Source of the DNA: a virus
Lineage: Duplodnaviria; Caudoviricetes
DNA length: 64,000 nt
Direction: 5' to 3' (one strand)
Virus record (IMG/VR): IMGVR_UViG_3300028048_000120
Coordinates: 19,744-83,743 of that record
In this document: positions 1 through 64,000 of the stretch, piece by piece
Layout of the letters: the number at the start of each line of letters is the position of its first letter
Numbering within the stretch: the first letter of the stretch is position 1
Translations under genes and position numbers: made by a program
The notes under the pieces: generated by a model
What the model saw: the letters and a program-made list of their open reading frames with translations, nothing else
Told to the model about the DNA's origin: nothing
Database searches by the model: none

Positions 1-12
1 GTTAATAATGTC

Positions 13-1029
13 TTGAAAGGTATTATCAACACACTGCCTGCACACGCACAAGGAATAACAGATGTTACTCGTAGCGATAGCGAACGTGAAGGAGATTCCG
101 GAACGGCATATTACTATACATCATGGATGCTGATCAAGGCTGTGGATACCGTAAAAAATGAGATAACGGTAGCGCTATATCCTGACGAGGAAGTACCAGC
201 CGGAAGAAATTTCGCACCTTGCAAGGAGATGAAGATAGCAAGATGGGGAAATGCAGATGATAGCAAACCTGAGCTACAGAGTTGTTTGTTCCTGTCATCT
301 GGTGATGGTAAGATCATCCACCTGAAGAGAGTGAATAAGCCTATCATAGATTTCAACAATTATGGATTCACGCTTGGTACCATCCCGGAACCACTGCAGA
401 ACCTATTGCCGAGATACGCCAATGGTGATGCCGTATACGTAGATACGGTATATGCGCAAAACTTCCAGAAGATAAACAAGCAGCATCAGCCTATCACGGA
501 GATCGTAGACAGAGGTCAGTGGACTGCAAATCCTTCTGAACCTTATCACTTTAATGGGAAAAACTCCGGAGGGACATACGAGACTTCTACTGTGTACCAC
601 ATAGGCTGCAAATGGCAATGTATCCATGAGGGAACGACAAGTGAACCGGTATGGAACAGTACCGACTGGATTCTTATTGAGGGTAACAGCAACCTGACAT
701 TGGAATTCACGGACGAAGAAGGATACGCTATAACGTATCTAGCAGTAAGACCACAGCATGTAGATTTTACCGTATTCGCAAAAGTCTTTCTCGGACATAT
801 AGACATAACCAGTGATATAAGAGATCAGGACGTAACATGGACCATAGACAGAGGAACCGGTTATGAGGATATGGATAGAGCGTGGAGTATTGCTAAGAGC
901 GGTCATAAAAGTCTGAGAATAACGAATGATGACATGCCATCCACATTTGCTGCGGGGGACAAGATCAAGATAACGTGTAGCATATTGGTACGTGATGGAA
1001 AATTTGTTACGAATGAAATTATAATATAA
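13..1029 (+). CDS. Tail-associated structural protein (5'-truncated by window)
   Basis: Frame is open from the window start. Contains WQCIHEGTTSEPVWNSTDW (carbohydrate-binding-module-like motif typical of Bacteroidota phage tail proteins) and lies upstream of the tail fibre. Confidence 0.55.
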   Translation: MKGIINTLPAHAQGITDVTRSDSEREGDSGTAYYYTSWMLIKAVDTVKNEITVALYPDEEVPAGRNFAPCKEMKIARWGNADDSKPELQSCLFLSSGDGKIIHLKRVNKPIIDFNNYGFTLGTIPEPLQNLLPRYANGDAVYVDTVYAQNFQKINKQHQPITEIVDRGQWTANPSEPYHFNGKNSGGTYETSTVYHIGCKWQCIHEGTTSEPVWNSTDWILIEGNSNLTLEFTDEEGYAITYLAVRPQHVDFTVFAKVFLGHIDITSDIRDQDVTWTIDRGTGYEDMDRAWSIAKSGHKSLRITNDDMPSTFAAGDKIKITCSILVRDGKFVTNEIII

Positions 1030-1030
1030 T

Positions 1031-2170
1031 ATGAAAAGTCAGAATATTTCCACTCCTTTGGTTGTACATACAATATACCAGCCACTATCAGTTGCTATCG
1101 CACTGACACCTAGCATGGATGTCAAGCAGTGGTATTATGTTGCATACGACACATACAAGGAAGACTGGAGCAAGACACCTATGTTCATTGTACCTACGGT
1201 AAAGGTTACAGATCCTGAGAATCCAGGTGTGGTCATACAACCTCAATATGATGTAACTTGGTATGAGCGTGTGAATGGCATAGACACAAGGGTAACGGAT
1301 ATTGCAGGCAAGCACTATAGCATAAGGCCTGATGATAAAGCATTGATAGTAGCTGACAATATACCACTCGGTACGAGTAGCATCATGCTTGTAGCTAAGA
1401 TAAGATGGACTGATAGCAGAACACTAACGACTTATGATGTGGAAAAGTCTATAGATCTGGCAATGATTACGGCCACAGATCCTATATTTCACTTATCTGT
1501 ACTTACAGCTCCAACAATAACATACAATCCTTTCAGAGATTCATCTACCATCAAGTCATTGGAGGCACAGGTCACCTATACGAATAATATAGCAAGTAAT
1601 ATAACTTATAAGTGGTACGCTATGAATGATGATGGCACGCTTCGCAATATCAATACAGAACCATGTCCATACTACGTAAGTGGCCAAGGAACAAATGTGC
1701 TTCGCATAGACATGCAATATATCACTAAGCTGACTGTTGTATGCCGTATTGCCAAGGCAGATGGTACGGAACTTCCACCACAGGAGACAAGAACACTTAT
1801 ATGGGATTTCACAGGAATTGAAACGACGATATATTCAAGAGCCGGGAATGCTATACATCCAACATCTATGTCGGAGATGACTTTTGAACCTATCATAAAC
1901 TATAAGGGTGCCACTATCACAGACAATTCATGGAAGCAGAAAATGTTACTATTATGGAAAATGAAGAAAACAAATGAGAATGATTATCATAACCTCATAA
2001 CAAATCCATCTGTAACCGTAAGATCATCCGATCTGGAATCTCAGCAAGGAGTAAATACGATAATCAATGCAGACCAACTGTTCCTTGAGGCAAACCAGCT
2101 ATTGGTAGACGATGAAGGAAAATATATCGTTGATGGAAATGATAAATATGTATTAGGACAAAAATATTAA
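1031..2170 (+). CDS. Putative tail structural protein (beta-rich, Ig-like)
   Basis: 379-aa ORF with YKWY motif and beta-rich composition; tail operon context. Confidence 0.5.
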   Translation: MKSQNISTPLVVHTIYQPLSVAIALTPSMDVKQWYYVAYDTYKEDWSKTPMFIVPTVKVTDPENPGVVIQPQYDVTWYERVNGIDTRVTDIAGKHYSIRPDDKALIVADNIPLGTSSIMLVAKIRWTDSRTLTTYDVEKSIDLAMITATDPIFHLSVLTAPTITYNPFRDSSTIKSLEAQVTYTNNIASNITYKWYAMNDDGTLRNINTEPCPYYVSGQGTNVLRIDMQYITKLTVVCRIAKADGTELPPQETRTLIWDFTGIETTIYSRAGNAIHPTSMSEMTFEPIINYKGATITDNSWKQKMLLLWKMKKTNENDYHNLITNPSVTVRSSDLESQQGVNTIINADQLFLEANQLLVDDEGKYIVDGNDKYVLGQKY

Positions 2171-2174
2171 TGAT

Positions 2175-2447
2175 ATGGAGAGTTACGCAAACTATTACAG
2201 TGCAAGCAAGGATATTGCTGCAAGGATAAACATTATAGGTCAAAGGTATATTACCAAGGATGGAAGGTATATATTATCATCTCATGACCTGATGGCAGTA
2301 GAATTCAAGCCTGAGGAATATGTCAATGGTCTTGATGTGAAAATGCTTACAGAAGATGAGGCTGACCGTCTTATAAGTGAGAACGGGAGACGCTTTGATA
2401 ATCCTATAGTAGAATCTGACGAAAGAGAAGAGGAGGAACAGAAATGA
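2175..2447 (+). CDS. Hypothetical protein (tail operon)
   Basis: 90-aa ORF, tightly coupled to neighbours (ATGA overlap with next gene). Confidence 0.55.
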   Translation: MESYANYYSASKDIAARINIIGQRYITKDGRYILSSHDLMAVEFKPEEYVNGLDVKMLTEDEADRLISENGRRFDNPIVESDEREEEEQK

Positions 2448-3556
2448 GCATAGTAACGAACAAATTCTTCATCAGCGCAGTAGATGACGGAAGTACGATG
2501 ACGGCTACGTTATCCAAAAATATGGCGCTATCACAATCCTATTCGCCTAATAATGGTGGAGTATGGATGCCTAACTTCACGACTGATAGTCCTATACTGA
2601 CTCCATACATTCTTAAAGGAGCTACAAGAGTGCAGCCAACGACGCAGAATTGGTATTGCAATGGAATTCTTTTGGAATTCGATACTACGACAAAGAAATG
2701 TACAACACCAAGATATGTAAACGTATTTCAACTTATCACTGATGCAAACGGATACGAATGCCTTAAAATAATTGACAACCTTGCCAAACCGGGTAACCTC
2801 GATGCGGATAGCATCATGCTGAAAGGTACAGTAGAATTTAACGGAGCACAGGTAGAATTTGCCGTGAGAGAGACTATCATGCTGACAGAAGTACAAGGTA
2901 ACGGATATTCTTCGACTTTTACTTTTAGCCCAAGCAATACGATTACTGAGCGAGGCCAGACAATAACGATAACAGGAAAGCTATATGCCAACGGAGCTGA
3001 ATATACAGGAAATTATGACTGCAATTGGTATCTCAATGATTCATCAACTGTTTCCGCAACAGGAAAGACACTCACTCTACAGGAAGCCAATGTGGTGGAC
3101 TATGTCGTAATAAAATGTGAATTTATAATAGTAGGTACGGAGAGAACTAAGGTGTTGACAAGCTATACCTCTGTAGATGATGCCAGCGATAATGACCAGA
3201 TGCAAGTATCGTGCAATATCAGAGGGCAGGGAACTAACAATGGTAACTCGGCAACATTGCACGCTGATCAGATAGCTGATATTAAGTTTTGGATGGCTTA
3301 CGAGACGAACAAGGCTATAGGATCGAATAATAAATTCACGACGTATTCCGTGAAATTGTTCAACACAAAGATGGAGAGCAATATCGGTGCTCAGTCAATA
3401 AACACTATCGTGCTTGGTAGTGATGGATCTGATGGCTACAAGAATGTGACAACGACAGATAGTGATACAGGTGTACCTATAGGAAGTCTATCCGTATCTT
3501 ATGATAACGTGATACAATGTGGAGGTAACATAAGTGGAATTTTAAAAGCACAATAA
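2444..3556 (+). CDS. Putative tail structural protein (Ig-like domains)
   Basis: 370-aa beta-rich ORF with NWY motifs; stop overlaps the tail-fibre start. Confidence 0.5.
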   Translation: MSIVTNKFFISAVDDGSTMTATLSKNMALSQSYSPNNGGVWMPNFTTDSPILTPYILKGATRVQPTTQNWYCNGILLEFDTTTKKCTTPRYVNVFQLITDANGYECLKIIDNLAKPGNLDADSIMLKGTVEFNGAQVEFAVRETIMLTEVQGNGYSSTFTFSPSNTITERGQTITITGKLYANGAEYTGNYDCNWYLNDSSTVSATGKTLTLQEANVVDYVVIKCEFIIVGTERTKVLTSYTSVDDASDNDQMQVSCNIRGQGTNNGNSATLHADQIADIKFWMAYETNKAIGSNNKFTTYSVKLFNTKMESNIGAQSINTIVLGSDGSDGYKNVTTTDSDTGVPIGSLSVSYDNVIQCGGNISGILKAQ

Positions 3557-5742
3557 TGAAAAAGACGGTAACAGGCACTTTCAGCGTAACGGCAGTCAAA
3601 GACGGTGCCAAAGGAGACAAAGGAGACAAGGGTGATCAAGGTATCCGTGGCTTGCAGGGCTTGCAAGGCGAGAAAGGCGACCAAGGAATCCAAGGTCCGA
3701 AGGGCGAGAAAGGCGACACTGGTGCTGCTGGTAAGGATGGCGTGAGCACCTACTTCCATATTGCATACGCTGACAATGCAACAGGCGGAGGGTTTTCTCA
3801 GAACCCAACCGGAAAGAATTATATCGGCACGTATGTAGACCATACGGCCACGGACTCCACGAACCCCTCTGCCTACAAATGGCAGCTTGTAAAAGGTGCG
3901 CAAGGCGAGAAGGGTGACAAGGGTATTCCCGGCACGAACGGAAACGACGGAAAGACTTCATATTTGCATATTGCCTATGCTAACTCGGCAGACGGAAAGA
4001 CCGGGTTCGATGTTAGCAACAGCACGGGAAAACTCTATATTGGCCAGTATGTTGATTTCACAGAATCGGATTCCAACGACCCGACGAAATACTCTTGGAC
4101 GAAGATAAAGGGAGACAAAGGAGACACTCCACCAATGTATTCTTTAGAAGCATCTTCGGGAAATAATGATATTGGAAATGATTCTCATATCGCATGTAAC
4201 GGGCAAATATTACAAACGGCAATCGGACGTGGACATTGGTGTTATTTCATTACAGGCGGGACTAATCCTGTCGTAGCATTCTCAAGGAATTATGATACAT
4301 GGGGAACGCCATCATTGGCAACGGACTTGGCAAATTTTCTAACAGGTGACGAAGCTGCTGCGTACGCTAATGGCGTATTGGTGATTGTCGGATATGACGC
4401 AATATCGGTAAACGATGATTTACGGCAAGCATTGAGGAGCTATGGCTATGGAGGGGAAAACCTACTGTATAATGTAGGGCCAACAAGAGAATCTTTTGTC
4501 TTCATCGGACAAAAAGGTATGACAGAAGGAACTGCGTATTACAAAATGTCGAAAAACACGAAAGTAAGTCTTACGGCATCTGTTTCAAATGGGGTTCTTA
4601 TCGGTATGGGCCATAAAGGTGACAAGGGCGATACCGGTAGCACAGGGCCTATTATGTACAATGCAGGAACATGGTCTAGCAATACGCAGTATACCAATAA
4701 CGGGAAGGCTACCCCTATGGTGATGACAGAATCCTCTAGTGGTGGTATCACCTCACGTAATTACTGGTATCTTCCTAATGTCGGATCTAGTACCAATCAA
4801 GATCCAAGAAATGGAGCACCATGGGAAGAGGTAACAGGATATGCTGCACTCTTTGCAGAAATGGCCATCATTAACGGAGGTACTCTCAATGATGCAGTGT
4901 TCAAGGACGGATGGATGTTCAGCAAGGCAGGAAGATATATGAGTAACGAAAGTTACGTCTATACAACATATAACGATACCAACTGGACGAATTTTGACCC
5001 AACTGTATATAACAGCTCGGATGAGGCTTTATGGAGGCCACTTGTAGCTATAGACTTCAGAAATGGAAAGGCTTATTATACCGATTCAATTAATGCCACA
5101 GGAGGAGAGTTTAATGGTAATTTTTCCGCTTATAGAAATCGTATCATATTAGGGAAAATCAAAGCCAACTCTTATGCTGACTCAGATTTGTATGGGATTC
5201 GTTTCAGTGACTCTCATGAAACAGAATGTGGATCTATTGATCAATTTACAGATTCTAATGTATCACAATGCGCTTTAACTTTAACAGCAAACGATTATTC
5301 CTCATCAAGCCCTCAGGAAATTGGCAGACTTGATATAGTACCTACAACTGGTATAGCGCACACAGCATCAGGTTCGTTTTCTCTCTTGCAGAATTGGAGT
5401 ATTGGAAAATATGGAGACTGTCTCGGATTAAAATCGAGTACACTTGTAATTCGTTCTTCAGATTCCTTCGATATAACATCAGGAGATAGTGGGACATTCT
5501 ACGTTTTTGACAATGACCATGATTTAACCATTAATCTTCCAGAAGAATCACTTGACGGATTCACATTTGAGTTTAAGGCAATAAATCACCCAATAAATTT
5601 GAAAGTAAAAAATAATTCACATAGAATCGTTTTCCAAGACGCAGCACATAGCAATAGAACAGAACATAGAATAGAAGATTCTGTTCCACGTAAATATATC
5701 TACGTACGAGGTAGATGGTTTGAAATGAGTTATCATCATTAA
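3556..5742 (+). CDS. Tail fibre / host-specificity protein with collagen repeats, two antireceptor-type repeats and an ILEI-like domain
   Basis: GxY runs (GDKGDKGDQG); two HIAYA...YIG.Y.D...DS..P..Y.W...KG repeats; VLVIVGYDA...ALRSYG...RESFVFIGQKG resembles ILEI/PANDER. Confidence 0.8.
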   Translation: MKKTVTGTFSVTAVKDGAKGDKGDKGDQGIRGLQGLQGEKGDQGIQGPKGEKGDTGAAGKDGVSTYFHIAYADNATGGGFSQNPTGKNYIGTYVDHTATDSTNPSAYKWQLVKGAQGEKGDKGIPGTNGNDGKTSYLHIAYANSADGKTGFDVSNSTGKLYIGQYVDFTESDSNDPTKYSWTKIKGDKGDTPPMYSLEASSGNNDIGNDSHIACNGQILQTAIGRGHWCYFITGGTNPVVAFSRNYDTWGTPSLATDLANFLTGDEAAAYANGVLVIVGYDAISVNDDLRQALRSYGYGGENLLYNVGPTRESFVFIGQKGMTEGTAYYKMSKNTKVSLTASVSNGVLIGMGHKGDKGDTGSTGPIMYNAGTWSSNTQYTNNGKATPMVMTESSSGGITSRNYWYLPNVGSSTNQDPRNGAPWEEVTGYAALFAEMAIINGGTLNDAVFKDGWMFSKAGRYMSNESYVYTTYNDTNWTNFDPTVYNSSDEALWRPLVAIDFRNGKAYYTDSINATGGEFNGNFSAYRNRIILGKIKANSYADSDLYGIRFSDSHETECGSIDQFTDSNVSQCALTLTANDYSSSSPQEIGRLDIVPTTGIAHTASGSFSLLQNWSIGKYGDCLGLKSSTLVIRSSDSFDITSGDSGTFYVFDNDHDLTINLPEESLDGFTFEFKAINHPINLKVKNNSHRIVFQDAAHSNRTEHRIEDSVPRKYIYVRGRWFEMSYHH

Positions 5743-5757
5743 TTAAAAAATACAATT

Positions 5758-6315
5758 ATGACAGCAACAACGAATTTAAGTGCAGCGCTCAAGACAATAG
5801 ATGCTGCAGTAGAACATAACGAGACACCTTCAGACGGCTTATATGTAGAACTTCACAATGCTGATGGCAGTATAGCCTGCAAGAGCACCTTGACGGAGTT
5901 TCTGGCCAGTGCTGCAAAAGCTATATTATCTACCAATACGCTGTCTACAGCAACAAAGATAGCTGCTGTAGACGGAAATACATTCGGTGGAATAGACGGA
6001 AATAATCTCGCAACACTTATGGCGGGGAAATGGAAATACCTTTATTTAAATAAAGGTCAAACGTATTATCCATTAGAAAAAGGAATTTATGTATTGCATG
6101 AATTATCAAATGGAGAATATCATATATTTATTGCATCAGGATGGCTTTTTGGATCAAATAAGATATTTGGTTCTGGAGCATATATAAGATATAGTGAGCA
6201 AGATGACAACAATAACTATGGAATGGTCATCTTGCCAGGCACAAGTGAAGATAAACGATTAAGAATATCTGCACATATGAACACCCAATTGCAATTCAAA
6301 CTTTTGGCATTCTAG
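5758..6315 (+). CDS. Small putative receptor-binding protein with switchable C-terminus (expressed allele A)
   Basis: 185 aa directly after the tail fibre; residues up to MAGK are duplicated on the opposite strand at 6578-6756. Confidence 0.65.
   Translation: MTATTNLSAALKTIDAAVEHNETPSDGLYVELHNADGSIACKSTLTEFLASAAKAILSTNTLSTATKIAAVDGNTFGGIDGNNLATLMAGKWKYLYLNKGQTYYPLEKGIYVLHELSNGEYHIFIASGWLFGSNKIFGSGAYIRYSEQDDNNNYGMVILPGTSEDKRLRISAHMNTQLQFKLLAF
5853..6031 (+). repeat. Left arm of perfect 179-bp inverted repeat
   Basis: Base-by-base match to the reverse complement of 6578-6756 (tcacaatgctgatgg...atggcggggaaat). Confidence 0.97.
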
Positions 6316-6756
6316 ATGATTGATAATTGTCTACATAGAATTTCAGAATTTCTTTTGTTTTCTACATTAGCAACTCCTCTATTGATGGTAAGTGATATAT
6401 ACAACCCTTGGAGTTGCTCTTGTATGGAAGTACTAATTATAACATAAGAACTATAAAGTATTTCCACAATGGCATAATTTTGCCCCCCATCGAACAACAT
6501 CATCAGTAGCCCATACGTAGCGTTTGGTATTACAGCAGATTCTTTTCCCGGTATTCTTACGAATGTAGAAGGTTGTAATTTCCCCGCCATAAGTGTTGCG
6601 AGATTATTTCCGTCTATTCCACCGAATGTATTTCCGTCTACAGCAGCTATCTTTGTTGCTGTAGACAGCGTATTGGTAGATAATATAGCTTTTGCAGCAC
6701 TGGCCAGAAACTCCGTCAAGGTGCTCTTGCAGGCTATACTGCCATCAGCATTGTGA
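6312..6756 (-). other. Silent alternative C-terminal cassette (allele B) for the 5758 gene
   Basis: In-frame repeat (HNADG...LMAGK) followed by a different 88-aa C-terminus (LQPSTF...QLSII). It lacks the N-terminal 32 aa; the ORF caller start at 6770 is a TTG outside the repeat. Confidence 0.75.
6578..6756 (-). repeat. Right arm of perfect 179-bp inverted repeat
   Basis: Reverse complement is identical to 5853-6031. Confidence 0.97.
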
Positions 6757-6826
6757 GAAATAAGGGCCAATTATTAAAAATATTTAAAATTACCAATTAA
6801 AGAGAACAATTTACTGATATGTGATA

Positions 6827-6834
6827 TATATTTG
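6827..6834 (+). promoter_or_regulatory. Bacteroidota primary-sigma -7 element (TATATTTG)
   Basis: Matches TAnnTTTG just upstream of the 6846 gene; no clear -33 box. Confidence 0.55.
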
Positions 6835-6845
6835 CGTATATAATA

Positions 6846-7298
6846 ATGTGTAACTTAATAATCAAAAAATATTTTATAATGACAAGATTAAGAGATCATG
6901 AACCTACGCTCCTACAGAAAGAACGTATGAAACTGGAAACACGCTATCTTACTTTTTCGATTTCAATTTTTCACGCCATCTATGTACTCAACTTGGTATC
7001 TAACGGACTACCTCCAAGATGCCCCGATTTTGGTTCTATACTTGTGTATATGGCATTACTTCTCATCAACATACATTTATATGATGAGAGTAAGTGCTAT
7101 TACTATTGTTACTGGCATAGACACCCAATATTGTTCTCTATATATTATGAGATAACGAGGATATTATTCTCGCTTGGAATCATTAAATGGGATGTTGTAA
7201 CATGGAATAGTATAGACGTTATAATGTTAGCAGCAATATACGTAACATGGGTAGTTGGATATATGGCTCATAGCCACTTAATAATCAGGATAAGATGA
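6846..7298 (+). CDS. Multi-pass membrane protein (module gene 1); start may be 6879
   Basis: Several hydrophobic segments; C..HR motif (CYWHR) shared with 41208-41600 (CSYHR). Confidence 0.65.
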   Translation: MCNLIIKKYFIMTRLRDHEPTLLQKERMKLETRYLTFSISIFHAIYVLNLVSNGLPPRCPDFGSILVYMALLLINIHLYDESKCYYYCYWHRHPILFSIYYEITRILFSLGIIKWDVVTWNSIDVIMLAAIYVTWVVGYMAHSHLIIRIR

Positions 7299-7600
7299 GT
7301 AGGAAGAGCATAGTTGTGAAGATGTTGAGAACCCTTGCTGACAATATAGAGAATGGCGAACAAAGTAAATATAATTCAAATCTTACGGATGACGAGATAG
7401 ATATTCTACTGAATGATTATGCGAGAATGAATGACGAGAAATTAAACAAAGTACATGCGTGTAGGTTTTTGAACATGAGTCGTGCAACATTTGACAGACG
7501 TATAGCAGAGGGAAAGATACCGAGAGGTAAGAAAGAAGCAGGATGGAAGGAACTGTACTGGTCTAAGCGAGAACTTGAGCAACTTATTACTCACGATTAA
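7295..7600 (+). CDS. AlpA/excisionase-like HTH DNA-binding protein (module gene 2)
   Basis: ACRFLNMSRATFDRRIAEGKIPRG...WKELYW; clear homologue at 40854-41147. Confidence 0.75.
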   Translation: MSRKSIVVKMLRTLADNIENGEQSKYNSNLTDDEIDILLNDYARMNDEKLNKVHACRFLNMSRATFDRRIAEGKIPRGKKEAGWKELYWSKRELEQLITHD

Positions 7601-7662
7601 TTCTATAGATACCATATATTTCAACGGTTTGAGCATTGTTTCCGCTCGGGCCGTTTTTTATT

Positions 7663-7670
7663 TACTTTTG
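7663..7670 (+). promoter_or_regulatory. -7 element TACTTTTG
   Basis: TAnnTTTG about 45 nt upstream of ATG 7715. Confidence 0.5.
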
Positions 7671-7714
7671 GCATGTAACGTTACGACATGTTTAACCTTT
7701 TAAAAACCAAAAGT

Positions 7715-8368
7715 ATGGACGGAAACAACCTTTCTTATGCTGATTTTGCTGCCATGGCCAATAATGGTGCCAATGGTCAGTGGAATAATCCATTCATCTA
7801 CTTGTTGTGGATGATGTTCTTTGGTGGTGGTGGCTTCGGGTTCAGAGGTAACGGACCAGGCGTTGGACCTCAGGTGCAGAATCTGCAAGATCTTATCCAA
7901 GACAACCACAACAGTGATTTGACGATGCAGGCTATTAACGGCAACACCGCTGCAATAACCCAGCTAGCCAACCTTCTGAACACTAGCACGGATAACATCA
8001 CGGCAGCTATAAACGCTATGTCACAGAACATGCAGAATAATTGCTGCCAAGTGAAGAGTGCTATCTTGGAGCAGGGTTATCAAAATCAACTAGCGAACTG
8101 TCAGCAGACAAACACCATCTTGCAGCAGGCGCAAGCATTACAGAATTCTATCACTAACGGGTTCACACAGATAGGATTCCAGTTGGAGCGCAATGCATGT
8201 GATGTAAAGCAGACTTCTACAGAAAACACACAGAGAATTATTGACACCCTAAACAGCCACTGGACATCAGAGCAACAGGGTATTATCAACTCTCTGAACG
8301 CAAAGGTAGCGAGCATGGAGCAGACACAAGCTATTATCTCTGCGCTTAAGCCTGCAGCAACCACTTAA
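7715..8368 (+). CDS. Gly-rich/TM + Cys-Cys coiled-coil protein of unknown function (module gene 3); ORF caller start 7688
   Basis: FIYLLWMMFFGGGGFG hydrophobic segment, QAING, NNCCQ, LANCQQTN; homologous to 38946-39872. Confidence 0.75.
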   Translation: MDGNNLSYADFAAMANNGANGQWNNPFIYLLWMMFFGGGGFGFRGNGPGVGPQVQNLQDLIQDNHNSDLTMQAINGNTAAITQLANLLNTSTDNITAAINAMSQNMQNNCCQVKSAILEQGYQNQLANCQQTNTILQQAQALQNSITNGFTQIGFQLERNACDVKQTSTENTQRIIDTLNSHWTSEQQGIINSLNAKVASMEQTQAIISALKPAATT

Positions 8369-8441
8369 CAAGAGTATTTTATTTCCATCTCGATTGGCTG
8401 CACATAAGGAGTTATATCCAATATCATATGGATATTGATAC

Positions 8442-8449
8442 TATCTTTG
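8442..8449 (+). promoter_or_regulatory. -7 element TATCTTTG embedded in a long inverted repeat
   Basis: TAnnTTTG 36 nt upstream of ATG 8485. Confidence 0.5.
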
Positions 8450-8484
8450 TGCAGCCATGTAAGTATAATCAACATATAAGAACT

Positions 8485-8730
8485 ATGGCAAGTATAACGG
8501 ACACAATAGAGAAAATTATGATAGAGCATAAGGAGAACAACAATGATAAGTTACAGGAACAGTTGATGAGGCTTAAAGAGGAACTCCATGAGACCGTGCA
8601 ATGCCTTGACAACTGTCTTCAAGCTCTACGCCGAATACGCTTGCGCATTAAAGATAAAGGCTATGAAGAAGGAATGGAACGAGATAAGGGAGAGAATCCT
8701 GAAGGATCAGAGCGAAGAAGATTTGCGTAA
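8485..8730 (+). CDS. Small charged helical protein (module gene 4); ORF caller start 8428
   Basis: ATG 8485 lies downstream of the -7 box at 8442; weakly resembles 37847-38047. Confidence 0.5.
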   Translation: MASITDTIEKIMIEHKENNNDKLQEQLMRLKEELHETVQCLDNCLQALRRIRLRIKDKGYEEGMERDKGENPEGSERRRFA

Positions 8731-9151
8731 GATGCTGGGTGCCGTCATGGACGTCATGGAGGCACATTGGACGGAAGACAAGCAATTCGACTTCATGAAA
8801 AGAGTCCATTACAGAATGTATGGAGGACACTACGACGAATTCCTAGCCATGCAACAGGTAAGGCACATGTATTGGGAAGACGATAACAGTAACATTCATT
8901 ACGTTACTCCACTACCTCTAGAACAGGTAAGAACGATATACCAGCGAGTATACAATAGGTTGAAATATAAGACCTACAATATGTATGACTTCTATGTGGA
9001 ACTGCACAGAATCAAGTCTGACAGATATCCTAAGGCTACGGACATCACGGACGAGATGATTCAGGACACCATCGTATCGCTCAATGATCCTGACAACCCA
9101 TTTGGGCTGGAAAGAGTTTGGGGATATTTTAACTCTGAAATTAAGAAATAG
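8663..9151 (+). CDS. Conserved helical phage protein (module gene 5); ORF caller start 8588
   Basis: HYDEFLAMQQVRHMY / LEQV / YDFYVELHRIKSD / LNDPD pattern is collinear with 37378-37794. Confidence 0.7.
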   Translation: MKKEWNEIRERILKDQSEEDLRKMLGAVMDVMEAHWTEDKQFDFMKRVHYRMYGGHYDEFLAMQQVRHMYWEDDNSNIHYVTPLPLEQVRTIYQRVYNRLKYKTYNMYDFYVELHRIKSDRYPKATDITDEMIQDTIVSLNDPDNPFGLERVWGYFNSEIKK

Positions 9152-9153
9152 AT

Positions 9154-9627
9154 ATGAATGACATTAAGAGTCTCTTGGTATGGGGTGGAGGAGCATTACT
9201 TACAATGCTCTCACCCATTAAGGATTTTATGCTGGCCGTGATGATCCTTTTTATTTTAGATTTCACGTTCGGTGTAATAGCCGACAAGTTCAATGGCGAG
9301 AAATGGGAATGGGACAAAGCAAAGAACTTTTTCAAGAATGTGTTCTACTGCTGCGTTATCATCGTATCCCTGTTCGTGATAGGCTATTTCCTGCACGAGG
9401 CAGTTGCAGCGGAATATGCGGTTAAGACATTCTGCCTAGCTGCATTCGTCATTTTCTTTACGAAGATTGTCAAGAACTGGAGGAAATGCCTAGTACCGGG
9501 TACGGAATGGTATAAGCTAGCCGACTTCCTGTATTATCTATTGAGCTTCAGTATTGTAGACCGACTAAAGGTATACAAGGATTACCAGAAGTTCAAGGAA
9601 GATAACGGAAAGGAGGAAAAGAAATGA
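9154..9627 (+). CDS. Holin
   Basis: Three hydrophobic segments and a basic C-tail, immediately upstream of the endolysin. Confidence 0.75.
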   Translation: MNDIKSLLVWGGGALLTMLSPIKDFMLAVMILFILDFTFGVIADKFNGEKWEWDKAKNFFKNVFYCCVIIVSLFVIGYFLHEAVAAEYAVKTFCLAAFVIFFTKIVKNWRKCLVPGTEWYKLADFLYYLLSFSIVDRLKVYKDYQKFKEDNGKEEKK

Positions 9628-10055
9628 ACCCAAGCAAGACCCTTATAGATCACATAAAACAGGCGGAAGGTTTCAGTGAGAAAGCATACTGGGACCAAGA
9701 CGGAGGTGTGTGGACGATTGGATACGGGCATACTAGATCTGTGAAAAGAGGAGATGTAGTATCGAAGTCGGAAGCGGAGAGGCTCATCGTATCTGACTTA
9801 AAGAATGTAACAGCGTACCTCAGCACCATAAAAGAGATAAATACCCAAGGCAAGTTTGATGCCTGTGCAGATTTCTGTTTTAATATCGGCACGGGAGCCT
9901 TTAAATCATCTACACTACTGAAGTTGATAAAAACCGGTGCTCCTGACAAGGATATACAAGCACAATTCCGCAGATGGGTGTATTCAGGAGGAAAGAAGTT
10001 ACCAGGATTAGTAACAAGAAGAGGATGGGAGGCAAAGAGATGGGCAGAACGATGA
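9624..10055 (+). CDS. Endolysin, GH24 (T4/lambda-RrrD-like) lysozyme
   Basis: AEGFSEKAYWDQDGGVWTIGYGHT (E-D-T catalytic triad pattern), FCFNIGTGAF, GLVTRR. Confidence 0.92.
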   Translation: MNPSKTLIDHIKQAEGFSEKAYWDQDGGVWTIGYGHTRSVKRGDVVSKSEAERLIVSDLKNVTAYLSTIKEINTQGKFDACADFCFNIGTGAFKSSTLLKLIKTGAPDKDIQAQFRRWVYSGGKKLPGLVTRRGWEAKRWAER

Positions 10056-10519
10056 TTGCAATAATTGTAACTGTAATGTTGTGCGGTTGCAAGACCTACG
10101 TACCTGTTGAGAGAGTGCATAACACAACAGATACACTATATATAGAAAAGCACGACACATTGCGTGTTGAGGCTAAGCATACCGAAATGAGCGACAAAGT
10201 TGCCGAACGGGAACATATACGCAGAGACAGTGTATATATGGTAGTTGATGAGGCTGGAAATGTAAAGAAGACATACGAATACCACTATCTTGGAGACAAG
10301 CAACTGGAAAGACAAATCCTTGCGCTTAGAGATAGCGTGAATTACTATAAGATGCTGAGTGAATATCTTGCGGAGAAGAATACAGATCACCAGCAAGACC
10401 GAGTGGTGGAAAAGTTATCTATATGGAGTATGTTTAAGCCATGGATGCTTATTCCACTTTTAATTACATTTATAGCAGCAGTATACCTATTAATAAGGAA
10501 TTTCATAATACATAAATAG
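10040..10519 (+). CDS. Putative unimolecular spanin (lipoprotein + C-terminal TM)
   Basis: Signal with lipobox-like VMLCGC, periplasmic helical part, C-terminal hydrophobic helix WMLIPLLITFIAAVYLLI; third gene of the lysis cassette. Confidence 0.7.
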   Translation: MGRTMIAIIVTVMLCGCKTYVPVERVHNTTDTLYIEKHDTLRVEAKHTEMSDKVAEREHIRRDSVYMVVDEAGNVKKTYEYHYLGDKQLERQILALRDSVNYYKMLSEYLAEKNTDHQQDRVVEKLSIWSMFKPWMLIPLLITFIAAVYLLIRNFIIHK

Positions 10520-10528
10520 GTTTCTTTT

Positions 10529-10557
10529 CCGGCTGTCACCGTTATTGGGGCAGCCGG
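10529..10557. terminator. Bidirectional intrinsic terminator between lysis cassette and repressor
   Basis: ccggctgtc...ggcagccgg stem followed by a T-rich run, between convergent genes. Confidence 0.75.
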
Positions 10558-10564
10558 TTTTCTT

Positions 10565-10924
10565 TTACTTTTTGGCCCTACTTGTCAAAATGTCTATAAG
10601 ATTATCTACCTGTTGTTCCTTCTTTTTATAATTCTCTTGTAGCTCTTCTAGCTTATGCTGCAACACCTGAACAACGCTTTCATCACTGCACTCGTCAGCA
10701 TCGATAAACATACTTCCTTCTCCACGCATGAGCCATTCGGCTGACAAATCAGGATATGAGGATAAAAGAGCCTCTATAAATTCATAAGATGGATTTCTTA
10801 TACCACGCATGTAGTTATTGACGGAGTTCTGAGGCAATCCAATTTTATGAGCAAGAGAAGTTTGTGAAATGTCTAATGCATGTAAAAACGCTGTAAGTCG
10901 CTGATGTACACTACTTTCCTTCAT
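10565..10924 (-). CDS. XRE/cI-like phage repressor
   Basis: ISQTSLAHKIGLPQNSVNNYMRGIRNPS HTH; SAEWLMRGEGSMF; divergent from cro-like gene. Confidence 0.85.
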   Translation of the reverse strand: MKESSVHQRLTAFLHALDISQTSLAHKIGLPQNSVNNYMRGIRNPSYEFIEALLSSYPDLSAEWLMRGEGSMFIDADECSDESVVQVLQHKLEELQENYKKKEQQVDNLIDILTSRAKK

Positions 10925-10981
10925 TTTGTTATTAATATTGTGTCTAAATAATCACGTTTGTAGAAAATAATCCCAAAATTG

Positions 10982-11013
10982 TTTGGAAGTTACTCAAAAT
11001 GTGATTATCTTTG
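10982..11013 (+). promoter_or_regulatory. Rightward (lytic) promoter: TTTG-N20-TATCTTTG
   Basis: Full Bacteroidota consensus with -33 at 10982-10985 and -7 at 11006-11013. Confidence 0.75.
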
Positions 11014-11055
11014 CACTGTGATTGATTAATTAATATTGCCTAATGTTGTTGGGCA

Positions 11056-11063
11056 CAAAGATA
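11056..11063 (-). promoter_or_regulatory. Leftward -7 element TATCTTTG (candidate repressor promoter)
   Basis: Plus-strand caaagata; points toward cI and faces the rightward promoter. Confidence 0.5.
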
Positions 11064-11089
11064 ATAAAATTTTTTAAAACAAGCAGAAG

Positions 11090-11290
11090 ATGAACGCAAA
11101 AAATGTAAACAACAAATCTCTAACACAGACAATAAGAGATCTGGAGCTTGGACAGAAGATATTCTACCCATTAGAGAGATTCAACAGTGTTCGCAGCATC
11201 TGCTGCACAATAGCATATACTTTGCGAAAGAAGTATAAAACTTCTGTAGACAGGGAGAACGGAACAATCTCTGTAACAAGAATTAAATAG
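11090..11290 (+). CDS. Cro-like small DNA-binding protein
   Basis: 66 aa, basic, first gene divergent from cI. Confidence 0.5.
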   Translation: MNAKNVNNKSLTQTIRDLELGQKIFYPLERFNSVRSICCTIAYTLRKKYKTSVDRENGTISVTRIK

Positions 11291-11296
11291 AATGCC

Positions 11297-11608
11297 ATGA
11301 CACAGCCACAGCAATTATATGTCCTAACGGGCGAACAATTGAACACATTTGTTACGGAATTAGCCGATAAGGTTACTGAACAAGTTGTAAGAAAACTTCG
11401 CCCACAGTACATGACAAGAAAAGAAGTAGCAGCCAAGCTACATGTAGTTCAATCTACAATTATCAACTGGGTGGATGCTGGTTTGATTCAAGAATACCGT
11501 ATTGCCGGTAAGGTATTGTATGATCCGGTAGAGGTGGAATCGCAGATTCGCTCAGGCAAGGTAAAAACTAAGCCAAAGAAACTGGCTGGTAAAACATTTA
11601 TAATTTGA
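11297..11608 (+). CDS. Excisionase-like HTH protein
   Basis: YMTRKEVAAKLHVVQSTIINWVDAGLIQEYRIAGKVLY (HTH_17/MerR-like pattern). Confidence 0.75.
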   Translation: MTQPQQLYVLTGEQLNTFVTELADKVTEQVVRKLRPQYMTRKEVAAKLHVVQSTIINWVDAGLIQEYRIAGKVLYDPVEVESQIRSGKVKTKPKKLAGKTFII

Positions 11609-11829
11609 AGAAGATGAAAAATATCAAGAACATATTGAAGGTAATGGCGCTAGGCGCTTTCCTTCTTGCGACATTAGGTATCATCGGTAACGATGAGCAC
11701 TATGAACAAGTGGCTTACTCTATGGGGTATGAAAAATATCAAGAGATATCTAATCAATTGAAATCTGAGAATGGCAAGATACCTACAAGAGAACAAGTAG
11801 TGGATAGGTATCTTAAGATGAATAGATAG
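11605..11829 (+). CDS. Hypothetical protein with N-terminal TM/signal (ATG probably 11614)
   Basis: Basic N-terminus plus hydrophobic stretch. Confidence 0.55.
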   Translation: MKKMKNIKNILKVMALGAFLLATLGIIGNDEHYEQVAYSMGYEKYQEISNQLKSENGKIPTREQVVDRYLKMNR

Positions 11830-12069
11830 TTAAACTTCTAAATATTACCAATTACAAGTTATATATGTTTATGGCAAGTTAGTATGTCTGTGAAGACAAA
11901 AATCTTAGAGAGTGATATTTTTGTATGATCCACTAAGGGCACAGCGGTGCCCAATTCGCCGAATGGGCACAAGGCGCCCTGATGCAAAGGTTGTCGTGAG
12001 ACAAATTTTCTATTCGCTAATTTTTCATGATATGATTTTAATTTTGCTAACTGTTGGTTTAGGTGTTAA

Positions 12070-12077
12070 TAATTTTG
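12070..12077 (+). promoter_or_regulatory. -7 element TAATTTTG (a second copy at 12039-12046)
   Basis: Tandem TAnnTTTG boxes upstream of the replication gene. Confidence 0.45.
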
Positions 12078-12304
12078 CATCAACTGGTTCGATCCCGAAT
12101 TCGGCACTAAAATAAATTAATAAAATATAAGACTAAGACAATGAAGTTTGGAAATCAAGAAAAAGAGCTAGTGTTAACAATATCTAGTTTGTACGCATCA
12201 CTCTATCAGATATGCGGTACAGATTCTACAACAGAGTTTGAATCTAAAGTTAGATCAATTCATCTGCTAAGCCTTAAATTGAATAGACTAAGGAGGAATT
12301 CTAT

Positions 12305-12943
12305 ATGAAAGGTTGGATAATTATACCAAGAGACATTCTTGATGAGAAGGTCTTCAAGAAGTCGAACGTATTCAATGTATTCATCAATTTGCTCATGAGA
12401 GCATCATGGTCAGATCATGAATATAATGGCGTGCAACTTAAAGAAGGTCAAGTAGTTACGACGCTAAATCAGATAGCAGAATGGTGCAATTTGAGTATGC
12501 AAAACGTGAGGACTGTGTTACTAACATTGAAACTAACAAACCTTTTAACCAAGGAGTCAACCCACCAAAACACAACTATAACTATCTGTAATTATGGAAG
12601 TTACAAACTTGGGGATTTGGAAACCGAACAACCTTCTAACAAACGAGCTAACAATGTTACTAACAAACATAAAAAAGAAAAGATTAATAAAGAAGAGATT
12701 ATAAAAAAGAAAATAAATAAAAGAAAAAAAGACGAAGATTCGATAACGAAACTCATAGAGCGAGAACATAATCGAGTTCTGAACAAGAGTAAAAAAGTCG
12801 AATCTGAAGTCAACAGGATAGAAGATATGATTAAGTTCGTAGAAGCAAATCCTGACTCAACGGCAGCAGGAGCGTTGAGGAATCTGAAGGCTAGCGGTAG
12901 ACTTAAGGAGCTAGGCATTAATTGGTCTGATCAAAAAAATTAA
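12305..12943 (+). CDS. Phage replication initiator / replisome organiser
   Basis: KGWIIIPR...FINLLMRA...LKEGQVVTT winged-helix N-terminus plus low-complexity basic linker. Confidence 0.7.
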   Translation: MKGWIIIPRDILDEKVFKKSNVFNVFINLLMRASWSDHEYNGVQLKEGQVVTTLNQIAEWCNLSMQNVRTVLLTLKLTNLLTKESTHQNTTITICNYGSYKLGDLETEQPSNKRANNVTNKHKKEKINKEEIIKKKINKRKKDEDSITKLIEREHNRVLNKSKKVESEVNRIEDMIKFVEANPDSTAAGALRNLKASGRLKELGINWSDQKN

Positions 12944-12968
12944 GTTAAACCAGGTAAAACAACGAATC

Positions 12969-13586
12969 ATGATATACGAAAACTTAAATAAACGCTCTGT
13001 AAGCGACCAAAACGATAGTAGTCGAGTAACTATAGCCGAGCTGAGAGAAATCCTCTCAGACGGAAAGAAAAGCGGCTCAAACAGAAAAGTACAACACGAG
13101 AGAGACCTACAGATACAATGTGTATCATGGTTCAGGATGAAATATCCCGCCTTTTCAATGTTGCTTTTCCATCCTGCTAATGAGACCTCGGAAGGAGTGA
13201 AGAAACTCCGGATGAGAGCAGCAGAGGGAGTTGTTGCAGGAGTATGTGATCTGATTCTCGCTATTCCATCGTCATGGCCTGTAGGAACAGACAGATACGA
13301 CAAATACGGCAAGGAGATCATTGATATGCTTGAATACAGATCTCTTGGTATTGAAATGAAATTCGGCAAGACCAACAATCAGTCGGCAAAGCAGAAGCTG
13401 TTTGAGCAGTATTACCAGGCAGCCGGAAACAGATACTGCGTATGTCGCAATTTTGACGACTTCAAGAATGCTGTTGACGAGTGGATGACGCACGTACCTA
13501 ACGGCATCAAGGCTGCGATAAAGTCAATATACAGCGCACCTGATGATTACAACAAACAATTGCTCATGCGCATAGCTAAAAAATAG
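12969..13586 (+). CDS. VRR-NUC domain nuclease
   Basis: ERDLQIQCVSWFR...FHPANE...GVVAGVCDLIL...IEMKFG...QSAKQK (PD-(D/E)xK). Confidence 0.85.
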   Translation: MIYENLNKRSVSDQNDSSRVTIAELREILSDGKKSGSNRKVQHERDLQIQCVSWFRMKYPAFSMLLFHPANETSEGVKKLRMRAAEGVVAGVCDLILAIPSSWPVGTDRYDKYGKEIIDMLEYRSLGIEMKFGKTNNQSAKQKLFEQYYQAAGNRYCVCRNFDDFKNAVDEWMTHVPNGIKAAIKSIYSAPDDYNKQLLMRIAKK

Positions 13587-13591
13587 ATACC

Positions 13592-13777
13592 ATGGATAAA
13601 TTTGAAAAATTTTCTTTAAGCATCATCGCCAGCCTGACTTTGTCTGTGTTGGGCATCGGAATGGCGATAGACAATTGCGATTTACGCTTCAATATTGGGT
13701 TTATGATCGGCATGATAATAGGCATCCCCAGTTTTATTTGGTTCATCGTGACGTGGAATTCTGGAAAGGAGGACTGA
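13592..13777 (+). CDS. Small two-TM hypothetical protein
   Basis: Two hydrophobic helices; operon context. Confidence 0.5.
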   Translation: MDKFEKFSLSIIASLTLSVLGIGMAIDNCDLRFNIGFMIGMIIGIPSFIWFIVTWNSGKED

Positions 13778-13780
13778 GAT

Positions 13781-14323
13781 ATGGATGCAAATGAATTCAA
13801 AAAGACGGTGTACGACATGAGATGCTACGAGAGAGCATATTTTCGTGGCAGAAACGTGAAAGCACTGAATGCCGTGAATAGATTCAGGAAGTATCTGTCG
13901 GAAGAGATTGAGCGCATAAGGAAAGTTATTCCTGCGGATAAGGAAATCACGGATAATCCCGATTATGATTTTTTCTGTGTTGTGGAAGAAATGTTGAGGC
14001 TCACAGGAAAGTATCTCTCAATGAAGAAACATGGCGGATATGACGGCATATCGATGAATGCCGTCATAAAAGATCTATCGAAAAAAGAGAAGGCCGTTGA
14101 CGGAATACTGGAGAGATGGAATAAGCAAAAGCAAAAGGAAACAGGCAAAGTGACGAAGTACAAGGTTGTGATGTCTGGAATACTTGGTACCGGATGTGTG
14201 TATGAGAGCTTCGACAGATCACTTGTAATCTCAGAATACTACTCACGTCAGCAATTTGCCGTAGATGGTACCCACTTCAATATGGCTAGCGAAGAGATCC
14301 CCCTTGAAGATCTCAAAAAATAG
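13781..14323 (+). CDS. Hypothetical protein
   Basis: 180-aa ORF in operon. Confidence 0.6.
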   Translation: MDANEFKKTVYDMRCYERAYFRGRNVKALNAVNRFRKYLSEEIERIRKVIPADKEITDNPDYDFFCVVEEMLRLTGKYLSMKKHGGYDGISMNAVIKDLSKKEKAVDGILERWNKQKQKETGKVTKYKVVMSGILGTGCVYESFDRSLVISEYYSRQQFAVDGTHFNMASEEIPLEDLKK

Positions 14324-14480
14324 CAATTATTTTCTAACCCAGATGACGACCCACCGTGGCAACGTGCAGTGAGACTCTGCAGGATTTTCTATTATTGTGT
14401 GGCGGGAATCGTAAAAATAGTGTGAGAAAGAGGTTATCAACTTCCCGTCACGCTTTAATGGAAAAACGTAAATAAAAATC

Positions 14481-15023
14481 ATGAAAAAATGGAAGATAGC
14501 AATACATAGAATGTTGTTCCCGAATCTGCATAAGAGAAGGGTTCTCTTCATGGATCTTGACGATACGCTGATAGTGACAATAAGTGGGAAAACATTTCCC
14601 GTAGATGAATATGACTGGGAATTTAAGCCTGGCATATTGGATTCCATAGTTAATTACAGACCTACATGGATACACATTGTGACTAATCAAGGAGGTATCG
14701 CAGCTGGATATATAGACGAAGAAAAGTTTTTGCAAAAGATGGGCAATATTTTGTTTCAGCTTAAGAAAGACACTTGGACAGAAGATTCTTTTGAAATGTG
14801 TACCTCTCTTGACAGGACTGACAAATTCAGAAAGCCCAATCCTGGCATGGTCAACAGATTTATTACGATACACAACCTGGCAAGTGATGAATGTCTTATG
14901 GTAGGAGATGCAAGCGGAAAGTTTGGAGACTTCTCGGATAGCGACAAGGAATGCGCCAGGAGAGCAGGAATAAAATATATGGACGTAGATGATTTTATAG
15001 AGAAATATGGGAAGAAAAATTAA
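14481..15023 (+). CDS. HAD-IIIA phosphatase (PNKP 3'-phosphatase/GmhB-like)
   Basis: FMDLDDTL (DxD), IVTNQGG, RKPNPGM, MVGD...SDSD motifs. Confidence 0.85.
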   Translation: MKKWKIAIHRMLFPNLHKRRVLFMDLDDTLIVTISGKTFPVDEYDWEFKPGILDSIVNYRPTWIHIVTNQGGIAAGYIDEEKFLQKMGNILFQLKKDTWTEDSFEMCTSLDRTDKFRKPNPGMVNRFITIHNLASDECLMVGDASGKFGDFSDSDKECARRAGIKYMDVDDFIEKYGKKN

Positions 15024-15741
15024 GTTAACGGGAGAACAGGCAAAAGAGCTTATATCAGAAGCAGCAAAGAGTTATGACAAGATTCTTGCATCAATGTACT
15101 CGATAGTATGCGTAATAAATGATGTTGCTAACTGTCTGATGGTAGACACATATGCAGAGCTTAAGAAGAGTAAGTACTATAAGCAGAGTGTGAAGAAAAA
15201 CGCAAATCTTGCCATGAATACATACAACATGTGGTGTAAAAAGAGAATCGAAGAACTCGATGATAGAGCGTGTCTATGGATGGATCTTGCCAATGCCGTA
15301 GCGGATGGTGTAAGCCCACATATCGATAGATGGAGATATGCGATGGAACTTTGTCTCCAACGTCACAAGGTAGAAGATGCTCACTTGAAGGCGATGATCA
15401 TGGTAACCTCAAGCATGCTCGAATATGCGTCTGTCTTCTATGATAGATTTATTGATGGTATGAAAAATGGAGCATTCCAGGTAAAGTTCATTAAGAAGGA
15501 GTTCCGAGAATTCAAAATAGATAATGTCTATAAGGCATGGAAAAAGGTAAAAAATGCTATCTGCATACAACCTGAAGACGATGAAATAGACCTCAACAAG
15601 GACGAGATGGTATGCTTAGGATATGATGTTGTTGATCGATATCTAACAGATGCGGATAACTTTAATATGGCAGCCGAAACGGCGATTAGTTATAACAAAG
15701 AAATTGCAGAAAAATATGAGAAGAGACATAAATATGAATAG
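15007..15741 (+). CDS. Hypothetical protein
   Basis: 244-aa helical ORF overlapping the upstream gene. Confidence 0.6.
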   Translation: MGRKIKLTGEQAKELISEAAKSYDKILASMYSIVCVINDVANCLMVDTYAELKKSKYYKQSVKKNANLAMNTYNMWCKKRIEELDDRACLWMDLANAVADGVSPHIDRWRYAMELCLQRHKVEDAHLKAMIMVTSSMLEYASVFYDRFIDGMKNGAFQVKFIKKEFREFKIDNVYKAWKKVKNAICIQPEDDEIDLNKDEMVCLGYDVVDRYLTDADNFNMAAETAISYNKEIAEKYEKRHKYE

Positions 15742-15766
15742 AGATATTTGATGGAGTAGTAAAAAG

Positions 15767-16075
15767 ATGGATAGAATTACCAGAATGAAGATGGAAAAAT
15801 ATTTTATAGACACAGAGAGCAGTAGTATAGCTACAGATATGCAGAAGGAGTTCAGAGAGGCAGTGATGAAGAGATATAATCACATTGTGACAGATAACAT
15901 CGATGCCGTATGGGATGGTGTAAAAAAGATATCTCATGAACTGAAAGAAAAATATAATACTTTGTCGGTCATTCAGACTGACGATCACATATTTTGGATG
16001 AATTGTCATATGGACAGCTTTTCGATGAGACTTATAGCGAAACAAATTAAAAGAGCAGAAAATGAAGAAATATGA
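15767..16075 (+). CDS. Hypothetical protein
   Basis: 102-aa ORF in operon. Confidence 0.5.
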   Translation: MDRITRMKMEKYFIDTESSSIATDMQKEFREAVMKRYNHIVTDNIDAVWDGVKKISHELKEKYNTLSVIQTDDHIFWMNCHMDSFSMRLIAKQIKRAENEEI

Positions 16076-16394
16076 ATTTGACAAGAACGGGGAATGTTTG
16101 AATCCTGATATTATATCATCCGAGCTACAGCAGGAAGATGGAAGTAGAGTTACATGGGAAATAGAAGTTGCTGAGGCTCCTAATGGATGGGTAGCAGGAA
16201 TGAAGTGGAGGAATAAGGGAGAATTTGATGTTTGGAGATATCCATGCTCTCTGAAAAATGATAAATATCCATCTCGCCGTAAGGCTGTGATAGTGGCAGC
16301 AAGGAAACTCCTTAAAATAAAATATCTCCCTGATCATGAATGGCTAAAGAAATTAATATTCAAAGAGAAACAATTGAATCTGTTCGATGACTGA
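16062..16394 (+). CDS. Hypothetical protein
   Basis: 110-aa ORF ending in QLNLFDD. Confidence 0.55.
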   Translation: MKKYEFDKNGECLNPDIISSELQQEDGSRVTWEIEVAEAPNGWVAGMKWRNKGEFDVWRYPCSLKNDKYPSRRKAVIVAARKLLKIKYLPDHEWLKKLIFKEKQLNLFDD

Positions 16395-16521
16395 CCGGAA
16401 GAAGCACATAGAATGTAGATATTCCGTGAATTGTATTAACGGATTATATTGTAGGAGGCTTAGCAAATATATTGAATATGGTGATATAGATTGTGCTGAG
16501 GCTGATAAAGAGAAAAAGTAA
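16387..16521 (+). CDS. Small Cys-rich protein (not in ORF track)
   Basis: 44-aa ORF MTDRKKHIECRYSVNCINGLYCRR... with four Cys; overlaps the upstream stop. Confidence 0.4.
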   Translation: MTDRKKHIECRYSVNCINGLYCRRLSKYIEYGDIDCAEADKEKK

Positions 16522-16684
16522 AATAATATTAAAGAGAATCGAATATGGAATATTTTATTTTAGGTGCTTTGCTGCTCCTTGATTTGGTCAGCATAGTTCT
16601 ATTAATTAAGAGTATGTTTAACGGTTTTAACTATTAAAAAAGAAAATTGCAGAACTATATAAGGGAAGAAAGGAGGGAAAGGAA

Positions 16685-17089
16685 ATGAATAGAATCCTAG
16701 AAAAGATTAAAAAGAGGATAGACGAAATACAGAGTGATTGCCTTGATGATCACTACAATTTCAAGAATTCTCATAATGAAGGTGTTTTTGAAGGATTATC
16801 AAAGTTGGAGTCCTATATTGAAAGTCTTGAGACAGATATTGATGTGAAAGAATGGAAAGATGCACAAGGTAAGGACCTACCAGATATTAATAGAGAAGTA
16901 ATCGCCTTGGAACAAGATAAAAACGGCTATATGAAGGTAGTATTTGCTCATAGGCCAAATCCTGATGGATGGAATGGAAAGAATATTGATACAGGTAAGG
17001 TTACACGATATTATCCTAAGACTTATGGCAAGGGTGGTTGGAATATACCTAACCTCAAGTATTGGTTAGATTATCCTCTACCAGAGTAA
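16685..17089 (+). CDS. Hypothetical protein
   Basis: 134-aa ORF; WNIPNLKYWLD C-terminal motif. Confidence 0.55.
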   Translation: MNRILEKIKKRIDEIQSDCLDDHYNFKNSHNEGVFEGLSKLESYIESLETDIDVKEWKDAQGKDLPDINREVIALEQDKNGYMKVVFAHRPNPDGWNGKNIDTGKVTRYYPKTYGKGGWNIPNLKYWLDYPLPE

Positions 17090-17112
17090 CTAAGAACTGA
17101 ATTGTTATAACT

Positions 17113-17406
17113 ATGAAGATATTACATTTAGTATTAAAGGCTCAATGGTATAATCTTATTGAACAAGGAGAAAAGAAAGAGGAATATCGTGATATTACTC
17201 CTTACTATGACAAGAGATTACGTAATGCTGATGGGAGTTTTAAGCACTACGATGCTGTCTGTTTACATTACGGTTATTCCTCAAAGACCATGACATATAA
17301 GGTCGAAGATGTATTTATTGGCGAAGGCGTTTCTTCTTGGGGAGCAGATCCAAACAAGAAATACTACGTTATTCAGTTAGGAAAGAAATTAAGGAGGAAT
17401 AAGTAA
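17113..17406 (+). CDS. ASCH/PUA-like domain protein
   Basis: LHLVLKAQWYNLIEQGEKKEEYR N-terminal ASCH signature. Confidence 0.75.
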   Translation: MKILHLVLKAQWYNLIEQGEKKEEYRDITPYYDKRLRNADGSFKHYDAVCLHYGYSSKTMTYKVEDVFIGEGVSSWGADPNKKYYVIQLGKKLRRNK

Positions 17407-17408
17407 CT

Positions 17409-17798
17409 ATGGATGAAATTAAATCATATAGTGACTTAAAACAGTCAAAGGTTCTTAGCAAGATATTATCAGATGAAAGTGCAGATATGTCTTGGGTTAG
17501 TAATGGTTTAGGCAAACCTTTTGCAAGAACAATACCAATTAAGGGAGACCCAGAAGAACTATGTGGCTGCTGGAGTCTTTCAGCATTGCTTAGTGTTTTA
17601 CCTCTTCATCTTATTGTCAATAATCAAAGGTATGCATTTAGTATGATAAAGGGTTTAGATAAAAATGGTGAAACCTATGCAATTAAATACGCTATATTTA
17701 ATACAACCTTTTATTTTCACCTAACAGATGCTTATGATAACCCAGTTGATGCTTGCTATGAAATTATATTAAAGTTAAACGAATTAAATTTGTTGTGA
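17409..17798 (+). CDS. Hypothetical protein
   Basis: WSLSALLSVLP...NPVDACYEIILKL pattern; operon context. Confidence 0.6.
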   Translation: MDEIKSYSDLKQSKVLSKILSDESADMSWVSNGLGKPFARTIPIKGDPEELCGCWSLSALLSVLPLHLIVNNQRYAFSMIKGLDKNGETYAIKYAIFNTTFYFHLTDAYDNPVDACYEIILKLNELNLL

Positions 17799-17986
17799 TT
17801 ATGAAATGGTTTATATTAATTATATGTACAATATGGATATTCTTAGGGTGTTATGCAAAACATGTCTATAAATCAAAATGTGTTCCACATAAGAGTGAAT
17901 TTGACTTTTTACTTGGAAGTATTTTTGCATCAATAGCAGACGGAATTGCATGGTATTGGTTATTTAAAGTAATAAAAATGTTGTGA
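17795..17986 (+). CDS. Small membrane protein
   Basis: Two hydrophobic segments. Confidence 0.45.
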   Translation: MIMKWFILIICTIWIFLGCYAKHVYKSKCVPHKSEFDFLLGSIFASIADGIAWYWLFKVIKML

Positions 17987-18112
17987 TTATGGAAGACCCA
18001 AATAAATATGTAGGCTCTGTCTTTGTATGGGAAGAGCAGAAAGTAAAAGAAATAATGCAAGATATTGTTAATTTTACAAAGCAAAGTGATAATAATATAA
18101 ACTGGAATAAAT

Positions 18113-19621
18113 ATGGAAACAGAAGAAAAAGCAAAAGCCTATGATAAGGCTTTGAAAGTAATTAAGGATAATTTAGATGCTCTAAATGAAATTGCTGAAA
18201 CAGGAGCAAAGATTGTAAATATCCAAACCATTAAAAATTGTTTTTACAGAGCATTCCCCGAACTCAAAGAGAGCGAGGATGAGAAGATAAGGAAAGCACT
18301 TATTAGAACCTTTAATGAGTTAAGGACTAATGAACATATAAATGATGTTCTTGTAGGGGATATTCTCACTTGGCTTGAAAAGCAAGGTGAGCAGAAACAA
18401 GACCCTTGTAATAATTGTAAGGATGTTATGCTTAATTGTCATAACTTCCCTTGCACTAAAAAGAGAGCATTTAAACAAGGTAAGTCATTACTTGAAGTAA
18501 TCAATGAAGAAAAGGTGGATAATGCTAATAAAGTTGAACCGAAGTTTAGAATTAAGTATGCTGGTAGCGAGTATAATGTGTTTGAAATAAAAAACATTGC
18601 AGGCGTAACATTCTATGGAATAGAAGATGAGCCAAATCATATTGATTATGTTAAGGCAGAGAATTGTGAAAAAGTTGACGGTTATAGCATAAAAGAAAAT
18701 GGCTCTACATATCCAACTAAGTCTGCTGTGTTTTCGGAGCAAACCACTAATGATAAAGTTGAGCCAAAGTTCCATGAAGGAGATTGGCTTTGTGAAAATG
18801 CGCCAAACAATTATGCTCGATTTATACAAATACTTGAAATAGTCAATTTACAAGGTAAAGAAAGATATAGAATTTCCAGAGACATTCATAATGACGAAGA
18901 TATAGTAGAGTGCAGGTTTATTGAAAACGACTACCATTCCTTTACTATTGCCGATGCAAAGGATGGTGATGTACTCAATTCTCCATCTCATCACCTTATA
19001 TGGATTTATAAAGATAATGAGCATTTTTATGCTTGTGTAAATATGAATTATGTAACTGAAAATGTTGCTACAAATGGTTTAATTAAAATTCCTTCTGATG
19101 CTTGTCCAGCAACCAAAGAGCAGCGTGATACTCTAATGAAAGCAATGACTGATGCTGGATATGCCTTTGATTTTGATAAGAAAAAATTGAAAAAGATAGA
19201 GGATGAAACAGAAATCCCATTTGGTGCTAAGGATAGTGAATTGCAAGAGGCTACTTACTATATTCCTAAAGGTTTTTACGCTGAAATAGACAATGATAAG
19301 GTAGTTATTAAGAAGGGTGAAAAGCCTACTGCTTGGAATGAAGATGATGATAAGATGTTATATACAATTATTGCAGATTTTAAAGGCTTTATTCATAATA
19401 ATACATCTACACTTGAGTCACATTTCAACGAATGTATAGACTGGCTTAAATCCATCAAAGACAGAGTTGGTTGTGAAGCAAATTACACAACCACAAAAGA
19501 GTGGAAGCCGAGTGATGAGCAGATGAAAGTTCTTTTAAGCGAAGTAACTGCATGGTTTAAAGGATGTTCAAAACAAAAAGTTTTAAAATCACTCTATGAT
19601 GATTTAAAGAAATTAAAGTAG
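18113..19621 (+). CDS. Mosaic hypothetical protein with repeated linkers
   Basis: 502 aa; KVEPKF occurs twice; ESEDEKIRK, IADAKDGDVL and PATKEQRD blocks. Confidence 0.7.
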   Translation: METEEKAKAYDKALKVIKDNLDALNEIAETGAKIVNIQTIKNCFYRAFPELKESEDEKIRKALIRTFNELRTNEHINDVLVGDILTWLEKQGEQKQDPCNNCKDVMLNCHNFPCTKKRAFKQGKSLLEVINEEKVDNANKVEPKFRIKYAGSEYNVFEIKNIAGVTFYGIEDEPNHIDYVKAENCEKVDGYSIKENGSTYPTKSAVFSEQTTNDKVEPKFHEGDWLCENAPNNYARFIQILEIVNLQGKERYRISRDIHNDEDIVECRFIENDYHSFTIADAKDGDVLNSPSHHLIWIYKDNEHFYACVNMNYVTENVATNGLIKIPSDACPATKEQRDTLMKAMTDAGYAFDFDKKKLKKIEDETEIPFGAKDSELQEATYYIPKGFYAEIDNDKVVIKKGEKPTAWNEDDDKMLYTIIADFKGFIHNNTSTLESHFNECIDWLKSIKDRVGCEANYTTTKEWKPSDEQMKVLLSEVTAWFKGCSKQKVLKSLYDDLKKLK

Positions 19622-19627
19622 AAACTT

Positions 19628-19679
19628 ATGATGGTGTGGTGGAATTAGACACTAGAATAACTAATTTCACCACCATCAT
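19628..19679. terminator. Long hairpin (terminator or processing site)
   Basis: atgatggtg-tg-gtggaattag / ctaatttcac-caccatcat stem followed by a short T-run. Confidence 0.55.
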
Positions 19680-19697
19680 TTTAAAAGAATAATAGTT

Positions 19698-19886
19698 ATG
19701 ATAGACAAAGAAAAAATTGAGGAGAACATTAGAATGGCAGAAGGCTTTATCTCAGAGGCAAAAAGGTGTCTGAGAGAAGAATATGACAATTATGCAGATG
19801 TTCAAAGGTGGATGAACAAAGCGGAGGATCTAAGGTTGTTAACCACAATCCTTCTAAGTAAACATTTAAATGGAAAATTGAAATAA
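19698..19886 (+). CDS. Hypothetical protein
   Basis: 62-aa ORF. Confidence 0.5.
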   Translation: MIDKEKIEENIRMAEGFISEAKRCLREEYDNYADVQRWMNKAEDLRLLTTILLSKHLNGKLK

Positions 19887-19891
19887 TAGTT

Positions 19892-20095
19892 ATGAAAGCA
19901 AACGAGATTATTGAAGGTATTAAAAACCTAAAAGAACTGACTGCTCGCAATAGCATGGGATGCTCTGAGAACTGGTATAATTTCTACTATGCAATGAAAG
20001 AAACATTTACTCCTGAAGAAATACAAAGTATGACTGATAGAGAATGTGAACTACTTGAAAGGTTAGCTTATAATATTCAGGAAGGATTATATTAA
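19892..20095 (+). CDS. Hypothetical protein
   Basis: 67-aa ORF. Confidence 0.5.
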   Translation: MKANEIIEGIKNLKELTARNSMGCSENWYNFYYAMKETFTPEEIQSMTDRECELLERLAYNIQEGLY

Positions 20096-20112
20096 ATAAA
20101 AAAGTTGTAAGT

Positions 20113-20337
20113 ATGAAACTAAGAAAAATATTACATGAGTTTTTGTGCACATTAACTTACAAGTGCCCTAAATGTGGGGAACATCTTGCTTGTAATGATA
20201 ATGAGCATGAATATGGCAACTGGTATTGCCCTAATTGTGATGGTAATTGTGAAGAAGAAATAGGCATAAAAGAACCTATTTCTAAGACATTCCTAAGAGT
20301 TAATGAATTTGAAAATGATAATAGTTATAGAAGGTAA
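20113..20337 (+). CDS. Zinc-ribbon protein
   Basis: CPKC...CPNC pairs. Confidence 0.55.
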   Translation: MKLRKILHEFLCTLTYKCPKCGEHLACNDNEHEYGNWYCPNCDGNCEEEIGIKEPISKTFLRVNEFENDNSYRR

Positions 20338-20614
20338 CAACATTATGAAACTGATAGACAAAGACACTTTAGTCGCAAAACTTAAAAATAGCATGAGAAA
20401 GAAATTCCGTATTATAAATAATGAGGTACATTGTCCTAATGCTTTTCATCCTTATTGGTATAGAATAGAGCAAAGATATACTATTTTATTCTTTATTCAT
20501 TGGTGGGGAACTCCGACCTTTGAACCTCCTCATAATTTTGAATTTACTTGCGATGCAGTAAGACATATAAAGGAACATTATCCTAATGCTATTATATATG
20601 ATTATTATTTCTGA
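20303..20614 (+). CDS. Hypothetical protein (start uncertain)
   Basis: 103-aa ORF. Confidence 0.4.
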   Translation: MNLKMIIVIEGNNIMKLIDKDTLVAKLKNSMRKKFRIINNEVHCPNAFHPYWYRIEQRYTILFFIHWWGTPTFEPPHNFEFTCDAVRHIKEHYPNAIIYDYYF

Positions 20615-20638
20615 GAACAAATGTAAAAAATAGATATT

Positions 20639-20875
20639 ATGGCACAGCAATGTTATGCAAGTATAAGTGACACAGGACTTCATTGTATTTGGTGTGTTAC
20701 ACGTCTTGTAAATTTTGATGGATGTGAATTTACTGAGGCATATTGTGAAAAGCACAATTTACCATGTCGGAAACTTAATTACTTCTGTTCCGACTTTATA
20801 GGGTATAAGCCAGATTATAGAATGACTGACGAAGAAGAACATGAATTAGTAGAAAGTTTAAGAAATAAAGAATAA
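20639..20875 (+). CDS. Cys-rich hypothetical protein
   Basis: 78 aa with seven Cys. Confidence 0.5.
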   Translation: MAQQCYASISDTGLHCIWCVTRLVNFDGCEFTEAYCEKHNLPCRKLNYFCSDFIGYKPDYRMTDEEEHELVESLRNKE

Positions 20876-20876
20876 T

Positions 20877-21080
20877 ATGGAACTACAAGAAGTGATAGAC
20901 TATGCAAGGAATGAGCACAAGTCAGACCTTGCAAAGCAGATAGCCGAGGAACTTGTTATACTTGGTGCAGAGAACGTTAAGTATAGGAAAGAGGGGAAAT
21001 ATTCTTTTAATTATGGCATGAATGTAGGGCGAATAAATGCCCTATCTTGGGTGTTAGAACAGTTAAAGAAAGGAGAATAA
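20877..21080 (+). CDS. Hypothetical protein
   Basis: 67-aa ORF. Confidence 0.5.
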   Translation: MELQEVIDYARNEHKSDLAKQIAEELVILGAENVKYRKEGKYSFNYGMNVGRINALSWVLEQLKKGE

Positions 21081-21212
21081 TTTATGGGAGTATTAGGTGA
21101 TATAATTAGATTAGTCAGAGATACCACAAAAGATACGTTAGAAGAATGTGGACTTGATGACATGAAAGATGAATTAAAAGATATTGTTAGAGCACTGAAA
21201 GGGAAATAACAG

Positions 21213-21824
21213 ATGAATAAAAAAGAAGCAATAAAGTATTTAAAGCAACTTTATCCAAATGGTGGGCATTGTTGGCTTGATGAACAGAGGATGGAGGCTA
21301 TTGATATGGCAGTAAAGGCTTTGCAAGAAGAGCCTGTAAGCGAGGAGTTAGAAAAGGCAGCAGATAAGTATTCAAACCATGATTACAATTATTTCGATGT
21401 CCTTGTCACTGAATATGATGGTACAGAACATTGGATGGACGATAAAATGTTTATTAAAGATGCTTTTATAGAAGGTGCTAAATGGAAAGAGCAGCAGTTT
21501 GAAACGGAAAGGCTCAAACATTGTGAACTCAAAAAAGAGCCTATAAGCGAGGGGCTGGAAGAAGCAGCATTTGATTATGCAGAGGCTTGTAAATATGATG
21601 GAGGCGAAAAATTATTATGTGTTGAACATTTCAAGGCAGGTGCTCAATGGCAGAAAGAGCAATTTGAAAAAGAACGGCTCAAACATTGTGATGCACTAAC
21701 AGAAGAGCAAGCGCAGATGGAGTCAGACTTTGTGGTGGACTTCATTAAAAAGAATAATCGTACACCTACATTCATAGATGCTATTGAATATGGAGTAAAA
21801 TTAAAACTTAAAGATGGAAAATAA
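21213..21824 (+). CDS. Hypothetical protein with internal tandem duplication
   Basis: EEPVSEELEKAA...GAKWKEQQFETERLKHC repeated as KEPISEGLEEAA...GAQWQKEQFEKERLKHC. Confidence 0.65.
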   Translation: MNKKEAIKYLKQLYPNGGHCWLDEQRMEAIDMAVKALQEEPVSEELEKAADKYSNHDYNYFDVLVTEYDGTEHWMDDKMFIKDAFIEGAKWKEQQFETERLKHCELKKEPISEGLEEAAFDYAEACKYDGGEKLLCVEHFKAGAQWQKEQFEKERLKHCDALTEEQAQMESDFVVDFIKKNNRTPTFIDAIEYGVKLKLKDGK

Positions 21825-21876
21825 ACTATGAGAGCAGAATTTCGGATTGATTTAAAATTACCTTATGATTAAAAGT

Positions 21877-21920
21877 AAATGGGGAGAGGGACTGTAGTAG
21901 TCCTTCTCTCCATTTTTTTT
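21877..21920. terminator. Intrinsic terminator at the convergence of + and - gene arms
   Basis: aaatggggagagggact / agtccttctctccattt stem plus T8. Confidence 0.75.
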
Positions 21921-21928
21921 CAGTGAGC

Positions 21929-22213
21929 TTATATAAATATAATACTATAAATAATTGCTACTAAAAATCCTATTACATCAGCAAGCCAATCATAAGCTTC
22001 TGATCCATGGTATCTCAATTCATCACATATTTCTTTTCCCATACCTATAATAAAGGTTATTATCCAAGAAAATCCTATACCATACCAAATATTATTTGTA
22101 TATTTAGTAGCTATACTACAGCATACAAGGGAAATAAGAAAAGATAAGGTGAAGTGCATTACTTTATCCTTCGGTATACCTATAATCCAATTATATATCT
22201 TTATTATCCACAT
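21929..22213 (-). CDS. VanZ-like membrane protein
   Basis: DKVMHF...GKEICDE...DWLADVIG motifs, three TM segments. Confidence 0.7.
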   Translation of the reverse strand: MWIIKIYNWIIGIPKDKVMHFTLSFLISLVCCSIATKYTNNIWYGIGFSWIITFIIGMGKEICDELRYHGSEAYDWLADVIGFLVAIIYSIIFI

Positions 22214-22422
22214 ATATCTACTCCTTCTAATTGCTGTGGTAAATCTACTTCCTTAAAATCTTCTACAGATTCATCTTTTGGTTTCTCCAATTTAATTCCA
22301 TTTTCATAAAATGTTTTACCCAAGAATATTTCTGTACCAAATCTAAGATTATCACTAATTCTTATAAACTCTTTTCCTTCATCAGCAATGATATGCTTAG
22401 GATTATTTTCATCTATTCTCAT
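22204..22422 (-). CDS. Small hypothetical protein (possible fibre assembly partner)
   Basis: 72 aa, IIADEGKEF...IFLG; coupled downstream of the LRR gene. Confidence 0.55.
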   Translation of the reverse strand: MRIDENNPKHIIADEGKEFIRISDNLRFGTEIFLGKTFYENGIKLEKPKDESVEDFKEVDLPQQLEGVDICG

Positions 22423-22434
22423 AATTTAATTAAT

Positions 22435-24234
22435 TTAATTATTTTGTGCTTCTATTATATTTTTATATTCACTCCAAGTTGAATTTGATTTGTAGGCATC
22501 TACTTTATCACTAGGTACATATATATGAGTAAGTGTAGTACCTTCAAATACATTATTTCCAAGTGTAGGAGGATCACACTTTAATTTCAAAGTAATACTT
22601 CCACAATTACTAAGAGCACCATCATCTATTACAATTGAGATGTTATCTACAACTGAGATGTAATCTAAAGTGAACCACGTTAAACCTGTGCATCCTTTAA
22701 AAGCATTTTTACCTATATAATGTGAATGTCCACAATCTGCTGTTTGAAGTGTAGTACAATTTAAACAAGCCTCATCTTCTATTATAGTAGGCATTCTTAC
22801 TTCTATTTTCTTTAAATTTGAATTGTATAAATCTGATACTTTTTCCTTAGTTGCTTTTTCTACAGTAACTTGAGAATCATCTGTTAAAGTAACAGTAATC
22901 TTATTCCTAGCACTTATTAAATTTTTATAATTCTCTAAATTTGTAACACTACCATAGGAATTATAAGCATTTGCTGAAACATATAAAGCTCTAAGATTAG
23001 TACAGTCTTTAAAAACATCACCAATAAATAAAGGAGGTACATCAGATTCAAATGTAACTGTCTTTAAATTAGGACATTGGTTAAATGCTCCATTATCAAT
23101 TTGTTTAATTGTAGCTGGAATTGTAACTGATTCAAATTCAGCACCAGCTAAACAGTAATCAGCAAGTTGAGTTATGGTATAGTTAGGTTTGGTTGCAGTT
23201 AAGTCTGTATTAGTACATCCTTTAATCATCTTTCCTGTAGCTTTTTCAACTATATTATTACTTATTGATACATAATAAGGATTATTAACATTTACTGTTA
23301 TAGTTTCAGTTTTTTTACCATGTACATTTGAAGTACCTATTGAAAAAGGATTTAATGATATTCTCTCTACAGATGCTGGTATATCTATATTCTCAAAACA
23401 TCCTATTTTAGCATCTATATATTTTAATGTATTAGGAAATGTAATCTGAGATAAGTTAGAATCTAAAAATGCATTTACACCTATACCTACAGTATTTTTA
23501 GGGAAAACAAAATTAGTTAAGTTTTGTGTTCCAGCACATAACTGCATAGGTATAGAACATTCATATTTAAATGTATCTGTAGGATAACTACTAGTAGCAG
23601 ATGTGTTTAATACATTACCTTCAAATTCTATAGTTGTTGCAGTTGCAGTTCTTAAAGGATAATTACTAAAATGTGCATTAGCTTCTTTGTGAAAACCTTC
23701 AGGAAATACAATCTTTGTAAGATTAGGGCAATTATTAAATAGCTTTTTACTAGGCTGCCCAGTAGACATTGTCCAATAATAAGGAAATTTAAATTCCTTT
23801 AGATTTGGTAAGTTTTGGATATCTATTAAAATGTCCTTATTATAGGGTGCCTTAATAATAATTTTATTTACTCTGCTTAAATCTATTTTTTCAAGTTTAG
23901 GGCAGTTGGTTATAGTTATATTATTAGCTTTACTATTTTTTCCAAATACTACTTTTTCTAGATTTGGATAATTCATTATATTAAAAAAGCTACTATTACC
24001 AATATATATTTCTTTAACAGTTTCAATATTAGTACTATTTCTTGGAAAAGTAGCTTGTTCCCCAATTTCTACACTATCATCTGTTCTTATTATTTTATAA
24101 TAAAATGGATAGTCATAAGTAAATTTTATTTCATTTTCTTGTTCTGCATATCCTATATAAGTATCAGGCAATTCTGCTGATTCCTGAAACTCATTTACAC
24201 TTTGTATATCTTGAAATTTTCTTAAGTATTTCAT
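22435..24234 (-). CDS. BspA-type (LRR_5) leucine-rich repeat protein
   Basis: Repeats such as VTIPATIKQIDNGAFNQCPNLKTVTF, IGKNAFKGCTGLT, LGNNVFEG. Confidence 0.85.
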   Translation of the reverse strand: MKYLRKFQDIQSVNEFQESAELPDTYIGYAEQENEIKFTYDYPFYYKIIRTDDSVEIGEQATFPRNSTNIETVKEIYIGNSSFFNIMNYPNLEKVVFGKNSKANNITITNCPKLEKIDLSRVNKIIIKAPYNKDILIDIQNLPNLKEFKFPYYWTMSTGQPSKKLFNNCPNLTKIVFPEGFHKEANAHFSNYPLRTATATTIEFEGNVLNTSATSSYPTDTFKYECSIPMQLCAGTQNLTNFVFPKNTVGIGVNAFLDSNLSQITFPNTLKYIDAKIGCFENIDIPASVERISLNPFSIGTSNVHGKKTETITVNVNNPYYVSISNNIVEKATGKMIKGCTNTDLTATKPNYTITQLADYCLAGAEFESVTIPATIKQIDNGAFNQCPNLKTVTFESDVPPLFIGDVFKDCTNLRALYVSANAYNSYGSVTNLENYKNLISARNKITVTLTDDSQVTVEKATKEKVSDLYNSNLKKIEVRMPTIIEDEACLNCTTLQTADCGHSHYIGKNAFKGCTGLTWFTLDYISVVDNISIVIDDGALSNCGSITLKLKCDPPTLGNNVFEGTTLTHIYVPSDKVDAYKSNSTWSEYKNIIEAQNN

Positions 24235-24258
24235 AAATTATCATTTTTAAATTTAAAA

Positions 24259-25773
24259 TTAAAGACTAAGAACAGGTCTTACAGCTATACCCCAGTATAT
24301 AGAATCGGCATACTCTGATACAGTTACTCTGTTATTACTATAAGATAGTTTAATACATCTACTAGCAAATACTCCTTTTATATTATTACACATCACATAA
24401 GCTTCGTCTCTATAAGCAGCATCTCCACTATCATTATTATCATACCAGCAGTTAGTACATGGGAAGTATATATACTGACCCGTACTAAAATTTAGTTTTA
24501 TTACTTTAACTCCATTAATATAAGCTAGTTCAGCACTTGTAGATGCTTGTATTAATTCATCAAATTGTTCTTTTGTAGGAGTATGCCAAGCACCATTATA
24601 AGTATTATAAGCTGGGTCTAAGTATTTCTCCATATAAGTAGTGACATTACCCTTATATCCATATCCCAAACAGCTAGGTATATTTCCTGAAGTTGTATCA
24701 TAATAAATACAATTAGCCATAGTAAAGTCAGCTTTATCATTTCTTATAGTAGGATCTCCCCACATATATCTATTTCCACCTTCTTCTACTTTTGTAGCTC
24801 CTAGATTCTTTACAGCCCAAATAGTACCACTTGATAATTCTAAATCTACATAATCATTTGTAGTAACTTTACCAAATATAAGTTTGTTAAGAGTAACTTT
24901 GCTTTCAATCAATGCATCAAAGTCATCTTTATTATATCCAAAAGTAAGATGAATTAAATCATTATTGGCATGATTATTCAATCTGTCATTAATATCATTT
25001 AATGCTTTAGCTAGCACTTCTTCATCATCAAATAACCCATTCCTCAATTCTTGTAAGGATTCAAAATTCTCTTTATCTGAAGCTGCTGAAGGTATATAAG
25101 TCTTAGTAGCATCTTCTCCTTCTCCTGAATGGTCATTAACTATAACATAATTACTATCACTATTAGCTCCTTTAGGTAAAGCTAATGATAGTTTATATAT
25201 AGGATTACCACTAGAATCCTCTCCATCCTTCCTCATAGAAGCACTAGCTGGAGTATTATAATCTACAGTAGTAACTCTATCAATAATTAATTGAGGTGTC
25301 TTTCCTGTAAATCCTATAGCTCCTGACATATCTACAAGGAATGTATAAGACCCTGGAGTTCCACTATAAATAAACAACTTAGCGTTATCTTCATCTTCCA
25401 CATTAGAAGTAATGATAACGAAATCCCCTCCCTTTAAATCATCACCTCTATACTCTTGCATTGCTGTAATAGAGGGAAATACCTTGCTTATTTTAAATCC
25501 TTCCCCTCTTACATAAGAGTTTGTTTTATTATAGGACTTAGTAACAGGATTCCAAATATACACATAATTATCTTCTCCGACATACATTGGATGATCTATA
25601 ATATCATGTATATCTGCTAGATTTTGAGTTACATCATGATTAAATTCAGATTGCCTTTTAGATGGATTAAAATTAACATCATCCACTATTTCATCTGCAC
25701 CTGCAACACATTTATCCATAGCTGCACTGTGTAGTCTTCCTGGAATAGTAATAAGTACTTTATTATTGCTCAT
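24259..25773 (-). CDS. Tail-fibre-like protein with C-terminal FISUMP/DUF1566-like (C-type-lectin fold) domain; ORF caller start 25797
   Basis: YVDLELSSGTIWAVKNLGA...WGD...WHTPTKEQFDEL...GIAVRPV; ATG 25773 preferred because a -7 box overlaps 25797. Confidence 0.7.
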   Translation of the reverse strand: MSNNKVLITIPGRLHSAAMDKCVAGADEIVDDVNFNPSKRQSEFNHDVTQNLADIHDIIDHPMYVGEDNYVYIWNPVTKSYNKTNSYVRGEGFKISKVFPSITAMQEYRGDDLKGGDFVIITSNVEDEDNAKLFIYSGTPGSYTFLVDMSGAIGFTGKTPQLIIDRVTTVDYNTPASASMRKDGEDSSGNPIYKLSLALPKGANSDSNYVIVNDHSGEGEDATKTYIPSAASDKENFESLQELRNGLFDDEEVLAKALNDINDRLNNHANNDLIHLTFGYNKDDFDALIESKVTLNKLIFGKVTTNDYVDLELSSGTIWAVKNLGATKVEEGGNRYMWGDPTIRNDKADFTMANCIYYDTTSGNIPSCLGYGYKGNVTTYMEKYLDPAYNTYNGAWHTPTKEQFDELIQASTSAELAYINGVKVIKLNFSTGQYIYFPCTNCWYDNNDSGDAAYRDEAYVMCNNIKGVFASRCIKLSYSNNRVTVSEYADSIYWGIAVRPVLSL

Positions 25774-25794
25774 AAATATAGTAGTTTTATTATG

Positions 25795-25824
25795 CAAAAG
25801 TATACTTTATTTCTAAGGTTTCAA
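25795..25824 (-). promoter_or_regulatory. Leftward promoter TTG-N19-TACTTTTG
   Basis: Plus-strand caaaagta at 25795-25802 and caa at 25822-25824. Confidence 0.65.
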
Positions 25825-25876
25825 GCTAAATTAGAAATATAATAATCATTCCAAAATAAATAAGGTATTTATTTAT

Positions 25877-25907
25877 TTTGAGTTTAAGTAAATTACTTAT
25901 ATCTTTG
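25877..25907 (+). promoter_or_regulatory. Rightward promoter TTTG-N19-TATCTTTG for the RNAP gene
   Basis: Full Bacteroidota consensus 30 nt upstream of ATG 25938. Confidence 0.75.
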
Positions 25908-25937
25908 TCCTAAAATTAATAATAAAATAATCATATT

Positions 25938-28900
25938 ATGAGTGGAGAAGTTTGCCTTATTATGACTCCTAAATTGGAGGAATTATACAACAAATTACAG
26001 AGTAAATACCCTAAAGAATGTGAAGCATCCTTGGTAAATAAAAATGTTTTTCTAGGTTGGGTAGAATTATATCAAAAAGATTTTAATAAAACTCCTGACT
26101 TTACACCAGATTTAAAATCACTTGTTCCTTATGTTGAAAATCTTAGAAAGAGAGAAGGAAGATCTTTCCTTAATAAAGAGATAGCTCAAAAAAGTGAAGC
26201 TAATTCTACATTGGTACAATTTATAAAGGATATTGAAACTTTAGCTGGTTATTATGAAGGAGGAGGTAGAGTTCTTTCTGATGATGTACCTAATTTCCCT
26301 AATGAATTAGATGATAAATTAAATGACTATTTCATGGAGGGTAAGGAACTTTCTTTAGATGACTATAGAAAGCTTTGGAAAGTTCTAGAATTTAAAGATG
26401 GTAAGGTATATGCAAGAAAACCAACAACAACTGAAGATAATAAGCAAGATATTGTTACTCAGCTTATAGATCAATTAAAGGCTTCAGGTATTACTGTTCT
26501 TGGTAAAGCTGATATGGAAAAATATCTAACAGAGAAAGGTAAACTAGACCCTGTTTACACTTTGCAAGCCATTAAGGAGAATAAAGAAATGCAAGATATT
26601 AAAGCCAAAGCTCTTGCTGATGGTACTTTCATGAAAGCTCCTAATGGTAAACCTACTAATCTTACTGAAAGACAGTGGCTTCAAGTTAGAACTAAAGCTT
26701 TTAAAGAATGGTTTGGTGATTGGGAGAATGACCCTACTAATGCTTCTAAAGTAGTAGATGAGAATGGTGAACCTAAAGTAATGTTTAGGACTGATGGAGC
26801 TAACAAGACTGTTATGGGTAGGGGTGACGAAGGATCTTTTTTTGCTACTGACAATCTTTCTGTTGCTGGTTCTTATGCTTCAAAAGAAGCAAGTTTATAT
26901 AAAGGGTTTGTTAGTTTAAAGAATCCATATATTATTAAGGGAGAATCACATGGTTTTTTCTTTGAATATAAAGGCAAAGAAACTACAGTACAAGAAGCAC
27001 AATCATCTTTAATAGAAGAAGGATATGATGGTGTTTATTTTGAGCGTACTTGGGATGTAGGAGATAGGGTAAATGTAGGTAAGGATTATTGGGCAAACAA
27101 TGTTGCGATGTTTAATCCTAACCAATTTAAATCAGCTACTGATAACAATGGCGAGTTCTCTACTGAGAATGATGATATTCAGATGTTTATTGGCAAGAAA
27201 GCGTATGGCAACCCTCTTACAAGGGACTTGTATTATGCAGAAAATCAATATAAGAAAACAATACAGCAAATAAATAGTTTGGAAAGAGAATTAAATAGTA
27301 ATATCTATGAAGATTCAATTTCAACTAAAAATGGCAGTATTAAGATAGTACAAAATGAGAGATCAAAAGATTCTTCTGAATATGATAGAGATACTATTAC
27401 TTTAAGTTCTGGTAGATCTATTTTTGGTAGGGTAAGTATATCTATTCAAGCTAATGTTAGCAAAAATCTGATAGGTGGTTCTATCCTTTTCCCAAGTATA
27501 GAAATTAATAATCCTAACAATAATTATCTCCGTTTAGAAAACCCAATCAGAAGTAATCATGCAAGCCTCTTAAAAACAGTATTACAATACTTTATTGACA
27601 ACGGGCACAATAAACCTCATACACAATGGACTCTATATGCTGGAGGCAAATATGGTAAAGAGTATAATTATAAAGGAAGAATTAAAAACCTAAGTAAAGT
27701 CTTAGGTGTAGATGTATCTCCATATTTCCAGTTTGAAATGAGAGATGGTAAAGAGGAGAATACAGTAGAAGAGAGAGTTATTGTTGATGCTAAAGGTCTA
27801 ATAGAGGCACTTCCAACATTAGTTGATACAAAAGCTTTTTCTAAACTTACTGACGTTTTGCAGTCCAATGAGCAAAACAATGTTGACTATATTCTCAAGA
27901 GGAAAAATCTTACTCAACAGCTACATGAGTTAAATAAACAACGTGATGTAGAATGGAAGAAAGTTCAAGACATTAAAAAGAAGATTAAAAATGAATTAGA
28001 TGCATCATCTGACCTTCCATTTTTTATAACTCCTGAAGGTGAAGTCTATGGCTTTGTAGATGAGAAAGGTAATATATATCTTGATGAAACTGTAATCTCT
28101 CCAGAACATCCTATTCATGAATACACTCATCTTTGGGATACAATTCTTGCTAAAAAGAATCCTGCATTATGGAATAGAGGAAAGCAGTTGCTTAAAGATA
28201 AGAATCTTAAACTTAAAGGACATGAAAAGAGTATATGGCAAGAAATAGAAGAAGATCCTAACTATGGTCTAAAATGGGATAAAACAAAAGCACATTATGA
28301 AGACTATGTAGCTTCTGAAGTTCATGCTAGACTTACAGGAAAGAAAGGTCTTCAGCTTTTAGATGAAATAGCTAAGCAGAAAGGTAGTAAAAATATTATT
28401 AGTAAACTTAAACAGTGGATTTTGGATGTTTATAAAGAGTTAAAGGCTACTTTCTCTAAATGGACTCCAGAAGAGCTTGATAAGCTTACTATAAAGGACT
28501 TTACTTACATGACTCTTAGAGATTTTACATCTGGTATGGATTTATCTAATGTTCCTACAATATTAAAAGAAACTTCTGATCCTAATATTAGTAAGGAACA
28601 AATAAATGAAGCTAGAAATGCACTATATCATATCATACAAACTTCTAAATTTAGAATAGATCAAATACAAGATAAAATTAAATGGAACAAAGCAACAAAT
28701 GAAGATATTCAAAATTTGAATAAATACAAAGTAAAACTCAAAGAAGATACAGAACTTCTTGCTGGCTTAGATACAGGAAAATCTGAAGTATATATAAATG
28801 AATATAATACTCCTATGGTAAGATGGGTGAATAAAAAAGAAAAACCATCATCACCAGCAGAACAGTCTTTAATTAATAGTGCTGTTCAAAAACATCAAGG

Positions 28901-31900
28901 TAATTGGTCAAGGCAAGAAGCCCAAAATAATCCAAAAATCCTTTATGTATTTACTGATAATACAGACAGAGATAGTGGCTCTGGTATAATTCCTGCTGAT
29001 AGCTGGTACTCTAAGAAATATGGTGCAGGTCATCATTTTCCAACAATGACTGCTGCTGTAGTCAGAGGATTGGATAATTCTAGACCTATAAGTACTCAGA
29101 GATGGTACCATCAAGGAGCCAAAGGTACTACAGGTAGATGGACTGATGCTGACATAGAAGAATTTAAAAAAGTAATTCGTGAAGAACTCCAGGAAATAGT
29201 AAATGAATTTAATACTGGAAAATATGATACTATCATGTTTCCTGATGGAGATGGTTTGTTTAATACTCGTATATCTGCCATCTCAAAAACAAGAACTCCT
29301 AAACTTTATCAGGCTTTAGGAGAATTGCTGCATGAATTTGGGTTTGACAGCTTAATCCCTTCTGATATTACAATTTCTAATTCTACTGCTCCTACTAGTA
29401 CATTAAATATCACACCTGCAAAACCCGTTGATAAGAAAGCAGCAGCTAAAGGTTCTATATCTAATAAGTTTATAGGATTTGCTGAGGGAATTGCTGGCTC
29501 CTCTACTGCTGAGTATGCAAGACAAGCAGGGGACAAGGCTAATGTTGGCAGTTATAACGTTAATGATGTTGTGTTTGTATCAATTCCAGGTTTAAGAGGG
29601 AATGAGATTGTAAGACACCAACAGCAAGATAAAACTATTGCAGAAGCTTTAAAGGCACTAGAAGCTGGAGCTACTTTGGTAACAGATAACAAAGCCTATA
29701 CACAGAGCAGTACTTATAATGAAGGTGAAAAAAAGCTTGCTAAAGCTCTTGAAAAAGCTGGGGCTGTTTATTCTGAGAAAATTGTTAATAACCAAACATT
29801 AGGAATATGGATTTTACCTAGTACTAAAAATACTGGTTTAAATAATATTACTGCATATAATTCTGATAATGTTGTAGATAAAACTCCTAAACCAGCAATA
29901 CAAAAGAAGGAAGTAAAAGAGATAAGTAATCCTAGATCTGAAGCTATAAAATCTGCTCTTGAAATAAGTAAGAATGAGGATAGGGAATATCATGAAGCAT
30001 TTTCACCTAGACAAATAGCTGATTTAGGAGAATATTTTGGTAAGGTATTTAGTCGTAAGCTTGATGTAATAGAAGGAGACAGAATTGATGAATTAAATGA
30101 ATTACTATCTGATGATAGTTATACTAAAAAAGAAAAAGAAGAGATAAGGGAAACTCTTAATAAGTTTGAAGATCCTATAAAAGGTAGACAACTTATAGCT
30201 CAGGAATATGGTATTAATAACCTTATTAATGATGTATTAAAAGAAGTAAAAGGAAATATTGAGGATGCTGAGGAATATAATAATGAAGATGAACTTGTAT
30301 TATGGACTAATGCAAAAAAGTACTTTACTAAAATATTCAATGAGCAGACAACCTTAAATATTGAAGAAGCTGAAGGTATCAGAATAGTAGACTTAGAAGT
30401 TAAAGAAAATACTACAGATGATCCTAATAATGATGAAGATGAAGATGATGACACTTCTCAGTATGCTGATAAAGAAGCCAGTGGTTGGTTATATAAAGCA
30501 CGTTATACAGACCCAGCAAGTACTCTATCTAAAAAAGTTAAGAGGTTATTTAGTTATATAGAAAAGGAGGTTTTAGTAATAGATAAAGATGGTAATGGTA
30601 AATATGTAACAGAGAAGAATAGTATAGGAATGCCTAAATACTATTCTACTAGTCAGGTATATGCAACTTTCCTTTCTTACTTCTCTAATAATGTGAAAAA
30701 CCCTGATTCTTTCATGTATATATGTAAAACATATAATGAACTGGTAGAAGCTATAGGAGAGGATGAAGTTAAAGAATGGGTAGCTGAAGATGAGGAAGAA
30801 TTTAAAGAAGAGTATCCTTATGGCTATCCTTTGTTCCCAGCTCTTGAAGAGATGGAAAAACAGTATCCTTGGGTAAAGGGAATAATTGGAAAGCTTACAA
30901 ATGATTTTTGGAAGGGTAATACTTACCATACCTATGGTACATTAAGTTCTCAAATGTATTCAGGATTAAAATTAGCATTCATTCCTTATGATAAGTATGA
31001 TAAAACTGCTGGTAGATTAAGGTATCTTAATCATGATATGGCTGAACAAGTAATGCTTGAAAAGCTTAAAACCAATTATTATAATGGTATTACTCTTACT
31101 AATACATCTATTTATAATAGTGATGGGAGTATCAATGTTGAGCATCTTCAGGAATTAAAAGAGAATGGCTATGGTCATGTGGATACAGGCTTAAAGCCAC
31201 TTACTACAGATGCTTCAGAAGAGGAAATAAAAATTTATAATGAAGTCATTAAGGAGTATCTAAATTATATAAGATCTTTTGGTATTGATATGAATGCAAA
31301 TGCCGTAGTTGCCTTAGTTGCTTCAGAAAGAATAGGTGGCTTCCTCAGGAGACTAGGATATATACAAGATGTTATAAGTAAACAAATAGAAAGTGGGGCA
31401 AAGAGTGCAGATACCTTTGATTACATGGTAGACGTCAGACACCTCAAGAGTGATGTAAATCTATGGAAAGACTTATTCACAGGAGCAGGTATAATCACTG
31501 ATGACCAATATGTACAGAGTTTCCGTGATTCAGCTACTAAGAAAACTAAGTATAGTTACTCATCAGATAACTATATTATGAATACTTTCAGAAGTATAGG
31601 TATGGGAAGTCTCGAAGACAGAAGAGCATATATTGATGAACACTATAGTAAATATGAATGGTTCAGAAATCAGAAAACAGGAGAATGGAGAAATTATTGG
31701 CTTGATATATTCTATAATAGAGGAATAGATAATTTGAAAGGATCTGTTGATGAGTTCCTTTTACCAGCTTATAGAAATGTAGATAATGTAGAGGATGAGA
31801 AAAAAGGCAAACCTGTAGTAAGAAAATACTCTAAATGGACTGCTGAGGATATATTTGATATTCAGCAAAGTGGTTATGACCAAAAAAAGAATTGGGCATT

Positions 31901-34900
31901 TTATCTTGCTCCTATCTTCTCTGATAGTCCTATGTCTTTAATGGTTAGGGGTCCTAAATTCACTATGAAGGAGCTTATTGAAAAACATAAGGATCAGATA
32001 CTTAAAGGTAATAGACTTGTTGATGTAGATAGAAGGGGTGCTTTTGTTGAACTTGTAAGACAGGAATTAGTTAGAATTAAGTATGAAGTGGAGAGACAAA
32101 AAGCTATTAAAGCTGGTAAGATTCTACCAATAGATAATTTTGATTATGGTAATGCTCTTAAATTTTGCTTTATTCCTGAATTAAATGACTATACAATTAA
32201 TGGTAAGACTCTTAAGGAAGCTATAGCAAATGCACAGAAAGACTTAGCCACTGATGATGAGATAGATGATATTATAAGAGAGTATGTAAAAGAAGTTTTA
32301 GAGCCTAATTTTATAAATTATTACTCTACTAATATGAAAGGTTTTGATGATATAAGTGACTTTAAAAAAGACCAATTGAGAGTAAGATACTATAATATGG
32401 TATATGCTAATGCTTCAATGATTCAATTACTTACTGTTGATTTAGCTTTCTATAAGAACTTTATTGACTTTCAAAAGAGATGGAAAGAAGTGTACTCAGG
32501 AGGCAACAAGCCTAATACCAGCTCTAGATTTGGTAAGAAGACAGAGAATGTTGCTGTACTAAGGGATATTATCATTACTTCTCCTTCATACTCTCGTGTT
32601 GCTGCTGCTGTAGATAGAAATCAAAATCTAAGTAAGGAAGATAAGGAGCATATCAAGGGTATATTTAAAAATGTAAATGTAGCAGATGCACAAGCTATCA
32701 GAAGCCTAAAGAGCTTTAGGGCTGTAATGGATATGCTTGGAAAGTGGTCTCTAGCACATGATAAAGCTCTTGAGAACTTTAGTAATAATAACTGGAATAG
32801 AGCAGACTTTGATGCCATCATGAATATCCTAAAACCATTTCTGTATGGTGTCATAGATACTCCTGATGGTCTAGGTAATCATATACCTATGCCAGTACAG
32901 CATAAGAACTCTGAGATATGTGCTTTGATGATGTATAGCCTTGTAGCAAATAGTCTTAATAATTCCCCAGTATACAAGGCATTATCTAGATTCATGGATG
33001 AGACAGTAGGCTCTGATGGTGAATCTTTGATAGATATGATTGAATTTGAATCTGCTAGTAAAGTATGTAATCAAGGTGTAATCAATATATCTTTTTCTCC
33101 TAAGAAAGTTAAAAACTTTATTGCACATGGATTTGATACTTATGGTATTAAAATGGACCCTATAAAAGATGACAATGGTAAAATAATACCTGTTAACAGT
33201 AATACTGTTGAAACCTATTATAGTTATATTAAGGATAGTCTTGATAATATGCTTGATAAAGGAACTATTACTCAAGATAAATATAATGAGATTATGTCAA
33301 AGCTTGCTCCTTCAGAGGATGAAATAATCAGTATACTTAAATCTGCAACAACAATTGTAGATAATGACGGTAATACTGTTATAAATCCCCAAAGAGTAAA
33401 GACTATTCCATTTGATTATTATTCAGAATCACAACATGTTCCCCTTCACCATGAAGATGCTAAAGTACCTCATGGTTCTCAGGCAAGAAACCTTGCAGTA
33501 GCAGATATATCTGATAACACATCAATAGAACTTAAAGGTAAGGGAGAAAAACAGCAATTCAAGGGTCAAGATATAGTAGATTTCTACTATAAACTACTCA
33601 ATGAGAATCTATTGGAAGATTATTTTGGTGCTGATGGTAAAGGAGGTTTATCTGAAATCTTTAGTAGCAATGAATCACTTGCTGAAGCTATAAAGGATGT
33701 TGTAAGAGGTAATCCTAAATATGATAGAGGATTTATGGAAGCACTAGAATTACATGATGGAAAGTTTAATTTATCATTAAACTCTCCTACAATGTTCAGT
33801 GCAATACAGAGTATTGTTACAGCATTCTTCAGAAATAGAATAACCAAACAGAAGGTAGATGGTGCTACTTTGGTGCAAGCAGCAGGTGTAGGTTTGAACA
33901 AAGACCTTAGACTTAAATTTGATGATAATGGTAAACTTATAGGATTGGAGTGCTATCTCCCTGTTACTTCCAAAGCTTTATTTGAACCTCTTCTTACTAC
34001 TGATGCAGAAGGCAATACAATACTTGATCCTAAGAAGCTAGAGGAGTTTGGTCTTAATGAAGCTGTAGGTTATCGTATTCCTACTGAGAATAAATCTAGT
34101 ATGGCTCCTCTTATTATTAAAGGATTTACTCCTATACAAAATGGTTCAGTGATAATATTACCAGCAGAAATTACTGCATTGGCTGGTTCTGATTTTGATG
34201 TTGATAAATTGTTCCTCATCCTTTCATCCTTTAGTGTAAGAAACTATAATATGGCTAAGGCTTGGGAAGATTTTGCAAAGGAAAATAATATTAAAGTCAA
34301 TATCACTAATAGTATAGATATAAGTCGTATTTCAGATGAGGAGTTCTTTTCTTATCTAAATGAGATTGGTTTTGATGAATCATTTAACAAATGGTTTAAT
34401 AGAAAAACTGGAAATAAAACAGTTGCAGGTATAGCAATTATTAATAAGGACCAGTATCTCTTAAGAGATAAGAAGACAGGTGAACCTAAGCCTGAGGTAT
34501 TTGCTGTTAAATATGATTTCAATAAATCCCCTAAAGAGAATGGAAGGAAAGCTAGGAATAATATGATTCTTCAAATTACTAATCAGATACTTCGTTCTAA
34601 GGAAGGTTCTGAAGCTTTCTTAAATCCTCAAGGATTCAAGGATGTAGAGGATGCTGCAAACTTCATGCGTGTATTAAATGCATTTAAGTCTGGATCTTCT
34701 GAAATTATAGACCTTATCCCAGGAGAGACATATACAGAAAAATTAAGTAATTTAACCAAGCTAGAATCTAAGGAATTAAGTGCTTTAACTAAGAAGATTA
34801 AAAATCCTGTAGCTCCAGTATATCCACAAACTTTTGCAAAGCTTCATGCTCAAAATATGGCAGGTGTAGAGCAACTTTGTATTTATGCTGTACAAGCTTC

Positions 34901-36956
34901 TATGAGTGCTAAGCACCAAAGAGCTAATATTGTGATCAAACCTTACTTACAATTTACTATTAATGGTAGGACTATAGATAGAATTGATACTTCTAGAGGA
35001 GGTAGGACAGTAAAGAATACTAACCAAATGGTAGGTGCTGCTGCTGATAATGGTAAAAATCCTACCCTATCAGCTATGGGTTCTACAAGTAATACTGCTT
35101 CTGTTATAGGTACTCTATTAAGGGAAGGTCTTACACACAAAGAAGCTGCTCTTATAGTAAACTCTCCTTATATGCAATTATCTAAGGAGAAACTAATGAG
35201 ACTCATGAATGGTAAATTTCCTGAAAAGAATGAGGTTACTACCGATATGCTTATACGTGTTTATGTAGATTCAAATGGTACTAATAAAATAGCAAGTGAG
35301 GATGATATTTACAATGTAATGGCTTTATGCTACAAAGTAAAAAGTCAACATACTTCTATTGAGTTTGTCAATAAGGTTTCAAGAGCAGATTCACCTAATG
35401 GAGGTATGAAGAGTTCTTATGCAGGATGTCGTGTTCAGAGATATAAGGTAGATGTGCTACAAGCTATGATGGGTCAGAAAACCTTTGCTTTTGAGCCTAT
35501 TAAGGAAACTCTAAGCAATGATGCTATAAATATGACTGGTTCTGAAGATGAGATAAGAAAGCAGTTATACAATCAAAGAATGGGATTGCTTCATGGTATG
35601 TATGCTTTGGGTATTAATTCTTTTGACACATTAACAAAAAACTTCTTCTTTGGTTCTCAAAAGTGGTTTGATGATAAGATTATAAAACCTATCTTATATA
35701 ATCTTCCTGTAGATACTTCGGACAATACACTGATAGATATTGTAAATAGTGTATATAAAGCCTATGTAGTATACAGACTATCCGATTCTAAATTATTTGG
35801 TAATGATGACCAGTATACTATGGAGGAAAAGAGAAAGTACTACACAGAGAAATTCCCTGAGGATTTCAAGAAACTTATAGCAAGTAATAAAGAAGTGCGA
35901 AATCTATTAGGTAATATCTTTACTGTAAAGATGGGCAGAATCATGTTCCTTGATGCTAGTAATATTAATAAAAAACAAATGGCTATAGTTAGAACTAGGG
36001 TAGGAGACCTAAGATATAGCAAGGATGAGGAAGTAAGAAAACTGGCAACTGATTTACTTCTATACTCTTATTACGAGAATGGATTGCAGTTTAGTAATAC
36101 TTCAATATCTTCAGCTTTCAGTACAGACTTCCTAATGAGTTTTAAGGAGTATAGCAAAGTATTGGAAGATATGAATAAAGAGGTTAGTGAAGAAGATACT
36201 AGGAACTTCATTCATCAATTCCTATCATTTAACCATGAAATGGCTGTACTTGTTCCCCCTTCATTAAGGGATAATTTAATGTGGGACAAATCTACTGGAG
36301 ACCTGCTTATTATGAATAATGGTAAGAATACAATCAAAAAGATGACAAGTCCTATACTTTCTCCTAATCCTAATGGTGATATTAATATGTACAAGTATGT
36401 TATATGGATGGGACAGATTTATATCTATGATAAAGAAGCTACTGAAAACCAAGGTTATGCGTCCTTGGTATATCATAGAGTGCCTATTTATAGTAACTCT
36501 AAAATGCATCCTGTTTTCAATAGTAATTTAAAGGTTTCAGATTTGGAAAGTCTTTACTCTATTACAGCAAAAGAGGGGAGAAAGAAAGAAGATAAGGATA
36601 TACATGATGAAGGTCTTATACAAGAGGCAAAGAATAGACAAGGATTAGGTAAAGTAGAAGATAAGAATATGCTATATGATTATGAGGATATGGAGAATGA
36701 ACCATTTAATTATATGGATGTGGCTACTCAAGACTATAATATAGAAGATCAAAATACAGATGACTTATCAGGAAAAACTGATATATCTGTAAATCCAAAA
36801 TTTGACCATGATCTTAATGAAGATTATCTAGAAAATCTACTTAAAGAGGCAGGTACTAAGACAATTAATGTAGATGTATCTGATAATATGTCGGATACTT
36901 CCCAGTATAGTAAAGAAGGCAATGATACTCTAGATACACAAATGTGTATTGGTTAA
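25938..36956 (+). CDS. Crassvirales virion RNA polymerase (phi14:2 gp66-like) fused to N-terminal polyvalent domains
   Basis: YRIPTE at about 34071, GSDFDVDK catalytic loop at about 34185-34208, HEYTH zincin at 28116-28130, ART-PolyVal-like WFGDW...SKVVDENGEP segment. Confidence 0.9.
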   Translation: MSGEVCLIMTPKLEELYNKLQSKYPKECEASLVNKNVFLGWVELYQKDFNKTPDFTPDLKSLVPYVENLRKREGRSFLNKEIAQKSEANSTLVQFIKDIETLAGYYEGGGRVLSDDVPNFPNELDDKLNDYFMEGKELSLDDYRKLWKVLEFKDGKVYARKPTTTEDNKQDIVTQLIDQLKASGITVLGKADMEKYLTEKGKLDPVYTLQAIKENKEMQDIKAKALADGTFMKAPNGKPTNLTERQWLQVRTKAFKEWFGDWENDPTNASKVVDENGEPKVMFRTDGANKTVMGRGDEGSFFATDNLSVAGSYASKEASLYKGFVSLKNPYIIKGESHGFFFEYKGKETTVQEAQSSLIEEGYDGVYFERTWDVGDRVNVGKDYWANNVAMFNPNQFKSATDNNGEFSTENDDIQMFIGKKAYGNPLTRDLYYAENQYKKTIQQINSLERELNSNIYEDSISTKNGSIKIVQNERSKDSSEYDRDTITLSSGRSIFGRVSISIQANVSKNLIGGSILFPSIEINNPNNNYLRLENPIRSNHASLLKTVLQYFIDNGHNKPHTQWTLYAGGKYGKEYNYKGRIKNLSKVLGVDVSPYFQFEMRDGKEENTVEERVIVDAKGLIEALPTLVDTKAFSKLTDVLQSNEQNNVDYILKRKNLTQQLHELNKQRDVEWKKVQDIKKKIKNELDASSDLPFFITPEGEVYGFVDEKGNIYLDETVISPEHPIHEYTHLWDTILAKKNPALWNRGKQLLKDKNLKLKGHEKSIWQEIEEDPNYGLKWDKTKAHYEDYVASEVHARLTGKKGLQLLDEIAKQKGSKNIISKLKQWILDVYKELKATFSKWTPEELDKLTIKDFTYMTLRDFTSGMDLSNVPTILKETSDPNISKEQINEARNALYHIIQTSKFRIDQIQDKIKWNKATNEDIQNLNKYKVKLKEDTELLAGLDTGKSEVYINEYNTPMVRWVNKKEKPSSPAEQSLINSAVQKHQGNWSRQEAQNNPKILYVFTDNTDRDSGSGIIPADSWYSKKYGAGHHFPTMTAAVVRGLDNSRPISTQRWYHQGAKGTTGRWTDADIEEFKKVIREELQEIVNEFNTGKYDTIMFPDGDGLFNTRISAISKTRTPKLYQALGELLHEFGFDSLIPSDITISNSTAPTSTLNITPAKPVDKKAAAKGSISNKFIGFAEGIAGSSTAEYARQAGDKANVGSYNVNDVVFVSIPGLRGNEIVRHQQQDKTIAEALKALEAGATLVTDNKAYTQSSTYNEGEKKLAKALEKAGAVYSEKIVNNQTLGIWILPSTKNTGLNNITAYNSDNVVDKTPKPAIQKKEVKEISNPRSEAIKSALEISKNEDREYHEAFSPRQIADLGEYFGKVFSRKLDVIEGDRIDELNELLSDDSYTKKEKEEIRETLNKFEDPIKGRQLIAQEYGINNLINDVLKEVKGNIEDAEEYNNEDELVLWTNAKKYFTKIFNEQTTLNIEEAEGIRIVDLEVKENTTDDPNNDEDEDDDTSQYADKEASGWLYKARYTDPASTLSKKVKRLFSYIEKEVLVIDKDGNGKYVTEKNSIGMPKYYSTSQVYATFLSYFSNNVKNPDSFMYICKTYNELVEAIGEDEVKEWVAEDEEEFKEEYPYGYPLFPALEEMEKQYPWVKGIIGKLTNDFWKGNTYHTYGTLSSQMYSGLKLAFIPYDKYDKTAGRLRYLNHDMAEQVMLEKLKTNYYNGITLTNTSIYNSDGSINVEHLQELKENGYGHVDTGLKPLTTDASEEEIKIYNEVIKEYLNYIRSFGIDMNANAVVALVASERIGGFLRRLGYIQDVISKQIESGAKSADTFDYMVDVRHLKSDVNLWKDLFTGAGIITDDQYVQSFRDSATKKTKYSYSSDNYIMNTFRSIGMGSLEDRRAYIDEHYSKYEWFRNQKTGEWRNYWLDIFYNRGIDNLKGSVDEFLLPAYRNVDNVEDEKKGKPVVRKYSKWTAEDIFDIQQSGYDQKKNWAFYLAPIFSDSPMSLMVRGPKFTMKELIEKHKDQILKGNRLVDVDRRGAFVELVRQELVRIKYEVERQKAIKAGKILPIDNFDYGNALKFCFIPELNDYTINGKTLKEAIANAQKDLATDDEIDDIIREYVKEVLEPNFINYYSTNMKGFDDISDFKKDQLRVRYYNMVYANASMIQLLTVDLAFYKNFIDFQKRWKEVYSGGNKPNTSSRFGKKTENVAVLRDIIITSPSYSRVAAAVDRNQNLSKEDKEHIKGIFKNVNVADAQAIRSLKSFRAVMDMLGKWSLAHDKALENFSNNNWNRADFDAIMNILKPFLYGVIDTPDGLGNHIPMPVQHKNSEICALMMYSLVANSLNNSPVYKALSRFMDETVGSDGESLIDMIEFESASKVCNQGVINISFSPKKVKNFIAHGFDTYGIKMDPIKDDNGKIIPVNSNTVETYYSYIKDSLDNMLDKGTITQDKYNEIMSKLAPSEDEIISILKSATTIVDNDGNTVINPQRVKTIPFDYYSESQHVPLHHEDAKVPHGSQARNLAVADISDNTSIELKGKGEKQQFKGQDIVDFYYKLLNENLLEDYFGADGKGGLSEIFSSNESLAEAIKDVVRGNPKYDRGFMEALELHDGKFNLSLNSPTMFSAIQSIVTAFFRNRITKQKVDGATLVQAAGVGLNKDLRLKFDDNGKLIGLECYLPVTSKALFEPLLTTDAEGNTILDPKKLEEFGLNEAVGYRIPTENKSSMAPLIIKGFTPIQNGSVIILPAEITALAGSDFDVDKLFLILSSFSVRNYNMAKAWEDFAKENNIKVNITNSIDISRISDEEFFSYLNEIGFDESFNKWFNRKTGNKTVAGIAIINKDQYLLRDKKTGEPKPEVFAVKYDFNKSPKENGRKARNNMILQITNQILRSKEGSEAFLNPQGFKDVEDAANFMRVLNAFKSGSSEIIDLIPGETYTEKLSNLTKLESKELSALTKKIKNPVAPVYPQTFAKLHAQNMAGVEQLCIYAVQASMSAKHQRANIVIKPYLQFTINGRTIDRIDTSRGGRTVKNTNQMVGAAADNGKNPTLSAMGSTSNTASVIGTLLREGLTHKEAALIVNSPYMQLSKEKLMRLMNGKFPEKNEVTTDMLIRVYVDSNGTNKIASEDDIYNVMALCYKVKSQHTSIEFVNKVSRADSPNGGMKSSYAGCRVQRYKVDVLQAMMGQKTFAFEPIKETLSNDAINMTGSEDEIRKQLYNQRMGLLHGMYALGINSFDTLTKNFFFGSQKWFDDKIIKPILYNLPVDTSDNTLIDIVNSVYKAYVVYRLSDSKLFGNDDQYTMEEKRKYYTEKFPEDFKKLIASNKEVRNLLGNIFTVKMGRIMFLDASNINKKQMAIVRTRVGDLRYSKDEEVRKLATDLLLYSYYENGLQFSNTSISSAFSTDFLMSFKEYSKVLEDMNKEVSEEDTRNFIHQFLSFNHEMAVLVPPSLRDNLMWDKSTGDLLIMNNGKNTIKKMTSPILSPNPNGDINMYKYVIWMGQIYIYDKEATENQGYASLVYHRVPIYSNSKMHPVFNSNLKVSDLESLYSITAKEGRKKEDKDIHDEGLIQEAKNRQGLGKVEDKNMLYDYEDMENEPFNYMDVATQDYNIEDQNTDDLSGKTDISVNPKFDHDLNEDYLENLLKEAGTKTINVDVSDNMSDTSQYSKEGNDTLDTQMCIG

Positions 36957-36968
36957 TATGGTTATTTA

Positions 36969-37002
36969 AAAAGGAGGGTTGAAAAATCCTCCTTTTATTT
37001 TT
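36969..37002. terminator. Bidirectional terminator after RNAP
   Basis: aaaaggagg...cctcctttt stem with A/T runs, between convergent genes. Confidence 0.75.
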
Positions 37003-37381
37003 TAATATTCTTAAATATAGAATACATTCTACTTACTATATACCCTATAGTATAAGCTGCATTTTCTCCTATATCATCTACTGAATATGCTCTAAGTAAA
37101 GCTTGTTTTACATGTTCTGCTTCATGTACTATAGAATTGATATAATCTATATCATTACTATGATTACCAAATAATACTATACTTACTCTCTCTTCAATGC
37201 TGTTACAAGTTGCAGCTTTAACCTTTCCACTTTTTATTTTATTGAAAATATCATCTATAGATTCTTTTGAAAAATTTAGTAAACGTAATTCAAAATAAAT
37301 ATCATCAAAGAAGCTATAATCTATATTATAATAAACTATAATTTTCCAATATTTTTCTATTTTGAACATCTGTTTAATCAT
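36995..37381 (-). CDS. Small zincin-like metallopeptidase (HExxH)
   Basis: SIVHEAEHV...ENAAYTIGY; ATG 37381 overlaps the upstream stop (ORF caller start 37396). Confidence 0.65.
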   Translation of the reverse strand: MIKQMFKIEKYWKIIVYYNIDYSFFDDIYFELRLLNFSKESIDDIFNKIKSGKVKAATCNSIEERVSIVLFGNHSNDIDYINSIVHEAEHVKQALLRAYSVDDIGENAAYTIGYIVSRMYSIFKNIKK

Positions 37382-37794
37382 AGCATTTCTTCCCAATCTA
37401 TAGGATTATTCATAAATATAGTATCAGCATAGAATCTATTAAATATAAATCCTTCAGTAGCATCAGGGTCATCTATTAAATCTTTTATATACATAGCCAA
37501 GTATTTATCTGAGGGTAAGGACTTACCTAAGAAATCAGCTTTAGCCATATTAGCTACATATACATAATCATATAGTTTATTTCTATCTAAAACTATATTA
37601 TTATTACGTAATAGTGAATCAACCTGTTCTTTAGTATATGGTACTATGTACTTTTTTATACCATTTTCCATAGTATACATTCTACTAGCAGCTTCTTCAC
37701 AAAGCTTCCTATTAAAATGACAACCATAGTTATTTATATAACTCTTCATTCCTAATGGAATTTCATCATAACTTCCTGTATTCTTTTGATACAT
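37378..37794 (-). CDS. Conserved helical phage protein (module gene 5 homologue)
   Basis: HFNRKLCEEAASRMY / TKEQV / YDYVYVANMAKAD / IDDPD, collinear with 8663-9151. Confidence 0.75.
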   Translation of the reverse strand: MYQKNTGSYDEIPLGMKSYINNYGCHFNRKLCEEAASRMYTMENGIKKYIVPYTKEQVDSLLRNNNIVLDRNKLYDYVYVANMAKADFLGKSLPSDKYLAMYIKDLIDDPDATEGFIFNRFYADTIFMNNPIDWEEML

Positions 37795-37807
37795 AATATT
37801 AATATTT

Positions 37808-37837
37808 AAAAGGCAGCTGATAGTATCAACTGCCCTT
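37808..37837 (-). terminator. Intrinsic terminator/attenuator inside module B
   Basis: Minus-strand ggcagttgat-act-atcagctgcc followed by tttt. Confidence 0.6.
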
Positions 37838-37846
37838 GATTAAACA

Positions 37847-38047
37847 TTACCTTCTTCTAGTATATCGGTAGTCATATCTACCTTCTTTCATATCATCATA
37901 ATTCCTATGATAATCATCTCTATACTCAACATCATCCATAGCATCTTCTAGACACTCTTCAAGATCTTCTGCAAATTCTTTCATCTTTTTAATCTTTTCA
38001 AGCATCTCTTTGTGCTCTCCACTACTTCTAAATCTTACTATTTTCAT
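37847..38047 (-). CDS. Small charged protein (module gene 4-like)
   Basis: Acidic helix plus Arg/Tyr/Asp-rich tail. Confidence 0.6.
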   Translation of the reverse strand: MKIVRFRSSGEHKEMLEKIKKMKEFAEDLEECLEDAMDDVEYRDDYHRNYDDMKEGRYDYRYTRRR

Positions 38048-38051
38048 ATCT

Positions 38052-38540
38052 TTAAATTGTTTTATTATTACTTTTTAAAAGAGCTAAAGCTTCCTTTAAT
38101 TGAGCTTGCATACTCTCAACTTGCCCTTTTAATTCCTTTACTGCATTATTATCTACCATGCTGGGATTTAATTGCTCTAAAACTTTTTTATATTGCTCAA
38201 TAAGAATTTCATGTTTATCTTTAGAGTTTACTATATCAATACTTTTTTGAAGTTGTCCATTAATATAATTTACTAAAGATTCCTTATTATCAGCAATAAC
38301 AAAAGTATCAGGACCAAAATCAGCTATAGTGTTATTACTAGGTACTTGCTTAAATTCTCTCTTCTCTCCATTTATTACAGCTATTATATCTATAACTGTT
38401 TCTGGAATTTGACCAAAAGTATTCTGCATATACCTAGATCTAGGTAAGGATATTGAGTCTATAGGTGCAGTGAAAAACTTAATATCACCTTTAGTATCTA
38501 GACCATATAATACACTTCCTTTACTTAAATTTGAAAACAT
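38052..38540 (-). CDS. Hypothetical protein with C-terminal coiled coil
   Basis: 162 aa; module B context. Confidence 0.7.
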   Translation of the reverse strand: MFSNLSKGSVLYGLDTKGDIKFFTAPIDSISLPRSRYMQNTFGQIPETVIDIIAVINGEKREFKQVPSNNTIADFGPDTFVIADNKESLVNYINGQLQKSIDIVNSKDKHEILIEQYKKVLEQLNPSMVDNNAVKELKGQVESMQAQLKEALALLKSNNKTI

Positions 38541-38577
38541 AGCCTCTTAATTAAAACCTTTTATTTTATTCTCTTCT

Positions 38578-38931
38578 TTATGCTGTAGTAGGATTAAGCA
38601 ACTGAAGAATGTTACTATTCTTATCATAATAAATAAGATAGATTCCAGTTCCTGACATTTCTGAAGCAGTAGCTGCTATTCCACCAACCACAGTAAGAGG
38701 TTGAGTAAAATCACTAGATTCAAACAAAATAGGTAAGGTACCAGCAGTACTAGGAATTTCGGTATTTAGTCTAAATATCATTATACCATTAGTACTTAGA
38801 AATCTAAATGCCCTTCTAGGAATACCTATTACTACATTTTCAGTAGTAACATTTACACAGGTACTCTCAATCATAGGTATACCATTCCTATTGGCAAAGT
38901 TAAAAGGATAATTAGTAGTTGCTCCAAACAT
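38578..38931 (-). CDS. Hypothetical beta-rich protein
   Basis: 117 aa; GIYLIYYDK C-terminal motif. Confidence 0.65.
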   Translation of the reverse strand: MFGATTNYPFNFANRNGIPMIESTCVNVTTENVVIGIPRRAFRFLSTNGIMIFRLNTEIPSTAGTLPILFESSDFTQPLTVVGGIAATASEMSGTGIYLIYYDKNSNILQLLNPTTA

Positions 38932-38945
38932 AGGTATATATTTTA

Positions 38946-39872
38946 TTAGTTAAAGAAATTGGTTTGAGGATAACTATACCCTAAATAAGGAGTAGCATTT
39001 GCAGCTATAATATTAGGGTACTGTACAGGTACTGTGTTAGGCTGTCTTGCAGCAATGCTATTGATTTTTTCATTTAGAGATTCAAAAGCCTTATTGAAAG
39101 CTTCTGTCTGTTTATCATTACTAATCTGACCTCTAAGCTGAGTAATAATGTCACCTTGAGTATTTATTTTATTCTGTAATTCCCTCTCTTTAAGGTCACA
39201 GAACTCTTTAGTTATAAGGGTATTCTGACCAGCAATAGCATTGAGAATACTATTAGTATTTCTATCAGCCTGAGAACCTAATTGATTAGTCTGTTGACAT
39301 ACAGCTAGTTTATCAGCAGCTTCTGCCTGAGAAGTTTGTAGTGTACTAGCAGCAAAATTAGATGCCATCTGACTCTGTAATGCATTAGTCTGATTACATA
39401 TAGCCAATCTATTTTCACAACAACACTGAGCTATTTGAGAACCCAGAGAAGCATTACCAGCTTGTACAGCATTAATAGTCTGAAGACCTGACATGCCTAC
39501 TTGATTACCTACCTGATTAATAGAGTTCTGTAAAGTCATGATACCATTCTTCACTGCTTCTACAGAGGTATTGGTAATAGATGCCAATTGAGCAGCAGCA
39601 TCAGCCCTACCATTAATAGCTTGCAATAGTAAATCCCTACCCTCAGAGTTTGAAATCTGATTAGCTAAATAGCCAGTGCCATTATTGCCTCCAAAGCCGT
39701 TATTACCCCAGCCATTGTTACCCCAAATCATCCAAAGGAAAATAATCCATATCCAATTACCATTACCACCAAAACCCCCGTTATTGTTAAGGGCAAGTAA
39801 TAAGTTAGGATCAATGCCAGTAGCTTTAGATACTGCATCAGGGAAAACATAAACACTTTCATCTTGTGCCAT
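38946..39872 (-). CDS. Gly-rich/TM + CCC coiled-coil protein (module gene 3 homologue)
   Basis: WIWIIFLWMIWGNNGWG, QAING, QCCCENRLAICNQTN, VCQQTN. Confidence 0.8.
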   Translation of the reverse strand: MAQDESVYVFPDAVSKATGIDPNLLLALNNNGGFGGNGNWIWIIFLWMIWGNNGWGNNGFGGNNGTGYLANQISNSEGRDLLLQAINGRADAAAQLASITNTSVEAVKNGIMTLQNSINQVGNQVGMSGLQTINAVQAGNASLGSQIAQCCCENRLAICNQTNALQSQMASNFAASTLQTSQAEAADKLAVCQQTNQLGSQADRNTNSILNAIAGQNTLITKEFCDLKERELQNKINTQGDIITQLRGQISNDKQTEAFNKAFESLNEKINSIAARQPNTVPVQYPNIIAANATPYLGYSYPQTNFFN

Positions 39873-40018
39873 AATTTAAAAAATTTAGTTGTTAAATAAT
39901 AAATGATTGTATTTAAATACATGGTAAAGATACACTATAATATATAACAACTAAAACAATGCTTTAAATTAGGCTAAGACACTAATACATAGGTAGTTAT
40001 ACAATCATATAAATACCA

Positions 40019-40050
40019 AAAAAATAGTCAGACCTTTTGAGCCTGACTAT
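40019..40050 (-). terminator. Intrinsic terminator
   Basis: atagtcag / ctgactat stem; T-run on the minus strand. Confidence 0.6.
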
Positions 40051-40071
40051 GCAATAATGTTTAATTTAATT

Positions 40072-40851
40072 TTAGTAATCCATTTCAATATCAATATTAT
40101 AAGTACCAGCAGAATAAGTATTTAAAGATTCTAGTACTGTATAATCACCTACAACTGTTCTGTTTATAGGTATTTCATAACCATTCATGTCTACTCTTTG
40201 GAAATGACTCATTACAGAGTTAGGAATAACTACATATATATGTTCATCATTTCCCACAACTACATCAAAATTAGACCTTGTAACTTTATAAAATTCTTTT
40301 CTATGCTCTTCATTAATAACATCTGTGTATGCAATACCTGCTCCTATATAAAAAGGTACCTTAACAACACATTGTAATTCCCTAATAATAGTTCTACCCA
40401 TCAATACAGCTTCTGCTTTAATAGTAACAGTACTATCAGTAGTTATTGTTGTAGTAGCAGTTCTAATATTTCCACCAATATATTTAAGTTCATCATTTAC
40501 ATAAAACTTAATACTTGTAAAAGGTTCAAAAGCATTAATACAACTTGCAGTACATATACATCTTACATTTCCGTCAGCAATAACAAATGAAGGATCTATA
40601 GTAAATGTATAATCCATGTACCCTTTACCTGTAATATATGACAAATCATCAGCTATAGTATATATTATATCAATTAGTTCTTGATTTAATTTAGGAAGAG
40701 TTATTGATTTATCCTGTATATGTTCTGTAGTAATTGAGTTATCTGCTATGTGTTCTGAATGTATAGCATGCTCTTTTATTTTAAATTTGAATGCTTTATT
40801 TGGAGTCTTATTTAATTCAGACTTTCCTATTTCTTTATTTGTACCCGTCAT
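40072..40851 (-). CDS. Tail-fibre/decoration-like protein
   Basis: HIADNSITTEHIQDKSIT repeats followed by beta-rich domains. Confidence 0.5.
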   Translation of the reverse strand: MTGTNKEIGKSELNKTPNKAFKFKIKEHAIHSEHIADNSITTEHIQDKSITLPKLNQELIDIIYTIADDLSYITGKGYMDYTFTIDPSFVIADGNVRCICTASCINAFEPFTSIKFYVNDELKYIGGNIRTATTTITTDSTVTIKAEAVLMGRTIIRELQCVVKVPFYIGAGIAYTDVINEEHRKEFYKVTRSNFDVVVGNDEHIYVVIPNSVMSHFQRVDMNGYEIPINRTVVGDYTVLESLNTYSAGTYNIDIEMDY

Positions 40852-40853
40852 TG

Positions 40854-41147
40854 TTATTTCTTTTTAGTAGTTATATAATTAGATAGCTCATCTTTATACC
40901 AAACAAGTTCTTTGAATCCTACTCTTTTCCTTCCTTTAGGTAATTTATTTAGATTAATCATACTATCAAATTTACTTCTTGACATATTGAGATAATTACA
41001 GGCTGTCTCTTTACTCATAACATGATGGGTAAGCAGTGACATTATATCCATTGCTTCAGATTCTGATAACTCAGAGTTTCCTGAATCTAATTTATTAGCA
41101 ATTTCTCTTAATAATTTAGCTACTAATTTAATCAATGATGTCTTCAT
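40854..41147 (-). CDS. AlpA-like HTH protein (module gene 2 homologue)
   Basis: ACNYLNMSRSKFDSMINLNKLPKG...FKELVW. Confidence 0.75.
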   Translation of the reverse strand: MKTSLIKLVAKLLREIANKLDSGNSELSESEAMDIMSLLTHHVMSKETACNYLNMSRSKFDSMINLNKLPKGRKRVGFKELVWYKDELSNYITTKKK

Positions 41148-41167
41148 ATTTTTATATTTTGTTTCTA

Positions 41168-41175
41168 CAAAAATA
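41168..41175 (-). promoter_or_regulatory. -7 element TATTTTTG
   Basis: Plus-strand caaaaata, 20 nt upstream of the HTH ATG. Confidence 0.5.
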
Positions 41176-41207
41176 CATATAAAAAAGATATGGTTATCTG
41201 TGATAAT

Positions 41208-41600
41208 TTATTTGTTTATTCTTAATATGTTTTTATACTTGTTACTCCTATATAATATAAGAAATATAAATAGTCCTGTTATTATCAAGTAAAACATTAA
41301 AAGTTTTTTATCTGATAAAGGTATTCCAATATAATAATCATATATATTAAGTATCCAGTTAAGAGATACATAATGTAGAAATAATCTATGATAACTACAA
41401 AATTTAAAAGCATAACTAGATATATACAAGAACATCATAGGCAATAAAGAAACTCCTCCTAAATAAGAGAGTATAAAAGTATCTACATTTAAGTAGGAAA
41501 GTAATATGTTTAACAGCACAATGAGGGATAATACCATTGGAATTACTTTAAGTACCCAGAGTTGTATTTTATGAATATTTCTTATAGGTAGTGTTTCCAT
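41208..41600 (-). CDS. Multi-pass membrane protein (module gene 1 homologue)
   Basis: About four TM segments; FKFCSYHR motif. Confidence 0.7.
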   Translation of the reverse strand: METLPIRNIHKIQLWVLKVIPMVLSLIVLLNILLSYLNVDTFILSYLGGVSLLPMMFLYISSYAFKFCSYHRLFLHYVSLNWILNIYDYYIGIPLSDKKLLMFYLIITGLFIFLILYRSNKYKNILRINK

Positions 41601-41610
41601 ACTATTAAAT

Positions 41611-41644
41611 AAAAAGAGGATGTGCCTAAGTAAGACACACCCTC
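41611..41644 (-). terminator. Intrinsic terminator
   Basis: Minus-strand gagggtgtgtct-tactt-aggcacatcctc-ttttt (pairs fully only on this strand, with G:U). Confidence 0.7.
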
Positions 41645-41761
41645 AAGAGTTCTTTAATTACTTTTTTATTTCTTTCTTTTTTACATCATTAGTAAGACCT
41701 GCTTTAGGTGTAAGTGGCTTTGGTCTTTTTTCTTCTTTACAACTTTTCATATTCATTAGTA

Positions 41762-42046
41762 TTAAGGATTATTAGTATGGTTTTCAGGGTGCTCTTTAAA
41801 GCTCTCTAGCTGTTGCTCCACCCATTCTTTTAAATCAGTTATACGTTTATTCAACCCCTTTAGTGTTAGGTCTAAACTACTATCATTATCAGTTCCTATA
41901 ATTTCATTTTTTAAAGTAGTAGTATCAATACTAGTTCCTCCTTCACCCTTTATAGCCTTAACCTGTCCTCCATCAATGAAGTGCATTTCAATATTATCTC
42001 CTACAGGTTTTAGCCATATACCATTATCTATTTCAGGCTGATTCAC
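41762..42046 (-). CDS. Hypothetical protein
   Basis: 94 aa; EIIG...DLTLKGL motif resembles tail-fibre linker segments. Confidence 0.5.
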   Translation of the reverse strand: MNQPEIDNGIWLKPVGDNIEMHFIDGGQVKAIKGEGGTSIDTTTLKNEIIGTDNDSSLDLTLKGLNKRITDLKEWVEQQLESFKEHPENHTNNP

Positions 42047-42094
42047 TGATAAAAAATCTTCTTATATATAATCATAAGATATAAATTTAAATAT

Positions 42095-45000
42095 TTATCC
42101 TCTACATTTTACATACTGTTCTTTCTCTTCAAGACTCATATTATCATAAGCTTCCTTAAAAAGTCCTGATTCTTTTATATTCTCTTTAATAGTATTATTA
42201 AGATTATCCCATTGATACCTCTTATTTTGTACATTTCTAATCTCTCTTAATACTACCTCTTTATTTTCTTTTTCCCCCTCTGCTGCTGTAGAAGTATTAG
42301 CAAAATGACCATTATTTATTTCCCAAAATAGTTGGTTAATAGTAGTATCTGATATTCTATTATATCTATTAATTTTATCCATTAGCTTTCTTATCCACTT
42401 CTTAATAGTACCAACAATACCAGTATCTTCAGAATCAATTACATATCTTCTAAAGTCATTTGCTAATCTTTCTTCTATTTCCCATTTATCTGTTAAACCA
42501 TATTCTTTACCAGCTATATTGAAAATGTTTCCTTTCTCTTCTTGAGTCATTAGCATATCTATAACATAGTGGAAAGCTTCATGATAAACAGTACCCCTAG
42601 GAGCTTTTTTAAGTACTTCAATAACTCCAGCTTTATATGTAGCCCACATATCACTATTACCTCTAACAAGCTTTCCTACAAACTGAGTTCTTTCTTTAGT
42701 ACTTAGAGAAGGAAGATTTTTAGATAACCAATGCCTTGATCTTCTTTCCTTTTCCCTCTCCAATGACTTTGTTTGTTTTGTCATAGGCTTTACATTATTG
42801 GGAACTTCCTTTACAGTAAATTTCCTAACTCCTACAAAGTTAGATAAAATATTATTAACTTCCTTTTTTGTAATTGAATTAATTACATAAGTTTTAGTTT
42901 CTCTACTACTTAATTGTACAGAAGATTCTCCATTAGCTAATTTTACTTTAAGCTCATTAGGTATTTTATCCCATATCTTTTTATACCTTTTTTCCAGAAA
43001 AGAACTCACTTCCTTTTCTACATCTTCAATAGTAAGTTTAGTAGAGGAAGTTTTTGTTTCTTTCTTTTCTAGTTTATCATTACTAGCTTTATCTTTTTCA
43101 GTACTGTTACCTTCTGTACTTTTTTCTTTATTTACCTCCTTTTCTTTATCACTAGTTACAGTGTTTTCAACTTTAGTTTCTGTGCCTGGTCTTTGTACAA
43201 ATTTATCTTCTGCTTTATTATAATAGTAGTTTTCTCCATTTATAACAACATATACTACCTCTTTATTTTTATATTCTGCCCTTTCTGCAAAAGCTCTTGC
43301 ATAAAATTTATATAAATCCTCATGTCCTTTAAATTCTACAGGGTTATCTCCTTTGTTCCTAATAGTATGACTATTGAAGTTTAAAGTATAAGGTGTATTA
43401 TTTAATGTTATTATCTGTACACCATCTGCCTTTGGAGACGTCTTTTGTCTTTCAGTAGAACTATTTGGATTATATTCAAGTGTAAACCAGTTGTTGATAA
43501 CCTGAGTAGTACCCTTAGGTAAAGGAGCTTTAGCTAACTCCCCTATGATTTTATTATACTCTATTTCTTCTGTTTCTACTTTACCATTCTTTACAGTTAC
43601 AAGAGGTATATTCTTATTTATATAATGAGTACTTATTTGGATAGGTATATGCTTCTTTGCTAATCCTTCTAGAATCATGTCTGCTAATGTATCCAAACTA
43701 ACACCCCTTACACTCTCAATGGTAAAGGAGTAATCTGTACCATTTTCCTTACTAGGGTTATCAACTCCTGCTTTATATAGATTTACAGTAAGAGTATTTT
43801 TTCCATTTGATTTTTTGAATAATCCCCTTTCCTTATTGTTCTTGAATCTATCTACTTGTAGTAAACCTGATAATAAATCACAAACCTGAAAGAAAGTCTG
43901 TTTTGATATATCTGCATTTTCATTATACTTAAGTGCTTCTACTAAAGCTGTATGAAGTACTCTATAAATCAAAGAATCCTTATCAGCAACAAAAGTATCT
44001 GTTACTATAGGTATAGCTACTTGTTTTTCTGATGGAGAATTTAATAGCATTACAGGTCTACCTGTTTTAGCTTGAGGTATCCTTACTTGTTCCCCTGGAA
44101 TTAATGTAATATGCTTATTTTCTCTATAATTATAACCAGTAGCAACTCCCTCATTGGTAATAACACCTAATTGTAATCCATTACCAGCAATTATTTCATT
44201 GACAGTATTGTACTCTTGTGATGTAGGTACTAAACCATTATACATATTTTTAATACTAAGAGTTGGAGGATTACCATTTATCCTCTTAACACCTAAGGTA
44301 TCAACACCTTCCTTTTTGAAATCATCAAGTATGACTTCTTTATTTCCAGTTTTAGCATAATTATTTTCAAATAATTTAAAGGCTTCATTCTGAAAAGCTA
44401 TCAAGTTCTTAAGACCTTCTGACTTCTTGCTATCATAGTAATCTCTTTCCCATTGAGCTAAAGGCAAATCACCTAAAACATTGCCCTTGTCATCCAGCAT
44501 TATAAGAGCTAATGCATAAGGTTTTTGTTCATCAGGTATACTACTAAAAGGTGTATTTTCACCATATACTTCAGGAAGGAATTTAACCATAATATGTACC
44601 TTGTCACCTTCATGTAGTTTAAGATTATCATCTACAGCATCTACTCTATCCCAAGCTCCTTGTTCTTTTAAATACTCATAAATAGCTTTACTTCGCTTAT
44701 AAGCAGCAGAGTCTTTATCTTCTAACATATCATCGTGATAAGTACCTTCAGTTCTGCCATAAGGATTCCTCATAGTAGTAGTTCTCCAGTTATTATCTTC
44801 AATACTGGATTCTTGTTCATTTACAGTACTGATTTCTCCTCTTATTGCTTGATCACTATTTACTACTGTTGTAGTAGGATTATTAGTATTATCAGTATTA
44901 CCAGTGCTAGAGGAAGTGATAGAAGTATCTGTATCTACAGTTTTATCTTCTTTATCTGTACTCTTTTCCTCAGTAGTATTCTTTTCTTTATTAGTACTCT

Positions 45001-48000
45001 TCTTATCCTTTTCTTTACTACCCTCTTTATCTGAAAAGTTAAATGGAACTGTATTAGCAGCTACAGGGTCATGCCCAGTAGTCTTTGTGGCTTCTGCTGC
45101 TTTTTGAGCACTTTTATCAGCTTCAGCAAGCCCTTTCTCTTCAGGAATATCCTCTGCACCAACTTCATCTTTATTATACCTTGTAAAAGCTACTGCTGTA
45201 ACTTCTGATAGAAGTTTTTGCAATTCCTCAAGTTTTTCTTTATTTGTTTGTTCTACTACATCAAAAGGTACTGCACTAGTATCTATACTAGCAAGATTAA
45301 TATCAGCAGCATCTGAGGCTTTAACTTCAGCAGATAATATAGTAGAATCTGCCATTGTAGCTAGGGTTCTCCTATCTTCTTCTGAAGCTTTATTACTTGG
45401 TAATTCATTAATAGCATCTAAAGCATGCCTTCTAATTTTAGCAGTTTTAGCGTGTTTCTCCTTGGCTATTTTAGCTACTTCAGCAGCTTTTTTAGTTTCC
45501 TCCTTTTCCTTTTTAGTATCTTCATCTTCATTTTCATCTTCATCTGTTTCATTTGCTGCTTCAATTAAGGAATCAAGGTCCATATCATCCATGCTTCCAT
45601 TTTGTAAAGCTTCACTTACTTGATGCACATCTTTACCTTTTACCTTATCAGTTACTGCTTCTTTCTGCACCTCTTTAGCAGCTGTTTTTATGGCTTCCTC
45701 CTTCTTCTTATCTATTAGTTCAGGATGTGCCATATACTTTCTAAGTGTTGCACCATATTCCCCAGCTTCATTATATAGACTAACCATATCCTTTAATGAA
45801 GTCATAAAGTTATTCACTGCTATACTTTCATCCAATCCAGTAGCTCTTGGGTTGCTGTTTCTATAGTTTTCTATAAAAGAATTATATATACTTTCAGAGT
45901 TTGCATCAAGTTGCTCATTGGCTTTATCAAACACTCCATTCTTTTTAGCTCTATCAATTTTTCTTTGCTGCTTTTCTTTATCAGAAAGTCCTTCTTCCTC
46001 TTTCTTTGTCTTCTCATCTTCTTCACTATTAAGAAACTCCTTAATAATATTTGACCCATTGCATATAGTATTGACAAAGAAATCTACAAATTTAGCATCA
46101 CTAAGTTTAGATACATCTACTTTTACATAACCGTCTTTTGTATCTTTATCTTTACTAAAAGCTAAGTCTGTAGTATTATACTCTTTAGCTAATTGCTCTG
46201 GAGATTTATCTGATTTAATCAATAATGTTTTAGGAAGATCCTTTCTTGCATTATTAGCTATTTTCTGACTTCTTTCCAGCTTCTCTCCTCCAATATAATG
46301 AAGATAAGCTAAGTTATCCTCTTGGTCTTTAGTAAGAGTACCACCTGTTATTTCTCTTATAGCAGCAAAAGATTTAAGATAATCATCCAATTTCTTATTA
46401 AGAGATTTTGAATTATTATTGAGTTCCTCTCTTACCTCATCAGGTGTCTTTGTATTACCTTCATTATCTACATAAGGACCATTAAAATACTCCTTACCTT
46501 CATAGTCATTTATACTTTGTTTAAGAGTATTTATACTCTCTTTATTTTGTTCTAGTTTTTTATTGATATTATCAATAGTATTACGTTGAGAATTATAATA
46601 TGCAGATCTTTCTTTTGGAGGTAAATGATTGAATGTATTGAATATATTTTGTAACTGATTAGAGAGATTATAATTTTCAATTTGTATACTCTCTATTTTA
46701 CTGTTAGCTTCTGCACTAAATCTTTGTTTATCCTGCTCAGCAGTTGTATGTCTAGTAGTGGTATTAATAATACTGTTAATATCATCATCAGACAAGTATC
46801 CACCAATACTATTATAAATGTCTCTTAGATCATCTATTTTACCTGCTCTAGCAAAAGTCTGAATATCATGAACTGTCTGTTTATCATCAGCATCCTTCCA
46901 AGCTTTCTTATCATTATTTTCTGCACTTTTTGTTTTATCCTCCTCAAGTTTAGTATGTGCAACTAGTCTGCTTAAATGCTCATGAAAATCCTTAGACTTC
47001 TTGAGGGTATTAAGGTCATCAATACTTTCCTTATATTTATTATAAGTATTCTTATATTCTTTTACTTCATTGATAGCACCTCCTGACCATTCCCCATATC
47101 TTAGAGGATTCCATTTAGATTTAGACTTATCTTGATTAAACATTTTAGTAGGGGCATAAGAACCAAGTAATCCAGTTATACCTCCAACTACAAATTGTTC
47201 CCACTGATTTACATCCCCATAGCTACCAGCAAAAGCCTTACTTATTTCATTTCCTAGAGTATAGAAGTCCTTGGTAGTTTTTCTATAAGCCTTAGGGTCT
47301 AATTTAGCTTTCCAATAATCATTTACATCTACTTCATTTTCAGAAATACCTCCATAGTTTTGAATTGCCTGCTGATTCATTTCCTCAAGACCTTCAGTAA
47401 AAAATCCTTTGGTAGCATTGACACCCCTCATAAGTTTATTATTATAAATCTTATAAGTACCATCATCCATAAGTTTAGCACCTACTCCCCAAGGCTTAGT
47501 TATTTTAGCAGCTTCTTCAGCTTCATGCATGGCATTTCCAAAACCTTTGCTCATAGCTTTGCCAAACTGAATTAGATTTCCAGCAGTAAGAAGGACTTGG
47601 TTAAGACCAAATATCTTATTACCCATTCTAAGACCACTTTCTTCTATCTGCTGCTTACCTGCTTCATACTTCTCATTAATCTTATCCCATTGCTTTTGAA
47701 TTTCATTTGAATCCCTCTTATATTTTAAAAAAGCAGGGTCATAAGATTTACCATCATTTCCTTTTACTAAATATTTACCCTTATTAGCTTGATATTCAGC
47801 ATCAATTGCTTTTTGTGCTTGCTTAAGTTTATCCATTTCAGGCAAGAAAGAATTACCAAGTCTTACTAATTCTGCTTCATTTCTTTCTTGTACTCCACTC
47901 TGTGCTTCTGTCATTGCTTCTCCTGATGCTGAGAATAAAGCACTTAAAGCTGATGCTGCACCTTTTCCTACTTTTCCTATTTTTCCTGTTAAATTAAGTG

Positions 48001-48679
48001 CCTTTCCAACAAGACCTAAAGCTCCTACACCAGTTGATGCAGCTATAACTGATCCTATTACAAATCCTGCATTATCAATAAAGTTATCAGCAATGCTTGA
48101 AGTAGATAATAGATTTACAGGAGAGTACCAAGGACTATTTTGTTGTTCTGTACTTCTATAGTTTTTAAAATAATCCTCCATCCAATCATTTATATTCTCC
48201 ATGCCCTTAGATATTTCATTATCCCATATTTTAGACCATGGATTTTTTTGTCCCTCAGCAAGAGCAGTTCCTGTCTCTACTAATCCTAAAGGTAAACCTA
48301 CTACACTATCTAATATTGTTGTACCAGTTTTACCTATCATTTTAGCAACACCATTAGCTATATTATCATACCAAGGTTGGTTTTCATATCTAGATTGATT
48401 TATATCTTCTGAAGTCCAGTTGTTAGGAGTTAATTCTATATCATCATATCTAGACCTACCTAAATAATCTACTCCTGATTTCAGTATTGGAGATTTTTCT
48501 CTACCATAATAAATCTGAGAAGAAGATGGGGTAGCTTGATATACAGGTTGCATATTATCAAATATAGATTTACCTGATGCTATAGCTGCATTTTGTTTTT
48601 GCAAATCTCTATATGACTGAGGACCGCTTTTCTTTATATCTACTGGTTTGTTATTTTTAATAAATTTCATAATAATCAA
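42095..48679 (-). CDS. Giant Crassvirales cargo/ejection protein with N-terminal TM-like helices and C-terminal zincin
   Basis: 2194 aa; Gly/Ala-rich hydrophobic helices; HEAFH at 42569-42583. Confidence 0.75.
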   Translation of the reverse strand: MIIMKFIKNNKPVDIKKSGPQSYRDLQKQNAAIASGKSIFDNMQPVYQATPSSSQIYYGREKSPILKSGVDYLGRSRYDDIELTPNNWTSEDINQSRYENQPWYDNIANGVAKMIGKTGTTILDSVVGLPLGLVETGTALAEGQKNPWSKIWDNEISKGMENINDWMEDYFKNYRSTEQQNSPWYSPVNLLSTSSIADNFIDNAGFVIGSVIAASTGVGALGLVGKALNLTGKIGKVGKGAASALSALFSASGEAMTEAQSGVQERNEAELVRLGNSFLPEMDKLKQAQKAIDAEYQANKGKYLVKGNDGKSYDPAFLKYKRDSNEIQKQWDKINEKYEAGKQQIEESGLRMGNKIFGLNQVLLTAGNLIQFGKAMSKGFGNAMHEAEEAAKITKPWGVGAKLMDDGTYKIYNNKLMRGVNATKGFFTEGLEEMNQQAIQNYGGISENEVDVNDYWKAKLDPKAYRKTTKDFYTLGNEISKAFAGSYGDVNQWEQFVVGGITGLLGSYAPTKMFNQDKSKSKWNPLRYGEWSGGAINEVKEYKNTYNKYKESIDDLNTLKKSKDFHEHLSRLVAHTKLEEDKTKSAENNDKKAWKDADDKQTVHDIQTFARAGKIDDLRDIYNSIGGYLSDDDINSIINTTTRHTTAEQDKQRFSAEANSKIESIQIENYNLSNQLQNIFNTFNHLPPKERSAYYNSQRNTIDNINKKLEQNKESINTLKQSINDYEGKEYFNGPYVDNEGNTKTPDEVREELNNNSKSLNKKLDDYLKSFAAIREITGGTLTKDQEDNLAYLHYIGGEKLERSQKIANNARKDLPKTLLIKSDKSPEQLAKEYNTTDLAFSKDKDTKDGYVKVDVSKLSDAKFVDFFVNTICNGSNIIKEFLNSEEDEKTKKEEEGLSDKEKQQRKIDRAKKNGVFDKANEQLDANSESIYNSFIENYRNSNPRATGLDESIAVNNFMTSLKDMVSLYNEAGEYGATLRKYMAHPELIDKKKEEAIKTAAKEVQKEAVTDKVKGKDVHQVSEALQNGSMDDMDLDSLIEAANETDEDENEDEDTKKEKEETKKAAEVAKIAKEKHAKTAKIRRHALDAINELPSNKASEEDRRTLATMADSTILSAEVKASDAADINLASIDTSAVPFDVVEQTNKEKLEELQKLLSEVTAVAFTRYNKDEVGAEDIPEEKGLAEADKSAQKAAEATKTTGHDPVAANTVPFNFSDKEGSKEKDKKSTNKEKNTTEEKSTDKEDKTVDTDTSITSSSTGNTDNTNNPTTTVVNSDQAIRGEISTVNEQESSIEDNNWRTTTMRNPYGRTEGTYHDDMLEDKDSAAYKRSKAIYEYLKEQGAWDRVDAVDDNLKLHEGDKVHIMVKFLPEVYGENTPFSSIPDEQKPYALALIMLDDKGNVLGDLPLAQWERDYYDSKKSEGLKNLIAFQNEAFKLFENNYAKTGNKEVILDDFKKEGVDTLGVKRINGNPPTLSIKNMYNGLVPTSQEYNTVNEIIAGNGLQLGVITNEGVATGYNYRENKHITLIPGEQVRIPQAKTGRPVMLLNSPSEKQVAIPIVTDTFVADKDSLIYRVLHTALVEALKYNENADISKQTFFQVCDLLSGLLQVDRFKNNKERGLFKKSNGKNTLTVNLYKAGVDNPSKENGTDYSFTIESVRGVSLDTLADMILEGLAKKHIPIQISTHYINKNIPLVTVKNGKVETEEIEYNKIIGELAKAPLPKGTTQVINNWFTLEYNPNSSTERQKTSPKADGVQIITLNNTPYTLNFNSHTIRNKGDNPVEFKGHEDLYKFYARAFAERAEYKNKEVVYVVINGENYYYNKAEDKFVQRPGTETKVENTVTSDKEKEVNKEKSTEGNSTEKDKASNDKLEKKETKTSSTKLTIEDVEKEVSSFLEKRYKKIWDKIPNELKVKLANGESSVQLSSRETKTYVINSITKKEVNNILSNFVGVRKFTVKEVPNNVKPMTKQTKSLEREKERRSRHWLSKNLPSLSTKERTQFVGKLVRGNSDMWATYKAGVIEVLKKAPRGTVYHEAFHYVIDMLMTQEEKGNIFNIAGKEYGLTDKWEIEERLANDFRRYVIDSEDTGIVGTIKKWIRKLMDKINRYNRISDTTINQLFWEINNGHFANTSTAAEGEKENKEVVLREIRNVQNKRYQWDNLNNTIKENIKESGLFKEAYDNMSLEEKEQYVKCRG

Positions 48680-48682
48680 TTG

Positions 48683-50506
48683 TTAAAAATTAAATGGTTT
48701 GTTCTCTTCATTAGGTGAATCACTTGTAACTACATATTGAGAACCATACATATAAGCCTCTTCTATAGCTCTATCTCTAAACTGAGCTAATTTAGCTTTA
48801 TCAGCAGTAGTCATCTTCACAGGAGTATAAACAATCCTTCCTTTCTTATCTACTAAAATTCTATTGTTTACCATTTTAGGTCTTAGACCCTTTTGTAATG
48901 CCAAAGTATATAGATGCTCATTTAATAATGATCTGTGTACATTATCTTGAGCATCAGAATTTAAACCAGTAGGTAATTTAATTCTAACTGGATTCTTGCC
49001 AGGAATATTCAACATAGCAGTATCCCCGTCTTTACTATATCTAACATCAGAGATATAAGCTGCTTTTTCTCCTGAAGTATTTAATTCAGACAAGTCAATA
49101 TAATCACCTGTAGGTTTCCATCCATTTCTTGTAAATTGTACTTCCTGTACTCCCTTTTTACTTCCTCTATAAGCTGTCTTTACAGCCTCTAAGAAACGTT
49201 TACCATCATCACCCTTCAATTTTCTTATATATTCTGTAGACCTAACAGTATCAAATTCTCCTGCCTTCAGTCTACTCCTATATTTATTTAAATGAGTAGA
49301 AGGTGCTTCTATATTACCTGTCTTAGGATTATATGCTCCTATCTTAGTAAAAAACTCTCTGAACTCTGGATCTCCAGTAGCTTTCATTGGTACATTAGAA
49401 TCAGAAATTCTAGCTAATTTAGTACCATAATCATCTGTTTTTGTACTTGTACCTTTTATAGCTGAAACTCCAGCCTTAGTTAAAACTATTCCTTTAGGAG
49501 TATATTTAATATATCCCTTTTGTTCCCAGCTATTAAGATCTTTTAATTTATCTTCTGTGCCTGATATATCTTCAATAGCTCTCAAAGGTTCAGGATCTTT
49601 AGATATACCACTATTTGTAGTATCTCCTTGCTGTAAGTTTCCTAATTCTTCTGCTGCTTTCTTTTGATATTCATATTGAGCTTGTAATTGACCTTCATAG
49701 TTAGTAACAATCTGAGAAGTATCAGGACCTACACCATTCCACAATCCAGCTACTGCTGAAGTTACACTCTTATTCCATATAGCCTTAGCACGTTGATTAC
49801 TAATAGTACTCAATGCATCATTAGTAACACCATTAGTTTTTAATGCAGTATCTACTATATTCCTCAGCATAGGATACTTTTCCCAATTCTGAATCATTTC
49901 AGGAGTAATACCATGATTAACAATATAATCATAAGTAGTACTATCCAGACTTCTTAAATGAGCATCTCCTTCATTCATTATTTTACTCTGTAATCCCTTA
50001 GCCATATTAGCTACTGTTGCTGTAATATTAGCACCATTTATAACTCCATTATTAACAGTAGGATTTTTTATATAATCATCTACACTTGAAGTAGCAGCAT
50101 CACGAAGGAATATAAGTGAAGGATTTGACATAAGTGCTCTACGTTGTTCCTGATATTCCTGTTCCCTTTTATTATAAGCTGTTTGTATAGGAACTATTTC
50201 CTTACTATAAGCTGTTCTCAAATTGGACAGGGTATTTCTTACATCAAAATCTAAACCATTACTATTTAGTTTATCCCTTGCATTTAAAAGGGTTTGACTA
50301 AAGTCTTTATATTTCTTATAAGTATCTGTATCTTTGTCTCTTACATCACTGCCTAAAGCTTCAAGAATATCAGACTGACTACTTAGTTTATCATATTCAT
50401 TTAATATATTTTCATGATAAGCGTTTTCTCTATCTATAGGCATTGCCAGTTCTTGAAAACTGAAAGGTTGAAATGTAGAATTTGCAACTAATGAATAATT
50501 TGGCAT
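48683..50506 (-). CDS. Crassvirales cargo/ejection protein
   Basis: 607 aa, MPNYSLV...FQPFSFQEL N-terminus, coiled coil; position between the other cargo genes. Confidence 0.65.
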   Translation of the reverse strand: MPNYSLVANSTFQPFSFQELAMPIDRENAYHENILNEYDKLSSQSDILEALGSDVRDKDTDTYKKYKDFSQTLLNARDKLNSNGLDFDVRNTLSNLRTAYSKEIVPIQTAYNKREQEYQEQRRALMSNPSLIFLRDAATSSVDDYIKNPTVNNGVINGANITATVANMAKGLQSKIMNEGDAHLRSLDSTTYDYIVNHGITPEMIQNWEKYPMLRNIVDTALKTNGVTNDALSTISNQRAKAIWNKSVTSAVAGLWNGVGPDTSQIVTNYEGQLQAQYEYQKKAAEELGNLQQGDTTNSGISKDPEPLRAIEDISGTEDKLKDLNSWEQKGYIKYTPKGIVLTKAGVSAIKGTSTKTDDYGTKLARISDSNVPMKATGDPEFREFFTKIGAYNPKTGNIEAPSTHLNKYRSRLKAGEFDTVRSTEYIRKLKGDDGKRFLEAVKTAYRGSKKGVQEVQFTRNGWKPTGDYIDLSELNTSGEKAAYISDVRYSKDGDTAMLNIPGKNPVRIKLPTGLNSDAQDNVHRSLLNEHLYTLALQKGLRPKMVNNRILVDKKGRIVYTPVKMTTADKAKLAQFRDRAIEEAYMYGSQYVVTSDSPNEENKPFNF

Positions 50507-50520
50507 TTCTCTTCCTCCTA

Positions 50521-53511
50521 TTATTTTTTATACTTTATACCACCATTCTTAGTAAGTCCATATCTACTTGATTTCATGTTATTGAGTACATTGAACTCAA
50601 AGTTCTCTCTACCAATATTACCAAGTGAGTTAAGTAGATTAGAAATATTTGCACTTCTAGAAGCACCAACTCTTTGGTCAATAGAATCTCTTAAAGCAGC
50701 TGCTTGTGCTAATCCAGATAAACCAAATTGTGTAGCAGATTGTCTATATCTAGCATTAGCCATAGCAGCCTGTAATGCCATCTGAGAATTAATACTATTA
50801 GTTTCTCTATTAAAACCTGTAACTCTTTCTCTTTTAGCATCATTATACTCCAAAGCATTTCTATATAATTGACCATCTGCATTTTGATTATTATATCCAG
50901 TAGCTATCAAACCTGCCATTTTGGCACTTGCTGATAATCCACTATTTGCAATAGCTCTATCTGTAGCTCTTGCATTGGCATCCATTTTATTTTGCTCATA
51001 ATTAATATCCATAGGTCTATAAGTCAAATAATCACCTATAGGATTATAACCTATATTAGGAGCATAACTGGCTTTAGTAGCTGCTGCTTCCAATTTATTA
51101 GCATAAGTATAATCTGGTTTATTTGTTAAACCTAAGGTATCTGTAAGTGTCATAATACCTGCACCTAAAGCCGGAGCATATCTCAATCTTGTATCATATT
51201 GAGGAATACCTTCCTCTTTATCATTACTAATATTATGATTTATAACTGGAGCATTAACATGTAAATTAGGAATTGGACCTACTGGTATAGTTGGATTAGG
51301 TAATACACTATTAGGCAAACCTGTAACAGGATTTATACCTGCTTTATATTCATCAAAAGCATTAGCCATTGCCTTATGCCAATCTGAATACTTTTTATCT
51401 TGTCCCAAAGTTCTAGCTTGAGAAAGTGTAGGATTAAAATTATTTGATCCTTTATATCTACTCATATCTCCATAGACACCACTCATTGCTCTGTTTATCC
51501 AATCATTATCCAGTCTATTATTTATAAAGTCAAGATAATCATCATCATATTTGCCATTATGAAAATACTTAAAAGTATTTATTGGGTCATATCCATAAAG
51601 ATTAATCTTATGACCACCATCATAAAATTTATTACCTTCAGTATTATCCTCTTCTACACTCTTAGGAGCTTTTAACATTTTTACTCCCTCTTGTGCTGTA
51701 CTAAGTCTCAGCATACTTTCTTTTAAGCCTGCTTCACTTATAGGATCATTAGGTCTCTGCTCACTTTCTTCAGCTAATTTCTTACTTGCTTCAGCAAATG
51801 ATATACCTTTTTTACCTATACCTGAAAGTCCTAAATCTTTATACAATTTTTTAGGTACCTTCAACCTTCTAGAATATACATAGTTATTATAAACTGTTTC
51901 TCCCTCTTCTACTAAATTAGGTACTCCTTGGGCATCAATACCCATAGGAACACCACCAAGAGGATTATTTTCATGAGTTCCTCCAGCATTTATAGACATA
52001 AGTCCATTACTGAAATCACTTCCATGTGTCTGTATGATTCCTCCTAAAGCTTTCTTTCTACCCAAACTCATATATGCTTGTTTCTTTAATCCATATAAAA
52101 TATTATTTGCAGGTCTCTCATATCCTTTAGCTATATAATAATGAGCTTCTTCAGGAGTTTTAGCATGTAAGAAACCATTATAAGCATCTTTACCTATCCA
52201 ATGTTTTCCTCCATCATAGTGAGAAAGAGTATCAATAAGGAATTGTGTCTGACCTTTCAAACTCAAATCTGAAGGTCTTCTATTTCCATGCCACTGTAAT
52301 AATCCATAAGCAGCTCCTCTATCTCCAGTACTATTAGCATTAAATCCTGATTCTCTAGCAATATTTTGTAGGATTCCTTCTATTTGTACTGAATTAAATT
52401 TACCACTTTTTTGTAATGCTTTCTTAACATAATTAGCATTGTTCTTATTATATTTATGACTTGCTCCAGCAGATGAAGAATTATAAGAAAAATTAGGTAC
52501 AGTATTCTGACTCTGTTTTGAATTACCCCCCATATCCACTACAGATACTAGATTATAGTTAGGATTGTTTGTTTCTCCATACCCATAATTAGCAGGAGCA
52601 AATTCCTGCTCTTCAAGATTATAGTTATCTGAAGGCAGAGGTATTTGAGGTAAACTAAAATCACCCAAAGAAGAAGCTTGATTGAAATTATACATACTCT
52701 TAAATGGACTTACATAGGAAGTATTCATTGTAGGACTACCTGTATTTATTAGTCCTCCAAATGCTGCATAATTAGCTAAAGCATTATTATATTGATCTTC
52801 TGCTATATTATGAATATTATTCAATAATCCTCTCTCTGCCATTTGTTGGGCATCAATTCTTTGATTCAATAATTCAGCATTTTTTCTAGCAGCAGATCCC
52901 GATGAAAACCAACCTCCTTTATAAGCATTTTGTACATTAGCCTGTCCTTCAATACTCTTAATATCATCAAAATTAGAAGCATTTGAAGTGTAATTATTTA
53001 GAGCTTGAGTGCCAGCATTAGCTGCATCTAATTTAGCTTGGTCAACTTTAGTACCAAAAGCCCTATTGACAACACCTCCTACAAGTCCACTTCCTACTGA
53101 TACTATACCTCCAATCAATGGATTTACAGTACTTATAGCACTACCTATAGAACCTCCTATATTACTTATAGCACTACCAGCTTTACTTTGTAATCCTCCT
53201 CCAATAAGAGCACCACCAGCTTTTCCTACAGCAGATCCTAATTGTCCTATAACAGCTCCTCCTATAGGTGTTTTAGCCATAGCTCCTATACCCTGTGACA
53301 TAACCCCCTTACTAAAAGGATTATTCATCTTGGATATTCCTAAAACATTGGTTGAATTTTGATACTGTTTTACTGTATCTAAATCATCAGCATAATTCCA
53401 TGGATTATTATGCTTATCAGCTTCTGCTAAACCTCCCCAATCAAATTTGTTTGCTTTAACAAACATACCTTTATTACTTTCATTTACAGTGTATAATTTG
53501 TTAGCTTTCAT
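50521..53511 (-). CDS. Crassvirales cargo protein with Gly-rich membrane segments and a phage-tail-lysozyme domain
   Basis: GGTHENNPLGGVPMG...PNLVEEGETV motif; GILQNIARESG...YGLLQW...YERP lysozyme pattern. Confidence 0.75.
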   Translation of the reverse strand: MKANKLYTVNESNKGMFVKANKFDWGGLAEADKHNNPWNYADDLDTVKQYQNSTNVLGISKMNNPFSKGVMSQGIGAMAKTPIGGAVIGQLGSAVGKAGGALIGGGLQSKAGSAISNIGGSIGSAISTVNPLIGGIVSVGSGLVGGVVNRAFGTKVDQAKLDAANAGTQALNNYTSNASNFDDIKSIEGQANVQNAYKGGWFSSGSAARKNAELLNQRIDAQQMAERGLLNNIHNIAEDQYNNALANYAAFGGLINTGSPTMNTSYVSPFKSMYNFNQASSLGDFSLPQIPLPSDNYNLEEQEFAPANYGYGETNNPNYNLVSVVDMGGNSKQSQNTVPNFSYNSSSAGASHKYNKNNANYVKKALQKSGKFNSVQIEGILQNIARESGFNANSTGDRGAAYGLLQWHGNRRPSDLSLKGQTQFLIDTLSHYDGGKHWIGKDAYNGFLHAKTPEEAHYYIAKGYERPANNILYGLKKQAYMSLGRKKALGGIIQTHGSDFSNGLMSINAGGTHENNPLGGVPMGIDAQGVPNLVEEGETVYNNYVYSRRLKVPKKLYKDLGLSGIGKKGISFAEASKKLAEESEQRPNDPISEAGLKESMLRLSTAQEGVKMLKAPKSVEEDNTEGNKFYDGGHKINLYGYDPINTFKYFHNGKYDDDYLDFINNRLDNDWINRAMSGVYGDMSRYKGSNNFNPTLSQARTLGQDKKYSDWHKAMANAFDEYKAGINPVTGLPNSVLPNPTIPVGPIPNLHVNAPVINHNISNDKEEGIPQYDTRLRYAPALGAGIMTLTDTLGLTNKPDYTYANKLEAAATKASYAPNIGYNPIGDYLTYRPMDINYEQNKMDANARATDRAIANSGLSASAKMAGLIATGYNNQNADGQLYRNALEYNDAKRERVTGFNRETNSINSQMALQAAMANARYRQSATQFGLSGLAQAAALRDSIDQRVGASRSANISNLLNSLGNIGRENFEFNVLNNMKSSRYGLTKNGGIKYKK

Positions 53512-53527
53512 ATCTAATATTTTTGTA

Positions 53528-53535
53528 CAAATTTA
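53528..53535 (-). promoter_or_regulatory. -7 element TAAATTTG (leftward cargo operon)
   Basis: Plus-strand caaattta, 16 nt upstream of ATG 53511. Confidence 0.55.
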
Positions 53536-53598
53536 GTTTAATAAAATATAGATATAAAAAGATTTAATTTATTACTAACTTTAAGTTATAATATAACT

Positions 53599-53606
53599 TA
53601 CTTTTG
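53599..53606 (+). promoter_or_regulatory. -7 element TACTTTTG (rightward)
   Basis: Directly before the ORF-caller TTG start, implying a true start at ATG 53660. Confidence 0.55.
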
Positions 53607-53659
53607 GATTGGATAATAATAATATTCTTAACTTTGCCATAAAACTAATAGAGAATAAT

Positions 53660-56600
53660 ATGGTTTTAAGTTGTAGTTATATACCAAAAAGGAATGGTAA
53701 AGAACTAAAAGAATTTAGTAATTACAGAAAAGAACTTGGGTACAAGACAGCAGCTAAAGTCTTTACTCAAGCTATTTCTCCTACATTCCAAAAAGACTTT
53801 AAAAAGTACATTAAATTAGATGAACAAGATGTACCTACTTATGATAGTGTTATAAAGATACCTTATATCAAAAAAATAATAGGTAAAGAAGTATTAAAAG
53901 CTAAGGACCAAAATAAGTACAAATCAGTAGAAGATAATAGTGATAATTATAAACTACTTCTTAGAGAAGCTTATAATTATAATACAAATTCTGATAATGC
54001 TGACTCTTTTGTGGCTGTGGTAGTACCTTATAAAGATGGTATTAGAGTTGAAATAAGAGATAGAAATGATGAGAATACTAAATTATTTGAAGATCAGTAT
54101 TGTACTAATGCTTTAAATGAAAAATTAGTTACTCTATTAGGTATTCCAGGTATAACAGTTACTGAACTGGAAAATATGGAAAGAACCAATGGCTATGTAG
54201 ATTTCAGCAAAGCGAAGGATATAGCCAATGGTTTTAGAGGTCTTATCAATATAGCTAAAGGTATAAAAGGGCAACAGGCACTCCCTGAGGAAGTGGCTCA
54301 CATATTAGTAGGAGCTTTTAAGAATAGTCCAATAATCCAAAGATGCTTAGCACAATTGGCAAATAATGATAATCTATTACAAGAAGTATTAGGAGATAAA
54401 TATCAGGATTATTATGAATATTATTATACTGATCCCAATTATGATGAAGATGGCAATGAAGTACCTATAGAAGAAGCTATGGCTGAAGAAGCTTTAGGAC
54501 AGATTCTAAGGGATAAATTGTTGAGCACTTTTAAAGAGGAGAGTAATGATAATTCAACAATTCTAAATAGATTAGTCAATCGTTTAATAAATTGGATAAA
54601 AAATATATTTAAAGGAAAAGACCCTAATGATATTAATAAGATATTGAATGATGTTAATCTTAACATGGGTAAACTAGCCAAGGATTTTCTCAATCAGGAT
54701 AAAAAACTTACTGAGAAAAATATTATGAATAGTGCTAGACAAGCTAAATTCAATGAGCTTAGTGATGCTATAGATGATATAGTAGAACTACTCAAGGATG
54801 TTAAAGATGTAGAAAGAAAGAAATTTAAGGTATTTGAAGATGGGTTATCTGATGAAGCAAGAAGTAGAGTATTAAAGCTTGAAGCTTGTCTTTCTGATAA
54901 AGAAAAACTTACAGGACTTATGCAGTATGCTGCTTGGGCTGTAAAAGACATTAAAAATGCTACTGAAGCATTAGATGCTTTACAAGGTTCTTCTGAGGAT
55001 GTATTTAATGAGTACTTAAATATCAGAATGGTACTGGATTCATATAGTAATTTTATAAAAGAACTACATGATATACTAGACAATATAAATGATGAGGATG
55101 CTACAGTAATATTAGATGGAGAAGAGAGAAATATAAAGAAACTATGGATGGATTTAAATGATATAAATGCTACCTGCCTTCATAAATTCAGTGAGAAGGC
55201 ACTTACCAGTTTCTGTGACTATCTTGCTCCTATTTATAATAAAAATCCACTAAGAGATAAGAATGGTAAAATAAGAAATATTAGGGATGTTTTGACAGGA
55301 GAACAACCTGATATATCAGAGTTTGATAGATGGCTAACTACTATGGGTACTTCTTCAAATATAATACTACAAATGTATGATCATATAGTAAAAGGAGCAA
55401 GACATGAGGCTAGACAAAAAACCATTGTAGATATTAGTGATATTAGAAAACTCCAAGAAGATGGAGAAAAATTAGGTATAACTTCTTTTGAATGGGCTTA
55501 TGAAAAAGATAGTGAAGGGCATAAGACAGGCTATTATATATCTAAATATAATAGGGGACAGTATGAAAAAGATAAAAAGGAGTTCAAAGAAAAGTTACTT
55601 GAAAAGTATGGTAATAATCCTTCAGGAAATGCTGTAAAAGAAATGCTAAAAGAAAGGGATGAATGGCTTAAGACACATACTGTAGAAGATGCCCTTGGTA
55701 ATTATTATCCAAGTGATATGTATTTAAATTCTGATTATGCTAAGTTATCTAAAGATAAGAAAGAATATCTTGACAGGATATTGGAATATAAAAGAAGTAT
55801 AGAAGAGTTATTACCTGATAATAAAAGAGATGTCACAAGAGCAATACAAAGAAGAAGAACAAATACACAAAGAATTTTAGATTCTATTAAAAATCCTTCA
55901 CAAGCTTATGAAAGCACTGTAGATGATATACAATCTATATTCTCTCATGATGCTGATGACGATTTATTATATGGAGAACCTACACAGGAGTTGAGAGATT
56001 TTAGAGGACAAGAGTATATGACTCTACCAATTTTATATACAAATAAATTGAAGAATCCTGATACTCTTTCTACTGATTTAATTAGTGATCTTACAGCTTA
56101 TGCTTATATGGCTAATGTATATCATGCTATAAGTAAGGTACATTCTGCTCTTGAAATAGGTAGTAGACTTATACCAAAAGACTCATTTAAAAAATCTGAT
56201 AGTAAAGGTCTTACTGAAGAGGTTCTTAATACTATGGGGAAAGTTACTAAAAACCATATTTCTATAGGAGATGGTTATAACTTTGGAAAAAAACTTAGGG
56301 ATTTTATGGAATGTCAGGTATATGGTAGATATTATAAAAAGGATGATATATTGGGACAGAATGCACAAAAGACTATAGGATTTTTCCAAAAGCTATCTTC
56401 TTTAGCTTATATAGGCTGTAACTATTTAGGTGGTATAGCCAATGTTGCTACAGCTGTAGGTATGCAAAATATTGAAGCTGCTGCTGGTGAATTTTTTGGT
56501 CCAAAGGAATTAGCTAAAGCAGATGCATTATATGCTAAATTAATGCCCGCATTTATGTCTAATATTACTAATAGATATAAAGATGATAAACTTTCTTTAT

Positions 56601-57634
56601 TTGATAATCTTTTTAATGTAAAGCAGAACTTCAAGGATAAGGTACATAATGTAAAATCAAAGAATCTAGTAAGAAGATTCTTTGGACAAAATTGGGCTTT
56701 TGTACAACAAGGACTTGGAGACCATTGGATATATAATAGAACTGCTATAGCAATGGCACTTAGAGAGAAAGTAAAAGTAAAAGGTGTTGAAACTTCTTTA
56801 TGGGATGCCTTGGAAATAGTTACTGATAAAAATGGATATAATAAGATACAGCTTAAAAGTGGTACAAGAAATCTTGATGGTACTTTATTCAATACTGGAG
56901 ATTTTGAAGATAAAGTAGCCCATATTAATCATACTCTTATAGGTGTCTATAATGATGAAGATATGATTGCTGCACAAAGAGTTATTCTTGGCAGACTATT
57001 ACTACAAATGCGTCAATGGATTGTCCCACAAATGATGAGAAGATTTCAAAAGAGTAGAAGGGTAATAGCTATAGGCAGGGATGAAGAAGGCTATTATAGA
57101 ACTGTTGCTAGATTTGCTAAGAATATATGGAAATCAGGATTTAAAATTACTTCTGAATGGGATAATCTAAGTAAACCAGAAAAACAAAATGTAATAAGAG
57201 CTTTTGCTGAAATAGTTCAAGCTACTTTTGTTTGGGTATTAGCTACAGGTCTTGCATCAGGTGCAAAGGATCCTGACAAAATATGGGCAATGAAACTTGC
57301 TGAATACTTAGCTTATAGAGAGGCTCATGAATTAGGATTTCTCGCTGCTGGTCCTACAATGTTATCAGAAGGACTACAAACATTAAATGACCCATTTGTA
57401 GTAGCTTCAGCTACTTCTAAAGTAGCTCAGGTGATACTTACTACTGTAAACCCTTTGAACTGGAATATGGATGAAGACCATCTGATTCAAACAGGTAAAT
57501 TCAAAGGACATAGTTACATATATAAAAGATGGATGGAATTACCTCTTCCATTTTTATCACAATGGGATCAAATTGATAAATTTGCTGAAGACCTTGATGC
57601 TGCTGGATTGTATTATAAACGAGGATATAAATAA
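53660..57634 (+). CDS. Large Crassvirales cargo/ejection protein (ORF caller start 53609, TTG)
   Basis: About 1325 aa, helical; MVLSCSYIP N-terminus; LPEEVAH degenerate zincin-like motif; hydrophobic C-terminal helices. Confidence 0.7.
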   Translation: MVLSCSYIPKRNGKELKEFSNYRKELGYKTAAKVFTQAISPTFQKDFKKYIKLDEQDVPTYDSVIKIPYIKKIIGKEVLKAKDQNKYKSVEDNSDNYKLLLREAYNYNTNSDNADSFVAVVVPYKDGIRVEIRDRNDENTKLFEDQYCTNALNEKLVTLLGIPGITVTELENMERTNGYVDFSKAKDIANGFRGLINIAKGIKGQQALPEEVAHILVGAFKNSPIIQRCLAQLANNDNLLQEVLGDKYQDYYEYYYTDPNYDEDGNEVPIEEAMAEEALGQILRDKLLSTFKEESNDNSTILNRLVNRLINWIKNIFKGKDPNDINKILNDVNLNMGKLAKDFLNQDKKLTEKNIMNSARQAKFNELSDAIDDIVELLKDVKDVERKKFKVFEDGLSDEARSRVLKLEACLSDKEKLTGLMQYAAWAVKDIKNATEALDALQGSSEDVFNEYLNIRMVLDSYSNFIKELHDILDNINDEDATVILDGEERNIKKLWMDLNDINATCLHKFSEKALTSFCDYLAPIYNKNPLRDKNGKIRNIRDVLTGEQPDISEFDRWLTTMGTSSNIILQMYDHIVKGARHEARQKTIVDISDIRKLQEDGEKLGITSFEWAYEKDSEGHKTGYYISKYNRGQYEKDKKEFKEKLLEKYGNNPSGNAVKEMLKERDEWLKTHTVEDALGNYYPSDMYLNSDYAKLSKDKKEYLDRILEYKRSIEELLPDNKRDVTRAIQRRRTNTQRILDSIKNPSQAYESTVDDIQSIFSHDADDDLLYGEPTQELRDFRGQEYMTLPILYTNKLKNPDTLSTDLISDLTAYAYMANVYHAISKVHSALEIGSRLIPKDSFKKSDSKGLTEEVLNTMGKVTKNHISIGDGYNFGKKLRDFMECQVYGRYYKKDDILGQNAQKTIGFFQKLSSLAYIGCNYLGGIANVATAVGMQNIEAAAGEFFGPKELAKADALYAKLMPAFMSNITNRYKDDKLSLFDNLFNVKQNFKDKVHNVKSKNLVRRFFGQNWAFVQQGLGDHWIYNRTAIAMALREKVKVKGVETSLWDALEIVTDKNGYNKIQLKSGTRNLDGTLFNTGDFEDKVAHINHTLIGVYNDEDMIAAQRVILGRLLLQMRQWIVPQMMRRFQKSRRVIAIGRDEEGYYRTVARFAKNIWKSGFKITSEWDNLSKPEKQNVIRAFAEIVQATFVWVLATGLASGAKDPDKIWAMKLAEYLAYREAHELGFLAAGPTMLSEGLQTLNDPFVVASATSKVAQVILTTVNPLNWNMDEDHLIQTGKFKGHSYIYKRWMELPLPFLSQWDQIDKFAEDLDAAGLYYKRGYK

Positions 57635-57638
57635 TAAT

Positions 57639-57680
57639 AATAGAACCCTGAGAGAACTAAGCTCCCAGGGTTCTTTATTT
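57639..57680. terminator. Bidirectional terminator
   Basis: agaaccctg...cagggttct stem with A/T flanks, between convergent genes. Confidence 0.75.
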
Positions 57681-57698
57681 AAATGGTATGGAAAAGAA

Positions 57699-60600
57699 TT
57701 ATTCAAAATAAGTCATCATAATATTATGTATTTCAGTCTTATGAGGAGTACCAAGTATATCACAATGTAGTTTCAAATATATCCAGTTATTCCTCATTCT
57801 GTCAATAGGTTTTCTATAGTATCTGTATATACCTTTTTCTTCATCTATATCCTTTCCTGTAATTCTATCAAGAGGATAATTATCTCTAGGTATATCACAT
57901 CTCCATATCCTATACTTCCTTTTAATATTAGCAGTATCTTCAAAATGCTTTAAACCTTTAGTATCTATAAAGTTTGCTTCACCATGCTGATATTCATTCC
58001 ATACTTCCAGCGAAGTGAAGGGAAGAAAGAATGAGAAAGAATTATCTCCATGAAAGGTGCTATCAAAAGTACTATCAAATGTATCTGATATATTAGGTAT
58101 ACCATCTTTAGCAACATTTGCATGAAATTCCAAATTGGTGAATGTCTTTGATATTTGAGGATCAGGATTGCCTATAAGTGTCATACTATAAGGTTCTATT
58201 TCATCAAAGAATTTACAATATTCTCCCTGTTGATGTCCCCATAATCCACAAGAATCATCTATCCATACTCCCATATCTTCAACATTACAGAAGAAAGGTT
58301 TATTTCCATAGCTATAGAAGCTGGTAAATGTATTTACTTTTTCATTCCAAGCTAGAGCAATATCCTTATTTACAAATAGTACTTCCTGATTTAATTTATC
58401 ATAGAAACTTCTAAATCCATTAAAAGAGTGTAAATCCCATTTAGATGAAGTAATACTCACATTCTTTTTAACCCAAGGATTGAAACCTCCCTCTTGAGAT
58501 ATATTTTGTAATTGACCATTAAATAGGTATATATCCTTACCATAATAATCAATAAAATATATGCCCCTAGGAGAAGTACATATACTCCATTTATCAGCAC
58601 ATCCTACAGTAGATGAGATATATCTTTTACCTTGTACCTTTCCACTATTTGCTAATTCAATAGGAATACCTTCAGTTGTACTTATTTGGGTATTTTCATT
58701 ATACAATATTTGTGCAATACCTTTATCCTGAAAAGCTATAAGAGTATCATTGATTCTTTGTATAGAATTAATACTTCCCTTATCTCCATCTAGATCTAAC
58801 ACAGAAGACATTAATATTTTAGTCCAGTGGTCTATCTCTTCTCCATTTGTTTTGGTTTCACTCCATATAACCTGATTTGGAAATTCATTATTTTTATATG
58901 AATCATCATCAAGTATTTTGTATGAGAAGAAGTTATCTTTCTGACTATACACTGGATTAATTAAATTGAAGTTCTGAGGAGACATATTAAGGTTATTGAT
59001 TTGTCCTCTATTCCTATCATATCTACCATCAATATTAACATGGGTTTCAAGAACAAAACTTCCTATTTCCACAACTTGATTAATGTCTTCTTTTGTAAAG
59101 GCATAGGTCTTTAAACAGTCCCACCTCTGATAGTATGTATCTCCATAAGAATATTCAAACTTGGTACCTGTAGTAAGAATAGGTACAGAATTTCCACAAG
59201 GAAGCCATACATTTTCCCTAAAAGCATCTTTAGTCTGCCCTCCAAATAGTAAATCAGTTTGTACATTAGATTTACGTATATCAAATACAGGTAATGATTC
59301 ATCTCCCCAAGTAAATCTTCCTGGGGTTCCTCTGAATACTAAATGTGGGGTAGATTTATATTTAATTCTTACAGATTCTTTCTTTAGAGCTAAATCAGAA
59401 AACTCATTACCAATTTCACTTTGTTTACGCTCCCAAGCATTATTGAAATTCCATCTATACATTCCCTCTCCATTTGCTTCTGATTCTGAGTATGAAAAAG
59501 TTTTCCAACTTACAGAATAATTAAATGGAGTTTCTACACCATTAGAATTAAATTCAGCAGAGTTATATGCAAAGTACATACCATCAGAATAATCAGGAAC
59601 CAACATAGTATCTATATTACCCTGATAAATAATATCATTTGCTAATTTCAATATAGTACATTCATCACTTGAAAATAGCTGTGGAGTTTCCAAGAAATCT
59701 ATGGGTTCAAAATGATTATATACTGTACTTTTTGCATACCTCAAATTTGATATTACTTTCTTCTTTAATTTGGCAGACTGATTACCTATATTTGCTGGTC
59801 TATTAAAGTCATTGTTAAGACTTCCTATTTTATTCCATAAATACACCATCCATTTAAAAGAAGAATGTGTTCTAGTCTCTTTTCCTATAGTAGTAGAATT
59901 ATAGTCATCGAGACTATAATCATCATAAAATAATCCTGATATTATACCAAATGCACCATCATCAACAAATGATTTATGAATGAATCCTCCTCCTTCACTA
60001 CTAATAGTAGGTGTTTCTGTTTGTATATCAATATCAGATAGAGTTTTTGTAAATGTAGCATCTCCAACATACACTCCCTTAAATCCATGGTAATCCATTA
60101 CAGATAAGGCATCATCAAACTCTATATCAGGAGAATGAAAAGTAACACAGCTAGAATCAATTCTATACTGATTGTCTTCCTTAAAATCTCCTTGTATTTC
60201 TACACTTTTTATATGATGGGGGTTATATACATTGGCACCATCCATATTGTGATTAGCATAATCCAATGGGTCTGCATTATTTCTAAATAAAGGAGCTACA
60301 GTACCTTTTGAAGCATTTATATTAGAAGTACAATGTGCTCTAAATACCCATGAAGATTGTGCATATAGATTACCATCTGTAATTCTTTGATTTTTAGTAT
60401 ATAGAGTAGGGCATAATACTCCTTGACAAAGAGTTACTCTATCTTGTATATTAGGAAATACCACTACTGCTCTAGCTCTCCTATATCCTCTTATCCATAA
60501 TTCATGTGAAAGCCAAGGATTAAGTTCACCTTTTATAATAGGAACATTAATATGATTACCAGAATTATCCATAAAAGGTTGAATATCTTGAGGTATTGGA

Positions 60601-61859
60601 AAATCCTTAAGAAATACTGGTTTACTCCATTTACCTGTCTTATATTGAAATTGTACACCTAATCTATAATAATCTCCTGTTTTAAATCCACCACAAGGTA
60701 CTGTTATTCCATTATCTGTAGCAGTAAGCTGACTTGAATATTTATAAGCTCCATTACTAGCAGAATTTGCTGTAAAGTTTCTTATACCAGCTTCTAAAGT
60801 AAAATTAGGTGTAGTAGCTTCTCTATCTACTAAACTATCTAAAGAAGCCTCATCCATTTCTGATATATCCTTGATATTACCTAAGAATAAAGTACCATCT
60901 TTTTGTTGTAAGGTTTGCACTGCTATTTCATCCCCTCCTTTATATAGCAACTCTGTAGGGTCAATAGTATTACCACTTGTTCCAACATCAAGAAAAGATA
61001 CCTTTATTCCAGTAATATCATGTATAGCTATATCCTGTACTCTTTTACATATAGGAGTACCATTTAGACTAGTCCTTTGTATTGAATATATTCTAAGATA
61101 TTCAAAATTAGTATCTACATTCTCTATAGTAATTTTAAAAGCATTATCTACTTTACCATCAGGTGCTCCTCCTCTATCTGAATTTGATATATAATATAAT
61201 GGGGTAGTGTAGAATATACAAGTTTCCTGGGCATATTTATCGTAATATGTAAAAGCATATTGTATTACTCCTGGAGCAAATGTTCCTGATGCACCTATCT
61301 TCTTTTCTACTTTTATCTCCTCTTTAAGCTGTAATTCCCTTACAAAATCAAATACAGTATTAACCTTACCAAGATAATGATATGGATTAGCTATATTTAT
61401 TACTCTAGGTTGATTTTTACCATCAGTCCAATATACTTTTTGTATTTTATCTGATTCATAAGACACAAGAGTTTCTATAGGGTGATAAATATCAAAATTC
61501 AATTTGCCATCATATAAAACTTTTGCATAGATTCTGCCTTCATGTGCATCACCCATATAAAGTCTGTATATGTAATCAGTATCATTTGCTGTAGAGAACA
61601 ATACTAAATATTTATCTAATATAGCTGTACCTATAGCAGTGCCTAATAAATAAAATTCTTCATCAGTGTGTCCTTGCTCCCCATTATATATACTTAGTTT
61701 CTTAGTTCCTTTTTCATTTACCCAACTCATAAGAGTATTACCATCATTGGTAGACAATCTTAGATTCAGATTTTCATAGGCAAATTCAGGACTAAAGGAA
61801 CTAACAGAGAGATCCCTGTTCATTCCCTTAGTTTTCCAAAGCATTACTTTCTTAACCAT
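57699..61859 (-). CDS. Tail stabilisation / muzzle-like protein
   Basis: 1386 aa; KGMNRDLS...AYENLNLR N-terminus, VYWTDGKNQPRVINI propeller-like blades, C-terminal KRKYRIWRCDIPR...RMRNNW; sits between tail fibre and cargo genes. Confidence 0.75.
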   Translation of the reverse strand: MVKKVMLWKTKGMNRDLSVSSFSPEFAYENLNLRLSTNDGNTLMSWVNEKGTKKLSIYNGEQGHTDEEFYLLGTAIGTAILDKYLVLFSTANDTDYIYRLYMGDAHEGRIYAKVLYDGKLNFDIYHPIETLVSYESDKIQKVYWTDGKNQPRVINIANPYHYLGKVNTVFDFVRELQLKEEIKVEKKIGASGTFAPGVIQYAFTYYDKYAQETCIFYTTPLYYISNSDRGGAPDGKVDNAFKITIENVDTNFEYLRIYSIQRTSLNGTPICKRVQDIAIHDITGIKVSFLDVGTSGNTIDPTELLYKGGDEIAVQTLQQKDGTLFLGNIKDISEMDEASLDSLVDREATTPNFTLEAGIRNFTANSASNGAYKYSSQLTATDNGITVPCGGFKTGDYYRLGVQFQYKTGKWSKPVFLKDFPIPQDIQPFMDNSGNHINVPIIKGELNPWLSHELWIRGYRRARAVVVFPNIQDRVTLCQGVLCPTLYTKNQRITDGNLYAQSSWVFRAHCTSNINASKGTVAPLFRNNADPLDYANHNMDGANVYNPHHIKSVEIQGDFKEDNQYRIDSSCVTFHSPDIEFDDALSVMDYHGFKGVYVGDATFTKTLSDIDIQTETPTISSEGGGFIHKSFVDDGAFGIISGLFYDDYSLDDYNSTTIGKETRTHSSFKWMVYLWNKIGSLNNDFNRPANIGNQSAKLKKKVISNLRYAKSTVYNHFEPIDFLETPQLFSSDECTILKLANDIIYQGNIDTMLVPDYSDGMYFAYNSAEFNSNGVETPFNYSVSWKTFSYSESEANGEGMYRWNFNNAWERKQSEIGNEFSDLALKKESVRIKYKSTPHLVFRGTPGRFTWGDESLPVFDIRKSNVQTDLLFGGQTKDAFRENVWLPCGNSVPILTTGTKFEYSYGDTYYQRWDCLKTYAFTKEDINQVVEIGSFVLETHVNIDGRYDRNRGQINNLNMSPQNFNLINPVYSQKDNFFSYKILDDDSYKNNEFPNQVIWSETKTNGEEIDHWTKILMSSVLDLDGDKGSINSIQRINDTLIAFQDKGIAQILYNENTQISTTEGIPIELANSGKVQGKRYISSTVGCADKWSICTSPRGIYFIDYYGKDIYLFNGQLQNISQEGGFNPWVKKNVSITSSKWDLHSFNGFRSFYDKLNQEVLFVNKDIALAWNEKVNTFTSFYSYGNKPFFCNVEDMGVWIDDSCGLWGHQQGEYCKFFDEIEPYSMTLIGNPDPQISKTFTNLEFHANVAKDGIPNISDTFDSTFDSTFHGDNSFSFFLPFTSLEVWNEYQHGEANFIDTKGLKHFEDTANIKRKYRIWRCDIPRDNYPLDRITGKDIDEEKGIYRYYRKPIDRMRNNWIYLKLHCDILGTPHKTEIHNIMMTYFE

Positions 61860-61891
61860 ACTTATAATGATTAAATAAATAAATCAATTGA

Positions 61892-62347
61892 TTATTCTAT
61901 AATAAAGCTAATAGCATCAACATCTTCAAAAGTCCACTCATTGCTAGACATTAAGTCAGCAAAAGCTACTTCCACTATAGGATTAAAATCTATAGATACT
62001 TCCTTATTTTCTAGTTCCGCTAAAGCTTTCTTAATTAATGTATTATATTTTTGTAGTTTTACAATAAATGCTGAATGTTCCTGTTTTGTCATAGGCAGAC
62101 CTAATTCACCTTTTTTCATCTTGGATTCATAGACCAAAGCCTTTTGATATTCCTTCATAAAGTCTTCTGGCAACAACTTATCCTCAGCATCTTTTTTAGC
62201 TTCATCAAATTCTAAAGCATAATGTTTTAGTTTCTGTTGTATTCTCCAAACTTTAACCATATCTTCATTTTGAAGTTTTTGATACTTAGCTTTTGATAAT
62301 ACATTATAAGCCTTAACTACATCAATTGTCTTTAATTTCTTTTCCAT
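61892..62347 (-). CDS. Hypothetical helical protein following tail fibre
   Basis: 151-aa ORF. Confidence 0.65.
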   Translation of the reverse strand: MEKKLKTIDVVKAYNVLSKAKYQKLQNEDMVKVWRIQQKLKHYALEFDEAKKDAEDKLLPEDFMKEYQKALVYESKMKKGELGLPMTKQEHSAFIVKLQKYNTLIKKALAELENKEVSIDFNPIVEVAFADLMSSNEWTFEDVDAISFIIE

Positions 62348-62360
62348 ATTATATTAATTA

Positions 62361-64000
62361 TTAGTTACAAAGATATGCTATCCATTTTTGAATGTCACTA
62401 CTGTAAACAATAAAGAAAGAATCTTGCCCTATATCTACAGAACCATTTTTTGCAAAAATATCATTATTATTATTCCAATTTCTGAGAGCATGACCATTGC
62501 CAATAATCCTACACTCTCTAGCAAAGAAAAACATTCCATTACATGGGTGCGCAGGAAGTGTTAAAGTACCACCTACTTTACAAGTGGGTACACCATTAAA
62601 TTTAATAGGTATACGACAGTCTATATAACCATAGTTACTTGTATTAGCATCAACATCATCAAGTGCTCCCTTGAAAACAATCTTTTCTGAAGACCTAGTA
62701 CTGAAATAAATATTTCCCCAAGTTTCAAGTACTTTAGTATCAATACCTGCTTGAGCCATAGCAGAGATAGCTGTTGAATGATCACCAAAACAATTTACAC
62801 TAATACCAACACCTTCATCTCTTCTAATACTTATGAAAGAACCATCTGTGCCAGCAGCACCTCCTATGTACATAAATGATCCTCCATCATGTATAATAGA
62901 AATCATAGAATCAGAATCTATAGACTCTAATACATGACCCTCAATTTTAAAACCACCTATAATACCACTTGTTGCAGTAATATTACCTTTAATTTCAGCA
63001 CTACCAGCACTAAGATAGTCAGTAAAGATACTACTTGAAGTTAGCTTACGTATAAATGAATCTGTAATAGTTACTTTATCAGCACTAATCTTAACTGTAG
63101 ATTCTCCTGAACTGTTTATACTAGCTACAATGCTAGCAGCTGACACATCCCCTTTCTTAGCAAAAATTCCAGCAAGTGAGGAGTCAGCATTAGAAGAAGT
63201 TATAAATCCAGAGAATAATCCTCCTGACTTTGTAATCTGAGCTGAAAGAGCATCTGTAAATGTAGTAGTATTAAATATACCTGCTAAATTACTATTAGTA
63301 TCCTTTAAACTATTTGTTAAAGAATCAATACTTGAATTTGTTTTAGATATAGCACTATTTAAATCAGCAGTAGAAGCTTTTGAATTGATAGAATCTGACA
63401 ATTTATTAGATGCTATATTTCCTATATTATTTATTACTGTAGTAGACCACAATGCAGATTTGGCATTTTCAAAATCTGCTTTTGAAACAAAGTTACTTAC
63501 ATAGGATACTGTTGCATAGTTCTTATTATTCAGAGCATCATTAGTAACATAGTTACCCAGAGTATTATTAAGATCTGCATTTTTAGTATAATCTTCTAAA
63601 GTATCTGAAACACTTTTTACAGTAGCATAATCCTTCAATGTAGTAGTGACTTCTGAAGACATAGCTATCTTAGCATTATTTATCTGAGAAGTCATCTCTG
63701 TTTTTGTAGCTGCATTATCTAATTTAGTAGTCAAAGACTGCATAGCTTTATCATAAGTTGTCTTAGCTACATAAGCAGCTAATTTATCTTCTACTGCACT
63801 ACCTGTAATAAATCCTGCTATGGCACTATCAAGTTTAGTATTTGTTATTACTCCCGATTTCCAGTTACCTATTTTAGTAGCAATAGATGCTTCACTGGTA
63901 TCTCCAGTCATAGAAAGTACAATAGTAGATATATCATCTGTATCTTTCTTTACTTGAGAAAAGAGAGAAAGACTACTACCACTTGTAGTTGCTTTTGAAT
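62361..64000 (-). CDS. Tail fibre (5'-truncated by window end)
   Basis: Frame is open to the window edge; long S/T/A-rich coiled region, ISADKV and GNITATSGIIGGFKI motifs, beta-rich C-terminal tip. Confidence 0.7.
   Translation of the reverse strand, partial: SKATTSGSSLSLFSQVKKDTDDISTIVLSMTGDTSEASIATKIGNWKSGVITNTKLDSAIAGFITGSAVEDKLAAYVAKTTYDKAMQSLTTKLDNAATKTEMTSQINNAKIAMSSEVTTTLKDYATVKSVSDTLEDYTKNADLNNTLGNYVTNDALNNKNYATVSYVSNFVSKADFENAKSALWSTTVINNIGNIASNKLSDSINSKASTADLNSAISKTNSSIDSLTNSLKDTNSNLAGIFNTTTFTDALSAQITKSGGLFSGFITSSNADSSLAGIFAKKGDVSAASIVASINSSGESTVKISADKVTITDSFIRKLTSSSIFTDYLSAGSAEIKGNITATSGIIGGFKIEGHVLESIDSDSMISIIHDGGSFMYIGGAAGTDGSFISIRRDEGVGISVNCFGDHSTAISAMAQAGIDTKVLETWGNIYFSTRSSEKIVFKGALDDVDANTSNYGYIDCRIPIKFNGVPTCKVGGTLTLPAHPCNGMFFFARECRIIGNGHALRNWNNNNDIFAKNGSVDIGQDSFFIVYSSDIQKWIAYLCN

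Follow-up and report, generated by a model that had tools for sequence, protein, structure and literature searches.

The locus studied here lies within a 64-kb stretch of phage DNA (hereafter the window, i.e., bases 19744-83743 of an 83.7-kb IMG/VR record rated 88% complete), where a block of overlapping or abutting tail genes is closed by a gene for a protein of 185 aa (5758-6315, plus strand). This gene starts 15 nt past the stop codon of a collagen-like tail fibre gene (728 aa; 3556-5742, plus strand) that matches Pfam Collagen and BppU-like_C as well as PHROG tail fibre/host-range families, and whose PDB matches are limited to the collagen triple helix. According to the ORF list, repeat search and comparison of alignments and flanks, the 185-aa gene, which is the one taken to be expressed, consists of a unique N-terminal part (codons 1-32; 5758-5852, plus strand), which is present in single copy and lies outside the repeat, a constant part (codons 33-91; 5853-6031, plus strand) and a C-terminal cassette of 94 aa currently fused to the N-terminus (C1; 6032-6315, plus strand). 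The constant part is at the same time the left arm of an inverted repeat whose right arm is found at 6578-6756 (minus strand). The two arms are complementary at 179 of 179 positions (100%), enclose a spacer of 546 nt and are the sole inverted repeat of at least 35 nt in the whole window. Strain comparison divides the arm into a variable outer part of 67 nt (5853-5919, plus strand) and an invariant inner part of 112 nt (5920-6031), and within the latter there is a 9-N13-9 palindrome (5943-5973, with a second copy at 6636-6666), an unsupported candidate for a protein site.

The spacer also holds a second cassette of 88 aa in inverted orientation (C2; 6312-6577, minus strand), from which the full N-terminus is absent. 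C2 belongs to a 152-aa minus-strand ORF (6312-6770) that converges with the 185-aa ORF so that their stop codons overlap in a single CTAG, and that opens in the right flank with a TTG followed by four codons (6757-6770, minus strand); this TTG is probably not a true start. A TAnnTTTG-type -7 box at 6827-6834 (plus strand), outside the invertible DNA, precedes the next gene (6846-7298), and a search of the minus strand of the right flank for a Bacteroidetes -7 box facing the 152-aa ORF was negative. Because the box at 6827 faces the next gene and none faces the 152-aa ORF, C2 is presumably silent in the present orientation. When the core was inverted in silico, the reading frame was kept, aa 1-91 remained constant, the product was exactly 179 aa, and the reciprocal silent ORF became 158 aa, so that flipping the 546-nt core would swap the tip of the protein in frame. 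An initial annotation of this DNA had described perfect 179-nt arms, a 546-bp core, tail-to-tail termini of 94 and 88 aa and a 179-aa rather than a 185-aa product after inversion, and our recomputation agrees with it in every detail. Pairwise comparison of C1 and C2 gave no significant or detectable similarity, and multiple alignment shows a hairpin motif (G..Y..E...Y.I) common to both; no second copy of either cassette is present in the genome at the DNA or protein level. A perfect 20-nt palindrome also occurs at 6038-6057, 7 nt inside C1, which is unconserved in other C1 alleles and probably a chance occurrence.

Judging from its gene content, the source is a Bacteroides-type gut phage carrying crAss-like genes: its terminase is nearest to those of the Bacteroides phages BF1-TP2, BKO1-TP3 and BS-TP4 (37-39% identity), and its giant (RNA) polymerase and other large genes resemble those of crAss-like phages. 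GC content drops from ~42% to ~32% near 16 kb of the window (14000-18000; ~34-38 kb of the genome), with packaging and tail genes like those of the three Bacteroides phages on the high-GC side and the crAss-like polymerase and large genes on the low-GC side. We considered a chimeric contig at this shift and rejected it, because an independent contig (L012) crosses the shift with 100% identity over 6616-18077. The GC shift is a real mosaic at that point, and contiguity is supported up to 18077. Several other features of the surroundings were observed. The collagen-like repeats of the fibre gene (3600-4630) are rearranged and differ in length among close strains, giving products of 510-734 aa, while genes upstream of this region are 99-99.9% identical among the same strains. 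The membrane-protein gene at 6846-7298 has alleles of 150 aa and 139 aa that are ~20% divergent in strains otherwise almost identical, and the boundary of this allele mosaic is sharp and located at the promoter of the gene, just after a near-invariant flank. Opposite a cI-like HTH repressor gene (10565-10924, minus strand) is an early region that runs rightward and encodes a DnaD-like helicase loader (12305-12943, plus strand). This layout looks lambdoid, and an integrase was not found in the genome. The HTH gene at 7295-7600 (weak HTH_17/HTH_8 and excisionase-like matches) was examined as a switch-specific factor and dismissed since its conservation extends to relatives without the cassette.

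The 185-aa protein belongs to a tiny family. Nine homologues were identified (62-99% identity), all encoded at the same position in relatives. The protein has no match among Pfam or PHROG families or, by profile search, in the PDB, and in the ESM Atlas only unnamed phage and Bacteroidota clusters were matched. A profile search of 1.84 billion representatives recovered the members of the family itself plus weak matches in one 2843-aa protein, in which residues 100-128 match, weakly and repeatedly, the hairpin motif of prealbumin-like CarboxypepD_reg/SdrD_B repeats. AlphaFold2 models of the two forms have low confidence (mean pLDDT 52.6 and 38.5). Neither the locus nor the protein had a match in the INPHARED phage collection, and when IMG/VR and JGI contigs were scanned by pattern and by protein, no further relatives were found, although near relatives might lie outside this set. 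Considering that the gene follows the fibre gene and that C1 is hypervariable (see below), the two observations on which we base its function, we infer a receptor-binding or fibre-capping role for this putative tip protein. Its C-terminal domain would then bind the host receptor, and flipping would change adsorption specificity.

The inverted-repeat structure is real and was not created by an assembler. The same architecture is seen in an independently assembled contig (L001, sample ERZ27292086), whose arms are 98% alike, with three central mismatches. Because every k-mer of k=141 inside the repeat contains mismatch sites, the assembly of L001 is unambiguously phased, and because its arms are mismatched, the structure in it is not an assembler-made duplication, contrary to the concern raised in the initial annotation that one repeat arm could be an assembly artefact. 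The first base of L012 lies exactly 141 nt into the right arm, where a k141 assembler would be expected to break on meeting a true perfect repeat. The left flank, arm, C1 and C2 are covered by L013 and L014, and the right flank, arm and C2 by L015 and L017; junctions between arm and flank or between arm and cassette in the window orientation recur in these four contigs and L012, which come from several samples and different pipelines. L013 and L014, of which one is from JGI and the other a Logan k31 contig, cross the left arm with 100% identity to the window and share an end base at 6583, 6 nt into the right arm. These last six bases read ATTTCC, which on the opposite strand is GGAAAT, a hexamer found in tandem repeats where the left arm meets C1; the two contigs may derive from the same reads with a common coverage gap.

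The evolution of the arms was then traced by comparing genomes. The two arms of the window do not differ and those of L001 differ at 3 sites, whereas comparing orthologous arms between the two genomes gives 5-6 differences, four of them substitutions found in both arms of the same genome. Since independent evolution cannot yield four substitutions in both arms, this pattern indicates that the arms recombine with each other and undergo concerted evolution via gene conversion. Long, near-identical arms evolving in concert are what a homology-driven flip-flop would have, and they favour the homologous recombination option of the initial annotation over a dedicated invertase. The outer 67 nt vary at synonymous sites among strains (dS 0.25-0.47) with the two arms co-varying, and show 2-6 site differences between strains inside an otherwise near-identical block, in which C2 has 2-3 differences in 262 nt and the right flank 0-1 in 85 nt. 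The right arms of the window and L001 differ at 6 sites, as expected if the right arm was repeatedly converted from the left one. The outer end of the arm is not fixed: in L015 the arm is ~20 nt shorter and adjoins a different flank, and the flank at 6757-6770 is identical in L001, L005, L012 and L017 and different in L015. This variable boundary speaks against a crossover site there. The inner 112 nt are identical, synonymous sites included, in 14 arms of 13 contigs, while neighbouring segments have dS of 0.25-1.3; compared with the same segment in the cassette-less contigs L002 and L003, the inner arm shows 52-54 differences in 111 nt (47%).

We also examined C-terminal diversity in relatives, as the initial annotation had proposed, and found the expressed C1 to be hypervariable and the spare C2 nearly invariant. 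C1 has 25-65 differences per ~272 nt from other strains (9-24%) with dN/dS of 0.4-1.3, consistent with a hypervariable cassette that is partly under positive selection. By comparison, C2 shows 0-3 differences per ~263 nt among eight contigs, with an open frame in seven of them, and the right flank has 0-1 differences in 85 nt, while the next gene differs by 20%. Such invariance of C2 beside a hypervariable C1 is unexpected if both cassettes were expressed in turn under the same selection. In L015, a JGI contig, the G6 run of C2 (6483-6488, minus strand) has one G fewer, giving a -1 frameshift that truncates C2 (P0011); a silent copy may be decaying here, the tract may be prone to slippage, or the missing G may be a sequencing error. 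A diversity-generating retroelement behind the variability of C1 was considered and rejected: a six-frame HMM search of the whole record found no reverse transcriptase (PF00078), and a template repeat is absent as well.

Relatives differ in what they carry downstream of the gene. L003 and L004 are without a second cassette, and L002 holds a remnant only: a decayed outer right arm (L002:6637-6713; ~83% over 42 nt) lies beside the conserved right flank, and C2 and the inner arm are gone, with a hairpin-containing spacer in their place, which indicates that the L002 lineage has lost the cassette. L003 and L004 contain a direct copy of the upstream region and first 34 codons of the gene (L003:6569-6717 and L004:2323-2471; 39-aa ORF P0016), which ends within 8 nt of the position of the outer boundary of the arm and suggests that this boundary may be a recurrent recombination breakpoint. 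In our reading, a block comprising inner arm, C2 and flank was acquired once from a divergent homologue, that the inner-arm part of this block was then copied into the resident gene, and that the pair of arms was afterwards kept identical by recombination.

If the core inverts, contigs with the opposite arrangement might be present in other assemblies. The 179-aa alternative product that had been predicted by the initial annotation was indeed found as a called ORF (P0013) on two metagenome contigs from two samples (L008 and L009), 4 residues away from the in-silico flipped form; both contigs run from the left flank and arm into C2 and then into inverted C1. The other junction of the flipped form was detected on L005, where a 158-aa ORF (P0005) is composed of the right flank and arm and a C1-type cassette. 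L008 and L009 share a substitution in C2 that is absent from every contig of the other orientation. These three contigs are short-read MEGAHIT k141 contigs, and the perfect 179-nt repeat is beyond their phasing: because such a repeat leads to an identical k-mer graph in either orientation, k141 contigs cannot phase the arms, and for a contig of this kind to cross the repeat, two of the four junction chains must have been broken by chance. For this reason we rejected contig orientation as proof of inversion, and the phasing of L005, L008 and L009 across the repeat may be arbitrary. The arms of L008 are identical over the 133 nt that are visible, and the contig ends just before the shared k-mers. 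Approximately nine repeat-crossing contigs have the window orientation and three the flipped one, a tally compatible with random phasing, and the differences between L008 and L001 are explained more simply by one recombination patch, with no inversion needed. The flipped contigs are thus suggestive only of the existence of both orientations.

The initial annotation had reported no recombinase in the window and had proposed that the rest of the genome be searched for an invertase. Six-frame HMM searches of the whole 83.7-kb record gave no match at E<=1 for tyrosine recombinases (PF00589), serine recombinases (PF00239; control genomes were positive) or IS110/Piv-type recombinases (PF01548), which extends that absence to the entire record. 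Erf, RecT and RusA were likewise not found by six-frame HMM searches of the whole record, which is 88% complete. Regarding recombination sites, the rix site (TTCCCTAACCC) with at most two mismatches has seven matches in the window, a number below the shuffle mean, and none of them is at the locus; an Mpi-type motif is absent at the locus too. The 9-N13-9 palindrome has two matches in the arms versus none in shuffles. In 596 Gb of prokaryote genomes, it occurs in 34 copies versus ~43 expected by chance (our own estimate), scattered over many phyla and with no clustering in Bacteroidales.

Because the arms show arm-to-arm conversion, their outer boundary is variable, and the searches for recombinases and sites were negative, general homologous recombination appears to be the most likely driver of the cassette, and we would give it about an even chance; inversion would then result when the intermediates of arm-to-arm conversion are resolved as crossovers. 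Strand exchange between the 179-nt arms, by host RecA or linked to replication, would homogenize both arms through gene conversion, and resolution as a crossover would flip the 546-nt core, so that the N-terminus is fused in frame with either C1, giving 185 aa, or C2, giving 179 aa. We infer that crossovers would occur at a useful rate. In favour of this explanation we count the only long inverted repeat in 64 kb, its recurrence in L001 and the flipped-state ORFs P0013 and P0005, and against it the near-invariance of C2, the frameshifted copy in L015 and the absence of Erf, RecT and RusA from a record that is 88% complete. The fuller proposal, which we put forward tentatively as a possibility, is that in this phage with crAss-like genes, whose record contains no integrase or invertase, a recombinase-free flip-flop alternates two receptor-binding tips, a phase variation that would match the phase-variable surfaces of its Bacteroidales hosts, and that the arms are kept identical by the same recombination.

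It is also conceivable, if rather unlikely, that the cassette is a static relic, i.e., that a partial copy of a divergent homologue (inner arm and C2) was inserted in inverted orientation and the arms were occasionally converted, with inversion too rare to matter, C2 never expressed and the flipped contigs mis-phased. The 47% divergence of the inner arm from cassette-less relatives and the near-invariance of inner arm, C2 and right flank, as of a single recent acquisition, fit this explanation, as do a C2 that is undiversified and frameshifted in one copy, the loss of the cassette in relatives (a decayed remnant in L002, none in L003 and L004) and a 9:3 junction tally obtained from short-read contigs that cannot phase the repeat. 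However, perfect inverted repeats of 179 nt are recombination substrates when carried on replicating phage DNA, and the documented conversions arise from the same intermediates as crossovers. Moreover, C2 has remained open in 7/8 contigs, the stop codons are packed in one CTAG and the swap is exactly in frame, which is typical of working switches. Both flipped-form junctions were also seen in three assemblies, and the two contigs with the left junction come from different samples and have a lineage-specific SNP in common.

Alternatively, the inner 112 nt might be invariant because they contain a site recognized by a protein. Bacteroidales genomes are rich in trans-acting invertases, and site-specific inversion might be carried out in trans by such a host enzyme or by a phage enzyme from the missing ~12% of the genome, acting on a short site in the inner arm (for example, the 9-N13-9 palindrome) with the rest of the 179 nt being duplicated coding sequence. 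We consider this doubtful. The inner arm is invariant even at synonymous sites while its neighbours have dS of 0.25-1.3, it contains the palindrome, the record is 88% complete, and Mpi/Tsr families are enriched among gene-altering inversions (PMC9881135), all of which would agree with a recombinase acting in trans; but no recombinase is encoded in the 83.7 kb, Mpi-type and rix-type motifs are absent at the locus, and the palindrome occurs at approximately the chance rate in 596 Gb and is not concentrated in Bacteroidales. In addition, the invariance is not confined to the 112 nt but continues into C2 and the right flank, as would suit a young block that has spread recently better than a 30-bp site under constraint. 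That an assembler produced one of the arms, or the entire inverted cassette, as perfectly identical arms longer than typical k-mers or reads in a metagenome contig might suggest, is highly improbable given the same structure with three arm mismatches in L001, the window-orientation junctions recurring in five contigs across samples and pipelines, and the break of L012 exactly k nt into the arm, as a real repeat predicts.

Several characterized systems resemble this locus in part. The tail fibre inversions of Mu (G segment), P1 (C segment), e14 (P) and p15B (Min) use the serine invertases Gin, Cin, Pin and Min, respectively, and have an adjacent serine invertase gene, short crossover sites of ~26-34 bp and a Fis-dependent enhancer. 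In Mu and P1 the variable part also includes a chaperone gene, and the repeats of the P1 C segment are long, with the length beyond the site being duplicated coding sequence. The present locus is similar to these systems in having an N-terminal part that is constant and lies outside the invertible segment or at its edge, alternative C-termini placed tail to tail inside the segment, an in-frame swap of the C-terminus onto the constant part, as is characteristic of tail fibre switches, and a position at the end of the tail module. Unlike Mu, P1 and Min, it has no invertase in 83.7 kb, a coding repeat of 179 nt and an exchanged domain of only ~90 aa. Small exchangeable tips are known from the Rin shufflon of Bifidobacterium prophages (Mavrich et al. 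2018, PMC6109161), which has an adjacent tyrosine recombinase, 11-bp rix sites (TTCCCTAACCC) and 3-5 cassettes. Both loci encode a small receptor-binding protein (putatively so here) with a constant N-terminal part (168 aa in Rin and 91 aa here) and start-less, mutually dissimilar C-terminal cassettes (95-100 aa in Rin and 88-94 aa here), although a tyrosine recombinase and rix sites are absent here and there are two cassettes. Considering that Rin swaps tips of 95-100 aa on a constant part of 168 aa (PMC6109161), the description of the present protein as an unusually small receptor-binding protein in the initial annotation was overstated.

Gene-altering programmed inversions have been surveyed in bacterial genomes and prophages, where tail fibre genes and recombinase families are enriched (Milman et al. 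2023, PMC9881135). The architecture of that class, a full-length gene and an opposite partial copy with the inverted repeat inside the coding sequence, is found here as well, but in a phage record in which no integrase or other recombinase was found and with a long repeat. Inversions of the pneumococcal SpnIII (ivr) hsdS locus persist without the dedicated recombinase (PMC6620402), and 30-kb isomers of cyanophages involve inverted repeats of 400-700 nt and are possibly recombinase-independent (bioRxiv 10.64898/2026.02.14.705889). Both share with the present locus long inverted repeats for which no dedicated recombinase would be needed, and we count them as precedents in favour of a homology-driven flip. 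However, SpnIII is a bacterial restriction-specificity locus, and in the cyanophages a 30-kb genome segment is flipped and coding sequence is not recombined; moreover, coexisting isomers have been shown experimentally in both, whereas the present case is known from contig sequences alone. The literature that we searched reports no switch of this type for either crAss-like or Bacteroides phages. The architecture is that of known tail fibre inversion switches, and on our best reading the locus would be a homology-driven form of these, with long repeats and no adjacent recombinase.

Bacteroidales escape crAss-like and other gut phages via phase-varying capsules and surface proteins (PMC8375218). 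If our proposal is true, a two-state switch of the tip protein, encoded by a small and sharply bounded cassette locus, would be a direct counter-strategy on the side of the phage and would bear on the persistence of virulent phages in the gut. If the switch runs on general recombination, such switches would escape searches based on recombinase genes or short repeats.

Follow-up and report, generated by a model that had tools for sequence, protein, structure and literature searches.

Two stretches of a 64,000-nucleotide window of viral DNA (the window being the whole stretch analysed, positions 19,744 to 83,743 of IMG/VR record IMGVR_UViG_3300028048_000120; coordinates below count from the first letter of the window) were originally predicted to carry the same five-gene module, in an order of membrane protein, AlpA-like helix-turn-helix (HTH) protein, glycine-rich (Gly-rich) protein, small charged protein, and helical protein. 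This raises the question as to whether copy A (6846–9151) and copy B (37378–41600) indeed represent one system and, if so, how that system is composed, where else it occurs, and what it might do for the phages that carry it. The record itself is probably an assembly chimera with a join near 18.0 kb of the window; i.e., one record holds two different gut phages, each with its own version of the cassette. All ORFs of both copies were present at the positions first assigned to them, and a nucleotide search with copy A against GenBank phages returned no match.

Two versions of a cassette in one record

Copy A lies on the + strand and begins with an ORF for a 150-aa membrane protein, A1 (6846–7298), with approximately four hydrophobic helices and a C-x-W-H-R motif after the second transmembrane (TM) segment; A1 had no family match in profile searches (Pfam, PHROG) and no relatives in IMG/VR. 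The stop codon of its gene overlaps by 4 nt the start of that for a 101-aa putative HTH_17 (excisionase/AlpA-like) DNA-binding protein (7295–7600), which scores 19.3 bits to Pfam HTH_17, under the cut-off of 27. There follows the 226-aa Gly-rich protein (7688–8368; phrog_16490, E 3e-6 over residues 21–216), in which an aromatic/Gly-rich hydrophobic segment (approximately residues 32–50) precedes a helical region that is rich in Q/N and bears a CC cluster. The helical product (A5) belongs to DUF7841 and is extended at its N-terminus by helical sequence (8588–9151; PF25223, 37.2 bits, cut-off 25.2); its true start may be the Met at 8663. Relative to L132, a contig 97% identical to copy A from which changes were counted, the Gly-rich gene displays 10 synonymous and 0 nonsynonymous changes, indicative of purifying selection; the HTH gene differs by 7 synonymous and 2 nonsynonymous changes, and the DUF7841 gene by 23 and 9, respectively. 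The intervening 100-aa charged ORF, A4 (8428–8730), is doubtful as a real gene judging from its sequence context: it overlaps the DUF7841 ORF by 143 nt, is not called as a gene in L132, and differs from that contig by 0 synonymous and 2 nonsynonymous changes. The x162 gene described below for copy B is lost in copy A; the possibility that A4 is a truncated x162 was ruled out by a match of only 4–6 bits.

Immediately downstream of copy A, and on the same strand, are genes for a holin-like protein (9154–9627; Phage_holin_4_1, E 0.0014, under the cut-off), a GH24-type endolysin (9624–10055; phrog_7 endolysin, E 2.8e-46), and a u-spanin-like protein recognised from its lipobox (LCGC) and C-terminal TM segment, for which the ORF opens at 9974, the start is likely near 10040, and the neighbour block ends at 10519. 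Phage A already possesses this holin/endolysin/u-spanin-like set, which counts against a further lysis-linked role for the cassette.

Copy B is encoded on the − strand by nine genes in two units bounded by terminators. A strong terminator (41616–41644) lies just upstream of the gene for a 130-aa membrane protein (41208–41600) with approximately four helices and a C-x-Y-H-R motif, which is followed by those for a 97-aa HTH_17-like protein (40854–41147; 14.9 bits to Pfam HTH_17, again under 27) and a 259-aa protein carrying a repeat motif of tail-fibre N-termini (40072–40851; phrog_892 tail fiber, E 2.2e-6 across 35 residues), after which a further terminator is located (40024–40050). The second unit encodes a 308-aa Gly-rich protein with a CCC cluster (38946–39872; phrog_16490, E 5.1e-33 over residues 17–295), the beta-rich 117-aa x117 (38578–38931; phrog_31654, E 3.7e-14), the 162-aa x162 (38052–38540; phrog_28898, E 1e-17), a 66-aa charged peptide with a D/Y/R-rich tail (B4; 37847–38047), a 138-aa DUF7841 protein (B5; 37378–37794; PF25223, 97.2 bits, same cut-off), and a 133-aa protein with an HEAEH motif (36995–37396; phrog_1365, E 9.2e-7, a family of unknown function), ending at a bidirectional terminator (36969–36996). 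B4 is called as a gene in the related locus L131, and other related loci have a gap of approximately 300 nt at its position, long enough for such an ORF. Copy B is flanked by genes for a 3,672-aa virion RNAP/polyvalent protein and a 2,194-aa protein.

Comparison of the two copies bears out the proposed kinship for three of the five gene pairs, all in the same order and orientation. The HTH proteins are homologous (blastp, 39% identity over 95 aa, E 2e-19), as are the Gly-rich proteins (25% over 207 aa, E 5e-7; both in phrog_16490) and the helical proteins (26% over 98 aa, E 0.01; both above the DUF7841 cut-off), and the motifs first aligned by eye proved real in alignments of the HTH and DUF7841 families. 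On these alignments, three homologous genes in shared order and orientation can be taken as beyond chance. For the membrane proteins, kinship is limited to the C-x-(Y/W)-H-R motif at the same position after the second TM segment (hhalign E 0.02), with no blastp match, and the small charged pair is not significantly similar (blastp E 0.47) and involves the doubtful A4. The definition of a five-gene module was itself wrong, given the four extra genes of copy B for the 259-aa fibre-like protein, x117, x162, and the HExxH protein. Internal TAnnTTTG promoters, claimed for both copies, also did not hold: 94 instances of the motif were counted across the window, where 82.5 ± 8.4 would be expected, so that its occurrences within the copies are no more than chance and it was dismissed as promoter evidence. 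A sigma-70 scan gave fewer sites than in shuffled sequence.

Composition and distribution of the cassette

Approximately 200 related loci were surveyed, including 80 from IMG/VR and 42 from genomes/MAGs, with these 122 dominated by a few clades. Within them, an order of Gly-rich, (x117), x162, (small), DUF7841, (HExxH) recurs. Judged by gene content, the true unit across the survey is thus the Gly-rich protein with x162 and DUF7841, to which a beta-rich protein, a small charged peptide, and a putative HExxH peptidase are optional additions and upstream of which a coupled membrane-protein/HTH pair is often found. Of its neighbours, the Gly-rich gene is most consistently accompanied by x162 (79/86 loci), and it is followed by x117 in 24 of the 86.

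In public metagenomes the Gly-rich family comprises more than 7,900 clusters at 90% identity, or at least 1,643 at 50%, and it is carried by crAss-like phages, a phage whose capsid is of the SU10 type, a siphovirus that encodes a tape measure, phages of 150–175 kb, and a Segatella copri prophage. This prophage, in the complete chromosome of strain G8 (L115; NZ_CP146523.1, about 3.10–3.12 Mb), displays membrane protein, HTH, Gly-rich, x162, DUF7841, holin, endolysin, and u-spanin genes in succession, and a copy A-like order from membrane protein to u-spanin is also present in L048, L117, and L118. In cr116_1 the cassette is inserted between the endolysin gene and a gp31 homologue, whereas crAss001, a member of the same subfamily, has only a 235-nt gap at this site and lacks every cassette gene over the 100 kb scanned. 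The cassette follows recombination genes in Bacteroides phage C3_41T2LP, and giant polyvalent-type genes abut it in L009, L013, and L019. The expectation that the module would be mobile and common to unrelated Bacteroidota phages was hence supported. The cassette is shared by phages of Bacteroidales, dispensable, widespread, and has no characterised homologue.

Association between the core and the membrane-protein/HTH pair is looser. Seven of nine aligned relatives of the HTH proteins match HTH_17 (best E 3.8e-7), and the membrane family of copy B, also found in the crAss-like loci L003, L067, and L070, is related to a second membrane family accompanying HTH genes in non-crAss phages (hhalign E 3.9e-5). 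Among 80 HTH-anchored loci, 24 have a Gly-rich gene downstream, 30 have a different, 261-aa TM protein in its position, and many have the membrane-protein/HTH pair alone or with DUF7841 only. From the other side, a membrane-protein or HTH gene is detectable in 13/116 Gly-rich-anchored loci. The 261-aa positional analogue, from other Crassvirales, bears a canonical N-in TM helix, and its candidacy as a Gly-rich homologue was unsupported (hhalign E 0.035, probability 1.5%). Such counts would be expected if there were no single system at all, with the membrane-protein/HTH pair serving as a general late regulatory unit downstream of which an unrelated Gly-rich/x162/DUF7841 set has often landed. 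We consider this improbable, however: where present, the HTH gene is directly upstream of, and on the same strand as, that for the Gly-rich protein or its analogue, DUF7841 travels with both versions, and small HTH proteins diverge quickly, such that many may be missed.

Protein features and likeness to known systems

The hydrophobic segment of the Gly-rich family starts at approximately residue 45–46 (median 46) with a median Kyte-Doolittle value of 0.32 over 19 residues, and is short, aromatic, in some cases Arg-containing, and lacking in clear positive-inside bias. By these properties the segment is not a classical TM helix and would at most be a putative membrane insert. The roles first offered for the products, i.e., membrane sensor, regulator, and membrane-anchored polymer, are hypothetical. 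Neither lipobox nor signal peptide was found in the Gly-rich protein, x117, or x162, and the Gly-rich family alignment contains no C-terminal hydrophobic anchor. Profile searches of the PDB with Gly-rich, x162, DUF7841, and HTH proteins gave only marginal coiled-coil or HTH matches, among them a weak one between the Gly-rich profile and the fusion peptide-HR1 region of coronavirus S2 (E 0.003–0.04), while look-ups of Gly-rich and x117 proteins in the ESM Atlas led only to unnamed viral clusters. GenBank homologues are annotated as "outer capsid protein/viral fiber" or "spike protein/glycoprotein".

AlphaFold2 modelling of x162 (pLDDT 87) predicts a small EF-P/KOW-like beta-barrel with a helical hairpin, closest in the PDB to EF-P domain I (Z 6.5, rmsd 1.8 Å, 59 residues). 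For the DUF7841 model (pLDDT 91), the PDB yielded no match (Foldseek E ≥ 0.29; VIA-align Z ≤ 3.8), and the alignment of its family contains conserved HF(N/D), YD..N..AD, and DDPD motifs. For both models, Foldseek and VIA-align gave no functional match and BFVD only uncharacterised crAss proteins. The literature contained nothing specific on DUF7841, phage C3_41T2LP, crAss spanins, or crAss spike-like coiled coils. The original view that the cassette cannot be assigned to a described system thus stands, with no PADLOC or NCBIfam match for its proteins and no PDB match that would name one.

Phage lysis cassettes (holin-endolysin-spanin; T4 holin T with RI/RIII; P2 LysA) resemble the present one in position, late expression, and a make-up of small membrane-associated and soluble proteins, and T4 rI/rIII also in dispensability; however, they have no sequence or fold relation to it, and the present cassette has an HTH protein, sometimes a metallopeptidase, and is not always lysis-adjacent. 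No cassette protein matches the T, RI, or RIII families (Pfam E ≤ 0.1, PHROG E ≤ 0.01). Like spanins (lambda Rz/Rz1; T1 gp11), the Gly-rich protein has a near-N-terminal hydrophobic segment, a predicted long helical domain with conserved cysteines, and lysis genes for neighbours, but it is without an adjacent lipoprotein partner, the gene with a lipobox and C-terminal TM segment being a separate one beside the endolysin. With class I viral fusion proteins it shares a Gly/aromatic peptide, a Q/N/A/L-rich heptad helix, and a Cys cluster, and many weak profile matches to spike HR1 entries were obtained (best E 0.003); these E-values are nonetheless marginal and probably compositional, and the Gly-rich protein has no C-terminal anchor, receptor-binding subunit, or enveloped virion to go with it. 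Fibres and needles such as P22 gp26 and T4 fibritin may be comparable in their size of 230–340 aa, predicted long helical rod, and late expression, yet no homology to them was detected, and the cassette crosses morphotypes and is absent from crAss001.

Late translation, lysis genes, and possible function

A member of a holin, endolysin, or u-spanin family is encoded within approximately 5 kb of the cassette in 83/116 loci. When Gly-rich proteins are clustered at 60% identity, a lysis gene is nearby, on either side of the cassette, in eight of the 17 lineages with enough flank; recognisable lysis genes are not adjacent in copy B, C3_41T2LP, or the 150–175 kb phages. Such adjacency could arise simply because both sets of genes occupy the tail end of late operons. 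The genes for Gly-rich (2–8), x162 (3–9), and DUF7841 (1–5) proteins contain in-frame TAGs in at least 10 TAG-recoded phages, as do nearby holin and endolysin genes. TAG recoding is a hallmark of genes for late structural and lysis functions (bioRxiv 10.1101/2021.08.26.457843), and in-frame TAGs shared with the lysis genes therefore indicate that the cassette is translated late. Among the functions originally offered, lysis timing and envelope remodelling best fit this context; superinfection exclusion expressed early or from the lysogen fits worst, since the cassette genes carry recoded TAG codons as the lysis genes do.

We tentatively favour, at somewhat below even chances, a reading in which both copies represent one cassette that serves as a dispensable, late, envelope-acting accessory linked to lysis. 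Its points of departure are the homology, gene order, association with lysis genes, late recoding, presence/absence pattern, and purifying selection detailed above. The canonical TM helix of the 261-aa positional analogue in other Crassvirales is a further point in its favour. Here, the Gly-rich protein would form the core of a complex with the soluble partners x162 and DUF7841, under probable control of the upstream, translationally coupled membrane-protein/HTH_17 pair. It would insert into, or lie on, the cytoplasmic membrane via its aromatic/Gly-rich segment and oligomerise via its long helical region. As an accessory to the holin-endolysin-spanin programme, the cassette may then act on the envelope of the host as infection draws to a close, affecting the timing or efficiency of lysis or the condition in which the envelope is left. 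Against this, Pfam and PHROG searches gave no known lysis protein as a homologue of any component.

Other accounts merit weighing against this one. The cassette might instead supply accessory virion proteins, with the Gly-rich protein as a trimeric coiled-coil fibre or needle, or else as a protein that is ejected and inserts into a membrane, x117/x162/DUF7841 as adaptors or chaperones, and the HExxH protein as a peptidase (maturation or PolyVal-type) that enters along with the DNA. Late translation together with structural genes is consistent with this, as are the Crassvirales location inside a structural operon (between endolysin and gp31/MCP homologues), the giant flanking genes of copy B and the polyvalent-type genes abutting three further loci, the "outer capsid protein/viral fiber" labels, and the weak S2 HR1 resemblance of the helical region. 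We nevertheless judge it unlikely: the cassette is distributed over podovirus-like, siphovirus-like, and very large phages, as core virion parts rarely are; complete crAss001 virions are built without it; an HTH protein and a polytopic membrane protein would be unusual in a virion module; and no structural PHROG or Pfam family was matched. That no DUF7841 was found fused inside long proteins is weak evidence in the same direction.

The chances are lower still for a mobile module of superinfection exclusion or counter-defence, active at the membrane and merely parked beside lysis genes. Dispensability, patchiness among close relatives, the terminators bounding copy B, a dedicated small HTH regulator with a membrane protein, and a very wide spread within one host order would all suit such a module, but there is no significant PADLOC match (best E 0.004–0.02, on HTH/coiled-coil stretches only), in-frame TAGs would bar production early, or in a lysogen free of suppressor tRNA, in the recoded phages, and nothing points to a nucleic-acid or NAD-type effector. 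Similarly improbable, in our estimation, is a more far-reaching idea built on the fusion-protein likeness, i.e., that the Gly-rich protein is membrane-active in the manner of fusion proteins and, with x162 and DUF7841 of orphan fold, makes up a new kind of late envelope-remodelling or membrane-fusion machine confined to Bacteroidales phages, separate from holins and spanins and activated by the membrane-protein/HTH pair.

To our knowledge, lysis in Bacteroidales phages has received little experimental study, and none of the members of the Gly-rich family has a known function or fold, despite its occurrence in crAss-like and several unrelated Bacteroidales phage lineages. Were the lysis-linked reading correct, such that the cassette governs the manner or timing of the breach of the Bacteroidales envelope by these phages, it would fill this gap and explain differences between close crAss relatives. 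The cultured Bacteroides uniformis phage C3_41T2LP and the Segatella copri G8 prophage offer tractable experimental systems in this regard.

The optional candidate peptidase presents a smaller point of comparison. In sequence searches, the 133-aa HEAEH protein of copy B would pass for no Pfam peptidase and had no Pfam match at E ≤ 0.1; it does share its HExxH motif and size of approximately 130 aa with the PolyVal zincin metallopeptidase, and its homologue in phage C3_41T2LP is annotated in GenBank as a PolyVal metallopeptidase.

Two cassette copies in two phages

Copy A (6846-9151, plus strand) comprises five ORFs, encoding in order a hydrophobic protein of 150 aa, an HTH protein of 101 aa with a start overlapping the stop of its predecessor, a Gly-rich protein of 226 aa, a charged ORF of 100 aa, and a 187-aa DUF7841 protein, the last two overlapping by 143 nt. 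Copy B (36995-41600, minus strand) has nine, for a membrane protein, an HTH protein, a protein of 259 aa with a repeat motif of tail-fibre type, a Gly-rich protein of 308 aa, the β-rich x117 (117 aa), x162 (162 aa), a charged 66-aa peptide (37847-38047, minus strand), a helical 138-aa DUF7841 protein, and a 133-aa protein with an HEAEH motif; strong terminator-like hairpins at 41616-41644, 40024-40050 and 36969-36996 mark the limits of two copy-B units. On one side lies a 3,672-aa virion RNAP gene (25938-36956; its identical ENA counterpart has recorded ART-PolyVal and DUF7831 hits), and on the other a gene for 2,194 aa with an HEAFH motif (42095-48679). The matching convergent junction in crAss001 contains only gp48 (63 aa).

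The original prediction matched all five genes between the copies. Three are homologous and collinear, given blastp matches between the HTH (E 2e-19), Gly-rich (E 5e-7) and helical (E 0.01) pairs, with the helical proteins of both copies exceeding the Pfam DUF7841 cut-off and both Gly-rich proteins matching phrog_16490. The correspondence does not, however, extend to the charged pair (E 0.47) or to the membrane pair, for which blastp returned no match; the membrane proteins resemble each other solely in a C-x-(Y/W)-H-R motif that follows helix two (hhalign E 0.02), as was correctly spotted. The copy-B membrane family is related (hhalign E 3.9e-5) to a second membrane family, the HTH companion in non-crAss phages. 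Internal TAnnTTTG promoters, also proposed, are not borne out, the motif occurring at chance frequency. In copy A, synonymous to non-synonymous changes stand at 10:0 (Gly-rich), 7:2 (HTH) and 23:9 (DUF7841), and these genes are thus under purifying selection; the charged ORF is doubtful as a gene, since it was passed over by the gene caller in a 97%-identical contig and shows no synonymous changes against the variant. Elsewhere, a DUF7841 protein (locus L061, 7106-7735) carries a C-terminal R/G/Y/D-rich tail like that of the copy-B 66-aa peptide, which suggests that small charged peptide and DUF7841 can be either one fused chain or two separate genes.

That the two copies belong to separate phages is upheld by several observations. 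Window GC content falls from ~0.41 to ~0.31; in ENA sample ERZ27252073, an 11.5-kb contig identical to 6616-18077 ends there, and a 93.7-kb crAss-like contig begins at 17952, the two overlapping by 126 nt (17952-18077). One contig from JGI likewise stops at 18060, and a 34-kb contig from another sample, with an SU10-type capsid gene and an end just past the u-spanin (unimolecular spanin), holds phage A alone. Because of this solitary occurrence and the contig ends, the record most likely represents two genomes mis-joined during assembly, at ~18.0 kb (a chimera); either that, or 17952-18077 is a short identical stretch common to both phages. The cassette finding is unaffected, as it concerns two phages anyway.

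A recurrent core and its proteins

Loci anchored on the Gly-rich gene were fetched (80 from IMG/VR, 42 from genomes/MAGs) and iterated HMMs built per gene. The predicted module recurs as a core, x162 following the Gly-rich gene in 79/86 loci and DUF7841 being found in 69/86, but not in its exact five-gene make-up, which omitted x162 and included the less frequent mem-HTH pair. Since x162 is near-constant elsewhere, copy A is a reduced cassette that has lost it. x117 and the HExxH protein (~25 loci each) are confined to one lineage group that includes crAss-like loci. The complete order of mem, HTH, Gly-rich, x162, DUF7841, holin, endolysin and u-spanin occurs in four loci (L048, L117, L118 and L115), L115 being a prophage in the complete Segatella copri G8 chromosome.

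Grouped at 50% identity, the Gly-rich family comprises at least 1,643 clusters; the 150 best listed are all 130-370 aa and none is named. Alignment shows an acidic N-terminal region, an aromatic/Gly-rich hydrophobic segment from ~residue 46, and then a long helical stretch, rich in Q/N/A, in which several cysteines (CC or CCC among them) are conserved. The hydrophobic segment is short (Kyte-Doolittle mean 0.32 over 19 residues), has an occasional internal Arg and is not a classical TM helix. The profile weakly resembles the fusion-peptide-to-HR1 region of coronavirus spike (E 0.003), which we read as probable similarity of design or composition, not homology. The x162 model (pLDDT 87) is a confident small barrel plus helical hairpin; the former is similar to EF-P domain I (Z 6.5, rmsd 1.8 Å over 59 residues), a common fold, and structure searches gave no functional match. 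The DUF7841 model (pLDDT 91) has no PDB neighbour (Z ≤ 3.8), and the HTH protein is placed near HTH_17.

Lysis neighbours, timing and function

As originally noted, copy A lies ahead of lysis genes: directly downstream are genes for a holin-like protein with four helices (Phage_holin_4_1 E 0.0014, below cut-off), an endolysin (phrog_7 E 2.8e-46) and, overlapping the latter, a u-spanin-layout protein (9974-10519) with a lipobox and C-terminal hydrophobic helix. Across loci, 83/116 have a member of the holin, endolysin or u-spanin families no more than ~5 kb away, and so do 8/17 lineages with enough flank (Gly-rich protein clustered at 60% identity). Whether the cassette is upstream or downstream of the lysis genes varies with the lineage. 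Exceptions are copy B, phage C3_41T2LP (where recombination genes precede the cassette) and the 150-175 kb phages. In at least 10 TAG-recoded phages, in-frame TAG occurs in the Gly-rich, x162, DUF7841, x117 and HExxH genes and in an HTH gene, as well as in the adjoining holin and endolysin genes (loci L004 [cr7_1], L012, L031, L062, L064, L065, L101, L112, L116, L124, L127). ORF-based gene calls are broken up in these phages, and family counts made from ORFs are therefore underestimates. According to a survey of recoded phages, codons of this kind are a mark of late genes for structure and lysis (bioRxiv 10.1101/2021.08.26.457843). The cr116_1 (Steigviridae, Asinivirinae) copy is placed between endolysin and gp31/MCP homologues; in crAss001, of the same subfamily, a 235-nt gap takes its place, and a scan of 100 kb turned up no cassette gene. 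Recoding and this presence/absence together identify the cassette as late, accessory and mobile, the mobility being as originally proposed.

The best, though tentative, reading of the cassette is as a lysis-linked accessory that is made late and acts at the envelope, with a Gly-rich core protein that would probably be active on membrane. This reading draws on exchange across morphotypes, late translation, dispensability, frequent lysis adjacency on either side and that probable membrane activity. An accessory virion or ejected-protein set is rather unlikely: its place within structural operons of crAss phages and the adjoining giant polyvalent genes speak for it, but exchange between unrelated morphotypes with a common host order is behaviour like that of lysis/envelope-interaction genes, not core virion parts.

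A role in exclusion or counter-defence is improbable; the cassette proteins gave no matches in PADLOC or NCBIfam. There is similarly a slim chance that mem-HTH and core are separate units, often co-located. The pair is found in fewer loci and, when there, is directly upstream of the Gly-rich gene on the same strand; in a second set of 80 loci anchored on the HTH protein, the Gly-rich gene lies downstream in 24, whereas in 30 another protein, of 261 aa and with a canonical TM helix, precedes coiled-coil proteins and DUF7841. Some keep a truncated remnant (in L208, only its first 60 residues). This protein, from other Crassvirales (6843-7628 in L210, plus 29 other loci), also combines a stretch rich in Gly with helices and a Cys-rich tail, and occupies the slot after mem-HTH and before DUF7841 and gp31/MCP homologues; it is a positional analogue of the Gly-rich protein, not an established homologue.

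The u-spanin layout (N-terminal lipobox, C-terminal TM helix) also occurs at L070:5397-5783, L003:3166-3573 and L039:6936-7388, and is common in lysis cassettes of these Bacteroidales phages, crAss-like members included; crAss001 gp27 ("lysis regulatory protein") matches its profile weakly (E 0.021). Ahead of copy A, at 5758-6770, a 185-aa plus-strand ORF and a 152-aa minus-strand ORF share an identical ~57-aa segment as an inverted repeat. The ENA contig of phage A begins within the right repeat (6616), as expected if the population holds both orientations.
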